NCBI GenBank assembly: GCA_040220235.1
Contig: JAVJTO010000133.1
Reading direction: 5' to 3' (one strand)
Length of the DNA stretch: 50,706 nt
DNA from: Coleofasciculus sp. B1-GNL1-01
GTDB taxonomy: Bacteria > Cyanobacteriota > Cyanobacteriia > Cyanobacteriales > Coleofasciculaceae
Shown here: piece by piece, positions 1-50,706 of the stretch
Position numbering within the stretch: the first letter of the stretch is position 1
How the letters are laid out: every line of letters begins with the position of its first letter
Made by a program: the position numbers and the translations under genes
Notes under the pieces: model-generated
Database searches by the model: none
What the model was told of the DNA's origin: nothing
The model's input: the letters and a program-made list of their open reading frames with translations, nothing else

Positions 1-273
1 GGCTCGATTCCCGCGATAGGTGCCATCGGGATAGCCCGCGATACAACCATACCGTTCCACCAGACTGCGTAGGGCTTCATACGCCCAATCGCCAGGGGAA
101 ACATCTCGTAACTGAGAGACACTGGTGACTTGCTCAAGAGCGTTCGTTTGACTGATGGGGTTGTATCCCTCAATCTGTGCCAAAGCATTTGGGGCTGCAC
201 AGACTGCCCAAGTACTACCCAACACCACTGGGTTAACGATTAAAGTATTCCACCATGTTTTTGCCATAGTCAT
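1..273 (-). CDS. Iron-uptake porin (SomA/SomB-type, SLH + OprB family); N-terminal part, runs off the window edge
   Basis: Absent from the ORF track. Manual translation from ATG at 273 gives MTMAKTWWNTLIVNPVVLG...EQVTSVSQLRDVSPGDWAYEALRSLVERYGCIAGYPDGTYRGNRA, the characteristic cyanobacterial porin SLH motif. RBS-like GTGAGGA lies upstream. Confidence 0.93.
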   Translation of the reverse strand, partial: MTMAKTWWNTLIVNPVVLGSTWAVCAAPNALAQIEGYNPISQTNALEQVTSVSQLRDVSPGDWAYEALRSLVERYGCIAGYPDGTYRGNRA

Positions 274-339
274 TCCTCACACCCTATGCAGTTCAAGGTC
301 TTGCCCGATCGCCTATTTGGTTACTCGGTGTCACAATTG

Positions 340-371
340 TGATAATCATTATCATAAGAACGATTATCGTT
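340..371. promoter_or_regulatory. Fur box plus a second adjacent palindrome
   Basis: TGATAATCATTATCA (340-354) is a perfect 7-1-7 Fur consensus. AACGATTATCGTT (359-371) is a related palindrome. Both sit about 70-100 bp upstream of the porin start. Confidence 0.85.
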
Positions 372-397
372 ATTGTAAATCAAGGATCAGATTTTTC

Positions 398-550
398 ATG
401 ACAAATTATTCGGCATCCTTACCCGCGAATATTGACATTGCCATTGTTGGTGCAGATCCCCAGGCTCTAACCTTAGTCACTCATCTGCTGCAAAAGCGTA
501 AGAAAATGCGGGATAGGTTTTGGGTTTTTGACGCCAGTGGCAGATGGATG
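398..550 (+). pseudogene. Truncated FAD/NAD(P)-binding oxidoreductase N-terminus
   Basis: MTNYSASLPANIDIAIVGADPQALTLVTHLLQKRKKMRDRFWVFDASGRWM has a Rossmann beta-alpha start with GAGP changed to GADP. Recognisable similarity stops after about 51 codons. Confidence 0.7.
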
Positions 551-553
551 AAG

Positions 554-628
554 GGGATCTATCCGATCCAGATGATCCACAATCACCACCAGTCCTCTTT
601 TCCCTTGCTGCTTGAGGCTTTTTATCGC
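554..628 (-). pseudogene. Fragment of a P-loop ATPase (Walker B region)
   Basis: The minus strand reads AIKSLKQQGKRGLVVIVDHLDRIDP, resembling the hhhhD-NLDR Walker B segment of cyanobacterial ATP-binding proteins. No intact ORF surrounds it. Confidence 0.5.
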
Positions 629-849
629 AGGTTTTTTTACGATTTACCGAAGAAAGGCAGAAGCCAGAAGGCTCCAAGGGGTAGAAGGAAAAAGTACCCA
701 AGTTGAAAAGGGGTTGACAAAAGCAGTTTGGTATGAATGAAGACGCGATCGCATCTCCCCTAATCCAGCACTAATGTGGGTTGTCCTTTGAAAATTAGAT
801 AGGATAGGAAGTTGGTCTATTGTCAGCGTCTACCCATTAAAAATTGATT

Positions 850-2958
850 ATGACTGATTCGATTCGCTTTCTCATGTGTTCCCCAGACCACTACGATGTG
901 GACTATGTGATTAATCCCTGGATGGAAGGGAATATTCACAAGTCCTCGCGCGATCGCGCCGTCGAACAGTGGCACAAGTTGCACCATGTCCTCAAAGATC
1001 ATGCGATCGTGGATTTGGTTAACCCTCAACAAGGGTGGCCCGATATGGTGTTTACGGCAAATGCAGGGCTGGTTCTCGGTAAAAACGTTGTCCTGAGTCG
1101 GTTCTTGCACAAAGAACGCCAGGGTGAGGAACCCCATTTCAAGGAGTGGTTTGAAGCCCAAGGCTACACTGTCTACGAACTCCCCAAAGAACTGCCCTTT
1201 GAAGGTGCAGGTGATGCCCTCCTGGATCGAGAAGGACGCTGGTTATGGGCGGGCTACGGCTTCCGTTCCGAATTGGATTCTCACCCCTATCTGGCAAAAT
1301 GGCTGGATATTGAAGTTGTCTCCCTGCGACTCACCGATGAGCGCTTCTATCACCTAGATACCTGTTTCTGTCCCCTGACGGGCGGCTATTTACTCTACTA
1401 TCCCCCCGCCTTTGATGCCTACTCCAATCGCTTAATTGAGATGCGAGTCGCACCCGAAAAACGTATCGCCTTGGAAGAAGCCGATGCCGTGAACTTCGCC
1501 TGCAATGCGGTGAATGTTGACCAAGTTGTGGTGATGAACAAAGCGAGCGATCGCCTGAAGCAACGGTTGGCTGAGGCAGGGTTTAGAGTCCTTGAAACCC
1601 CCCTGACTGAATTCCTCAAAGCAGGTGGCGCGGCGAAATGCTTGACCCTGCGGGTAACTGAACCGGTTCGTACTGAACTCCATGCTAATGTCCCAGTCGA
1701 AAGTCGCACGATTCGCCTAGAAGGACATTTGTTAGATTCTGGCTTGATTAGTCGGGCGTTAGATCTAATTGTGGAAACTGGCGGTAGCTTCCAAGTTCTC
1801 AACTTCGATTTGGGTGTTCAACGGCAAAGTACCTCCAGCGCTGAGATTCGCGTCTCTGCACCCTCCCATGATGTGATGGAAGAGGTGATGAGCCAACTGA
1901 TTGAGTTGGGCGCTGTCGCTCCCGCCCAAGAGGAGTGTGACGCCAATCTTGAACCCGTGATTCAATCAGGTGTAGCGCCGGATGACTTTTATGTGTCCAC
2001 GATTTATCCCACAGAAGTGCGGATTAAGGGTGAGTGGGTGAAGGTACAAAACCAGCGCATGGATGGGGCAATTGCGATTACCCAGATGGACTCCCAGCCG
2101 ATCGCTCGCTGTAAAATCCTACGGGATCTAGAAGTCGGAGAACAGGTGGTTGTCGGTGTGGAAGGAATTCGCACCGTTCACAAGCCAAAAACCCGTGAAC
2201 AGCGTAGCAGTGAAGAATTTAGCTTCATGGGTGCTGGCGTTTCTAGTGAACGCCGGGTGGAATTAATTGTTGAGCAAATTGCCTGGGAATTGCGCCAAAT
2301 TCGCGATCAAGGGGGTAAAGTCATAGTTACTGCTGGTCCGGTGGTGATTCACACGGGTGGTTCTCAACATTTATCTCGTCTGATTCGCGAAGGATATGTG
2401 CAGGCGTTGTTGGGCGGTAATGCGATCGCGGTTCATGATATTGAGCAATCCCTGATGGGAACCTCTCTGGGCGTGGATATGAAACGAGGTGTCCCGGTAC
2501 GGGGTGGACATCGCCACCATCTCAAGGTGATTAATACTATCCGTCGTTATGGCAGCATTGCTGGTGCTGTGGAGAAAGGGGTATTGACAAAAGGGATTAT
2601 GTATGAATGCGTTAAGCACAATGTTCCCTTTTCCCTCGCGGGTTCCATTCGCGATGATGGACCTCTACCAGATACGCAGATGGATTTAATTAAAGCCCAA
2701 GCCGACTATGCCAAGCTGCTGGAAGGGGCGGATATGATTTTAATGCTGTCCACGATGCTGCACTCCATTGGGGTAGGAAATATGACGCCATCTGGGGTGA
2801 AAATGGTGTGTGTGGACATCAATCCCGCCGTTGTTACCAAGTTAAGCGATCGCGGTTCCTTGGAATCCGTGGGTGTAGTTACTGATGTGGGCTTATTCCT
2901 AAGTTTGTTAGTACAGCAGTTGGATAAATTAACCAGCCCTTATCAACAATCAGCGTAA
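850..2958 (+). CDS. argZ: Bifunctional arginine dihydrolase/ornithine cyclodeaminase ArgZ (AgrE)
   Basis: N-terminal amidinotransferase domain (INPWM, PDMVFTAN, FEGAGD, FYHLDT, GGAAKCLTL) fused to LOR/SDH and TIGR00300-type regions (GHLLDSG, FSFMGAGVSSER, GSIRDDGPLPDT). Start taken at ATG 850. Confidence 0.92.
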   Translation: MTDSIRFLMCSPDHYDVDYVINPWMEGNIHKSSRDRAVEQWHKLHHVLKDHAIVDLVNPQQGWPDMVFTANAGLVLGKNVVLSRFLHKERQGEEPHFKEWFEAQGYTVYELPKELPFEGAGDALLDREGRWLWAGYGFRSELDSHPYLAKWLDIEVVSLRLTDERFYHLDTCFCPLTGGYLLYYPPAFDAYSNRLIEMRVAPEKRIALEEADAVNFACNAVNVDQVVVMNKASDRLKQRLAEAGFRVLETPLTEFLKAGGAAKCLTLRVTEPVRTELHANVPVESRTIRLEGHLLDSGLISRALDLIVETGGSFQVLNFDLGVQRQSTSSAEIRVSAPSHDVMEEVMSQLIELGAVAPAQEECDANLEPVIQSGVAPDDFYVSTIYPTEVRIKGEWVKVQNQRMDGAIAITQMDSQPIARCKILRDLEVGEQVVVGVEGIRTVHKPKTREQRSSEEFSFMGAGVSSERRVELIVEQIAWELRQIRDQGGKVIVTAGPVVIHTGGSQHLSRLIREGYVQALLGGNAIAVHDIEQSLMGTSLGVDMKRGVPVRGGHRHHLKVINTIRRYGSIAGAVEKGVLTKGIMYECVKHNVPFSLAGSIRDDGPLPDTQMDLIKAQADYAKLLEGADMILMLSTMLHSIGVGNMTPSGVKMVCVDINPAVVTKLSDRGSLESVGVVTDVGLFLSLLVQQLDKLTSPYQQSA

Positions 2959-2966
2959 TCGATTGG

Positions 2967-3014
2967 GCGGTTGAAACCGCAGCTACACAAACGAAACCCG
3001 CCTGCGCGGGTTTC
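2967..3014. repeat. Double-hairpin dispersed repeat, possible terminator after argZ
   Basis: GCGGTT-GA-AACCGC and GAAACCCGC-CTGC-GCGGGTTTC inverted repeats. Confidence 0.6.
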
Positions 3015-3039
3015 CACAGCCCTAGAGAACTGATGAAGA

Positions 3040-3774
3040 ATGAAAACGATACCCGAACTTCCCAAAACTCTACCCGATCACACCCAACTCCCAGAATCCG
3101 ATGGTACGTTTGTGAAAAACTTTCAGGAACATCCTCAAAGTATTCTATTAACCGAATCCATTGAGCCGATTCTCCAACAACTACACCCCGATGGATACTA
3201 TGCGATCGGTCAAGACAGTGGTATCTACTGGCGCTTAACTGACCCGCCAGAGCGCGGAGCCGAAGCCCCTGACTGGTTTTATGTTGCCAATGTGCCACCC
3301 ACCCTGGATGGTCAAATGCGGCGCTCCTACGTCCTGTGGCAGGAAATCGTTTCCCCCCTCATTGCCTTAGAATTCGTCTCTGGAAATGGCTCCGAAGAAC
3401 GAGATTCCACGCCTTATCAAGGCAAGTTCTGGGTTTACGAACAAGCGATTCGTATTCCTTTCTACGGCATCTACGAAGTAGAGCAAGCCAGCATAGAAGT
3501 TTATCATCTGGTAGAAGGACGCTACAGGTTGTTACCTGCTAATGATCGCGGACACTACCTGATTGAACCACTCGGAGTAGAGTTAGGAATTTGGCAGGGA
3601 CGCTACAAGAACGTAGAACTGCCCTGGTTGCGGTGGTGGGATAGTCAGGGGAATTTGCTGTTGACAGGGGAAGAACGAGCCGAACAGGAACGCCAGCGAG
3701 CTGAACGAGCCGAGGGAGAGAATGCTCGTTTGCGGGAACAGCTCAGGGCTTTGGGGATAGAGCCGGAAACATGA
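3040..3774 (+). CDS. Uma2 family (DUF820) PD-(D/E)XK endonuclease-like protein
   Basis: LPDHTQLPESDG, APDWFYV, LEFVS, KFWVYEQ, WLRWWD and a coiled-coil ERAEQE tail. Confidence 0.9.
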   Translation: MKTIPELPKTLPDHTQLPESDGTFVKNFQEHPQSILLTESIEPILQQLHPDGYYAIGQDSGIYWRLTDPPERGAEAPDWFYVANVPPTLDGQMRRSYVLWQEIVSPLIALEFVSGNGSEERDSTPYQGKFWVYEQAIRIPFYGIYEVEQASIEVYHLVEGRYRLLPANDRGHYLIEPLGVELGIWQGRYKNVELPWLRWWDSQGNLLLTGEERAEQERQRAERAEGENARLREQLRALGIEPET

Positions 3775-3816
3775 TCATGGGATCTGTGACATCTAGATGA
3801 TTGCTTGTTCTCAAAA

Positions 3817-4398
3817 TCAAACGCTATTGAGAAAATAGCTTTCTGGAAACTTTTCTGTAATCATCATTACAGGTTTACCATTGGTAAATACGCGATAAGT
3901 ACGGGAAAGTAGCTTGTCACTCGCCTCAATATCAAAATACTCCGCTAAACCCTGAGCCGATTCTTTAGCAGAATCCAAAATTTCTTTGAAAGTTTCCACC
4001 TTTTGCTCTAACCAAATCTTACCAATTGGGGTTTTGGTTTTAAACAATTCATGTCTAAAATGATCATCCAGGCGTTCGGGAACCAGGATGGATTCCGCGT
4101 AAATAAAGTTTTTGCGACTAATGCGTCCTTGCAGTAAAATGCGTCTATCAATCACGTCCGTCCCCTCCGCTAATTCCATAATCGGAAGTGATTTGGGAAT
4201 GGGGATAAGATTTTGGGAGAGTTTGACAACCTGGATCTGTTCAAATAAATAGGCTTCCAGAATATCAGTTAACGTGCCATCGGTGGTGAGTAAAATTCGC
4301 TGAAACGTACTCAATGTACCTGGATTAATATGATGGCGCTCTAGAGACTGTTGTAAATCGTCTCGCATGAGGTGTTCGTTCGCTATCAGTCGGTTCAT
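3817..4398 (-). CDS. Chorismate pyruvate-lyase family protein (UbiC/DUF98-like)
   Basis: RILLTTDGTLT, YAES, PIGKI, SRTYRV and MMITEKFP motifs. Confidence 0.8.
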   Translation of the reverse strand: MNRLIANEHLMRDDLQQSLERHHINPGTLSTFQRILLTTDGTLTDILEAYLFEQIQVVKLSQNLIPIPKSLPIMELAEGTDVIDRRILLQGRISRKNFIYAESILVPERLDDHFRHELFKTKTPIGKIWLEQKVETFKEILDSAKESAQGLAEYFDIEASDKLLSRTYRVFTNGKPVMMITEKFPESYFLNSV

Positions 4399-4589
4399 GG
4401 TATCTTAAGTCCTATTTCCCCTATCCACTTGGTTGAGTAAAAAACGCTCAAACCGAGGTAGCGTACACAGTTTGCATTTTCTGAATTCGTGAATTTACAT
4501 TTATTTACAACTAGAAATAATGTAGCACTCTTGCGACGATTTGACCACATAAGCCTAATTACAGCATACTTCTACATTCTATCCAAGCA

Positions 4590-4622
4590 AGATCCCCGAC
4601 TTCTTGAAGAAGTCGGGGATCT
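4590..4622. repeat. Perfect palindrome (dispersed repeat or terminator)
   Basis: AGATCCCCGACTTCTT-G-AAGAAGTCGGGGATCT, followed by a GTAG REP-like hairpin near 4647-4670. Confidence 0.75.
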
Positions 4623-4689
4623 GTGTAGTGGCGTGGCACAGAATTGTAGGAGCGCACCGACGTGCGCCCAATTTGACTCCACCCAATCT

Positions 4690-5550
4690 CTATGCACCAA
4701 CAACCACACCACCGTTCGGATGCAGCACTTGACCCGCCATATAAGACGCATCTTGAGACGCCAAGAAAACGAAACTCGGTGCAACCTCCTTGGGTTGTCC
4801 TGGACGCTTCATCGGAACTTGTTGACCAAAACTTTCGACTTGCTCGCCCGGAAACGCATCTGGAATAAACGGAGTCCAGATGGGACCTGGCGCGACACCA
4901 TTTACCCGGATTCCTTTCTTAATTAAAGGTTGGGAGATGGAACGAGTAAAGGCAAGAATAGCACCTTTTGTTGTGGAATAACTGAGCAAGGACGAGTTAC
5001 CTTTATAGGCATTAATGGATGTCGTATTAATCACAGAACTTCCGGGTTCAAGGTGAGGTAACGCCGCCTTCGTGAAATAGAACATTGAGAAGATATTGGT
5101 CGCAAATGTGCTACCTAATCGGGCTGAGTCAATATCCTCAATGCTCTCCTCTAGATATTGCTCCGCTGCATTGTTGACCAGAATATCTAGCTTACCAAAT
5201 TCATCAATTGTTTTCTGAACCGCTTCCTGGCAGAATTGTTCGTTGCGAATATCGCCAGCAATTAATAAACAACGACGACCATAAGATTCTACAGCTTTTT
5301 TCGTCTCTTGAGCATCTCCATGCTCGTCCAAATAAACAACTGCAACATCGGCTCCTTCTTTGGCATAGAAAACCGCAACAGCGCGACCAATCCCGCTATC
5401 GCCGCCCGTAATTAAGGCGACTTTATCCCGTAACTTATCGCTTCCTTTATAGTTCGGATCATCATATTCCGGCTTGGGTGTCATTTCTGACTCTAAGGCG
5501 GGTTTCCGCTCTTGGGATTGAGGGGGGATTTGATCCGGTGTAATTGTCAT
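4690..5550 (-). CDS. SDR family oxidoreductase (YhdF/YghA general-stress type)
   Basis: TGGDSGIG, NNAA, YSTTK (YxxxK), VAPGPIWTP and an N-terminal PPQSQ...PALESEMTPKP extension. Confidence 0.92.
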   Translation of the reverse strand: MTITPDQIPPQSQERKPALESEMTPKPEYDDPNYKGSDKLRDKVALITGGDSGIGRAVAVFYAKEGADVAVVYLDEHGDAQETKKAVESYGRRCLLIAGDIRNEQFCQEAVQKTIDEFGKLDILVNNAAEQYLEESIEDIDSARLGSTFATNIFSMFYFTKAALPHLEPGSSVINTTSINAYKGNSSLLSYSTTKGAILAFTRSISQPLIKKGIRVNGVAPGPIWTPFIPDAFPGEQVESFGQQVPMKRPGQPKEVAPSFVFLASQDASYMAGQVLHPNGGVVVGA

Positions 5551-5625
5551 GTTATCGCGCTCCTGTTCGTAGTAGGCACTTTAGTGCGTCAAAGAGTAAA
5601 TTTTGTTATTTATTTATGGGTAAAT

Positions 5626-5724
5626 AGGGCGGGTTTTGCTTTTCAATTAGGGGGTGAAATAGGGCGGGTTTTGCTGTTCCGTTATCGGTGAATAGCGGAA
5701 TTTAGTCCCTAAACCCGCCCCTAC
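5626..5724. repeat. REP doublet (AGGGCGGGTTTT-38 nt-AAACCCGCCCCTAC, 5661-5724) plus an orphan arm at 5626
   Basis: Inverted arms recur at 8 other sites in the window. Confidence 0.85.
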
Positions 5725-5749
5725 AATTCAATTGTCCCTAAATTTGCCC

Positions 5750-6778
5750 CTACATTTGGCTTTGCAATTTCTGCTTGGATTCCTTAAATTGAGTTGCCAT
5801 TTGTTCCCGTTGCTCTGACGAAAGATTCTTCCGCAGGGAAGCGAACATCGTGCTTTCTTCTTGACGAGTGTGATCGCCAATCATGTCTTTCACCTGCTTC
5901 AGTTTAGACTTAAACTCGGATGAAGTAGGATCGATATTTTTCATCTCATTCAGAATCGTTTCTAACTGATCCTGCTCATCATAGAGTTCCTGAGTATCAG
6001 CATCGCCATAAAAGGAACGAATTTGAGGGTAGACGGCTTCTTCTTCTGCTTTAGAGTGAACAATTATATCCTTGTAGAGTTGTCCAAAAAACTCCTGGAT
6101 GCGCTGCGGATTATTGGTTCCCTTAATTTCACCAATTAAGGTTTTGACTTTTTGGTGATCCATGAAAATGACATCCATGATATCCATGTCAGACTTATCA
6201 GATGTCTGAGTCACAGCACTACCAATCGCACCCGTCATAGCAGCTACTGCATCTTGAACTCGTCCCCAAACTCCTTGTTCGGGTTCTTCACCTGTTAACT
6301 CTTGGGTGCCTAAATATTCCAACATGCCCTTGAGTCTTTCCTGATGCGCCCGGTTTTCAAAGTTGACCGAATTTAGGGGAGAAAGTGCTTCCTCGACATC
6401 CGCACCAGCGATTTGAGCTGCCTTATGAACCACAAGTCCTGACATGACTTGACCATGTTTTAGTAGTTCATGCTGAGCCATCTTTTCATAAAGACTGAGT
6501 TCAGAGCTTTTCATCATCTGCTCAGCTTGTTCAATCATTTTTTTTACTTTCTCTTTTGGCTCAGATTGAATTCCATACTGAGTAATCGTTGTTTCCAGAA
6601 CGTCTAAGTTGTTCTGGTCATCCTCTAGCATGTCTTCTAAACGACCAAAAATCTCGTTGTTTTTACAGTCGTTGATAAATTGCTGTTCATTCGCAATGAT
6701 TAAATTCTGAATTGCCCGCATATCGGCAAGCTTTTCAGCAATGGCAGAGCGCTTAGCATCAGTAAGGGTAGCAACCAT
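5750..6778 (-). CDS. Hemerythrin (HHE) domain protein with helical N-terminal domain, similar to the Anabaena 'DNA nickase' type
   Basis: C-terminal DH...HSKAEEEAVYP...DHTRQEESTMF hemerythrin pattern. N-terminal MVATL.D.KR.AIA, HELLKH and NFENRAHQE. Confidence 0.82.
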   Translation of the reverse strand: MVATLTDAKRSAIAEKLADMRAIQNLIIANEQQFINDCKNNEIFGRLEDMLEDDQNNLDVLETTITQYGIQSEPKEKVKKMIEQAEQMMKSSELSLYEKMAQHELLKHGQVMSGLVVHKAAQIAGADVEEALSPLNSVNFENRAHQERLKGMLEYLGTQELTGEEPEQGVWGRVQDAVAAMTGAIGSAVTQTSDKSDMDIMDVIFMDHQKVKTLIGEIKGTNNPQRIQEFFGQLYKDIIVHSKAEEEAVYPQIRSFYGDADTQELYDEQDQLETILNEMKNIDPTSSEFKSKLKQVKDMIGDHTRQEESTMFASLRKNLSSEQREQMATQFKESKQKLQSQM

Positions 6779-7225
6779 TTTATTGTGTTCTCCTTTCTAC
6801 AATTCGTTTATTTATTAAGTGAGTATCTTGATGGTGATAATTGACTCGCTATTCAGATATCCATAAGCTCAAAATAGTAAATAGACTTGTTTTTGCCTAA
6901 GTCTACTTTGGCGTTTGCTTAAACGCAGCCTATCTTGCTCAAGGTCTAAGGTTTAGCCTTGCAAGTTCTATCTAAATAGTGTCAATACCTAACCTATCTA
7001 CTCTACTCAAGTTTTAACCAATCGGATCAATTGGCTCATTTCAGATTAGCTCTATTGCCAATAAAGATTAATCTATCTGAGGGTAGACTGATTCCTAATA
7101 CAATGGTTAACTATTTAGCAGAAATTTTTAGGAGGATAACCCGTCGATTCAACTCAAGTACGTCTCTCGGTATAGGTTAAATTACTAGGTGAAAGCTAGG
7201 CGTAAGCGATACGGTAAAACCGGAT

Positions 7226-8176
7226 TTATTGCCGTGAAGTTCTGTTTCGGGAAACCATCCTAGCTTGATGAAGCATCGCCGCAAGTTCAGCACGGGTAGC
7301 TGGTTTATTGGGATTGAGCAAATTTCCTTGAGGATAGCCAGTGACTAAACCCGCTTTTACCGCCGCCGCGACGTTGGCGATCGCATAATCTGGTATTTTG
7401 TTGCTATCGGTGTACTGTTTTAAGGTTTTACTGGGTTCGGCTGGGGGTTTCAGGTTTAGGGCTTTAGCTAAGACAACTAAGGCTTCAGCACGGGTGATCG
7501 GTTGGTTGGGACGAAATTTATCATCAGGATATCCAATGATTATTCCCGCTTTAGCCACCGCCTTAATCGCTTCATCACCCCAGTAATTTGGTGGTAAATC
7601 CTCAAAGGCGATCGCCCGTTGCTTTGGTTTTGGCTCAAATAGCTGCTGTAGCATAGCGGCTAATTCGCCACGAGTGGCAAATCGCTGCGGTTTAAATTCA
7701 CCCTGGGGAAAACCCACCACAATATCCCGTTTCGCCAACGCTGCGATCGCTTCTTTTGCCCAAAAGTCATCGGGAACATCAGAAAATTCTACCGAGGGAG
7801 TCGGTGTCGTCGGAGTTGGAGTTACCGTTGAGGGTGGGGCTTTCTCTGGCGCTGGAAGTGCTGGATCAGCTTGCATTCTCCCTTGCTTCCCTGCACCCCC
7901 ACTCCCCTGCACCTCAGCCTCCCGACGAGGTGTTGTCTCAGCATCCGATAACTCAGGAGTCGTTGGCGTGGGTTTAGTTAGCTTTGGGGATTCCGGTGTT
8001 GAGTCAGGTTGAGGTGAGGGCGGGGAAAACCCCAAGTCTTGCAGAATTTGCTGCTTTTGTTCTTTACCCATCGCCCAATAGAAAATACCGCCAATCGTTG
8101 TCAATGTCACAATAATCGCAATCCACTCATCCAAATCGAGAGGAGATGGGGGTTCTGGCGGAGAGGGAGGGGACAT
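7226..8176 (-). CDS. S-layer homology (SLH) domain protein with N-terminal TM anchor
   Basis: TM segment, Pro-rich linker and three SLH repeats (FSDVPDDFWA, GYPDDKFRPNQPITRAE, LNPNKPATRAE). Confidence 0.9.
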   Translation of the reverse strand: MSPPSPPEPPSPLDLDEWIAIIVTLTTIGGIFYWAMGKEQKQQILQDLGFSPPSPQPDSTPESPKLTKPTPTTPELSDAETTPRREAEVQGSGGAGKQGRMQADPALPAPEKAPPSTVTPTPTTPTPSVEFSDVPDDFWAKEAIAALAKRDIVVGFPQGEFKPQRFATRGELAAMLQQLFEPKPKQRAIAFEDLPPNYWGDEAIKAVAKAGIIIGYPDDKFRPNQPITRAEALVVLAKALNLKPPAEPSKTLKQYTDSNKIPDYAIANVAAAVKAGLVTGYPQGNLLNPNKPATRAELAAMLHQARMVSRNRTSRQ

Positions 8177-8409
8177 AGCGATCGCGTGTAGTGAATCTAT
8201 AAACTTTTACAGGAGATTAGCGATCGCGTCTGGATAATTCAATTGGAAATCCCTGAACGTTTACACCTGAGACAGGTGAATCCTCTCATCAAGCTTATGA
8301 AGCAGCCGTGCGGCATCATTCATGTAAAGCAACTAACGCACTCAAGTCCTGCGATCGTACTCTATCTTTATCTAAAATAGGGCTTACAGATGGAGGGAGA
8401 TGATACCTG

Positions 8410-9177
8410 ATGACAACGGTAACAAGCCAGCCTAAAATTACCTGGGAGAAGCTACCCGATGATTTTCCCTTACCCGATGATCCTGTGGATAATATTGATC
8501 AGCCGACATTAGCCGCCGCACTCAGCGACAGTTTAGAACAAACTGGGCGATTGCAAGAAAATACATTAGTCGCCACGAATTATGGTGTTTGCGCCCGGTT
8601 AGAGGGTAAGTTTGTGGTTAAAGCTCCTGATTGGATGTATGTACCTCGGATTAATGTATCCCAAGAGATTGTCCGCCGCAGTTATACGCCACACCTGCAA
8701 GGGGATATTCCAGGAATTGTCATCGAATTTCTCTCCGATACAGAGGGAAGTGAATATTCGATTAAGCCGACTTATCCTCCGGGGAAATGGTATTTTTATG
8801 AGCAAGTGTTGCGAGTTCCCCAATATGGAATTTTTGAACCTGAACAAGGTGTGCTGGAAATGTATCAGCTCAATGATTCTGGACATTATGTCTTGCAGCC
8901 GCCCCAGGAGAACCGTTATTGGGTAGAAGCACTGGGTTTATCCTTAGGTGTGTGGGCAGGAAGGAAGGGAAACCGTCAGGGGTATTGGTTGCGGTGGTGG
9001 GATGAATCTGGGCAACTGTTACCCTGGGGGATAGAATTGGTTGAGCAAGAGCGACGACGCGCTGAACAAGAACGACAACGCGCTGAACAAGAACGACAAC
9101 AGGCTGAGCAAGAACGACAACGAGTTCAAGCTTTGATCGCCCAGTTACGAGCGGCTGGAATTGAGCCAGAAGCATAA
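8410..9177 (+). CDS. Uma2 family endonuclease-like protein
   Basis: WEKLPDDFPLPDDPVDN, KAPDW, IEFLS, GKWYFYEQ, WLRWWD and 21-bp AEQERQR repeats. Confidence 0.9.
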   Translation: MTTVTSQPKITWEKLPDDFPLPDDPVDNIDQPTLAAALSDSLEQTGRLQENTLVATNYGVCARLEGKFVVKAPDWMYVPRINVSQEIVRRSYTPHLQGDIPGIVIEFLSDTEGSEYSIKPTYPPGKWYFYEQVLRVPQYGIFEPEQGVLEMYQLNDSGHYVLQPPQENRYWVEALGLSLGVWAGRKGNRQGYWLRWWDESGQLLPWGIELVEQERRRAEQERQRAEQERQQAEQERQRVQALIAQLRAAGIEPEA

Positions 9178-9179
9178 GT

Positions 9180-9293
9180 TATACAAAGTTGCGTTCAAAG
9201 ATAGCAGATAGAGTAGATGGGGTGAGAGGGTGAGAGGGTGAGGGGGAGATAGGGAGAAAAAGAAAGTTCTACATTAGACTGCAACTTGGTATT
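9180..9293. mobile_element. MITE-like element with short terminal inverted repeats
   Basis: ATACAAAGTTGC (9181) vs GCAACTTGGTAT (9281), an 11/12 inverted match enclosing purine-rich GGGTGAGA repeats. Confidence 0.5.
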
Positions 9294-9381
9294 AGGAAAG
9301 AGCCATGTTTACCTTTAGATAGGTGCTAGACAATATGTCTCTGTCTTAACCTGATAGTAGTTGTGAATACTGGAACCTGAT

Positions 9382-9750
9382 ATGGAAGATATTTCTGATA
9401 AAACGACTAACCTGGCACAGAAACATGGCAAGCAGCTTGAGGAGCAGGGTAAACGTCTAGAGAAGCTGGGGAAATCTTTCAAAGAGAGAGGAAACCCAGA
9501 ACATGGACAATCCTTAGAAGAGTACAGCCAAACCATACAGCAGGAAGCGAAAGCTTTAATTGAAGACGCTGAAACATCTGAGCAAAAGCAAGGTGAATCT
9601 TCTAATCAAGCGTATGAAGCCGCTGTGAAACATCATGTAAAAGCAACGAATGCACAGACAGACGCGCTCAAGGAGCAAGTAAAATTGAATCAGGATTATC
9701 TGAAGGAATCTCAAAAGATTTCTGAAAAAACACAGAAGTCTCAGCAGTAA
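9382..9750 (+). CDS. Small hydrophilic helical protein (LEA-like composition)
   Basis: 122-aa ORF rich in E/Q/K with no W or C. No family recognised. Confidence 0.65.
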   Translation: MEDISDKTTNLAQKHGKQLEEQGKRLEKLGKSFKERGNPEHGQSLEEYSQTIQQEAKALIEDAETSEQKQGESSNQAYEAAVKHHVKATNAQTDALKEQVKLNQDYLKESQKISEKTQKSQQ

Positions 9751-9980
9751 TGAGCTAGACTAAAACAAGATTGTTGGTTAATTTTAGGTGTGGGAGGTCT
9801 GGTCGCATCTCATTTTAGAGTTTAGCTTTTCAAAGCTTGGCTAATTGGTGAGTTAAGTGAAGTTATGAAAACCGTTCCCTCCCCGCAGTCCAATATTTCC
9901 TCAGCAATCCCTAACTATTCGTGAGAATCTTGGGTTTAAATTATTATCCGGCTCAATCAAATAATACTCACTGTTTGGCT

Positions 9981-11756
9981 TTATTGAATATTCTGGAACC
10001 ACTGCGTCACCCCATCCGCGATCGCACTCGCTAATCTCTGTTGTTGTTGTGCATTCATAATCCACTCAAATTCCTCTGGATTAATCATAAATCCTAGTTC
10101 TAATAATACCGATGGTGCGGTATGAGGGCGAGTCAGTGCAAGATTATTCCAAAACACCCCATAAGCCGGACGATCTAACTGGTTCACCAGATAATCCTGC
10201 AAAAATATCGCCAAATTATGCGCCTGGGGATGATACCAAAACATACCAACCCCTTTGGTATTTATCGCATCACCTGCATCAGGGAGGGCGTTGTAATGAA
10301 TCGAAAGCGCGATCGCAGGTTTAATTTGGTTGATCATAGTCACGCGATCGCCCAATGACACCGCCCGATCGGTTTCCCTTGTCATATATACTGTTGCACC
10401 CTTTTCCTGAAGTTGATCGCGCAGCAACTTCGACACAATTAAATTCACATCTTTTTCCGGATAACCAGTGGGTCCCCTCGCCCCTAATTCTGCACCCCCA
10501 TGTCCTGGATCAAGGAGGATTTTAATTCCTTTTAACGGTTGTAAAGCATTCTCAGAATTGGGTGCTACGTTTTGAGTGCGAACAGTTGGCGGATGGCGTA
10601 AGGTGAGAATCAGATTAGTTTGGTCATATCTCAGGTCATACCCCCATTGTTGATCGGATTTCAAGTTAAACGTATAGTTCACCTGAGTTGGTGTAACGTG
10701 TTGCCAATCTAGGCGTTTAATTAAGGGGTCATCATCCAAGCGGATCACATCAGTTTGGGCGGTTGTGTTATGAAGGCTTAACGTAAACGTGCGATCGCCT
10801 TGTTGAACCGTCACAGGTACAGGTGTATTTAAAGGAAATACCACCTCTGTCGCCCCTGGAATCTGACGGGCGCGGATACTACGAATCAAGGCGGTTGGCG
10901 GAACCGTATTCGGAACAATACGCACTTCTTCTGCTTTAATCCACGCCCCATAATCTAAACGTACCCATCCCCCTTCACGCCCCGTAACCGTCGCCCTGAC
11001 GCCTTTGGGTAAGGGGGTGAGGCGAGAATAGGTGGTACTTGGTCCAGTTCGGGCGACACCTGCATCTACAATTACCTCAGCCACCTCTAATTCAACGGGG
11101 TTGAGAATGGAAATCTGTCCCGGTGCAGCTTGACTTATGGTTTTCCCATTCACGGTTAGCTGATAGTTTGGTTGTCCTAAATTTGCCGCAATTTCTGCGG
11201 TTGCACAGCCTTGATAGTCACCCCTCGTTGATTGAACACCAACTTGATTTTGGGCAATTAATACGGCGGAATTGGGCGGTAACGGGACATCCTGGGATTG
11301 AGCCATTAGGGGAATGGTTTGATTTGCCAGGTTCACTGTAACGGTTGCATTTGGTGGCGCGATCGCCCGGAAACAGATTAGTTCTCCAGGTAATCGGGCA
11401 ATGTCCACCTTTGGGGTTAGGGAATCCTGGGCAAAGCTTAACCCCGTTGGCACATTTGGAGTCGGATCAACGCGAGTTACATTAATCTGAATGGTCTGAT
11501 TTTGATAGCGCAGGGTAAAGCGATTTTTGCCCAATTCCAAGGGGAAACTCGGCGCAAAATGTCCAGCCGTACTGCGGGGGATAACTTGACCATTGACCCG
11601 CACATCTCCTGTTGGTGGTGCTGTTCCAATTAAGAAAATTTGTTCCGCCGTGGTTTGATGATTGTCAGACGGATACGTCAGGAAAAGAGGTTGTTCCGCC
11701 CAAGCGGGAGATGCCATAACTGATGCTAATACAGCTAATCCTAGGATGGTTTTCAT
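9981..11756 (-). CDS. N-acetylmuramoyl-L-alanine amidase (Amidase_3)
   Basis: Signal peptide; C-terminal ILLDPGHGG, EKDVNL, SIHYNA and SVLLELGFM motifs. Confidence 0.92.
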   Translation of the reverse strand: MKTILGLAVLASVMASPAWAEQPLFLTYPSDNHQTTAEQIFLIGTAPPTGDVRVNGQVIPRSTAGHFAPSFPLELGKNRFTLRYQNQTIQINVTRVDPTPNVPTGLSFAQDSLTPKVDIARLPGELICFRAIAPPNATVTVNLANQTIPLMAQSQDVPLPPNSAVLIAQNQVGVQSTRGDYQGCATAEIAANLGQPNYQLTVNGKTISQAAPGQISILNPVELEVAEVIVDAGVARTGPSTTYSRLTPLPKGVRATVTGREGGWVRLDYGAWIKAEEVRIVPNTVPPTALIRSIRARQIPGATEVVFPLNTPVPVTVQQGDRTFTLSLHNTTAQTDVIRLDDDPLIKRLDWQHVTPTQVNYTFNLKSDQQWGYDLRYDQTNLILTLRHPPTVRTQNVAPNSENALQPLKGIKILLDPGHGGAELGARGPTGYPEKDVNLIVSKLLRDQLQEKGATVYMTRETDRAVSLGDRVTMINQIKPAIALSIHYNALPDAGDAINTKGVGMFWYHPQAHNLAIFLQDYLVNQLDRPAYGVFWNNLALTRPHTAPSVLLELGFMINPEEFEWIMNAQQQQRLASAIADGVTQWFQNIQ

Positions 11757-11793
11757 TGGTTATTCGTCATTTGTCATTTGTCATTTGTCATTT
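11754..11793. repeat. Heptamer tandem repeat (ATGACAA)n on the minus strand abutting the amidase start
   Basis: gtcattt repeats on the plus strand. Confidence 0.85.
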
Positions 11794-11816
11794 ATTCAGC
11801 AATTCATCATTTAGAC

Positions 11817-11876
11817 AGGGCGGGTTTAGTGACATTAGGGTGAAAAAAAAACGATAGTAGTGAAACCCGCCCCTAC
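11817..11876. repeat. REP doublet
   Basis: AGGGCGGGTTT...AAACCCGCCCCTAC. Confidence 0.85.
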
Positions 11877-11911
11877 ACATAAAACTCTTTTCTCGTCATT
11901 GAGCTATTTAC

Positions 11912-12030
11912 CTCCCCCTGCTCCCTCTGCTCCCTCTGCTTCCCCTGCTCCCCCTGCTCCCCCTGCTCCCCCTGCTCCCTCTGCTTCCCCTGCTCCCCCT
12001 GCTCCCCCTGCTCCCCCTGCTCCCCCTGCT
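11912..12030. repeat. 9-bp tandem repeat (CCCCTGCTC)n
   Basis: About 13 units. Similar arrays at 33940, 40472 and 42199. Confidence 0.9.
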
Positions 12031-12069
12031 TCCGTAGCTTCCGCATCTCCCCACACCTTACCTGTTTTG

Positions 12070-12615
12070 TCAATCGGATAAAAGATGAGTGGGTAATCCA
12101 TCAATGCTTTGGATATTTTTCGCCTGCCAATATTCATAAATGCCCTGTTCTCCCTTTTTTTCTGACCATTTAACCAGAGTTTCTCGTTCACCTTGAAAGT
12201 CATAGATGGGAACGCCATAGCCACAAGAAGTTTGCACGGATTCAATATCTAGAACAATAATTTGTCGTTGTCCTGGCAGCGAATTAAAGTGGGTATAAAA
12301 GGTGTCCCATTCTGGAGCAACGGGGCGAATTACTCGCCCTTGACCGTAAAGGCGTAAGATTAGAGGTTTATTGGTAAAACTGCAAAACATGATCGTTAGT
12401 CTACCATCGTCCTGCAAATGAGCCGCCGTTTCATTGCCACTACCTGTTAAATCCAGGTACGCGACGGTTTTCGGATCAAGACAGCGAAATGTGTCCATAC
12501 CTTTGGGGGATAAATTAATCCGTCCCTGTCGAGGTGCTGTGGCGGTAAAAAAAATCTGTTGTTCTTTGATGAAGTTTTGTAAACTTTCGCCGAGTTCTGA
12601 ATAAAATTTTGCCAT
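12070..12615 (-). CDS. Pyridoxamine 5'-phosphate oxidase family protein
   Basis: MAKFY start; [36 protein letters not shown] and QTSCGYGVP motifs. Confidence 0.88.
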
Positions 12616-13045
12616 TGTCCTCTTTAAGATAAAGAAAAATAAAGTTTTGTAAATGTAGGCAGACAATTTGTTACCGTGTCAGTCGGAAGCGATCGCCAGT
12701 CGTCTAGCTTGGGAATAGGGATGAGCGTTGAGAGGGAGAGAGGCTGGGAGCATTATCAGGTAGAGTTCATCGGGCTGCGGGAGAAAATCAGGACGAAAAA
12801 AGCGTCAGGCTTTCGGGGTGGACATTCCAGACGAGAGCGGATGTTCAACGTAAAGGATAAAAGAATCCCCCAAAACTAATCGGGCAGAGCGTAGACGAGT
12901 TGTGCATGGAAAATGGAGAAAGGATGTTCTCAGCGTGACTTGTGGCGTCTGAAGTTAGCGGAAGCGAGTTTCATGGGTTTGGGTGTACAGGGTGATAGCA
13001 ATTTCAATAACCAGTCAGGGGACGATTACTCTTATGAGTGATTGA

Positions 13046-14806
<1,761 letters not shown>

Positions 14807-14892
14807 CCTAGAGATTTGAATTTTGAGTTATGAGTTTACCCAAATTATCCACAACTCATAACTCAAAGCTCGCAATGGCTTGAGGAGGTTTT

Positions 14893-15312
14893 GTGGCGTA
14901 CTGGATACAAATTGATTATGAACGCAGTGATTATGTGATTGACTTAGATCGCATCAGTGCGTTTGCCTGCGCTCCCAATGGCAAAATTATCTTCTGGTTG
15001 CCAAATAGTGCCCACCAGATTATTATTAATCAGCAAGGTGATCCAGAGGGGTATCATCAAGTTTTGGAGTATATTAAACAAGTCTGCGCTCATTCCCTAG
15101 CTGGGTCTTGGATTCAAGTTAGATATGAGCGCAGTGATTATGTAATTGATCTAAACCGCATCAGTAGCTTTTCTCACGCGGCGAGTGGCAAGTTAACTTT
15201 TTGGTTACCCGATAGTTCAATTCCGATTATTATTAATGAGCAAACTGATCCAGAGAGTTATCAGAAGATTCTAGATTATATTAAACGTAAAACAGGTTAT
15301 GTCATTTCTTAG
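14893..15312 (+). CDS. Hypothetical protein made of two tandem ~70-aa repeats
   Basis: GAGGAGG RBS and GTG start. WIQIDYERSDYVIDLDRISAF is repeated as WIQVRYERSDYVIDLNRISSF. Confidence 0.8.
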   Translation: MAYWIQIDYERSDYVIDLDRISAFACAPNGKIIFWLPNSAHQIIINQQGDPEGYHQVLEYIKQVCAHSLAGSWIQVRYERSDYVIDLNRISSFSHAASGKLTFWLPDSSIPIIINEQTDPESYQKILDYIKRKTGYVIS

Positions 15313-15353
15313 AAAGTTTGGCTCTTTGGTACTTGAGGTGGGGTTAGAGAGCA

Positions 15354-15445
15354 GGGGAAGCAATGTAGAGACGTGCCATGGCGCGTCTGGAAGCCGGGGA
15401 AGCTGGGGAAGCAATGTAGAGACGTGCCATGGCGCGTCTGGAAGC
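15354..15445. repeat. Two direct copies (51-bp period) of a GTAGAGACG...CGTCT REP-like hairpin
   Basis: GGGGAAGCAATGTAGAGACGTGCCATGGCGCGTCTGGAAGC at 15354 and 15405. Confidence 0.85.
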
Positions 15446-15585
15446 AGGGGGAGGGCTACCCGCCTAAAATTTAATGAGCATGCTGTTTTCTTTTGTCCGA
15501 CTACTTAGCTTGTGATGGCGAGAAGCCCCACGCTTTAATTTTTAATTAAGCGTGGGATGAATCGCCAGTGTTAGCTCATAGGTAT

Positions 15586-15608
15586 TATAATAAAGCTTAA
15601 GGAGGTGA
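15586..15608 (+). promoter_or_regulatory. Putative -10 box and SD for tnpB
   Basis: TATAAT at 15586, AAGGAGGTGA at 15599 and TTG start at 15615. Confidence 0.6.
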
Positions 15609-15614
15609 TAGAAA

Positions 15615-16985
15615 TTGAAGCGAAGCAAAGACACGTTTAAACTGAATTACCAGTATCGGATTGTACCGAATGATCAACAAGTTTATCAGCTAAACGAATG
15701 GCTGTATAAGTTGTGCCGAATACACAACCTGATGCTAGAGGAACGGTTTAACTGGTGGGAACGTAACCGCCACTCAGTCAATGCCTGCCCAATTTTTGTC
15801 ACTCATTTACCAGAGCTTAAAGAACAACCTGGTTACTATTCTCAGAAACGGGCTACTCATTGGTCAAGGGAAACTTGCAAGCACCTATATAATGGGGTTC
15901 ATTCGCAGGTAATTCAGGAAGCGATTAAACGAGTAGAAGATACGTTTAATCGGTTTATTAAAGGTGATTTAAGCGGAAAACGAAGCGGAAAACCTCGGTT
16001 TAAATCAGTGCGGCGATATCGGACATTTTCTATTCCTCAGTTGAAACCCGGTTGCCTCGCTGTTACCCCTAACCCGCATTGTCGCAAAAACGGCGGTACG
16101 CGGCGCGACATTGCCTATATCAGCCTACCCAAGGTAGGTCAGGTAAAACTCATCTACCATCGTCCAATCCCAGAAGGATTCACGATTAAGGCGGTACTGG
16201 TGTCACGTCGCGCCGATGGATGGTATGTAACCTTAACCTTAGAGGATAAATCTGTCCCGACGCTGAAATCACCAGAGATAGAGGCAACACAAGAAAACTC
16301 TCTAGGTTTGGACGTTGGTTTGGAGAAATTCTGGACAGCCTCGGACGGGGAGATTGAGCCAATTCAGCAGCATTACCGCAGGTCTGAGTCAAAGCTGGCT
16401 TCTTTGGCTAACCGCAAAGACAGCAAGCCTCACAAATCAGCATCACGGCGGAAGCTAGCCAAAAAGATATCAAAGCACCATCAGAGGCTACAGCGCAAGC
16501 GGAAGCAATTCCATTATAAGTCGGCAGCAAAGCTGGTGAATCGGGATGAGAAAGTATTCTTTGTGGAGGATATCAAGCCGGGAAACTTATCCCGAAGGAA
16601 CAAACCGAAACAGAATGAAAAGGGGGAATATTTACCCAATGGGCAAAGCGCCAAATCAGGTTTAAACAAGTCGATCAATGATGCTGGCTGGGGTCAATTC
16701 CTATCAATTCTCGCTTACAAAGCTGCGAAAGCTGGTAAAGCAGTGGTGAAGGTTAAACCCCATAACACAAGCCAGATATGCTCTTGTTGTAATCGCTTGG
16801 TCAAGAAAGATTTATCAGTCCGAATGCATGAGTGCTTATGCGGATTGATTTTGGATAGAGATTGGAACGCGGCGATTAACATCAAGAGAGTTGGGCTGGG
16901 CATATTCCCAACTATAAAACGCCGGAAGCGTAGCCGCAAGGAGCCGCTCAAGGAAGCCTACACCGTAATCTTTGATTCGGTGTAG
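15615..16985 (+). CDS. tnpB: RNA-guided endonuclease TnpB
   Basis: N-terminal YQYRI HTH, GKPRFK, RuvC-I GLDVG, RuvC-II VEDI, zinc finger TSQICSCC...CLCG and RuvC-III DRDWNAAINI. Confidence 0.95.
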   Translation: MKRSKDTFKLNYQYRIVPNDQQVYQLNEWLYKLCRIHNLMLEERFNWWERNRHSVNACPIFVTHLPELKEQPGYYSQKRATHWSRETCKHLYNGVHSQVIQEAIKRVEDTFNRFIKGDLSGKRSGKPRFKSVRRYRTFSIPQLKPGCLAVTPNPHCRKNGGTRRDIAYISLPKVGQVKLIYHRPIPEGFTIKAVLVSRRADGWYVTLTLEDKSVPTLKSPEIEATQENSLGLDVGLEKFWTASDGEIEPIQQHYRRSESKLASLANRKDSKPHKSASRRKLAKKISKHHQRLQRKRKQFHYKSAAKLVNRDEKVFFVEDIKPGNLSRRNKPKQNEKGEYLPNGQSAKSGLNKSINDAGWGQFLSILAYKAAKAGKAVVKVKPHNTSQICSCCNRLVKKDLSVRMHECLCGLILDRDWNAAINIKRVGLGIFPTIKRRKRSRKEPLKEAYTVIFDSV

Positions 16986-17016
16986 GAGGATGTCACAATA
17001 TTAATTATAGGTAGAT
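16850..17016 (+). ncRNA. Predicted TnpB omegaRNA (scaffold overlapping the tnpB 3' end, guide from the right flank)
   Basis: Inferred from established TnpB architecture and the right-end hairpin. The 5' boundary is a guess. Confidence 0.55.
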
Positions 17017-17044
17017 AAAAATACTGATATTGGGGGCGGGTGCC

Positions 17045-20000
17045 ATGGGAGAAATACCTCAAACCAAGTCGGGTAGGGAATGGCAGAGTCTAGGGCGTTG
17101 GTGTGCGATCGCGTCTTGTTCTCTGGTGGGGGCAATCTTTGGCACTGGGGTTATTTTATCCCCAGCCTCCCTGAATGCACAACCGATTACTCCGGCGGCT
17201 GATGAGACGGGAACGGTGGTGACGCCGAATGGGACTCAACTGGATATTACAGGGGGTCGTTTGTCAAGGGATGACGCGAATTTATTTCATAGTTTTGAGG
17301 AATTTGGATTAGATGCGGGTCAAATTGCTAACTTTTTATCGAATCCTAAGATTAGGAATATTTTCGGGCGGGTAGTTGGCGGTGACGCTTCGATAATTAA
17401 CGGGTTGATTCAGGTAACGGGAGGTAATTCTAATTTATTTCTGATGAATCCGGCGGGGATTGTGTTTGGGGAAAATGCGTGGTTGAATGTCCCGGCGGAT
17501 TTTACAGCAACGACAGCCACAGGGATTGGCTTTGGTGAGGGGAATTGGTTTAATGCGTTTGGCGGGAATGAGTATCAGGATTTAGTCGGAAATCCCAGTG
17601 GTTTTGCTTTTGATTTGGCGCAACCCGGAAGTGTGATTAATGCGGGGAATTTGGTGGTAACAGAAGGGCATAATTTAACGCTACTGGGGGGTACTGTTAT
17701 CAGCACTGGTGAATTGGCTGCACCGGGAGGAAATATTACAGTTGCGGCGGTTCCGGGGGAACGTTTGGTCAGGATTAGTCAACCGGGACAGTTATTGAGT
17801 TTGGAAATAGCACCACCACGGGATAGTGAGGGAATGTTGCTTCCGGTTGCGCCCTTGGATTTAGCGACGTTGTTAACGGGGAGTGGTGAAACAGGAGAGA
17901 CAGGGTTAAGTGTTAATCCCGATAATACGGTACAGTTAACCGAGTCTGGCGCGACTATACCAAATGAAGGAGGAATAGCGATCGCTTCTGGCACTCTTGA
18001 TACATCTAATGTAGGGGCGCAAAGCCTTGCGCCCTCAACACGTATTGGCGGTGAGATTAATGTTTTAGGTAATAAGGTAGGACTCTTTAATGCCAATATT
18101 AATGTTTCTGGTACTGACGGTGGCGGGATTGTAAGAATTGGTGGCGATTATCAGGGACAAGGTACGGTTCCGAATGCCTTACGTACATTTGTCAGCAGAG
18201 ATTCGGTGATTAATGCTGACAGTTTACTCAATGGAGATGGCGGTCGTGTTATTGTCTGGTCTGATGAAGTAACTGGATTTTATGGGAATATTAGCGCTCG
18301 TGGAGGGAGCGAGTTAGGAAATGGGGGTTTTGTTGAGGTATCAGGAAAGGAATCGTTAGCCTTTAGCGGCATGGCTGATGTAGCTGCGACAAATGGTAAA
18401 GATGGAACAATACTTCTTGATCCGAGGGATATTATTATTGAACCTGATGATGGACTAGTTGATGATAATACTCAGGTAGCCGATAGTGAGATTCTCTTGG
18501 CTGATGGCGGTGCAACCACTGACTTTTTAGTTGATGACACAGCACTCACTGCCTTAACTGGAAATATTCTTCTTCAAGCACAGCGAGATATTATTGCGCT
18601 TGAGGATACAGACTTGAATTTTGCCAATCAAACCTTAGATACTACCGTTACGTTGGAAGCCAACAGGGACATTAACCTCAATGAAAGAATAACAACTAAT
18701 GGTGGTTCTATTGAGTTGAAAGCAGGACAGAATATTTCTATACAAAGTCTTCAGCTAGCATTAGGTTTTTCTACAGGTATTGATATACCGACTGATGTAG
18801 GATCTATCACTCTTAATGCAAATGGTGATATCACCGCTACAAGCATTAGCTCAGGCGTACTTTTTGGGGGGATTACAGGTGAAAGCATTACTATTATAAG
18901 CAGTAAAGGAACAATTAATGTTAGTGATTTTCACTCTGCTGGATCAGGCGATTTGACTCTTACAGCGGCTGGTGACATTGTAATAACAGGCAATATTTTG
19001 AAAGGGACTAATGGGGGAAATGTTGCTGGTGGTGATATTATCATTACCAGTTTTGAAGGTAAAGTTGACACTTCTGCGGCATTAATTCAATTAGGTGCTG
19101 CCTTTGGAGTAAATGGTGGGGATCTCACTATTACAGCCGCTAGCGATATTACAACAGGTGAAATCGATGTAACTGCTCAAGGCAGTATTACCCTTAACAG
19201 TGGCGGAGCTATTAACACAACTTTAGGTACTATAACAACAGCAAATATTGGTGCTGGTGGTGATGTTTTTCTCTATGCTGCTGGCGACATTAAAACCGCT
19301 GGGATCAATACGTCTGGTAACATGGGCGGAGATATAATCCTCACCAGTGGTGGAACAATTGATGCCACAGCAGGTATTTTAAATGCGGCGGGTGGTGAAA
19401 ATGGCGGTAACATCACACTCAAAGCACCCCGCGATATTTCCACAGGTGAAATCACCTCATTCTTGAGTGGTTTTAGTGGCAATAGTGGCAACATCAGTAT
19501 TACTAGCGAAAATGGCAATATCGATACCAGCCAAGGCGCACTCATTACCGCATCAGCATTTGGCACTGGCGGTGATATCACCCTTGACGCAGCAGATAGC
19601 ATTACCGCCGCTCAAATTGATGCCTTTTCTGAAACGAGTACAGGTGGAGAAATCCAACTCACTGCAAATAACGTCATTACTCTCGGAGGTGATATTGCAA
19701 CAAACCAAAATAACCTTATTTTTAACGGTTCAGTTATCCTCGCTGACGATATTTCCATCACCCTATTCGGTACTGGTGATATTACCTTCCAAGACACCAT
19801 TGATGGAACTCAAAACCTGAATCTCGAAACGGAAAACGGTATTATTGAATTTAACGATATTATCGGTGGCTCAACCCCTCTCAACAATTTAATCGTTCAA
19901 GGCAATATTACTGATAACCCAATCGGAGTCAATATCACAGCTATCAATAACATTATTACCGATAATCTCACCTCACCCACAGGCATTTCTTTTACCAGTA

Positions 20001-21934
20001 CCCGTGGACAAATCAAAACCGGGGATTTAACCTCACCCGCAGGCATTTCCCTCACCAGCAATAGCGGACAAATTGAAACAGGTATTCTTGATTCCTCTAA
20101 CCTTAGCGATGGTGGTGATATTACTCTCAACGCCCGTGGCAATATTAAAGTCAGCCAGATTAACGCCCAAAGTCTGGGGAATAGTAGCGGCGGAGATGTC
20201 GATATTACCACTCCCAGTTATTTCCAAGCCACTGACTCCTTCATCGACCAAAATAACATCAACGCCAGTATTTCTGTCGCTGGGGGTGACAACGGTGGAA
20301 CCATTATTATTCGCCACGGCGGAGACGGTGATATTCCCTTTATTGTCGGAAATTCTGATATCAATGGCACAGCAGCCGCGATTACCAGAGGCGATGACGC
20401 GGGGATACAGACAATTGAACCCACCAGAGACTATTTCTTCACCCACAAACGAGATAGGAATCGGATTCAAATTATATCAATTCTGGGCGCTATACCTCTA
20501 CCGCCAACGCCCATCCCTGTACCAGAACCAATACCCAAACTAAACTTAGATCAAAATCCCATCGAGTCGTTAGCCCTTCAGGTTGGAAATACTTTAGGCG
20601 CAGCCACCAGCATTATCCCAGACCCGGAAACCGGAAACTACAATATTAGCTGGAGATTTCCTGGCGAACAACCTATTAATCTCAACGTTAACAACCCCCT
20701 CCCGCCACTCGAAGTCACCCCCCAAGATGATGTTGTCGCCGAAATCGACCAACTTTTTGAAGATGAATTTGAAGACTACTTTGGCGAAGACTTAACCAAT
20801 GCCAACGTCACCGCCGAAAGCTTACGGGAAACCCTGAAAACCATCGAACAGCAAACCGGAAAACGTGCGGTTGTCATCTATGCCCGTCATCTGCCAGAAG
20901 GATTGGAATTAATATTAGTTTTACCGGAAGACAATTATATCCGTAAACTGGTTCCCGCCGCTACTATTACCACCCTAAACAGTACCGTCAGCGAATTTCA
21001 GGAGATGGTTATGGATATTACCGAATCCCGTGGCTACCTCCCCGCCGCCCAACAGCTTTATCAATGGTTAATCGCCCCCTTGGAATCTGACTTAAACGCC
21101 TTAGACATTGATACGCTTATCTTCTGTATGGATGGCGGATTACGTCAACTTCCTATGGCGGCATTACACGATGGCAAGCAATTTCTGATTGAACACTATA
21201 GCATTGGTTCCATTCCCAGTTTTAGCCTCACCAACACCCGCTATCAACCCGTTAAAGATGCCCAAATTCTCGCCATGGGCGCGACTGAATTTTCCGATTT
21301 AGGGGAATTACCTACAGTCGCCACCGAATTAAAGATTATCACCCAAACCTTGTGGACAGGGGAATCCTTCCTCAACGAAGAATTTACCCTCAACAATCTG
21401 AAAACTGAAAGTCGCCGCCAACCTTTTGAGATTATCCATCTCGCCACCCATGCTGAATTTAATGGCGATAATCCGAGTAATTCCTATATTCAACTGTGGG
21501 ATACGAAACTGAGACTCAATCAAGTGCGCCAACTGGAATGGTATTTACCCCCGCCTATCGAATTATTAGTCCTCTCAGCCTGTCAAACCGCCCTGGGAAA
21601 TACTAAGGCTGAATTAGGATTTGCGGGGTTAGCGGTACAAACTGGCGTCAAGTCGGCGGTAGCGAGTCTGTGGTATGTGGGCGATGAAGCGACGCTGAGT
21701 TTAATGAGTGGATTCTATAATCAATTACGCCTACCGGATATCACGATTAAAGCCGAAGCTTTGCGTCAGGCGCAACTGGCGATGTTACGGGAACAGGTGT
21801 ATTTTGAAGGAGGGAAGTTAACCGGAATTGAGGCGTTAGAGGTTGCACTTCCTGGATTGGGAACTCGGGCAAATCAACGGTTATCCCATCCTTATTATTG
21901 GGCAGGATTCACAATTATTGGTAGTCCGTGGTAG
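17045..21934 (+). CDS. Filamentous-haemagglutinin N-terminal (TPS) domain protein with beta-helix repeats and C-terminal CHAT protease domain
   Basis: [24 protein letters not shown] and GG-I-L/I repeats. CHAT catalytic motifs IIHLATHA and LVLSACQTA, ending HPYYWAGF. Confidence 0.93.
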
Positions 21935-21972
21935 ATGAGAGATCCCTTTTCTCTCAATTTTGGGTGATGATT

Positions 21973-22040
21973 GGTGGGTTACGGCGGATAGAAAATTAAA
22001 TGGTTATTGGCAGAATTTAATACCGCCTAACCCACCCTAC
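21973..22040. repeat. REP doublet family 2 (GGTGGGTTACGGCGG...CCGCCTAACCCACCCTAC)
   Basis: Near-identical copies at 23225-23291 and 23372-23439. Confidence 0.85.
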
Positions 22041-22228
22041 AAGTTAGACAAAGGAAACACTTTCTCAAAGTTCCCCTTTTGAAGGGGAATTTAGGGGGAT
22101 ATTAAGATTAAAGTCACGCCAGTAGCCAGTAGCCAGTAGGGTGCGTTAGCGAAGCGTAACGCACAAACGCATCATTTTTATAGCCTTCTGTGGGACAGTA
22201 TAATGATTAGAACGCTGAAGTTTTTCCT

Positions 22229-22720
22229 TCATACTGACTCACCAACCGCTTGCAAAACCTCTGTATAAAGCTGTTCCTCAACCCAGAAACCGACTCGATC
22301 AATTAGAGCATCAAGAAGCGGTTTTACCTCTTGAATTAAATTGTTCCGTTTAGCAGCAATGAGAATTCCTAAGACACCTGTAACTTGTAGCCCAACTCGC
22401 ATTGCAGCAGCTCTACCGAGTCGTTCATCCATGAGCAGCCGCTCAGCGTTTAACTCGACAGCCAAAGCGATTGCCTCAGCCTCACCCGAATCGAGTTCAG
22501 TTCTTAACCTGTTGACCAATGCTTGATCAGTTGCTGATTGAGTTTTCACCCAACTTAAGGTTGGTACAATGCTGGCACTAGCATCAGTATTACCCACATT
22601 AGTTATTTCGTTAAAAACTGCCGTGGGAATCACGACTTCCTTGTAGAGTTGACGCAGCAAATCAAGCTGAGCAATGGTAGAAAGATAAAAAATGGGCGAG
22701 GTATTACTGACAACAATCAT
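22229..22720 (-). CDS. DUF3368-containing PIN-domain putative toxin
   Basis: MIVVSNTSP, IPTAVFNE, LDSGEAEAIALA, LLMDERLGR and GVLGIL. Confidence 0.9.
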   Translation of the reverse strand: MIVVSNTSPIFYLSTIAQLDLLRQLYKEVVIPTAVFNEITNVGNTDASASIVPTLSWVKTQSATDQALVNRLRTELDSGEAEAIALAVELNAERLLMDERLGRAAAMRVGLQVTGVLGILIAAKRNNLIQEVKPLLDALIDRVGFWVEEQLYTEVLQAVGESV

Positions 22721-22962
22721 CGCCAGTCGTTTACCTCCAATGTTCTCAAATCTTGCCTAAAGTCCTCAACACCATAATGAATCGGAATTTGGCGGCGACC
22801 TAAAATTCGCTGAAATTCGAGTTGATTCATCCCCACAAATTGACTCGCTGTACCCAAGGTAATCTTTTCCTGCCGAAAGAGCAATATAGCAATTTCTAAC
22901 TTGAGATCCGCTTCAGACATACGTGCCACTTGCAGAAAGTCATCGGGAATCACTAAACTCAT
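22717..22962 (-). CDS. UPF0175 family putative antitoxin
   Basis: LKLEIAILLF..EKITLGTA...EFQRIL...YGVEDFRQDL. Overlaps the toxin start by 4 nt (ATGA). Confidence 0.9.
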   Translation of the reverse strand: MSLVIPDDFLQVARMSEADLKLEIAILLFRQEKITLGTASQFVGMNQLEFQRILGRRQIPIHYGVEDFRQDLRTLEVNDWR

Positions 22963-23066
22963 TGGTTCACTCTCCTCGCCTCTATGTCAGTATGGATGTA
23001 TACCTAACCTCAATGGTACGCTTAATAAGTCTTTGACCCATACATTCTCTCACGGTTACGCTTTAA

Positions 23067-23150
23067 TTGTATGATGCTGGGGCAACCCGTCAGGCGATAG
23101 TTGATGGATTAACTTGGCTGAAAGCACAAGGGGCGGCGGATACGCAGTAG
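23067..23150 (+). pseudogene. Fragment resembling a caspase-like (C14) peptidase
   Basis: LYDAGATRQAIVDGLTWLKAQGAADTQ* resembles the ATR.AI..GL.WL helix that precedes the SGHG motif. Confidence 0.5.
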
Positions 23151-23152
23151 AT

Positions 23153-23213
23153 ACCGAATTAAAGATTATCACCCAAACTTTGTGGATAGGGGAATCCTTC
23201 CTCAACGAAGAAT
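23153..23213 (+). pseudogene. Duplicated 61-bp fragment of the CHAT domain
   Basis: 59/61 identical to 21323-21383. Confidence 0.9.
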
Positions 23214-23224
23214 GGGTGATGATT

Positions 23225-23439
23225 GGTGGGTTACGGCGGATAGAAATTAAACGGTTATTGGCAGAATTGAGTACCGCCTAACCCACCCTACAATTACGGA
23301 TGACAAATGAAAGACTTCCTCAAAGTCCCCCTTTTGAAGGGGGATTTAGGGGGATTTCAAGGTGGGAAATTGGTGGGTTACGGCGGATAGAGAATTAAAG
23401 GGTTATTGGCAGAATTTAGTACCGCCTAACCCACCCTAC
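23225..23439. repeat. Two REP family-2 doublets flanking an AAAGTCCCCCTTTTGAAGGGGGATTTAGGGGGAT hairpin repeat
   Basis: Matches 21973-22040 and 22067-22100. Confidence 0.85.
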
Positions 23440-23489
23440 AATTAGATAAGCAAGACAAAAGAACAAAAGAGAAATTAATCGTTTATTAG

Positions 23490-25799
23490 TTATATAGGTT
23501 GGTGTTTCCATAAGAATAGGTTGGTGATTAGATGGGCAAAAATAGAGGGGGTGAGGGGAAGGTAAAAATGAAGGGTGATAAAAATAATAAAACTAACTCC
23601 CCCAATACTAATTAAAACCATTCCGCTGGCGATTCCTCGATAGATTAAGCTGGAAATGCGCCAGTTGATGAGTCCGGCTGATAACGCCCATGTTCCAATC
23701 CAAATAGTTTCTATCCACCAGGGGGGAAATTGAAGTAGGGGACGTTGATCGGCTACGGCGCTAATCAGTTGACTGATTTTATGGGCGTGAAGATGTAAGC
23801 CGCGAATATCTTGATTTTCTGGCGTTTTAAAGTAATCCTTGACACTGGGATCAGTTACGCCAATTAATATAATTTTGTCTTGAATCAAAACGGGATTGAC
23901 TTGATGGTTGAGTACCTGAGTCAGGGTGACAGTGGGCGCAATTTCCTCGCTGCGGCGATAGTTGAGTAGGATTTGGTGTCCTTTGACTTGGGAGGCGGTA
24001 TAAAATCCAGGGTTCTGGTTGAGAATCTTGAAGCGGATTCTGCCAATTTTCCATTGTTTGGCGGTGGGAAAGTCAACAGAAAAGCCCTGATTCTGTAAAT
24101 AACGCAGGGCGATTTGGGAACTAAAAGCATAGTAGGCGGAACAGTTGGAAGGTTGAGGCGGATTCATGGCTAAAAGATGACGGCGGACAATGCTATCGGA
24201 ATCGGTAATCACATCACTAAATCCTAGACGCTGGCGGGGAATTTCTGGGGGTGGTGAGATACCTTCGGGATCATTCTGATTAGGATGGGTACAAATCGGA
24301 ATCACGCGATCGCGTGTTTTGAGATACTCAATTAATTCTGCTTGACCTTTGCCTTCAGGTCGGTCACGATAGATATCTAAACCGATAAGTTGGGGCTGAT
24401 ATTGGTCTAAGGTTTGTAATAATTGCCGCATTGTGCGATCATGTAGTGGATATTCATTGCCTAAGTTGGCGATATCCTGCCGAGTAATCTGCACCAGCAA
24501 CAACCGTTGATCCGGTTCCTCCGGCTGACGCGATCGCCCAAACCAATCAAACGTCTGAAATTCCCAAGATTGCCATACGCCAAGCGATCGCATTCCCATC
24601 ACCAATACCGTTACCCCCACCGTCGCGGCGATTACCCGCCACCAGGGAATGGATAGCGAGGGAGAGGGAATCGGCTGAAGCTGTTGATTCACCCAATGGC
24701 GATCAAAAACCGAGGCGTAAATCCGATTCGCCACCTGCAACTGTCCCCCCCACTTCACCACTAATCCCGATAACCGTAATTGCTGCTGCAAATTATTCTC
24801 ATCAGCCGGAACTTTTTTCCGTTTGAGTATCCGGTGATACAGCGTTAATACCCGTTGACTATCTTGATATCCAGACAAGACGCGATCGCGAATCGTCCGC
24901 AGATGTTCAGGATTATCCTGAGACAGCCAGTTATTGAGAATGTGCGATCGCACCACCTGATCCACAAGGGATTGGGAATAGTTTCCCCTGAGAAGGGCGG
25001 GTTTAGTCAAATTATCAATGTGTCTCTCTTCCCCAACTGTCTGACACACCAACCGACATACCTTTTGCGTCAGAAACGGTTGTCCCCCTGTCCAATTTAA
25101 TATAGCTTGAAGTACCGCATCAGGATAACGAACCTTTCCCTCTAATCCCCTAACTAAAGGTTTCGCCTCCTCCCGTGTAAACCCCTGCAACTCAATCGCC
25201 AAACTATCAATATTAAACGGCGTGCGCTGATTATCCGCAATCAAATCCGATGGCGTCGCCACTCCCAACAACGCAAAGGTTAAACGCTGGTATTTTGGCT
25301 GAATTGCCCGTTTATTATAACAAGTGCGGATAAAGCCAAACAGATCATCTTTAAAGTCTAAATTCAGAATACTATCGATTTCATCAATAAAAATAACAAT
25401 CTTACCCGCAACCCTTGCCAAAACCTCCTCATCCACGAACTTACTGAACCGATCAAAGGGAGACAAATACTCATACCGATACCACCACTCCCCCTCATCC
25501 AGATCCAACTCCAACCCACTCACCAAATGACTCACCATTGTGCCATAAAACTCCTCCTGAGTAATTTGATAACTACAAATATCCCGCATTTCCATTTCCA
25601 CACAGACAAACCCCTGATCTTGCAGATGTTTCATCGTCCGCACCAACAAACTCGACTTCCCCATCTGGCGAGAATTCAGCACATAACAAAACCGCATCCC
25701 CCTCAATCCCTGAAAAAGTTCTTGATCCGCCGCCCGAACCACATAATTCCTCGCCTCCAGGGGTAAAGCGCCGCCTACTTGATAATCGTCATTTGTCAT
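23490..25799 (-). CDS. AAA_35 (AAA-like) ATPase fused to TM-CHASE2-3TM sensor
   Basis: YQVGGAL, YVVRAAD, LNSRQMGKS and IFIDEID; TM segment; CHASE2 motifs DQRLLLV, IGLDIYRD, GFSDV..D.D.IVRR and KIILIG; C-terminal TM helices. Confidence 0.9.
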   Translation of the reverse strand: MTNDDYQVGGALPLEARNYVVRAADQELFQGLRGMRFCYVLNSRQMGKSSLLVRTMKHLQDQGFVCVEMEMRDICSYQITQEEFYGTMVSHLVSGLELDLDEGEWWYRYEYLSPFDRFSKFVDEEVLARVAGKIVIFIDEIDSILNLDFKDDLFGFIRTCYNKRAIQPKYQRLTFALLGVATPSDLIADNQRTPFNIDSLAIELQGFTREEAKPLVRGLEGKVRYPDAVLQAILNWTGGQPFLTQKVCRLVCQTVGEERHIDNLTKPALLRGNYSQSLVDQVVRSHILNNWLSQDNPEHLRTIRDRVLSGYQDSQRVLTLYHRILKRKKVPADENNLQQQLRLSGLVVKWGGQLQVANRIYASVFDRHWVNQQLQPIPSPSLSIPWWRVIAATVGVTVLVMGMRSLGVWQSWEFQTFDWFGRSRQPEEPDQRLLLVQITRQDIANLGNEYPLHDRTMRQLLQTLDQYQPQLIGLDIYRDRPEGKGQAELIEYLKTRDRVIPICTHPNQNDPEGISPPPEIPRQRLGFSDVITDSDSIVRRHLLAMNPPQPSNCSAYYAFSSQIALRYLQNQGFSVDFPTAKQWKIGRIRFKILNQNPGFYTASQVKGHQILLNYRRSEEIAPTVTLTQVLNHQVNPVLIQDKIILIGVTDPSVKDYFKTPENQDIRGLHLHAHKISQLISAVADQRPLLQFPPWWIETIWIGTWALSAGLINWRISSLIYRGIASGMVLISIGGVSFIIFITLHFYLPLTPSIFAHLITNLFLWKHQPI

Positions 25800-25856
25800 T
25801 TGTCATTAGTCATTTGTCATTTGTCATTTGTCATTTGTCATTTGTCATTTGTCATT
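25788..25856. repeat. Heptamer tandem repeat overlapping the AAA-CHASE2 start
   Basis: (gtcattt)n, about 10 units. Confidence 0.9.
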
Positions 25857-25947
25857 TATCATTATTTGTCATTGATCATCTAACCCTAAACATAAAACCC
25901 AACTCCATCTCCAACCCCCTAAAACCTGTCCCCCATCCACTCACCCC

Positions 25948-25990
25948 CTCTGCGTTCCTCTGCGTAAACCTCTGCGTTCCTCTGCGTTAA
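25948..25990. repeat. (CCTCTGCG)-based dispersed repeat
   Basis: CTCTGCGTTCCTCTGCGTAAACCTCTGCGTTCCTCTGCGTTAA. A second copy lies near 36136-36180. Confidence 0.8.
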
Positions 25991-26033
25991 AAAAACATAA
26001 ACTCTCTCCCCACAACATCAAATAAAACAATCC

Positions 26034-27359
26034 CTAACCCCCCGATTCAATCCGACTCTTAAAATACCGACGAAACAACTCATAACGAGGACTAACGCCA
26101 TCCCCTTCCCACCGAACCAACCCCAAATTCTCCAAAACATCCGCCACCTCCAGATTCAATCTCACCGGATGATTAACACCAACAACCTGATAAAACGCCG
26201 CCACCAACTCCGGTGATTGATGTAACTTTTGTCCATACATCAGCAAATAATCCCGATAAACTCCCCTAGGAGTCGCCGCCGTTACCAACACCTCCTCCAA
26301 TGTCACCAACTTTTGTCCAATTTGCTTCATCGCCTCTTGCACCAAATAAGGCTGTCCCCCCACCATCGCCATTAACCGATTCACCTGATCAATTTGCCAA
26401 TCCAATCCATAATCTTGCGCCAACGCTTGCACCTGTTCCCGACTCAATTCCGGTAACGCGATCGGAAGCCCCGTATTAAACGGCGACTGATTAATATCCA
26501 GTTCGCGATAATCTTCCGTATACACTAAAACCTGGCGCAACTTACCCCAAATTGGGCGCGTTTTTGCATCCTCATGTCGCGTTCGTAGCATCCCTAAAAA
26601 CTCCCCCGCGACTTCCGGATAAGGAAAAATTCGATCCACTTCATCTAACCCCAAAACCAGGGAACTACCTCCCGGTAACAGATGCTTTTCAAAATACGTC
26701 TTACACTTATTCTTACTATTGCCAATACTCTTATTCCAATGTTCAGCAACTGGATTGTCTGATAATGATTCTTGGTTCAGACTCAGCGTCACACTGGTAC
26801 AGAACCATTGCAGAAATCGATTCAAATCTTGAAAATCCGTCGCCGTTGCATCCCGCAGATTCAAACTCACGACGCGATAACCCTGATCCGCCGCATAATT
26901 CAACACCCGTGACATCAACTCCGTTTTCCCCATCTTCCACGGCGCTTTAATCCGCAGTAAACATCCCGGCTTCAGGATTTCCTGGTAACAGGTAGACAGA
27001 ATCCCCGGTTCAATATAACGATCTTGACAGAGAATCGCACGGGAATCTGTCTCTGGATTCCTCAGTTGTTCTCCATGCTGCTGATATCGCACATACTCCT
27101 GTCTTAACCAGTCTCGTAAGCGCTTAAATTTCCCCTTTTTCTCCGTATTCAGCGCCGGACAAGAATGGGCAAATGTCGCATAAATTCGCCCCATTCGCCG
27201 TTGCAGTGTCACTTCACTGATATGCAACTTGTCAGCAATTTTGGCATCAAGTTCTGCCAAATTTCGTTCCGCAAAGCGGCAAAACAACACCTGTCTCTCA
27301 TCGGCATCAAATATACCCTGATAATCCGCAATTTGTTGTAAAAATGTATCCCACGACAT
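26034..27359 (-). CDS. HTH + AAA_35 ATPase protein (putative regulator)
   Basis: N-terminal LuxR/sigma4-like IADKLHISEVTLQRRMGRIYATF; KAPWKMGKT, LVLGLDEVD, QSPFNTG and GGQPYLVQ. Confidence 0.85.
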   Translation of the reverse strand: MSWDTFLQQIADYQGIFDADERQVLFCRFAERNLAELDAKIADKLHISEVTLQRRMGRIYATFAHSCPALNTEKKGKFKRLRDWLRQEYVRYQQHGEQLRNPETDSRAILCQDRYIEPGILSTCYQEILKPGCLLRIKAPWKMGKTELMSRVLNYAADQGYRVVSLNLRDATATDFQDLNRFLQWFCTSVTLSLNQESLSDNPVAEHWNKSIGNSKNKCKTYFEKHLLPGGSSLVLGLDEVDRIFPYPEVAGEFLGMLRTRHEDAKTRPIWGKLRQVLVYTEDYRELDINQSPFNTGLPIALPELSREQVQALAQDYGLDWQIDQVNRLMAMVGGQPYLVQEAMKQIGQKLVTLEEVLVTAATPRGVYRDYLLMYGQKLHQSPELVAAFYQVVGVNHPVRLNLEVADVLENLGLVRWEGDGVSPRYELFRRYFKSRIESGG

Positions 27360-27533
27360 AAACAGCTATAGGTATTCAATAGTAAGCAAAATTGTAGGGG
27401 CGCAGGTTGTGCGTCCAGAAAATCGCCAAAATCTATTCCACTAGACTATCATTTATAATCCAATGATTAAAATGAACGTAGCTTGAGTCAGCGATGCGAA
27501 CCTTTATAGCGAAGACAGCGCAACGCTTAACGA

Positions 27534-27663
27534 ATAAGCTGTTCGGTATTTAAACCTTAATATCAATAATGGCGCAATCCTTGCCGTAGTGCGTTTAGCG
27601 AAGCCATGCCGCAGGCTTTGCATCTTGCTCGCTAATACCCAATTTCAATGCATGACCGCTTAT
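27534..27663. mobile_element. Degenerate MITE-like element
   Basis: Imperfect terminal inverted repeats ATAAGCTGTTCGGTATTTAAA / TTTCAATGCATGACCGCTTAT. Confidence 0.45.
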
Positions 27664-27676
27664 TTTTGGCTAATAT

Positions 27677-27716
27677 TGATACCTTCTGATGGCTTGTGAT
27701 ACCTTTTGATACCTTT
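27677..27716. promoter_or_regulatory. Four 10-bp-phased direct repeats, putative operator
   Basis: TGATACCTTC TGATGGCTTG TGATACCTTT TGATACCTTT in the divergent promoter region. The repeat is directly visible; its function is inferred. Confidence 0.55.
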
Positions 27717-27870
27717 TCAACAAACCCTCACAATCCTATCTGATAGCTAGCTGTGGGTTCAGATGCAAAATAAACCGATTTAATAGAGTTATAAGCAAAG
27801 CACAACCATCTGATCAATCAGACTATTTTACAGTTATCTCAACTCTCTCAGAATTCTCAGGAGTACGATT

Positions 27871-29580
27871 ATGCTGAAATTCAAGCCCATTCTTTCTTTT
27901 ACCGTAGTCGGACTATCTCTCAGTCTACTCAGTAGTAGTAAAGTATTAGCCTTTAGCTTCAACTTTAGCCCGATCGCAGAAACTAGCAGTTCATTCAGTT
28001 CCTTTAGCAGCCTCGGATCAGGACTCGGTACTGCAGGTGGGAATAGCGGCTATAAGTTATCTAATGATGCCGACTATCAAAACGGCAAAGGACTGGCAAT
28101 TAACAATAATGGGCAAGTCGTCTTTTTTGCCGAACTCACGTCAGGAGACCAAGGAATCTATGTTGGTACTGGCGTAGGGGGATCAAAAATCATTGTTGAT
28201 AACAAAGCCGACTCTATATTTAGCAGTTTTGGTCAGGGGTTAGCCCTCAATAATGATGGTACTGTCGCCTTTTTTGCTGATGTAGATGCTGGAGGTCAAG
28301 GCATCTTTACTAGCAACGGTGTCAGGAACACGCAACAAATTGCCCACACGAGTGGAACCTATAGTAACTTTGCCCCTGGACTGGCGATTAACGACAGTGG
28401 CACTGTAGCCTTTTTTGCCAATCTTGATAATGGTGGACAAGAAATCTTTACCAGTGACGGCAATAAAACCATCCAAATTACCAACTGTACAGGTGCTGGC
28501 TCATCTGAGCAACAATGTCCTCTGTCCAGTGTAAACCTTGATCCTCTTGCACCTGACATTAATAATCAGGGAATGGTTAGCTTTGTCAGTCACTACGGTG
28601 TCTTTACAGGGGATGAGAATGGCAACTATCTAATTGTTGCTGATCAAACTAACTTTTGGAATGGTTCATATCGGGAAGCCAATATAAATGACCAAGGCGA
28701 AGTCTCAGCGTTTGCTCATAATAATGGCGCGGGACAAGTCATTTTTAAGGCGGATGGCATTAATGGTGAACTGATTGCCGGGAATAATTATGAGCAGTCA
28801 GAAACACCAGATACATTCTATAATGTTGGCACCAGTTCTATCAATAATAAAGGACTTGTCGCGTTTATGGCGAATCAGGTCGTTGAAGGGTCTAGCCCCT
28901 TTAGCAACCAGGATAAAGGTATCTTTGTGGGTAGTAATGCGGTCGAGGATAAAGTTATTGGCATTGGCGATACCTTATTCGGTTCCACTGTACTTGATTT
29001 AGACATGGATCGGCAAAGCCTGAGTGATGATAATGAAATTGTCTTCTGGGCAAAACTGGAAGATGGTACTGAGGGAATTTACCGCGCCAATAACATCGCT
29101 GACTCCCAATTTAATCCTTTGCTTCCTGATAGTACCTTGGATGGAGTGTTCCGATTTATTGATGTGATTGGCGGCAAATGGTACGATCCACCTTCCGCCT
29201 ATGGCTTCCACTATGAAATGACCGGGGATTCTTTATTTACCTCAATTCTGAACTTCCCGGTTGGCTTTGAAAATCCCTTCACGGTATCTGTAGGAGATAC
29301 AAATCTGGGTGAATTTCTACCCGGAGACAGTATCGATTTTGTCTCGCTTTTGGGTGGTGGTGTTTCTGAGTTTACGATTACCGGACTCAATGTTGATCCC
29401 ACCAATCCTACAGCGTTCCCAATTAAACTTGACTTTGATACAGATACGGCGAGTTTCGATATGCACGCACTCATAGAGGAAGACAGTCAGGACGTACCTG
29501 AACCCGTTTCTGTATTCAGTTTGTTGACCTTGGGTTCAGGTGTTGTATTACTGCGTAGACGGAAATCAAGGCAGCTGTAG
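27871..29580 (+). CDS. PEP-CTERM surface protein with NxxGxVAF repeats
   Basis: Signal peptide, repeated (I/L)N(N/D)xGxVAF motifs, and C-terminal VPEP + TM + RRRK. Confidence 0.92.
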   Translation: MLKFKPILSFTVVGLSLSLLSSSKVLAFSFNFSPIAETSSSFSSFSSLGSGLGTAGGNSGYKLSNDADYQNGKGLAINNNGQVVFFAELTSGDQGIYVGTGVGGSKIIVDNKADSIFSSFGQGLALNNDGTVAFFADVDAGGQGIFTSNGVRNTQQIAHTSGTYSNFAPGLAINDSGTVAFFANLDNGGQEIFTSDGNKTIQITNCTGAGSSEQQCPLSSVNLDPLAPDINNQGMVSFVSHYGVFTGDENGNYLIVADQTNFWNGSYREANINDQGEVSAFAHNNGAGQVIFKADGINGELIAGNNYEQSETPDTFYNVGTSSINNKGLVAFMANQVVEGSSPFSNQDKGIFVGSNAVEDKVIGIGDTLFGSTVLDLDMDRQSLSDDNEIVFWAKLEDGTEGIYRANNIADSQFNPLLPDSTLDGVFRFIDVIGGKWYDPPSAYGFHYEMTGDSLFTSILNFPVGFENPFTVSVGDTNLGEFLPGDSIDFVSLLGGGVSEFTITGLNVDPTNPTAFPIKLDFDTDTASFDMHALIEEDSQDVPEPVSVFSLLTLGSGVVLLRRRKSRQL

Positions 29581-29620
29581 GGGTGGGTTTTACAACTATC
29601 TTATCGGTTGCACCCAGATG

Positions 29621-29727
29621 TATAGCACTACGCATTAAGGTTAGGACAATACAATTGGGTGAAAAGGCAACAGGCAACAGGCAATAGGCAACAGGGGAAT
29701 GTCCTAACGTATCCCCGTAGGGCTATA
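29621..29727. mobile_element. MITE inserted inside a REP doublet (29577-29743)
   Basis: Inverted ends TATAGCACTACG...GTTAGGACA / TGTCCTAAC...CGTAGGGCTATA with internal AGGCAA(C/T) heptamers. REP arms lie on both sides. Confidence 0.75.
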
Positions 29728-29857
29728 ACTAAACCCGCCCCTGCTAGTAGGGTGCAGCATACCAGTCAGTAACATTGATCTATACCGATTGAATCTTGGC
29801 TAGAGTAAAGGCACAAACAAATAACCAACAAAAGCTAAAAACTTGAAGGAGAAAACA

Positions 29858-30778
29858 ATGTTGAACTATACCGCAAAACTTTCTATTTCTGCTCCAATCA
29901 TCCCTATCGCCACCGTATGTGGTTTGCTATTTGCCACAGGCGAATCCGCTCAAGCTGCTACGTTTGCTCTCAATGAAGATACGACGGTTGATACGTTTAC
30001 CGAATGTGTCAACGATGGTATTGCCCTCAAAGTTGGCAAAAATCCCGTTGATGAATCAGGATGGCACTATGCGATTGATTCATTTGATGATGGCGTGGAT
30101 GGAACACAAGTTGGTGGGGATGGTAATCCCTATGAAATTTACAGTTTAGCGCTTAAAGAAACAGAGGATAGCCTTTTTGTGGCGATTAATGCCAATATGC
30201 CGTTAACAGGTGTTGATGGAACCAGTGCTGATGATAGAAATATTGGTTGGGGAGATTTGTTCTTCAATTTTACCGATCAAGATTTCACCACGGCGAATAA
30301 TCAAGGAGATTTATTCGGAGTACGTTTTGCCGGAACTAATGATTCCTTAGTCCCTAATCTGGGTCTTTATGGCAATGTCACCGCTATTAGTACCACAGAT
30401 ATTAATAGTGGATTTGATAGCCTAGAAGCTTACAACCAACGAGTGAGCGATTTTTGTCAAGGTGCTGACTGTGGTCCGAGTCTGGGGGATTTACCTGCTG
30501 ATACCTCTTATTTTGACCAATCTCAAAGCTTAAATACAATTGGTTCGGGTGAATTTCTCACCAGTCTTATGTATCTGTCTGAGTCTGAATTACTGGCGGC
30601 TGGCTATGACTTGAATCGCTTTGATGGGGAACATACGATCGCGTTCAAGTTCGATAAATCAGGGATTTGCGATCGCGGCTATTGTACATCCGTCCCTGAA
30701 CCCTCTGCTGGCGTGGGTTTAGCCGCCCTCGGCTTAATGGTTGGTGTCAATCATCTCCGCAAGCGTTACTCAGCTTGA
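29858..30778 (+). CDS. PEP-CTERM exosortase-dependent surface protein (XDD3-like)
   Basis: Signal peptide (AQAA), WHYAIDSFDDG, YEIYSLA, IGWGDLFFNF, and C-terminal VPEPS + TM + RKR. Confidence 0.88.
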   Translation: MLNYTAKLSISAPIIPIATVCGLLFATGESAQAATFALNEDTTVDTFTECVNDGIALKVGKNPVDESGWHYAIDSFDDGVDGTQVGGDGNPYEIYSLALKETEDSLFVAINANMPLTGVDGTSADDRNIGWGDLFFNFTDQDFTTANNQGDLFGVRFAGTNDSLVPNLGLYGNVTAISTTDINSGFDSLEAYNQRVSDFCQGADCGPSLGDLPADTSYFDQSQSLNTIGSGEFLTSLMYLSESELLAAGYDLNRFDGEHTIAFKFDKSGICDRGYCTSVPEPSAGVGLAALGLMVGVNHLRKRYSA

Positions 30779-31205
30779 AAACCCGGTGTCGCCAAGGTTA
30801 AAGCTATTGGCAGATGACGTGCGATCGCCAAGCGTGTCCGCCGGACGTATCGCGACTTCACTCATTGCTTAAATGTTCAACATTTTCCATCTGTCAATAG
30901 CCAGGTTTGGGAGCAGGTTTTATGGCAACCTCAAGACGAATTCAAACCTTATCTATCGCTATAATTGAAGTAGTTAGTGCTGGAGTCAATACAGTCCATA
31001 TTCCGCAACTAACACCAACTATTTTCAGTCCAAGCACACCGTTGAATTTTCAGCGTGAGACGGAACAGACAGCCAATCAACCCGCTCGGAATATTTGCCC
31101 ATCTCGCCCGACTCTCCCCTGTGCAGAAAGACCCCGATAGATAAGAAAGGAATAGGAAACAGGAAAGGTAAGGGACAAAGCTTTACAGACTAAAACCCGA
31201 TTTTC

Positions 31206-31221
31206 TGTATTTTTTACTACA
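31206..31221. promoter_or_regulatory. Possible NtcA site
   Basis: TGTA-TTTTTTAC-TACA fits GTA-N8-TAC, but there is no canonical -10 box 22 nt away. Confidence 0.3.
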
Positions 31222-31394
31222 TTTTTGCCGGAATTTGATCCGGGTTGTCCAAGCTGGCGATCCAGTGAATACAGAGTTGGTGATTAACTTTGTAAAGATT
31301 TGTTTCAAAATCCTGACTATGTGCGTAAAGGGGAGGAATGAACCCAGAGTGATAATTAGAAAGTCAATTCACTGTCAACCAATCCAGGAAACTT

Positions 31395-31619
31395 ATGTGG
31401 AACATCATTTTCAGCGGATTAATCCTCTTTTACTTAGTCATGTTACCGCTTTTGTTCACACGATGGCTAGGCTTTTTGCAACGTGAGGAAAACCTCTCTC
31501 CCCAAAGCCGATTTCACTCGCTCATGTTCTTACTCATCGCCGCTCTTCTTTGGCCCCTAGTCGTACCCATCTCCTACCTAGAACTATTAGATCGCCAAGA
31601 ACAGCTTCAGAATTTTTGA
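31395..31619 (+). CDS. Small two-TM hypothetical protein
   Basis: Two hydrophobic segments and a WPLVVPISYLELL motif. Confidence 0.75.
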   Translation: MWNIIFSGLILFYLVMLPLLFTRWLGFLQREENLSPQSRFHSLMFLLIAALLWPLVVPISYLELLDRQEQLQNF

Positions 31620-31702
31620 GCAACCGGAGTATCACCTTTATTTCTGACACCGCATTAATTAGTATTACATCTCAAGTTATCTGAACTGAAGGAACAAGTC
31701 CA

Positions 31703-32401
31703 ATGACTGCATTTACCCTCAACCCAAATCGTTGCGATGAAAACTATATCCATCAGCCATCACTCTTCAATAATCAGATATTAATTTTCTCGCTTCATCC
31801 TTCAACCTATTCCCTTTCTAAACGCTGCATTGATATTATGGGGTCTCTAATCGGACTTCTGATTTTAGGAATTCTTTTTCTCCCTATCGCCATTGCCATA
31901 AAACTCGATAGTCCTGGTAAGATTTTCTATAGTCAAACCCGCCACGGGCTTTACGGCAAACCCTTCAAAATTTGGAAATTTCGCTCAATGATTTCCCAAG
32001 CGGACACCCTCAAATCCCAAATTCCCAATCAAGTCCAAGGACACCTATTTAAGAATGACAATGACCCCCGCATCACTCCTGTGGGGCGTTTTCTGCGCGG
32101 AACTAGCTTAGACGAATTTCCGCAATTTTGGAACGTTTTAATCGGAGACATGAGTTTAGTTGGCACTCGTCCGCCCACCCCAGATGAAGTAATCTACTAT
32201 AACCTCAAGCATTGGCAGCGATTAAACGTAAAACCGGGGATCACAGGCGAATGGCAAGTCAACGGGCGCTCGCAGGTACAGGATTTTGAGGCGGTGGTTG
32301 CTCTTGATTTAAACTATCAGAAACAATGGCATCCTGGGTATGATTTAATGATTATTTGGAAAACAATTTCCGTTGTTTTTACCCGACTCGGTGCTTGTTA
32401 A
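31703..32401 (+). CDS. Sugar transferase (polyprenyl-phosphate glycosylphosphotransferase, Bac_transf)
   Basis: KRCIDI, KFRSM, NDPRIT.VGRFLR.TSLDEFPQFWNVL.GDMSLVG and KPGITG.WQVNGR. Confidence 0.93.
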   Translation: MTAFTLNPNRCDENYIHQPSLFNNQILIFSLHPSTYSLSKRCIDIMGSLIGLLILGILFLPIAIAIKLDSPGKIFYSQTRHGLYGKPFKIWKFRSMISQADTLKSQIPNQVQGHLFKNDNDPRITPVGRFLRGTSLDEFPQFWNVLIGDMSLVGTRPPTPDEVIYYNLKHWQRLNVKPGITGEWQVNGRSQVQDFEAVVALDLNYQKQWHPGYDLMIIWKTISVVFTRLGAC

Positions 32402-32453
32402 TAAACAGAAGACTGTAGGATTCCAGCGCCATGGCACGTCTGACAACCCAGTT

Positions 32454-32519
32454 GTAGGGGCGGGTTTTACAGATAACATTTTGCCACCCATTAATAACTT
32501 AACTAAACCCGCCCCCTAC
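32454..32519. repeat. REP doublet that supplies the ThiF stop codon
   Basis: GTAGGGGCGGGTTT...AAACCCGCCCCCTAC; the stop is at 32516-32518. Confidence 0.85.
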
Positions 32520-33154
32520 GGATTCAAAGGCTTAACCGCTAAATCGGCTAACGTAATCGTGAAATTTTGTTGCTTTTCAGTAGCGACAAAGGTAATAATT
32601 ACCTCACAAGCAACCGCCACCGCCAGCATAACTAAATTTCGCGCTAAGGGATAATCACAAATATCATCATTGGCAGGTGAGGGAACGCGATAATGATCGT
32701 TCCAAATGATCTCTGCATAATCACTTGCCAATCCCACATGCAAACAGGGAATCTGCACCTGTTGACAATAATCTTTCACCGCTTGACGGGCGACACTATT
32801 GTCAAAGGTATCAATGACTACCTGACTATCCCGAAGTAATTGAGAACAGTTGTCCGCCGTTAGTTCTTTGGCACGCCCATCGACAGTAATACCTAATGCA
32901 CGATAGAGCGTATTTGTCAATATCTTAGTTTTATAAGCACCAACATCTGATTTGTAATAGGGTTGAGTAGAAAGATTGCGTTCCTCGATGCGATCGCGAT
33001 CGATTACCCGTAACCTGCTAAACCCAGAACGCGCCAGGTTTTCGGTCAGATTTGCCCCCAGCGCCCCAGCCCCACATACAGTTACCGGAAACTCCTGCAA
33101 CCGTGTCATTAGGGTAGGTGTTCGATAGAGGTTTTCGTGAAAGAAAATAGACAT
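32516..33154 (-). CDS. ThiF/E1-like adenylyltransferase (minimal)
   Basis: VCGAGALG, IDRDRIEERNLSTQ, K and DTFDN motifs. No CxxC zinc pairs; one DDICDYP cysteine near the C-terminus. Confidence 0.9.
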   Translation of the reverse strand: MSIFFHENLYRTPTLMTRLQEFPVTVCGAGALGANLTENLARSGFSRLRVIDRDRIEERNLSTQPYYKSDVGAYKTKILTNTLYRALGITVDGRAKELTADNCSQLLRDSQVVIDTFDNSVARQAVKDYCQQVQIPCLHVGLASDYAEIIWNDHYRVPSPANDDICDYPLARNLVMLAVAVACEVIITFVATEKQQNFTITLADLAVKPLNP

Positions 33155-33239
33155 TATCTATAAAATTGGGCAATCACCGCGTTCGCGAAGCGTGTCCACC
33201 GGACGTATCGCGACATAACCAATGACTCGATTGAAACAA

Positions 33240-33461
33240 CTAACCGTTCTCAATGACTTTAACAAAGCCATGTCGCACCCCATAGATTAATCGAGTCACC
33301 GCCTCCTCATGATCGGAGGTAAAGGCATTATCCAGCGGTGTGATCAGCAATTCGTACCAGTCAGAATGACTGATTTGACCCTTTTTCATACTTTGAGCAA
33401 AGAGTTGACTAAAGTCAAAGGAGTTACTGAATTTTCTCTGGTGAGCTTTTTTGGTCAGCAT
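33240..33461 (-). CDS. Small hypothetical protein
   Basis: 73 aa with purine-rich RBS. The SQLFAQ...GQIS..D.Y.L...RLIYGVRHGFVKVI pattern resembles a small cyanobacterial family. Confidence 0.7.
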   Translation of the reverse strand: MLTKKAHQRKFSNSFDFSQLFAQSMKKGQISHSDWYELLITPLDNAFTSDHEEAVTRLIYGVRHGFVKVIENG

Positions 33462-33700
33462 CTTATGTCTCTCTCTGTATTGAATAGAGATTGTGGTAGA
33501 CGATAACTAGATTGTAGTCAAGATTCAGGGATAGTTTCTTGAAATCTTCGTAAAGAAATGTTGGTCAGTAGGGGGAGAAAATTAAAGTTGATGGTTGAGA
33601 TGGGAAACGGGGAACAGAGAACAGTCAGAATTTGACGCTTGTTTACATTTCTTAGTGCAGGGGACAGCAATGAAGATGATTCGATTACTGGACTGCTGTT

Positions 33701-34600
33701 CTAGAATCGGGCTTCGATCACACCAACCAGGGATTGTAAATCAAAGTCGCGATCGCAACCACTTAGACAGATTCCCGAACTCATCACGGTTAAATCCCCC
33801 TTCGCGATCGCAGAAGTATGACGTTCCCCATCACGAGTCGTCCATTCCACTTGCCAAAACTCGCCGCGATCGCGAAATGTCCGCAATCTCCCACCTCCCA
33901 TCTGTAACGCATCCCGCAACCGTTGTTCATCCGTTCGCTCAGCTCCCCCAGCTCCCCCAGCTCCCCCAGCTCCCTCTGCTTCTCTCGCTTGACGCCGATG
34001 GTGTTCTCGCTGCTGATACGCAGGTGTTTGTTGCAATACCAACTCATAAACCGTCCGCATTTCTGGTGTCATTCCCGTAAACCGCACCTGATCCGCTAGA
34101 GTAACCTGTTCTAACTGTTCTCGTAACTGTTCAGTCGGTTGAGGTTCAGCGCGTCTGTCGATTTCATCAAACCAAAACGCTGTACCATCAAAACGGGCAA
34201 TAATCGGCTCAAATGCAGCACCTTCGCTAACCAAATGGACAGGAACAGGCTTAACCATACCCAAACGTTGCTGCATATCCGACTCATTAATGGGATACGC
34301 CAACCACGTCAATGAACGCAATGGATAAGCTAATCGTAAGCGCAGAGGTTTAAGTAATTTCAGATACTCCGCTAATTGAGGTAAACTCGCTTCTTCTACT
34401 ACCTCAGCCGTTTTCTCATCCACAGGACGAAAAATACCCCACCCCTCAAAATCACTTGGTTGGGGGGTAAAGGTATAAATCAGATTCGCCACTGACGTGC
34501 GAACGTTTCCCCCTTGAACACAAGGGGCAAGAAACTCGGTATCCTGAAGTTGGGTTTCTTGGGCGGCTATTTCATTGAGGAGGTTATCAATATCTGCCAT
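33701..34600 (-). CDS. Hypothetical protein associated with ThiF
   Basis: 299-aa ORF with FLAPC, FEGWGIF and C-terminal SSGICLSG..RDFDLQSLVGVIE. In-frame 9-bp repeat linker at 33940-33982. Confidence 0.85.
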   Translation of the reverse strand: MADIDNLLNEIAAQETQLQDTEFLAPCVQGGNVRTSVANLIYTFTPQPSDFEGWGIFRPVDEKTAEVVEEASLPQLAEYLKLLKPLRLRLAYPLRSLTWLAYPINESDMQQRLGMVKPVPVHLVSEGAAFEPIIARFDGTAFWFDEIDRRAEPQPTEQLREQLEQVTLADQVRFTGMTPEMRTVYELVLQQTPAYQQREHHRRQAREAEGAGGAGGAGGAERTDEQRLRDALQMGGGRLRTFRDRGEFWQVEWTTRDGERHTSAIAKGDLTVMSSGICLSGCDRDFDLQSLVGVIEARF

Positions 34601-34727
34601 TATCAGTTATCAGTTATCAGGTGTCAGTTATACAGCGTTTTCAAATGAGATGTGTATCTAGATTGTCTGTGCTTTGCTTTCAAAAAAAACTCTCTATCTC
34701 TTTCCCCTATTGCCTATTGCCTATTGC

Positions 34728-35987
34728 CTATTGCCTCACTATAGTTTGATATGCCTCAATCATAGTCTGCGCGATCGCATCCCAACTATAATGCTCTAGT
34801 GCATAGTCTCTAGCATTGACTCCACGCCGCTTTTGTTCCCCAGCATCCCTTAGCGCTTCCCGTAAGGTTTGAGTCAACGACGCCACATCACACCCACAAA
34901 TCCATCCTGCTTCCGCCTCCTTCACCTCTGGGCAAATATGCACCTGATCCGAAATTACCACAGGAGTCCCCGCCACCATCGCTTCAGCGACAGCAATGCC
35001 AAAATTTTCATAATAAGAGGGTAAAACAAATAGATCCGCCTTTTGTAGCAACGCCGCTTTTACTTCTCCCTCAACAAACCCTGTAATTGTCGTCTGAGAC
35101 GATAGCGACGACGCCCGAATCTGTTGTTGAATTTGACGTTCATACTCTGGATCTTGGGGATTCGCGCCCGCTAAGATAAACTGAAACCCTAACCCTTCAG
35201 CCAAAAGCGTTTCTAAAGCCGGAATCAGTAAATCCAATCCTTTCTTCGGATCAATTCGAGACATAAATAATAGGATTGGGGATTGGGTAGAGACATTCTC
35301 TAGAACATCTGTAGGGGCGGGTTTAGGGACTTTTGTTTCACCATTGATGATATCGTTTGTGCAAAACCCGCCCTGACGTAGAGACGTTGCATGCAACATC
35401 CCTACATCCTCCGGAGGCGTCACCCCCAAAGGAATCACAATATCCCGCGCATCTGTACCAAACCGTTGAGAAATCTTCGCCTCTTGTTCACTGGTAAAAT
35501 GAATTCCCGCCGCCCCCGCTAAATTAGCACGTTCCCATAAACCCACATAAACTTGTTTTAATCGTCGCTTCTTCTGTAAATCCGCCGGATCAAGCGTACC
35601 CAAGGGACGCAAAATATAGGGTAAATTTCGTTTTCGGGCGACTGTTGCGGCGGCAGTACTCACGGGTGAAAACAGGGCGTGAATATGCGCCAGATCAAAC
35701 TCCCCTGCATGTTGCCACAACCAACGTAATAAATCGAGGGAAAACTTATAACGACGGAACGGAGAACACCGGAAATATCGCACCTGATAACCATCCTGGG
35801 GAACAGGTTTATCTAAAGGAACATCCAGTGGTGGTTGACCAAAATCCCCATTACTATCGGTCGTCAATATCGTAACATCTACACCCTGATTTGCTAGCGC
35901 TTTAGAAAGCCCCAGCACCATTTGACTCGGACCCCCATAAACCAGCGAAATTGAAGGGACAATTTGTAAAATTCGCATTTTTTTCAT
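34728..35987 (-). CDS. hpsP: GT4 glycosyltransferase, hormogonium polysaccharide HpsP
   Basis: MRILQIVPSISLVYGGPSQMV, SRIDPKKG and ENFGIAVAEAM; last gene of the hps cluster. Start may be 35978. Confidence 0.85.
   Translation of the reverse strand: MKKMRILQIVPSISLVYGGPSQMVLGLSKALANQGVDVTILTTDSNGDFGQPPLDVPLDKPVPQDGYQVRYFRCSPFRRYKFSLDLLRWLWQHAGEFDLAHIHALFSPVSTAAATVARKRNLPYILRPLGTLDPADLQKKRRLKQVYVGLWERANLAGAAGIHFTSEQEAKISQRFGTDARDIVIPLGVTPPEDVGMLHATSLRQGGFCTNDIINGETKVPKPAPTDVLENVSTQSPILLFMSRIDPKKGLDLLIPALETLLAEGLGFQFILAGANPQDPEYERQIQQQIRASSLSSQTTITGFVEGEVKAALLQKADLFVLPSYYENFGIAVAEAMVAGTPVVISDQVHICPEVKEAEAGWICGCDVASLTQTLREALRDAGEQKRRGVNARDYALEHYSWDAIAQTMIEAYQTIVRQ
35287..35405. repeat. Composite REP insertion in frame within hpsP
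   Basis: GTAGAGACATT..., the 64-bp doublet at 35311-35374, and GTAGAGACGTTGCATGCAACATCCCTAC. Confidence 0.85.
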
Positions 35988-36205
35988 TTGTCATTCGTCA
36001 TTCGTCATTCGTCATTTGTCATTCGTCATTCATCATTCATCATTTGTCATACTCACTCCCTTCAAAAGAAAGCTACGTCATATCATCACCAATTATTTCC
36101 AAACCCTATAAAAATAAACTCCCCCTGCTTTAACCCCTCTGCGTCCTCTGCGTAAACCTCTGCGCCCCTCTGCGTTAAAAAATATAATTCCGATTCCCCG
36201 ACTTA

Positions 36206-37375
36206 TCATTCAATAAGTCTTTGATAAAAATCAAACAACTTCCGCGCCAAAGCCTTATTCGTATACTGGTTCATTGCCCGTTCATACCCCAACCCAGCCA
36301 ACTGCTTCGCCAACTCCGGCTGTTCCATCAGCGATACCAACTTGCCACGTAACCCTTCTACATTCCCCTCCGGAAACACCAAACCCGCATCACCAATCAC
36401 ATTCGGAATTTCCCCCGAATCCGACCCAATCACAGGCACTTTCGATGCCATCGCTTCAATTAAAACATGACCAAACTGTTCCTTCCATCCCGCCGCAGTT
36501 AACGTTTTAAACTTGTACGTCGTCTCAGATGGCAAGACTAAAACATTCATCAAATTAATATAATTTGGCACTTCGTCATGAGGAACACTCTCCACCCAAA
36601 TCATCCGGTCTTTAATTCCCCATTCCACCGCCTTTTCCATTAACACAGTTTGCAGAGAACCGCGTCCTAGCAACAACCACTTCCAGGGATAATCCTTAAT
36701 ACCTGCCAAGGCTTCCCCTAGGGTTAATAACCCTTTCTCCTCAACAAACCGCCCCACAAATCCGACAACAAATTCATCCTCTTGAAGTCCTAACTTTCGT
36801 TGTAACTCTGGCTGGGTTTGGGGGCGAAATCGGCTTTCATCCACACCTAATTGAGGCATAACGGTATAAGCCCCCTGATAACCATGTTGCTGGAGTACTT
36901 CCACCGCATCCTGATTTCCTGCAACCAGTCCGTGAGTATTCTGAAGGTTATAGTCGTGCAATATCGATAAAGGAAACTTAACCTGATAGGGTAAATTCCA
37001 CCAAGTAAAGAAAACATTTTTTGCCTTGAGTCTTAAAAGTTGATTCAATGCGATGAATTGAGCATAACCTAATGCCTTTGCGCCTTGTTCAACTTGAATG
37101 ATATGGGGTTTAAAGTCTCGCAATAAGGGAAGAATATCTGCGCCAAATGTGAGTAATCCCTGGTTGTTTTGGCTAAAGTTCGAGACAGGGACAACTCGAA
37201 ATGAACCCTCTTGACGCGGTTTGGTTTCAATAATTTTATTTTGTACCCCCCCTGGACGCCAGCGACGGGGTACGACTACGGTGACTTCAATATCAGGTTC
37301 TAATTTCGCGAGTTCGCGTAGCTTTTCGCAGTTAAGATCAACAATATAGGTATGACTGGCAACTAGAATTTTCAT
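36206..37375 (-). CDS. hpsO: GT4 glycosyltransferase HpsO
   Basis: MKILVASHTYIVDLNCEKL, GRFVEEKG and WKEQFGHVLIEAM. Confidence 0.85.
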   Translation of the reverse strand: MKILVASHTYIVDLNCEKLRELAKLEPDIEVTVVVPRRWRPGGVQNKIIETKPRQEGSFRVVPVSNFSQNNQGLLTFGADILPLLRDFKPHIIQVEQGAKALGYAQFIALNQLLRLKAKNVFFTWWNLPYQVKFPLSILHDYNLQNTHGLVAGNQDAVEVLQQHGYQGAYTVMPQLGVDESRFRPQTQPELQRKLGLQEDEFVVGFVGRFVEEKGLLTLGEALAGIKDYPWKWLLLGRGSLQTVLMEKAVEWGIKDRMIWVESVPHDEVPNYINLMNVLVLPSETTYKFKTLTAAGWKEQFGHVLIEAMASKVPVIGSDSGEIPNVIGDAGLVFPEGNVEGLRGKLVSLMEQPELAKQLAGLGYERAMNQYTNKALARKLFDFYQRLIE

Positions 37376-37441
37376 TTTTTTAGAGGGAATAGAGAAGATA
37401 AGGGAGATGGGGTAGATAGGGAGTTATCTTAACACTGAGTT

Positions 37442-37505
37442 AGGGCGGGTTTTGTACCAAGGTTACTATCAATCGCGACACGAGAGTCCCTAAACCCGCC
37501 CCTAC
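37442..37505. repeat. REP doublet
   Basis: AGGGCGGGTTTT-38 nt-AAACCCGCCCCTAC. Confidence 0.85.
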
Positions 37506-37549
37506 AAATCATGCCAATTGAATGTCGCGAAGGGTCAAAACGTCCCCAA

Positions 37550-38542
37550 TCAACCATCAGCTTTTTCATCCAACTGGGTATAAACTTGCCCCTGATCCCA
37601 ACTGGACTTGATTTGAGTTTTCAGGGCGTCGATAAATCCGATAGTGTAGAACCCTGCACGAGTGACAATTTTAATTGGCGAACCACTCTTGTTACAGGGA
37701 GGATTTCCGAGAACGTGACAATCAAAAAGCTTGGCAAATAAGCGCACCTGCTGACTGGGGGTAAGGTTCTTCAGCGCCATCAGGAAATGATTGTGGTAAA
37801 ACGTGACTTGGTATTTAAGCGATCGCGTACTAATATCGTGACAACCACCCGTCTCTTCGCCTAAATGCACCAAAGAGGCATCGGGATCATACCAAATCTG
37901 ATACCCCGTTTGCCGCAATCGCAGACAAAAATCTGACTCTTCCCGTACCGCACTCCCGCGAAATCGTTCATCAAACCATATCCCATGCTTGGTAAAAATC
38001 TCCCGACGGTAGGACATATTACAGCCTCTAGCGGAAATCACCCACTGCGGTTTAATCGTATGCACTAGGTCAATGTGATACCAAGCAATTCCAGGGTCCA
38101 TCGCCTGAGGGGGCAAATTCTCGATTTCATACTCTCCTTGATGTTTTTTCTGAGAATCGGCTAGCTTCATGCGGTCAAACACTCGCCCCGCAACCGCCCC
38201 AACCTCCTGACGTTCATAGTTACGGGCGTGGGCTTGCAAATACCCAGCAGGCATTTTCACATCATCATCGATAAACACAATAATTTCGCCTGTCGCCCGT
38301 CGCACGGCATAATTTCGCGCCCCAGGTAAACTCGCCCAGTTCACCCGAAACCATTTAACTTTCTGCTCATTCGCCAATTGTTGTAAATAAGTTTCGATTT
38401 CAGGCTTGTGGTTTTGCGTTTGATCTACCACTAAAATTTCAACAGCAGGATAGTCTTGCTTGAGTACATCGTCTAAGGTATCTCGCAAGGGTTCCTCGCG
38501 TTCGTAAGTAGGAATAATGACTGAAATTAACGGCTCATTCAC
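37550..38542 (-). CDS. hpsN: GT2 glycosyltransferase HpsN
   Basis: ISVIIPTY, PGARN, FIDDD, GCNMS and REESDFCLR; GTG start. Confidence 0.83.
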   Translation of the reverse strand: MNEPLISVIIPTYEREEPLRDTLDDVLKQDYPAVEILVVDQTQNHKPEIETYLQQLANEQKVKWFRVNWASLPGARNYAVRRATGEIIVFIDDDVKMPAGYLQAHARNYERQEVGAVAGRVFDRMKLADSQKKHQGEYEIENLPPQAMDPGIAWYHIDLVHTIKPQWVISARGCNMSYRREIFTKHGIWFDERFRGSAVREESDFCLRLRQTGYQIWYDPDASLVHLGEETGGCHDISTRSLKYQVTFYHNHFLMALKNLTPSQQVRLFAKLFDCHVLGNPPCNKSGSPIKIVTRAGFYTIGFIDALKTQIKSSWDQGQVYTQLDEKADG

Positions 38543-38702
38543 GACTGTTTTTTGAAAATGGTGATTGTTGATAGTTCATTGTTCATTGCTAATCCTCTCC
38601 CCCAGCTCCCAGACGTAGCATGCTACGTCTCTACATGGCTTTCCCCGCTACCCCATCATCCCATCACCCCCTCACCCCCTCATCCCCTCATCCCCTCATC
38701 CA

Positions 38703-40397
38703 CTAAGAGGCTGCTGGGGTAGCAATTCGTGGTTTAGATACCTTTTTTTTACCGTTCTTTTGTACGTCAGATTCATCCTGTTGTTCGACAAGTTTCTGTT
38801 TTCGCAGTTCCTGTCGGTCTATCTTGGGTAAGGCTAGGATTACCCCTGCAAAGAACCAGTAATAGACCGCTACGGGGTCTGTATCCAAAGGATACCAATA
38901 GGTGTTATAACTGATAATCAACACAAAAACCCAATAACTAGAGCCAAAACTACGTAAATTTTTGTCACGCACTGACTGTTTGGCTTTAAATGTAGTAAAT
39001 GTCAAGTGCGTCACAAACGCCAAAAATGCTAAGGTTCCGATGGTACCGACTTCAAAGATAAGTTTGGGATAATAGGTTTCAACCAGTGAAACATCCCCAA
39101 AGGTGCGAGTAGAATTCGTGGCTCGTCCTAAACCATTACCGAGCCATCCCTTGGTGTTATAAGTTGCCCATTCAAATTGTTCTTGAATGAATGCTTGCGG
39201 TGGTGAAGCCTCGGCACGACTCTTAAAACTGTCAATTCGTTCCTGAACCAGTTCTGGATTCATGGCTAAGCCAATTGCAATCACCAAGCCGAGTCCCACG
39301 CCTATTGGAAGAAACCGCTTGAGATTCGTTATCTGACCTGTAAGGATTAACAAAAGTATCGTAATAGCTGGAACTAAAGCTAAAGCAATTCGCTGACCGC
39401 AGATTACCGCATTAACAAAAACCAGTGCCATACCTGCCAAACCTCCAATCCGCCACAAAAAAGACGAATCGCTAAATGCGGCGGCAAATGTCAATGCGCT
39501 ATTGCCTATCAAGAACCAACCCCAGTGCCAAGGAGACACAAAGGTTCCTGGCAAGCGAATCATATTTTGTGATGGACTGTACAGCAACGCCCCACCAATA
39601 TAACACCGAGCTTCTAAGCTAGCTTTAAATAATTCAACCCCGGAGAGGTGATCCGTACCTTTACAGACACCCTGCTTTAGCATCATGTATTGCCACAGCC
39701 CTAGGAGACAGCAAATAATTGCCAGACCTAGATGCAAGCGGCTACAAAATAACAACTCTTTTTTACTTTTGAGCAAATGTTGGGCGCAAAAAATCAGGGG
39801 AACATATCCTAGGAAAATTTTCAAGCCCAAAATTCCTTGAAGAAAAGGTTGTCCTGACGCATTGCCCGTCAAATGTAAACCGTTAACAAAGAATAATGTC
39901 AACAGAGAAAACCCCAAGCAAATACTCAGTGTTGACATTAGGGTTTGGGGAACAAAGAAGGGTTTCTTTTCGCGTCGGCACTGTTGATATAAGCCAATTA
40001 GGGCAGGAAAATATAATCCATCTTTGGCTAATTGGAGTAGGGCGCTACCGCCGAGGGTATATACAACCGTGCCGCTAAAGGGCATGTAAATGAGAAATAG
40101 CCACAGTGCCTTGCGGGGATATTTGTAGGACAGACCAAAACAGGGTATGATAGCTCCGGCGATCACACCCATCTTCGGTTCAGCCACTACACTCGCGATC
40201 GCCCCTAGGAATATCCCCGGCAATAGCGTCATGAACAGCCATTGAATCAGTTCTTGGCGCTGCTTTTTCGCTTTACGCTGTTGGGCTAACTGCTCCTTCA
40301 AACTCAGGAGAGGAGCTTCAGACTGCTTTGACTGCTTTTTTCCTTTTTTTGAAGTTTTCGATTTTTTGACTTTTGATTTCGATTTCGATTTAACCAT
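38703..40397 (-). CDS. hpsL: Hormogonium polysaccharide protein HpsL (Wzy/O-antigen ligase-like membrane protein)
   Basis: Lys-rich N-terminus with LSLKEQLAQ, many TM helices, RLPGTF and YYWFFAG; leads the GT cluster. Confidence 0.8.
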   Translation of the reverse strand: MVKSKSKSKVKKSKTSKKGKKQSKQSEAPLLSLKEQLAQQRKAKKQRQELIQWLFMTLLPGIFLGAIASVVAEPKMGVIAGAIIPCFGLSYKYPRKALWLFLIYMPFSGTVVYTLGGSALLQLAKDGLYFPALIGLYQQCRREKKPFFVPQTLMSTLSICLGFSLLTLFFVNGLHLTGNASGQPFLQGILGLKIFLGYVPLIFCAQHLLKSKKELLFCSRLHLGLAIICCLLGLWQYMMLKQGVCKGTDHLSGVELFKASLEARCYIGGALLYSPSQNMIRLPGTFVSPWHWGWFLIGNSALTFAAAFSDSSFLWRIGGLAGMALVFVNAVICGQRIALALVPAITILLLILTGQITNLKRFLPIGVGLGLVIAIGLAMNPELVQERIDSFKSRAEASPPQAFIQEQFEWATYNTKGWLGNGLGRATNSTRTFGDVSLVETYYPKLIFEVGTIGTLAFLAFVTHLTFTTFKAKQSVRDKNLRSFGSSYWVFVLIISYNTYWYPLDTDPVAVYYWFFAGVILALPKIDRQELRKQKLVEQQDESDVQKNGKKKVSKPRIATPAAS

Positions 40398-40471
40398 GGC
40401 AAAGCTGTCAGGCTGCCCGTTTCTTTCGATTGTGGCACATCCACCAGTGAAGGTGTAGGGGGAGGGAAGAT

Positions 40472-40576
40472 GGGAAAGCTGGGGAAGCAGAGGGAGCTGG
40501 GGGAGCTGGGGAAGCTGGGGGAGATGGGGAAGCTAGGGAAGCTAGGGAAGCTGGGGGAGCTGAGGAAGCTGGGGGA
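40472..40576. repeat. 9-bp tandem repeat (GGGGAAGCT)n
   Basis: About 11 degenerate units. Confidence 0.85.
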
Positions 40577-40639
40577 GAAAAAATTAAATTAGAGTTCCCC
40601 GTGAACAGTGTTCCCTCCTGCCTCCTCTCCTGCCTTCTT

Positions 40640-42106
40640 CTAACCCAAATGGTTTTCGACGACAGAAACCAGTTTAGCTGTCCAGTGCGTTGCCATTTGC
40701 GCTTCAATGGCTTCTACCATCACTCGGATGACGGGTTCGGTTCCCGATGCTCGGACTAAAACTCGCCCTTGATCTGCCATCACGGTTTGAGCTTGGGCGA
40801 TCGCATCCATTAGGGGTTGACAGTCTTGCCAATGTAAGCGGCGATCGCGGTTTTCGACGCGCACATTTTGTAATAGTTGGGGATAAGTCTGAAAGCTTTG
40901 ATCCACTAATGTTTTCAAGCCGACCCCCGACTGACGTACCAATGAGGCTAAATGCAAAGCCGTTAACATGCCATCGCCTGTCAAGCCGTAATGGTAACAA
41001 AGAATATGTCCAGACTGTTCACCACCAAGCATAGCTCCACTGCGATCCATTGCCGCTTGCACATATTGGTCACCCACAGCCGTGCGTACCAGTTTACCAC
41101 CACTGGCTTTCCATGCCCGTTCAAAGCCCAGATTTGCCATAACCGTGGCAACAATTAAATCATCGGGGAGTTGATTGGTTTGTCGTAATGTTTGCCCCCA
41201 GAAATAGAGAATATAATCGCCATCAACGACTCGACCTTCGCTATCAACCGCCATCACCCGATCCGCGTCACCATCGAAGGCAAACCCCATATCAGCCGAC
41301 TGTTCTCGTACCGCCTTCTGGAGACAGGCTAAATGAGTAGAGCCACAATTTACATTAATGCGATCGCCATCCGGTTGATTATGCAAACAGATAACTGTTG
41401 CTCCCAACTCAGAAAAGACTTGTTCGGCTAACTTCACCGAAGCCCCCCACGCCAAATCCAGGACAATTTTCATCCCCTGTAAATGGGTTACAGAGTGCAG
41501 GGGACGCCGTAATGATTCCAAATAACGTCCCACTAATTCCGGTCGGTGATAATGCTGACCCTGAGTATGAGTCACCACAGCCTTATCGACTAGACCTCGG
41601 ATACCTGCCTCAATCTGCTGCTGCAATTCCCCTGGCAGTTTTGTCCCTTGAGCGCTAAAAAACTTAATCCCATTATCTTCTGGGGGATTATGACTAGCAG
41701 AAATCATCACCCCACCCATCGCTTCTGAGAAACGGGTAAGATAGGCAACCCCAGGCGTGGGACATAACCCTAAATTCCAAACCTCCAATCCCGCTAAGTT
41801 TAAGCCTTTACTCAGCGCCGATGCCAACATATCACTAGAGTTTCGCGAGTCCTGTCCAACAATCACTGGACCCAATGCTGAGGCTTGCGAATGTAAGACC
41901 TGACCTGCCCAAAACCCAATTTGTAGCGCCAATTCAGCCGTAAGCAGTTCTCCCACTCGTCCCCGAATGCCATCCGTACCAAACAAGGGAGTCTTGGGCA
42001 AGGTTAGGGATAAATCCGTTAGCGTTCCATGGGTCGAAGATTTGTGTAGATGATGTCTAGGGGTAAACCGATGGATGTCCTGACGTCGGACAGGAGACGT
42101 AACCAT
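40640..42106 (-). CDS. glmM: Phosphoglucosamine mutase
   Basis: [29 protein letters not shown] and RASGTEP. Confidence 0.95.
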
Positions 42107-42171
42107 AACTTGAATTTCCTCACACAACACAATACTGTGGAGGATAACACTTTCTTCTATGGTTGTTATAA

Positions 42172-42257
42172 GTCATTCGTCATTCGTCATTCGTCCTCAG
42201 CTCCCCCAGCTCCCCCAGCTCCCTCTGCTCCCCCAGCTCCCTCTGCTCCCTCTGCTC
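42172..42257. repeat. Heptamer and 9-mer tandem repeats
   Basis: (gtcattc)3 followed by (agctccccc/tgctccctc)n. Confidence 0.85.
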
Positions 42258-42263
42258 CGCTGC

Positions 42264-43700
42264 CTATTGAGATTGCATCAACGGCTTACCAAAGGCTGGA
42301 TGGTAGTAAGCTGTCCAAGTTTGATTGTGAGAGTTGGTGATGATGGTTTGAGTGGGAGCTTGGAAGAAAGGACTCGACTTCCTAAAATCCACTGCCATTT
42401 TTGACTGGTCAATCCCTTGGTTAAGGGTTTGCTGGAACTCTTGAATGGATTGGGACGTTGTAATTCCCCACTTTTCCCGAACACTGGGTTCTAGCTTCTT
42501 GAGCAATGTGATAATATTTTGCTGGGTAATCGTTGCATCGTTAAATGGGACAATTCCTAAGTAAGCAATAATCAATAATTCAGAATTACTGGCACTAAAG
42601 GTCAAAGAGGTTTTTCGCACGCCTACGTTCACATTGGGTGCTGTATTGAGAACCGGGAAAGTCTGCGCTAGTTGATGATAAACACGGACTAGGGCTAAAT
42701 TCGCGGCGATATCTAAAGGCGCATCGATGAGAATAGTGACGGTGGGTAGGGTTTCATTAAAAAACTTGTGCGAGACTTCTTCTGTTGACAGGTTTACCAC
42801 CCGAGAGCGATCGCCCTCTGGACTCAAATCAACCCACTCGCAGACAATCCCTTGGGTTTTGAGACCAACACGAGACACGCCATGCAATTTTGCTCCCGTG
42901 AGCGTTGCCCCAGTTAAATCTGCCCCAATCCAATCGGCATGAATGAGTCGCGCTTGGGTCAAATCCGCATACACTAAACTGGTATTGAGCAAATTGGCAT
43001 GAGTCAAATCCGCCCCGGTTAAATTCGCACCGCTTAATTTCGCCTCACTCAGATTTGCCCAACTGAGATTCGCACCACTCAAGTCAGTCCAGCGCAAGTT
43101 CGCACCACTGAGATCCGCACCCGCTAAATTGGCACAACTGAGATTGGCTTGCTTAAATTCAGCCTGTCGAAAATTGCTATTACTCAGATCACTACGGCTC
43201 AAATCGGCGGCGTTTAAATTGGCACCTTCTAGAATTGCACCGATGACAAGCGCCCCACGTAGATTGGCTTCGCTCAGATTAGCCCGTTGCAGTTTGGCGT
43301 CTCTGAGGGCAGCTTCTCGCAGATCCGCCCCACTGAGGTTGGCTTCTGTCAGGGTGGCACCACTTAACTTGGCACGAATTAGTTCCGCCCGAATCATCGC
43401 CGCCTGCGTCAGTTGCGCTCCCCCCAAGTCGGCTCGAATCAAATTGGCAACGTTGAGATTGGCTTGGGTTAAGTTGGCTTTGGTAAGATTTGCACCACTG
43501 AGTCTGGCTACATTGAGTCGCGCCCGACTCAAATTGGTTCCAATTAAATAGGCACCACTGAGGTTGGCTACACTTAAGTTGGCTTCACTTAAATCGGCAC
43601 CACTGAGATTAATCCCACTCAGATTGGCTTCGGCAAGGTTTGCACCGGAAAAGTTTTTCACGCCAGCCGCATATTTTTTGAGAATTGCCGTCACATTCAT
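42264..43700 (-). CDS. Pentapeptide repeat protein with C-terminal domain
   Basis: About 270 aa of A(N/D)LxX repeats followed by CEWVDLSP.GD. Confidence 0.93.
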   Translation of the reverse strand: MNVTAILKKYAAGVKNFSGANLAEANLSGINLSGADLSEANLSVANLSGAYLIGTNLSRARLNVARLSGANLTKANLTQANLNVANLIRADLGGAQLTQAAMIRAELIRAKLSGATLTEANLSGADLREAALRDAKLQRANLSEANLRGALVIGAILEGANLNAADLSRSDLSNSNFRQAEFKQANLSCANLAGADLSGANLRWTDLSGANLSWANLSEAKLSGANLTGADLTHANLLNTSLVYADLTQARLIHADWIGADLTGATLTGAKLHGVSRVGLKTQGIVCEWVDLSPEGDRSRVVNLSTEEVSHKFFNETLPTVTILIDAPLDIAANLALVRVYHQLAQTFPVLNTAPNVNVGVRKTSLTFSASNSELLIIAYLGIVPFNDATITQQNIITLLKKLEPSVREKWGITTSQSIQEFQQTLNQGIDQSKMAVDFRKSSPFFQAPTQTIITNSHNQTWTAYYHPAFGKPLMQSQ

Positions 43701-43973
43701 TAATGCTATCCTTAAATTGAACTGCCAGAGGATACGTTTTTAAGGAAAGCGCTACCGAGTTGTGTTGTTATCGGAGCCAGTTGCCCAGTAGAGTGTCAAG
43801 GTAGAGTTGAGTGGGATCAATTAAAATCATTCTCCCTTGTCTTACTTATCCTCTCTCACGGGTAAAGGGTAGCGCCTAGCCTAATCGGGAAGGGTGCTAA
43901 GATTCTCTCACTCCAGCTTTGCCTAAAACATTTAAATAGGATTTGATTAGCTTAGCGTGGATGGCATGGGATC

Positions 43974-44831
43974 ATGAAGATTGGGATTGTTGGACTTGGA
44001 CTCATTGGCGGTTCCCTAGGACTAGATTTGAGAAAATTAGGTCATTCAGTCTTGGGAGTGTCTCGCCAAGACTATACCTGCAACAGAGCCATTGAACTCG
44101 GTGTCGTGGATGACGCGAGTGTCAAAATGAACCTTTTGGCAGCGTCTGATATTATTTTTATTTGTACGCCAATTTCAGCGATCGCGCCAACGCTTCAGGC
44201 GTTAATTCCCCATCTATCCCCGGAAACTATTATCACGGATGTGGGTTCGGTGAAAACGGCGGTGCTGGAAGCGGTGACACCCCTGTGGCATAATTTTGTC
44301 GGTGGACATCCGATGGCGGGTCGAGAATCGAATGGGATTGAGGCGGCGGTATCGGGGTTATTTACCGATCGCCCTTATGTGTTGACACCTCTGGATACGA
44401 CACCAACCGACGCGGTGAAACAGGTTGAGCATTTGGTGCGATCGCTCACCGATCAGGTTTATTTCTGTAGTCCTCAAGATCATGATCGCGCCGTGGCTTG
44501 GATTTCTCACCTCCCGGTTATGGTGAGTGCGAGTCTAATTAATGCCTGTATCGATGAAACTGATCCGATTGTCCTAGAGTTAATACAGCAGTTAGCCAGT
44601 TCCGGCTTTCGGGATACCAGTCGCGTGGGTGGCGGAAATCCAGAGTTAGGGGTGATGATGGCGCGTTATAACCGGGACTTTTTATTGCGATCGCTCCTAT
44701 CTTATCGTCACCGTCTCGATGAATTGATTAAACGGGTTGAGCAAAGCGACTGGCAAGGTTTGGAACAGCACCTGCAAGACACTCAAGCCGCGCGATCGCA
44801 ATTTTTCTCACCCTCTGTTGATCACAGTTAA
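43974..44831 (+). CDS. tyrA: Prephenate/arogenate dehydrogenase
   Basis: GLGLIGGS, TDVGSVK, GGHPMAG, HDRAVAWISHLP and GFRDTSRV. Confidence 0.95.
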   Translation: MKIGIVGLGLIGGSLGLDLRKLGHSVLGVSRQDYTCNRAIELGVVDDASVKMNLLAASDIIFICTPISAIAPTLQALIPHLSPETIITDVGSVKTAVLEAVTPLWHNFVGGHPMAGRESNGIEAAVSGLFTDRPYVLTPLDTTPTDAVKQVEHLVRSLTDQVYFCSPQDHDRAVAWISHLPVMVSASLINACIDETDPIVLELIQQLASSGFRDTSRVGGGNPELGVMMARYNRDFLLRSLLSYRHRLDELIKRVEQSDWQGLEQHLQDTQAARSQFFSPSVDHS

Positions 44832-44890
44832 GACATTTCTACCAATTCAGGGCGATCAGGATAACTGTTGTTATCACCCATAATCATCTT

Positions 44891-45502
44891 ATGTCTTACA
44901 GCGACTTTACTTTAACTAAAGCCAAACAAGAGTTCGGCTTAACTACGTTAGAAAAACGCGATATTTTCGCCGATAGTCCTGAATTAGCCACCAGTACATT
45001 ACTGGCAGAAATTATTAACTATAACCTACCGATCGCATTAGCTAGTAATAGTGAAAAAGCGCGTTCAGAACTGATTATAGCACCCATATTAGTTGATTTA
45101 CGCCGCCAATTAAATGAGCAAATAAATTTATTCTCTGGAGTCGATTTTACTGTAGATAAAGACAAAGGATTAAATGGGGTCTGTGATTTTATTATTACTA
45201 AATCCCCAGAAATCCTGATCGTAACAGCACCCGTCATTACAATTATAGAAGCCAAAAAAGAGAATATTAATGCCGGACTGGGACAGTGTGCGGCGGCAAT
45301 GGTTGCGTCCCAAATTTTCAATCAGCGATCAGAAAGTGAGATTAAAACAATTTACGGTGCAGTGACGACAGGTAGTATTTGGCAATTTCTTAAATTAGAA
45401 GGGCAAACCTTGTCCATTGATTTAAGCGAATATTATCTCAAAGATGTGGATAAAATTCTCGGTATTTTAGCAAGCGGCATTCTGAAGGAAAATGAAGTAT
45501 AG
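44891..45502 (+). CDS. Hypothetical PD-(D/E)XK nuclease-fold protein
   Basis: SEKARSE, GVCDFII, IIEAKK, GQC and GAVTTG..WQF. Confidence 0.75.
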   Translation: MSYSDFTLTKAKQEFGLTTLEKRDIFADSPELATSTLLAEIINYNLPIALASNSEKARSELIIAPILVDLRRQLNEQINLFSGVDFTVDKDKGLNGVCDFIITKSPEILIVTAPVITIIEAKKENINAGLGQCAAAMVASQIFNQRSESEIKTIYGAVTTGSIWQFLKLEGQTLSIDLSEYYLKDVDKILGILASGILKENEV

Positions 45503-45652
45503 CGCTACGCGCTAGGCTTTCTTGCAATAGTGGGAGCAAAAGCCTATTATATAAAGCTTTGGGACATGAGTAGTTCCTACCCTGATTTGATCAAGGCGAT
45601 CGCTTCCATTGTATCCGAATCAACCATTTAAACGGAAGTTATTGGGTGGGGA

Positions 45653-45716
45653 AGGGCGGGTTTTGTACAAATGTTATTGGTTTCTTTGTGAATTGAGTCC
45701 CTAAACCCGCCCCTAC
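45653..45716. repeat. REP doublet
   Basis: AGGGCGGGTTTT-38 nt-AAACCCGCCCCTAC. Confidence 0.85.
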
Positions 45717-45793
45717 ATGGCGGACATGATTGAAGGGTAAGATTTCAAAACATTCCTTTCCTCACCTTTCCCACTTCCCAACAGATGCTGTGT

Positions 45794-46597
45794 TTAGCTA
45801 TAACCTTGCCATGCCTGCCAGAAAAAGTAAATGGCTAAGATAGCCAGTAATGTACTAAATGCCAAACTGACCACCGGATCGGGTAATTTAGGCAAAAAAC
45901 GGGTACTAATTTGCGCTCCCAATAACCCCCCTGTACCCAGAAGTAATCCCTCAATCCATAACACATTCCCCTGTACAGCATGACCGATACAAGCCGAAAT
46001 TGCGGTAATTACAATCACGCCTAAACTGGTTTGAATTGCCGTTTTAATACTTTCTCCCAAGAGTAAAATTTGCAAGGGAACTAGAATCACGCCGCCACCC
46101 ACACCAAAGACTCCAGCGAGTAAGCCTGCGGCACTTCCTGTGCCAATTCTGGCTAATGCTGCTTGACTTTTAGAGTGTGGAGTTTGTCGAGGATGTTCCG
46201 TTTCTGAAGCGTCTTGCTTTTCTCTGGCTTTCAAACGTTTGCGAAGTCGAACTAAGTAAATATTAAGTAGGAGTAATAGTCCAAATGCGGCTTTTAACCA
46301 GTAGTCGGCAAATAATTCTGTTAAATAAGCGCCAATTGGCGCTGTTACGATAGCCGGAAAGCCAATGGCAATGATCCGTTTAAAATGTATGTTACCCAGC
46401 CGCCAATTCTGCACCGTACCCGAAATCGCTGTAATCACGATTGATAGGGTACTTGTGGCAACGGCTTGTTGATAGTCATATCCTAAGGTTACTAATAAAG
46501 GTACAAGAACTGTACCGCCACCGATCCCCAAAAAGCCGGCTAGGATTCCGGCAAATAAGCCAGCAGATGCGAAAATTAATAACTGGGTCGGTGTCAT
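45794..46597 (-). CDS. Sulfite exporter TauE/SafE (TSUP) family protein
   Basis: Duplicated GxxAGxxG(I/V)GGG..LVP motif, A..TSL and about 8 TM helices. Confidence 0.92.
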   Translation of the reverse strand: MTPTQLLIFASAGLFAGILAGFLGIGGGTVLVPLLVTLGYDYQQAVATSTLSIVITAISGTVQNWRLGNIHFKRIIAIGFPAIVTAPIGAYLTELFADYWLKAAFGLLLLLNIYLVRLRKRLKAREKQDASETEHPRQTPHSKSQAALARIGTGSAAGLLAGVFGVGGGVILVPLQILLLGESIKTAIQTSLGVIVITAISACIGHAVQGNVLWIEGLLLGTGGLLGAQISTRFLPKLPDPVVSLAFSTLLAILAIYFFWQAWQGYS

Positions 46598-46638
46598 TTG
46601 TTATTGGTCATTGGTCATTGGTCATTGGTTGGTTGAGA

Positions 46639-46700
46639 AGGGCGGGTTTAGTTAAGTTATCGGATATCAATACAACATTATCAGTCAAACCCGCCCCTAC
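46639..46700. repeat. REP doublet next to a heptamer array (46595-46629)
   Basis: AGGGCGGGTTT...AAACCCGCCCCTAC. Confidence 0.85.
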
Positions 46701-46755
46701 ACTCCTACTCCCTCTGATTTAAGCACATCATCAACAATCAACCATTAACCATCAA

Positions 46756-48237
46756 CTAACTGCTTTGTTCGGGAATGGTGATATCTAACGATGTGACATT
46801 GTTAGACAGACTGGTTAAGGGAGGCTGAATGGCGTTGGTATTCCCAACAACCAATGTCACCAGTTGATTGGGTTGGAGATATTTTTGCGCCACCCGTTGC
46901 ACATCTTCAATCGTCGTCTCTTTCACCTGCTGCTGATAGCGGAAGAGAAAATCTTCGGGATACCCATAATATTCATACCGCATCAGCCGCGATAAGGTTT
47001 GGCTGGGATCTTGGAAGTTAAACACAAATGAGTTCAAAACTTGGTCTTTAGCAGACTCAAGTTCTTCTGGGGTGACTGGCGTGGTGCGGATTTTCTCAAT
47101 TTCTGAGCGAATCGCTTGAATCAAGGATACCGTTGCTTCAGAACGAGTTTGTCCACCCGCAACAAACATGCCAGGATAATCGTGGCGAGGACTCCAGAAC
47201 CCATAGACAGAATAGGCTAACCCTTGGCGCGATCGCACTTCATTAAATAACCGCCCGCCAAACCCGTTGAGGATTTGATTCATCACATCTAACGCCGGAT
47301 AATCAGGGTTATCAAATTCTCCGCCAATATGTCCCAGATACACATAACTTTGGGTGAGTTGATCCTGATCCACGACAAAGAAACCCTCTTCCTTTGCCTG
47401 AGACGCAGACGGTACGGTTATCTCTGGGGGAGGGGATGAGGGGTTCCAGTTACCAAACTTTTCCTGAATCCGCGATCGCATCTTGTCGGAATCAAAATCC
47501 CCGACAATACCCAAAATCATCCGTTCGGGATGGAAATAGGTCTGGTAAAATTCCACCACATCGTCACGGGAGATATTGGCTAGCGTCTCATATTCAACGG
47601 TGCGGGCATAAGGACTCTGATCCCCATAAATCAGTTTCGTAAATTCGCGACTGGCAATATCTTTAGGATCATCATTGCGACGGGCAATTTGTCCCGCTTG
47701 TTGCTTTTTCGCCAACTCCAGCTTATCTTCAGCAAAGGCAGGCTTTTGAATCACCTCAGCAAATAAGTTAAACACCATATCCACATCTTCGCTGAGGGCA
47801 TTGAAACTAGCGCTACCACTTGACGTGCTAATCCCTGTTTCCACAGACGCCGCCCGTTGTTCGAGTAACTGATTCAGTTCATTCGGCGAATGTTCGGTTG
47901 TTCCACCTGTGCGGAGGACTTCTCCGGTAATATTGGCTAAGCCCACCTGATCAGCAGGTTCAAGGCGATCGCCTGTACGAATCATCGCTGTCCCACTCAC
48001 CAAGGGCAATTCGTGGTCTTCCATTAAATAGACGACGATGCCATTATCCAGTTGATAGCGAGTATACTCAGGAATCTGAATTTCTGATAGAGGCGGAAAG
48101 GTTAACTCGGTATAATGCTTTGCCGTAGCCGCCACAGCAGGCGTGCGCGATACGACAACCAACAGCATTGTGGCAACCAGTAATCCACACCAGCGCCAGA
48201 CTTTTCGACGGAATCTGTTCAATGTAAGATTGCTCAT
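46756..48237 (-). CDS. M16B peptidase, non-catalytic subunit
   Basis: LDNGIVV, EDHELPLV and RLFNEVRSRQGLAY; no HxxEH motif. Confidence 0.9.
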   Translation of the reverse strand: MSNLTLNRFRRKVWRWCGLLVATMLLVVVSRTPAVAATAKHYTELTFPPLSEIQIPEYTRYQLDNGIVVYLMEDHELPLVSGTAMIRTGDRLEPADQVGLANITGEVLRTGGTTEHSPNELNQLLEQRAASVETGISTSSGSASFNALSEDVDMVFNLFAEVIQKPAFAEDKLELAKKQQAGQIARRNDDPKDIASREFTKLIYGDQSPYARTVEYETLANISRDDVVEFYQTYFHPERMILGIVGDFDSDKMRSRIQEKFGNWNPSSPPPEITVPSASQAKEEGFFVVDQDQLTQSYVYLGHIGGEFDNPDYPALDVMNQILNGFGGRLFNEVRSRQGLAYSVYGFWSPRHDYPGMFVAGGQTRSEATVSLIQAIRSEIEKIRTTPVTPEELESAKDQVLNSFVFNFQDPSQTLSRLMRYEYYGYPEDFLFRYQQQVKETTIEDVQRVAQKYLQPNQLVTLVVGNTNAIQPPLTSLSNNVTSLDITIPEQSS

Positions 48238-48398
48238 TAGATAAGAAGAGGGGAAAAATTAAAGTTAACGGCTCTTATTGGCATTCGTCTTATGTCTTAT
48301 GTAAGGGTTTGAGGAGTATAACAACTACCTTGGCAGGTTAGAAGATTCTTTACTGTTCCCTATTCCCTGTTCCCCATTCCCTATTCCCTGACATAAGA

Positions 48399-49988
48399 CT
48401 ATTGACTCGATAACAACCGTCCAATGGTGCGATTGTCAGGTGTAAACGTCGCTTGAGCCACCCGTTGGATATCAGCTGGTGTAACTTTGACAATTGCCTG
48501 GAGTTCATTAAACAGATTGCGCCAGTCGCCTGTCTTCACCTGATATTCAACTAAATTACGTGCCATTCCCATATTAGAATCGAGCGATCGCAATAAGCCA
48601 GCACGGGCTTGGGTTTTCACACGTTCCAACTCTTGGGCTGAAACGGGTTCAGTTTTAAGTCGCTCAATTTCTTCTCGCAAGGCTGTCGCCACTTCTTCAA
48701 CCGTATGTCCGGGTGCAGTTAGGGCATATAACAGCATCAGATTGGGATATTTATCTCCCGGAAACCCGCTAAATCCGGCGGCGGAGAGGGCGACTTGTTG
48801 TTCTTGAACCAACGATTTATACAGGCGAGAGGTGCGACCATCGCTGAGTAAACGCCCGATAATTTCATACACTACATGGTCAGGATGGGTTCGAGAGGGT
48901 CGATGGTATCCTTCTAAATACCACGGTTGAGACGGTAATTCCAACGTCACTTCCCGTGTTTGTTGCTGGGGAGGTTCGACGATGCTGACTCCCGGTGCGG
49001 CGGGTTTTGCCTCATAGCGTCCGAAGTAAACTTGAGCCAACTCTTTCACCTCGTCGGGATCAACATCACCCACAATCGCCATGGTTAATTGACTGGGAAC
49101 GTAGTGAGTTTCAAAGAATTGTCGTACATCGTCGCGAGTCAGGTTGCGGATATCTTCGTCATACCCAATTACCGGACGCCGATAGGGATGGACTTGGAAG
49201 GCGGTATCCAGAAACGCCTCGATCATTTGACCGATGGGCGAGTTGTCGGTTCGCAGCCGCCGTTCTTCGAGGATCACCTCTTGTTCTTTATAAAATTCGC
49301 GAAATACGGGTTCCAGGAAGCGTTCCGACTCCAAAGACATCCACAGTTCCAGTTTGTTGGAGGGGAAACTGTAGAAATAGACTGTCGCATCGGCGGATGT
49401 GGCGGCATTTAAGCCGACGCCTCCAGCTTGTTCAACAATTTGACCAAACTCATTTTGCTTGACTAAGCTAGCAGCTTGGGCTTCAACTTGGGCAAATTCC
49501 TCTTTTAATTCGGCAACCTTTTCCTCGTTCCCGGCTGTTTTGGCGGCTTTAATTTGTGCCGCTAACTGATCCAAGCGGTCTAACAGGGGTTTTTCTGCCT
49601 GATAATTTCGGGTGCCGATTTGGTTGGTTCCCTTAAAGGCTAAATGTTCTAGAAAGTGAGCCACACCCGTTTTGCCTACAGGTTCATCAACGCCACCGAC
49701 ATCAGCATAGGTGGCAAAGGAGACAACGGGGGCTTGATGGCGTTCTAGAACGATAAACTTCATCCCATTATCCAGGCTAAACTCCGTCACCTGGTCAAGG
49801 ACGCCATCTAAGTACGGTTGGATTGATTGGGCGTTCGTCGGTGGGGTTTCGCTGCGAGCCAACGCCCCCAACGGGATACTACTCCATACTAGAGTTGCGA
49901 CTAAGAACGCTCCGAGGATGGAGCGCCAGGGGTATTGTCTCAAGTGAACAGTCCAACGCAGAAAACGCAAAATAGATCTCTTGGTCAT
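48399..49988 (-). CDS. M16B (pitrilysin family) zinc peptidase, catalytic subunit
   Basis: GVAHFLEHLAFKGT (HxxEH), NAATS, EERR and HPY..PVIG. Confidence 0.93.
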   Translation of the reverse strand: MTKRSILRFLRWTVHLRQYPWRSILGAFLVATLVWSSIPLGALARSETPPTNAQSIQPYLDGVLDQVTEFSLDNGMKFIVLERHQAPVVSFATYADVGGVDEPVGKTGVAHFLEHLAFKGTNQIGTRNYQAEKPLLDRLDQLAAQIKAAKTAGNEEKVAELKEEFAQVEAQAASLVKQNEFGQIVEQAGGVGLNAATSADATVYFYSFPSNKLELWMSLESERFLEPVFREFYKEQEVILEERRLRTDNSPIGQMIEAFLDTAFQVHPYRRPVIGYDEDIRNLTRDDVRQFFETHYVPSQLTMAIVGDVDPDEVKELAQVYFGRYEAKPAAPGVSIVEPPQQQTREVTLELPSQPWYLEGYHRPSRTHPDHVVYEIIGRLLSDGRTSRLYKSLVQEQQVALSAAGFSGFPGDKYPNLMLLYALTAPGHTVEEVATALREEIERLKTEPVSAQELERVKTQARAGLLRSLDSNMGMARNLVEYQVKTGDWRNLFNELQAIVKVTPADIQRVAQATFTPDNRTIGRLLSSQ

Positions 49989-50030
49989 TTGTCATTCGTC
50001 ATTGGTCATTGGTCATTCGTCATTCGTCAT
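49986..50030. repeat. Heptamer tandem repeat overlapping the M16 start
   Basis: (ATGAC[C/G/A]A)n on the minus strand. Confidence 0.85.
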
Positions 50031-50104
50031 TTTTAATTTAGGTTAGCAAAAAACACCGGAAGCCCCATGCCGTCCTGGAAGGCGGCGCTGGGATGGATAG
50101 GTGG

Positions 50105-50137
50105 GATAATTTGAGGACTTTGAGTCCTCGAATTATC
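50105..50137 (-). terminator. Hairpin just after the iscB stop
   Basis: GATAATTTGAGGACT-TTG-AGTCCTCGAATTATC. Confidence 0.5.
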
Positions 50138-50144
50138 TAAATTA

Positions 50145-50706
50145 CTAAACAACTTCACATAGCCCTCCTCGCTTGCGAATAGGCTTTACAACAGAAGGTT
50201 TAACCACTTTGTTTTTCACTCCAGGATAGTTTTTGAGTTTTACGCCAGCGCCTAGATTCTGCATCCCAATCACTTCATAGATAGTTCCTTCAAACAGAAC
50301 TAAGTCGTGTTGTTTATAGGGATATCGTTTTTTCTTAATAGAGCGGCGTCCGGCACTTACCTTGTGAGCGCGATGCTGTCTCAAATTCTCGCCATTAAGA
50401 TTAATGTTCCTTGTTCTACGACCAGAAGAAAGTTCTGAGCCAGATCGGGTTTTCCCGTCTCTGAGGTCGCGATATTTGGCATCGTAAAATTGCTCCATCG
50501 ACCGCTTGTTACGACGGATTTGTTCGAGCATTAGAGGTCTAGTTACGCGAGGTTGAGTTCTCCCACCAGCAATGACAAAAGCATCATTGTGGTGGGACTT
50601 CTCTATCGATAGCTCCCGGCGCTTACCCTTGGTGATATAGCCGAAAGTTGAGTTGTGCTGACCTTCTTGTGTTAAGCGCCACCTCACCATTGTCATAAAG
50701 GTTTCA
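50145..50706 (-). CDS. iscB: RNA-guided endonuclease IscB, C-terminal part
   Basis: Frame open to the window edge (ETFMTMVRW). TFGYITK..R and RuvC-III KSHHNDAFVIA, followed by RRNKRS. Confidence 0.82.
   Translation of the reverse strand, partial: ETFMTMVRWRLTQEGQHNSTFGYITKGKRRELSIEKSHHNDAFVIAGGRTQPRVTRPLMLEQIRRNKRSMEQFYDAKYRDLRDGKTRSGSELSSGRRTRNINLNGENLRQHRAHKVSAGRRSIKKKRYPYKQHDLVLFEGTIYEVIGMQNLGAGVKLKNYPGVKNKVVKPSVVKPIRKRGGLCEVV

Follow-up and report, generated by a model that had tools for sequence, protein, structure and literature searches.

Conjugation of ubiquitin-like proteins (Ubls) in bacteria has so far been tied to phage defence or to no function, and the effectors of Ro60-Y RNA particles are mostly unknown. 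In the eukaryotic UBA5-UFC1-UFM1 pathway, a minimal homodimeric E1 and a small acceptor serve a Ubl that has one glycine after a hydrophobic residue, with a link to stalled translation; the acceptor, UFC1, has the UBC fold and a protein E3 is needed. Urm1-Uba4 and TtuB-TtuC-TtuA tie a ThiF-type E1 and a small Ubl to tRNA biology. TrcR/TGTAGTAT repeats and the neighbourhoods of tRNA L-arrays have been described in the available parts of PMC10272220 and PMC8421152. The locus analysed here appears to belong to an undescribed bacterial ubiquitin-like tagging system with an RNA half, which joins the two separate lines of bacterial Ubl conjugation and Ro60-Y RNA particles. We put at roughly 60% the probability that, of its two main proteins, E1 activates a Ubl and X accepts it, in a conjugation carried out on a Ro60-type ribonucleoprotein in translation stress. 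This reading draws on gene content, linkage, co-occurrence, residue conservation, RNA covariation and a promoter motif, from which we infer the chemistry and the targets.

The X-E1 gene pair

The window, that is, the whole stretch of DNA analysed (50,706 nt, contig JAVJTO010000133.1 of Coleofasciculus sp. B1-GNL1-01), carries three minus-strand ORFs at 32516..34600, where an earlier note had placed three co-oriented genes. They encode X (299 aa; 33701..34600), a putative Ubl acceptor and E2-equivalent, a 73-aa protein (33240..33461) and E1, a stand-alone ThiF protein of 212 aa (32516..33154). The C-terminal end that had been quoted for X is present but short, as the true end (...SLVGVIEARF) lies three residues further. 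The pair is flanked by a sugar transferase and a glycosyltransferase operon, and no sulfur-carrier, thiamine or Moco gene was found among the ORFs of 24000-43000 (only six of them Pfam-scanned), in agreement with the note. A promoter scan of the window gave 6 sites against 4.1 expected, so a site just upstream of X is no evidence; RNA runs covered only 6–11% of the window's words and were not counted as evidence of expression.

Linkage of the two genes was found across phyla, with pairing far above chance: a gene of the E1 subfamily follows X in 34/69 loci from four phyla (many of these loci being incomplete), and of the 31 cyanobacterial genomes with this E1, 25 have it no more than 600 bp from X. 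The 73-aa gene, in contrast to its earlier inclusion in the module, is a genus-specific passenger, present in 6/69 X loci, all six from Coleofasciculus, and with two paralogs elsewhere in the same genome. Its product has no family match in Pfam, NCBIfam, PADLOC or PHROGs, and its candidacy as Ubl or partner was ruled out by its genus restriction and by termini that are not conserved across loci.

E1 matches PF00899 with E 2.7e-27, above the cut-off. Its adenylation residues (G28, G30, G33, D52, D54, R55, N60, Q64, K75, D118 and N119) are invariant in 30/30 sequences. The crossover-loop cysteine, Cys166 (codon 32657..32659, minus strand), which the note had asked to see conserved, is likewise kept in 30/30; its counterparts in the alignments are a cysteine of the host MoeZ (in PSCAEGG) and one of subtype II (in ATCEGG). 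The absence of CxxC pairs and the DDICDYP cysteine were both as first described, and the missing zinc pairs are not distinctive, the host's ordinary MoeZ, encoded separately on contig C17, also being without them over the aligned stretch. E1 scored below every NCBIfam equivalog cut-off listed (87 bits against 159 for ThiF, 58 against 449 for MoeB), which leaves it outside these equivalogs. PADLOC E1-E2 models were matched over the shared ThiF stretch only, and UBA5 was matched at E 1.5e-8 within the shared ThiF domain.

A candidate acceptor with undetectable UBC homology

X has 729 homolog representatives at E<=0.001 and no significant family match in Pfam, NCBIfam, PADLOC or PHROGs; a PDB sequence search returned nothing for X or for its C-terminal domain. 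Its AlphaFold2 model (mean pLDDT 93) consists of an N-terminal helix, two OB-like barrels, a helical linker and a C-terminal alpha/beta domain with an essentially invariant cysteine. Barrel 1 (residues ~20-72; 34385..34543, minus strand) has five strands in the model and is probably OB-like, its match to the OB-fold protein YuaF being weak (VIA Z 4.8, rmsd 3.9, 70 aligned). Barrel 2 (residues ~82-155; 34136..34357, minus strand) is OB-like and has as its nearest matches RNA-binding OB proteins of the ribosome and IF1/eIF1A, with middling scores both in VIA (Z 5.0-5.7, rmsd 2-4, 55-75 aligned) and in Foldseek, where S1/cold-shock matches reached E 1.4e-3 at best.

The C-terminal domain (residues 224-299; 33704..33931, minus strand) is the most conserved part of the family. 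It is made of a helix, a four-strand meander, an S-A/S-G-I-C-L-x-G-x-D motif and a final helix, and it is common to a distant subtype (hhalign 99.4%), the N-terminal halves of the two subtypes sharing ~19% identity. The proposed thioester acceptor, Cys278 (codon 33767..33769, minus strand), is kept in 128/131 homologs and, with both subtypes included, in 248/251, the conservation that the note had called for. Across the same set Gly276 is found in 248/251 and Asp283 in 245/251. Among the 131 members, no other conserved cysteines or histidines were found that would form a metal-binding set. As a lone cysteine retained across such diverged subtypes with no metal set, Cys278 looks more like a catalytic residue.

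The earlier note had proposed that this domain is a divergent E2-like acceptor. Context favours the functional part of that proposal, through the conserved cysteines, the linkage and the presence of a Ubl, but the UBC fold was not found by structure or profile tests. We therefore keep E2-like working, which the context supports for X, apart from membership of the UBC family. The G-x-I-C-L motif (G276, C278 and L279) is present in 247-248/251 sequences, the model runs from helix through four strands and a cysteine loop to a helix, and in the full model that helix (288-297) follows the cysteine; it was lost when the domain was modelled alone. Foldseek and VIA-align searches returned no described E2 among the 50 matches listed, with which a reduced UBC/RWD fold is still compatible. 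The best fold matches listed were PepSY/PH/cystatin-like, with Z up to 6.5, and the whole domain was matched by Mediator 7emf chain 0 (Z 4.9, rmsd 4.0, 76 aligned), which we take to be MED27, a protein described as an RWD domain.

Profile comparisons were negative. Alignment of X with 14 bacterial UBC (UQ_con) domains gave hhalign values of 0.2-0.7%, and Pfam searches with the 131 members returned no E2 family among the best 25 of 66 families listed. No HPN motif precedes the cysteine; the segment there reads D-L-T-V-x-S-A/S-G and is ~20 residues shorter than in bacterial UBCs. A by-eye mapping of the domain onto a UBC with the HPN flap deleted was rejected when gap-tolerant profile alignment failed its controls, the score of 13.1 being equalled by 13/150 shuffles and 17/38 unrelated windows and exceeded by the reversed profile. 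The ESM Atlas gave no usable match for the domain, and a viral structure library gave only low TM-score matches. We consider X a candidate for a new acceptor family, judged by its sequence and model, with undetectable homology to UBC enzymes.

Ubl, Ro60-like protein and Y-RNA-like RNAs

X and E1 make up half of a larger system; its other parts lie on contig C35 of the same genome. The module had been thought minimal; five or six parts were found instead. The first is a Ubl of 66 aa ending in AVYG (G000:C35:37034-36837), with a terminal glycine in 120/120 proteins (AVYG) and an AVYG/AIYG end in 80/80 metagenome loci; distant members end in AVFG or VPFG. We treat it as a putative beta-grasp protein because of its size, pattern and final glycine, and because 4 records among the matches listed carry the automatic UniRef names 'Ubiquitin-like domain' and 'TGS domain'. 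It had no match in Pfam, NCBIfam or the PDB and only unnamed clusters in the ESM Atlas, and the best hhalign value against the three GG-ending carriers of the host was 8.7%. The second is a Ro60-like TROVE-vWA protein of 493 aa (C35:35177-33699); the vWA/TROVE-like neighbours that the note mentioned for other bacteria are real. VWA_2 was detected in 15/19 members and vWA_Ro60 in 4/19, the MIDAS motif D-K-S-x-S-M is invariant, and the TROVE profile matched a solved TROVE protein with a middling E of 0.0014 over 250 residues; Pfam TROVE (PF05731) was not matched by the members. A JAB peptidase gene adjoins X in three loci (L063, L069 and L107) and was absent from the cyanobacterial loci examined. 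In L107 and in the L063 genome the Ubl has its final glycine already, and the presence of JAB there favours removal of conjugates over maturation.

In this genome, five copies of a Y-RNA-like RNA lie between the Ubl and TROVE genes. Their 5' box was found in 31/34 TROVE genomes and in 32/301 cyanobacterial genomes (reversed pattern, 0). The closing stem is common and covarying (97.1% of cells paired, compensatory change in 19/35 pairs, 0/500 shuffles as high), and the inserts it carries are interchangeable, being either tRNA cloverleaves or a sarcin-ricin loop with a mimic of the GTPase centre. The latter type, which looks like a small-RNA copy of the factor-binding site of the ribosome, was found neither in this genome nor, with the exact pattern, in viral contigs. 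The main class has the canonical D-anticodon-T order and a five-pair acceptor-like helix with no CCA end. Rfam YrlA (RF02553) scored 17.4 bits against a cut-off of 69, and the 5' box differs from the GNCGAA Rsr-binding motif. The scaffold is new to Rfam, and copies have been wrongly annotated as tRNAs, among them apparent tRNAs for stop codons and for pyrrolysine.

The Ubl operon has a promoter (TTGACA, 17 bases, TAGTAT) with two TGTAGTAT repeats at C35:37503. A TrcR-type repeat over the -10 box is present upstream of Ubl in this genome and, by a loose 7-mer, in 19/30 loci (as against 4/81 for X and 0/47 for E1) and in 46/57 Ubl loci. No TrcR site precedes X or E1 in this genome.

Among 301 cyanobacterial genomes, X was found in 35, Ubl in 31, TROVE-vWA in 34 and the E1 subfamily in 31, X being present in all 31 E1 genomes. 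All five parts, the RNAs included, occurred together in 29/301, none in 264 and some in 8, four of these with fragmentary genes; as the genomes are related (one genus supplies 10), these counts are not independent. X and E1 stand apart from the Ubl operon in this genome, and the order Ubl > RNAs > TROVE > X > E1 is seen in Acidobacteria, Armatimonadetes and cyanobacteria as well as on two viral contigs. In the distant subtype both cysteines are retained and the order is TROVE-like > X' > JAB > Ubl' > E1'. Neighbours include RtcB, RtcA, Tpt1, NADAR, the CCA-adding enzyme, EF-Tu, a second L7/L12, HNH and long tRNA arrays. Judged by this context, translation stress and RNA repair are likelier settings than classical phage defence, the role towards which the note had leaned.

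Proposed mechanism, alternatives and comparison with known systems

Judging from its motifs, E1 would adenylate the terminal glycine of the Ubl and hold the Ubl as a thioester on Cys166, from where it would move to Cys278 of X; such a relay is likely. By the precedent of Ro60 and Y RNAs, the Ro60-like ring would bind the conserved closing stem, and the RNAs would display their tRNA- or ribosome-shaped inserts. X may then bind the particle through its OB barrels and attach the Ubl to proteins drawn to the bait, which is the weakest step of the scheme; elongation factors, tRNA enzymes and nucleases cutting tRNA or rRNA are candidate targets, and JAB, where present, would take the tag off. The imitation of tRNAs and of the ribosome's factor-binding site by the RNAs suggests that they are baits choosing the tagging targets in translation stress, and if X tags whatever protein engages them, the RNA would take the role of an E3 adaptor. 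Selection of protein targets on an RNA-Ro60 platform is put forward tentatively. Against the scheme as a whole count the missing sequence or structure link of X to known E2s, the middling scores of the OB and TROVE assignments, the position of X and E1 away from the TrcR-type Ubl operon in this genome, the lack of JAB in the cyanobacterial loci examined and the lack of a sarcin-ricin-type RNA here. Equally tentative is the complete picture of an RNA-guided ubiquitination in bacteria, with a Ro60-like ring, swappable RNA baits and an OB-fold acceptor unrelated or remotely related to E2s. If true, RNA would replace the E3 ligase and target choice would be reprogrammable, for example towards an elongation factor or a nuclease that attacks ribosomes or tRNA; if the RNA picks the target, this would be a natural RNA-programmed protein-tagging device. 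The parts are small and soluble-looking, which brings the central claim within reach of three purified proteins and ATP.

The same relay could join the Ubl to RNA instead, the OB barrels of X positioning the damaged end of a tRNA or rRNA, passed through the ring, for ester formation on a hydroxyl that would mark it for repair or decay. The two OB-like barrels on the acceptor itself, the end-repair neighbours (RtcB, RtcA, Tpt1 and the CCA enzyme) and the place of Ro60 rings in RNA quality control (available text of PMC12135203) are consistent with this. It leaves the varied protein-recognition surfaces of the RNAs (anticodon arms, sarcin-ricin loop and GTPase centre) unexplained, however, and the characterised bacterial pathways covered in the accessible part of PMC11601603 tag proteins, so we hold RNA tagging to be improbable.

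Unlikely, too, is a sulfur relay of the Urm1/TtuB/ThiS type, with a persulfide on Cys278 and a Ubl thiocarboxylate thiolating tRNA or the Y-like RNAs. The 92 neighbouring ORFs of 17 loci include no rhodanese, cysteine desulfurase or PP-loop thiouridylase (a housekeeping donor could act in trans), X has no rhodanese-like fold match among those listed, and the host keeps separate GG-ending carriers and a MoeZ. In favour of a sulfur relay are the small ThiF/MoeB type of E1, the nearby tRNA arrays and the occurrence of JAB peptidases also with sulfur carriers (PMC1779556, in the part available).

A Bil-like anti-phage system would place the Ubl on phage proteins and use the RNAs to sense or soak up phage-triggered nucleases. 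Its patchy distribution (35/301 genomes) with decaying copies, the transposases and toxin-antitoxin genes among its neighbours and the antiviral action of Bil and CBASS E1/E2 systems (PMC11601603, same part) would fit, but X has no match among the PADLOC models, the operon is linked by its promoter motif to the TrcR regulon of translation stress, the neighbours are RNA-repair and translation genes, and the whole set occurs on two viral contigs; we regard this reading as distinctly unlikely. It is compatible with the main reading. Finally, a non-catalytic, RNA-binding adaptor X with a structural Cys278, E1 conjugating or only adenylating the Ubl alone, would agree with the failure of fold and profile tests to give a UBC fold and with the E2-independent conjugation of Urm1 (available part of PMC9574740), but is very improbable given a lone cysteine kept in 248/251 sequences of two subtypes with ~19% identity in their N-terminal halves and no metal-binding set.

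The proposed conjugation on a Ro60-type particle can be set beside five groups of described systems. It resembles UBA5-UFC1-UFM1 in its minimal E1, small acceptor, Ubl with a single final glycine behind a hydrophobic residue and tie to translation, and UBA5 matches over the shared ThiF domain (E 1.5e-8). It has in common with Urm1 and TtuB a ThiF-type E1 and a small Ubl with a tie to tRNA biology; unlike there, E1 lacks a rhodanese domain, the Ubl does not end in GG and the 92 neighbouring ORFs include no thiouridylase. The TrcR regulon and cryptic tRNA L-arrays of Anabaena PCC 7120 share the TGTAGTAT repeats over the -10 box, the HNH gene, rtcB and the tRNA arrays; the relevant parts of PMC10272220 and PMC8421152 do not mention TROVE, ThiF or ubiquitin, although hypothetical genes in Figure 6 of the latter may include them. 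The Bil, Bub and CBASS Cap2/Cap3 systems resemble it in the crossover-loop E1, separate acceptor, single-glycine Ubl and JAB peptidase, and the non-canonical E2s of these systems also lack the UBC C-terminal helix pair (PMC11601596, in part). Unlike their acceptors, X has no detectable UBC homology, carries two OB-like barrels and matches no PADLOC or NCBIfam model, and the partners here are a Ro60-like protein and non-coding RNAs under a translation-stress promoter; TROVE, vWA and OB-fold are not named in the available portions of PMC11601603 and PMC1779556. With Rsr/Ro60 and the Y RNAs YrlA and Yrn1 of rtcB operons for RNA repair, the system shares a probable TROVE-vWA protein, several tRNA-like RNAs within 2 kb on the same strand, RNA 5' and 3' ends forming a long stem, and RtcB/RtcA nearby (PMC4201824, in the part available). 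It differs in its 5' box (not GNCGAA), YrlA score (17.4 against 69 bits), canonical D-anticodon-T order without CCA and inserts that in some cases imitate 23S rRNA, and its effector appears to be a Ubl relay in place of PNPase.

An operon of four protein genes and Y-RNA-like genes

The three open reading frames that the earlier note had described were present as claimed, encoding a 299-aa protein (here X, a putative acceptor of a ubiquitin-like protein; window 33701..34600, minus strand), a 73-aa protein (33240..33461, minus) and a 212-aa protein (32516..33154, minus). X had no significant match in four family libraries and belongs to a wide family (1476 matches among 8000 candidates; 729 representatives at 50% identity). 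The 212-aa protein belongs to the ThiF family of E1 enzymes, scoring under the equivalog cut-offs. As the 73-aa gene was present in 6 of 69 related loci, exclusively in Coleofasciculus, and has two paralogs in its own genome, we regard it as a passenger and not, as first proposed, as part of the module.

The linkage proposed for X and E1 was borne out in other genomes. This E1 subfamily (51–96% identical) lay downstream of X in 34 of the 69 loci fetched with X, many of those without E1 stopping close to X, and the record titles of X-E1 loci name cyanobacteria, Acidobacteria, Armatimonadetes and Planctomycetes. Clustering of neighbours revealed two further conserved genes, for a 66-aa protein ending in RPEAVYG (Ubl) and for a protein of 480–500 aa, both found in the genome under study on contig C35 (37034-36837 and 35177-33699, respectively). 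Complete operons begin with Ubl, followed by the RNA genes and then by the genes for the large protein, X and E1. A sample of 301 cyanobacterial genomes contained 35 with X, 31 with Ubl, 34 with the large protein and 31 with the E1 subfamily (E ≤ 1e-30), X and E1 being less than 600 bp apart in 25 of these last; all five parts occurred together in 29 genomes, none in 264 and some in 8, counts that are not independent trials because the genomes are related (10 from one genus; 18–20 genera overall). One or more genes were broken or partial in G143, G243, G295, G297, G189 and G151, which suggests frequent loss of the system.

vWA families were matched by 15 of 19 members of the large-protein family, and the best PDB match of its profile was a 500-aa TROVE protein (250 residues, E 0.0014), which we infer to be the phage Ro60 of PMC12135203. 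A vWA/TROVE-like neighbour, as mentioned in the earlier note, was recovered, and the large protein is most plausibly a divergent member of the Ro60/Rsr proteins.

Conserved residues and predicted fold of X

Cys278 of X, the proposed thioester acceptor, was present in 128 of the 131 sequences of the alignment (the query, 120 of 150 listed representatives, partial ones being omitted, and 10 close homologs) and is the sole conserved cysteine of the protein. Cys166 of E1, aligned to the crossover-loop cysteine of the host MoeZ, was invariant together with the adenylation motifs in 30 sequences, five near-identical Coleofasciculus copies having been left out. Ubl ended in glycine in all 120 homologs listed, out of 1887 matches, and in 80/80 metagenome loci. 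A profile search of 201 genomes from the phylum of a Planctomycete locus (L063) matched six, three weak matches being a second subtype (L195, L196, L197). All three loci carry an X homolog (X'), a JAB-like gene called by eye from an AHSHP motif, a small protein ending in RPKVPFG and a 195-aa E1, accompanied in L195 and L196 by a vWA protein; L197 is a short contig. X' had 188 matches, many named Myxococcus, Corallococcus, Pyxidicoccus or Cystobacter, and hhalign of X against X' gave 99.4% for the C-terminal domain and 91.5% for the N-terminal part. A cysteine equivalent to Cys278 was present in 120/120 subtype II proteins (pooled subtypes: Cys278 and Gly276 each 248/251, Asp283 245/251). In subtype I, a JAB gene adjoins X in L063, L069 and L107.

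The AlphaFold2 model of X had a pLDDT of 93. By structure comparison, residues 82–155 look like an OB fold of the sort seen in initiation factors and ribosomal proteins (Z 5.0–5.7), and tandem S1 and cold-shock proteins headed the Foldseek rows, with E-values of 1.4e-3 at best. In the model, the C-terminal domain starts with a helix, after which come a four-strand meander, the cysteine loop and a closing helix; a shortened E2 would be expected to have its elements in this order, and non-canonical bacterial E2s likewise end early (PMC11601596). The model of the isolated domain was weaker (pLDDT 72, final helix lost). A weak lead came from Mediator 7emf chain 0, which we take to be MED27 and which aligned over 76 of the 79 residues (Z 4.9, rmsd 4.0), unrelated structures covering the domain nearly as fully. 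A preprint (10.1101/2021.03.11.435010) calls MED27 an RWD domain. No E2 was among the structure-search matches listed for the domain, profile comparison of X with 14 bacterial UBC domains gave 0.2–0.7%, and a gap-tolerant profile test against UBC failed its controls. The suggestion that this domain is E2-like agrees with the element order and the conserved Cys278, and found no backing among the structure matches listed or in the profile searches; the unlikely alternative that X is non-catalytic draws on these searches and has that same cysteine against it. Canonical UBC-domain proteins (L092-L101), which served solely as a comparison set, were present in 8/8 genomes from a single family, non-photosynthetic or basal, within the phylum sample.

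Y-RNA-like genes, promoter and neighbours

Of 34 loci, 28 contained tRNA-like genes according to ARAGORN, three of them as arrays of 27–32. Those between Ubl and TROVE differ from ordinary tRNAs, each having a 5' box that pairs with a 3' box. Searching 182 loci with a regular expression gave 251 5' boxes, spread over 104 of the loci, and no match in reversed sequence; 213 of the boxes had a 3' box and 38 had none by this pattern. Of the inserts, 89 were tRNA-like with the canonical order and 11 with a permuted one, 49 held only a T-arm, 61 were short/other and 3 were rRNA-like. With a looser search, 21 copies (17 by pattern; some from near-identical loci) opened with what is presumably the 23S sarcin-ricin loop sequence and continued into the GTPase-associated centre, a piece that Rfam matched to LSU rRNA positions 1093–1148 (E 1.7e-12). 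These rRNA-type genes share the same frame (L075:4556-4760; L081:12433-12632; also L025, L034, L072 and others) and often lie immediately upstream of Tpt1/KptA or X, or within a tRNA array; no such copy was found in the genome under study. In 43 canonical copies (the first 45 listed minus two longer ones), 97.1% of cells paired and 19 of 35 pairs had a compensatory change, a result equalled in 0/500 shuffles. The 5' box occurred in 32 of the 301 genomes, 31 with Ubl and one other (reversed pattern, 0), and Rfam YrlA was unmatched (17.4 bits vs a cut-off of 69). Five such genes with a common closing stem lie at C35:35283-36631, minus strand (L070:9238-10642). ARAGORN names two of them tRNA-Tyr and tRNA-Leu, and copies in other loci were called tRNA-Pyl, tRNA-Stop or unknown, calls that would mislead annotation.

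Upstream of Ubl in this genome are TTGACA, 17 bases, TAGTAT and two TGTAGTAT repeats, the binding site of TrcR, a translation-stress repressor (PMC10272220 and PMC8421152). A loose TrcR motif lay within 700 bp upstream of 19/30 Ubl, 4/81 X and 0/47 E1 genes, and of 46/57 metagenome Ubl genes; X and E1 in the window have none. Neighbours include RtcB, RtcA, Tpt1, NADAR, Nudix, a DEDD exonuclease, CCA-adding enzyme, EF-Tu (L072, L081), a second L7/L12 and HNH. The L7/L12 gene lies within the Ubl-TROVE operon at C35:35518-35940 (L070:9515-9940), and also in L077, L078, L081 and six metagenome loci. Recurrent accessory proteins of ~240 aa (L077:5848-6567), 152 aa (L089:6123-6578), 265 aa (L052:3944-4738) and 66 aa (L136:291-488) had no Pfam or NCBIfam match; the first separates Ubl from TROVE in 11 genome and 23 metagenome loci. 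Tpt1/KptA with a 401-aa AAA ATPase (C89:1941-3726; L071) is likely to be a further part of the island that has been displaced, and this pair also precedes X in L007, L016, L033 and L034.

At C100:978-9155, a TrcR-type promoter precedes an array of 13 tRNA genes, which has DUF6847-like and TIGR02452-like neighbours, by appearance, and that contig holds an additional 5' box in a seemingly cut element adjoining a transposase fragment. The window also encodes two putatively secreted proteins (27871-30778) with a C-terminal motif presumably of PEP-CTERM type and, judged by appearance alone, two AAA-like proteins (23490-27359), one an ATPase fused with a CHASE2-like region and the other with a helix-turn-helix-like part at its N terminus.

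Proposed mechanism and relation to known systems

We infer, with a probability of about 0.7, that E1 would activate Ubl and hand it to Cys278 of X. That JAB occurs next to a Ubl with glycine already at its end speaks for a reversible conjugate. More tentatively, and with the odds somewhat against it, the Ro60-RNA particle might bring in the target while X docks through its OB barrels, given the strict co-inheritance with the Ro60-like ring and RNAs and the varied protein-recognition surfaces on one constant handle. Candidate targets would be elongation factors, tRNA enzymes, or nucleases attacking tRNA and rRNA. Among less likely rivals is the tagging of RNA ends by Ubl, for which the neighbours RtcB, RtcA and Tpt1 speak. 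Against classical phage defence stands the occurrence of all four protein genes on two putatively viral contigs (L106 and L107; 122 and 37 kb), L107 also carrying a JAB gene and 13 tRNA-like genes. Against a sulfur relay, rhodanese, cysteine desulfurase and thiouridylase were found in 0/92 neighbour ORFs scanned.

No paper describing the system was found by titles and abstract starts, in a search mostly outside the subscription literature, and term look-ups in the available main texts of PMC7159879, PMC1779556, PMC7824862, PMC8421152 and PMC11601603 did not return it. Surveys by the Aravind group on RNA repair and on E1 systems may already list the protein-gene neighbourhood, a chance of roughly one in three, and a prior listing of the RNAs is less probable still. 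We read the system as a variant form of bacterial ubiquitin-like conjugation, with a fair chance that it amounts to RNA-guided tagging, a kind of its own. Its gene arrangement parallels that of Rsr, beside which Y RNAs are known to be encoded (PMC4201824), just as the RNA genes here lie beside the large protein.
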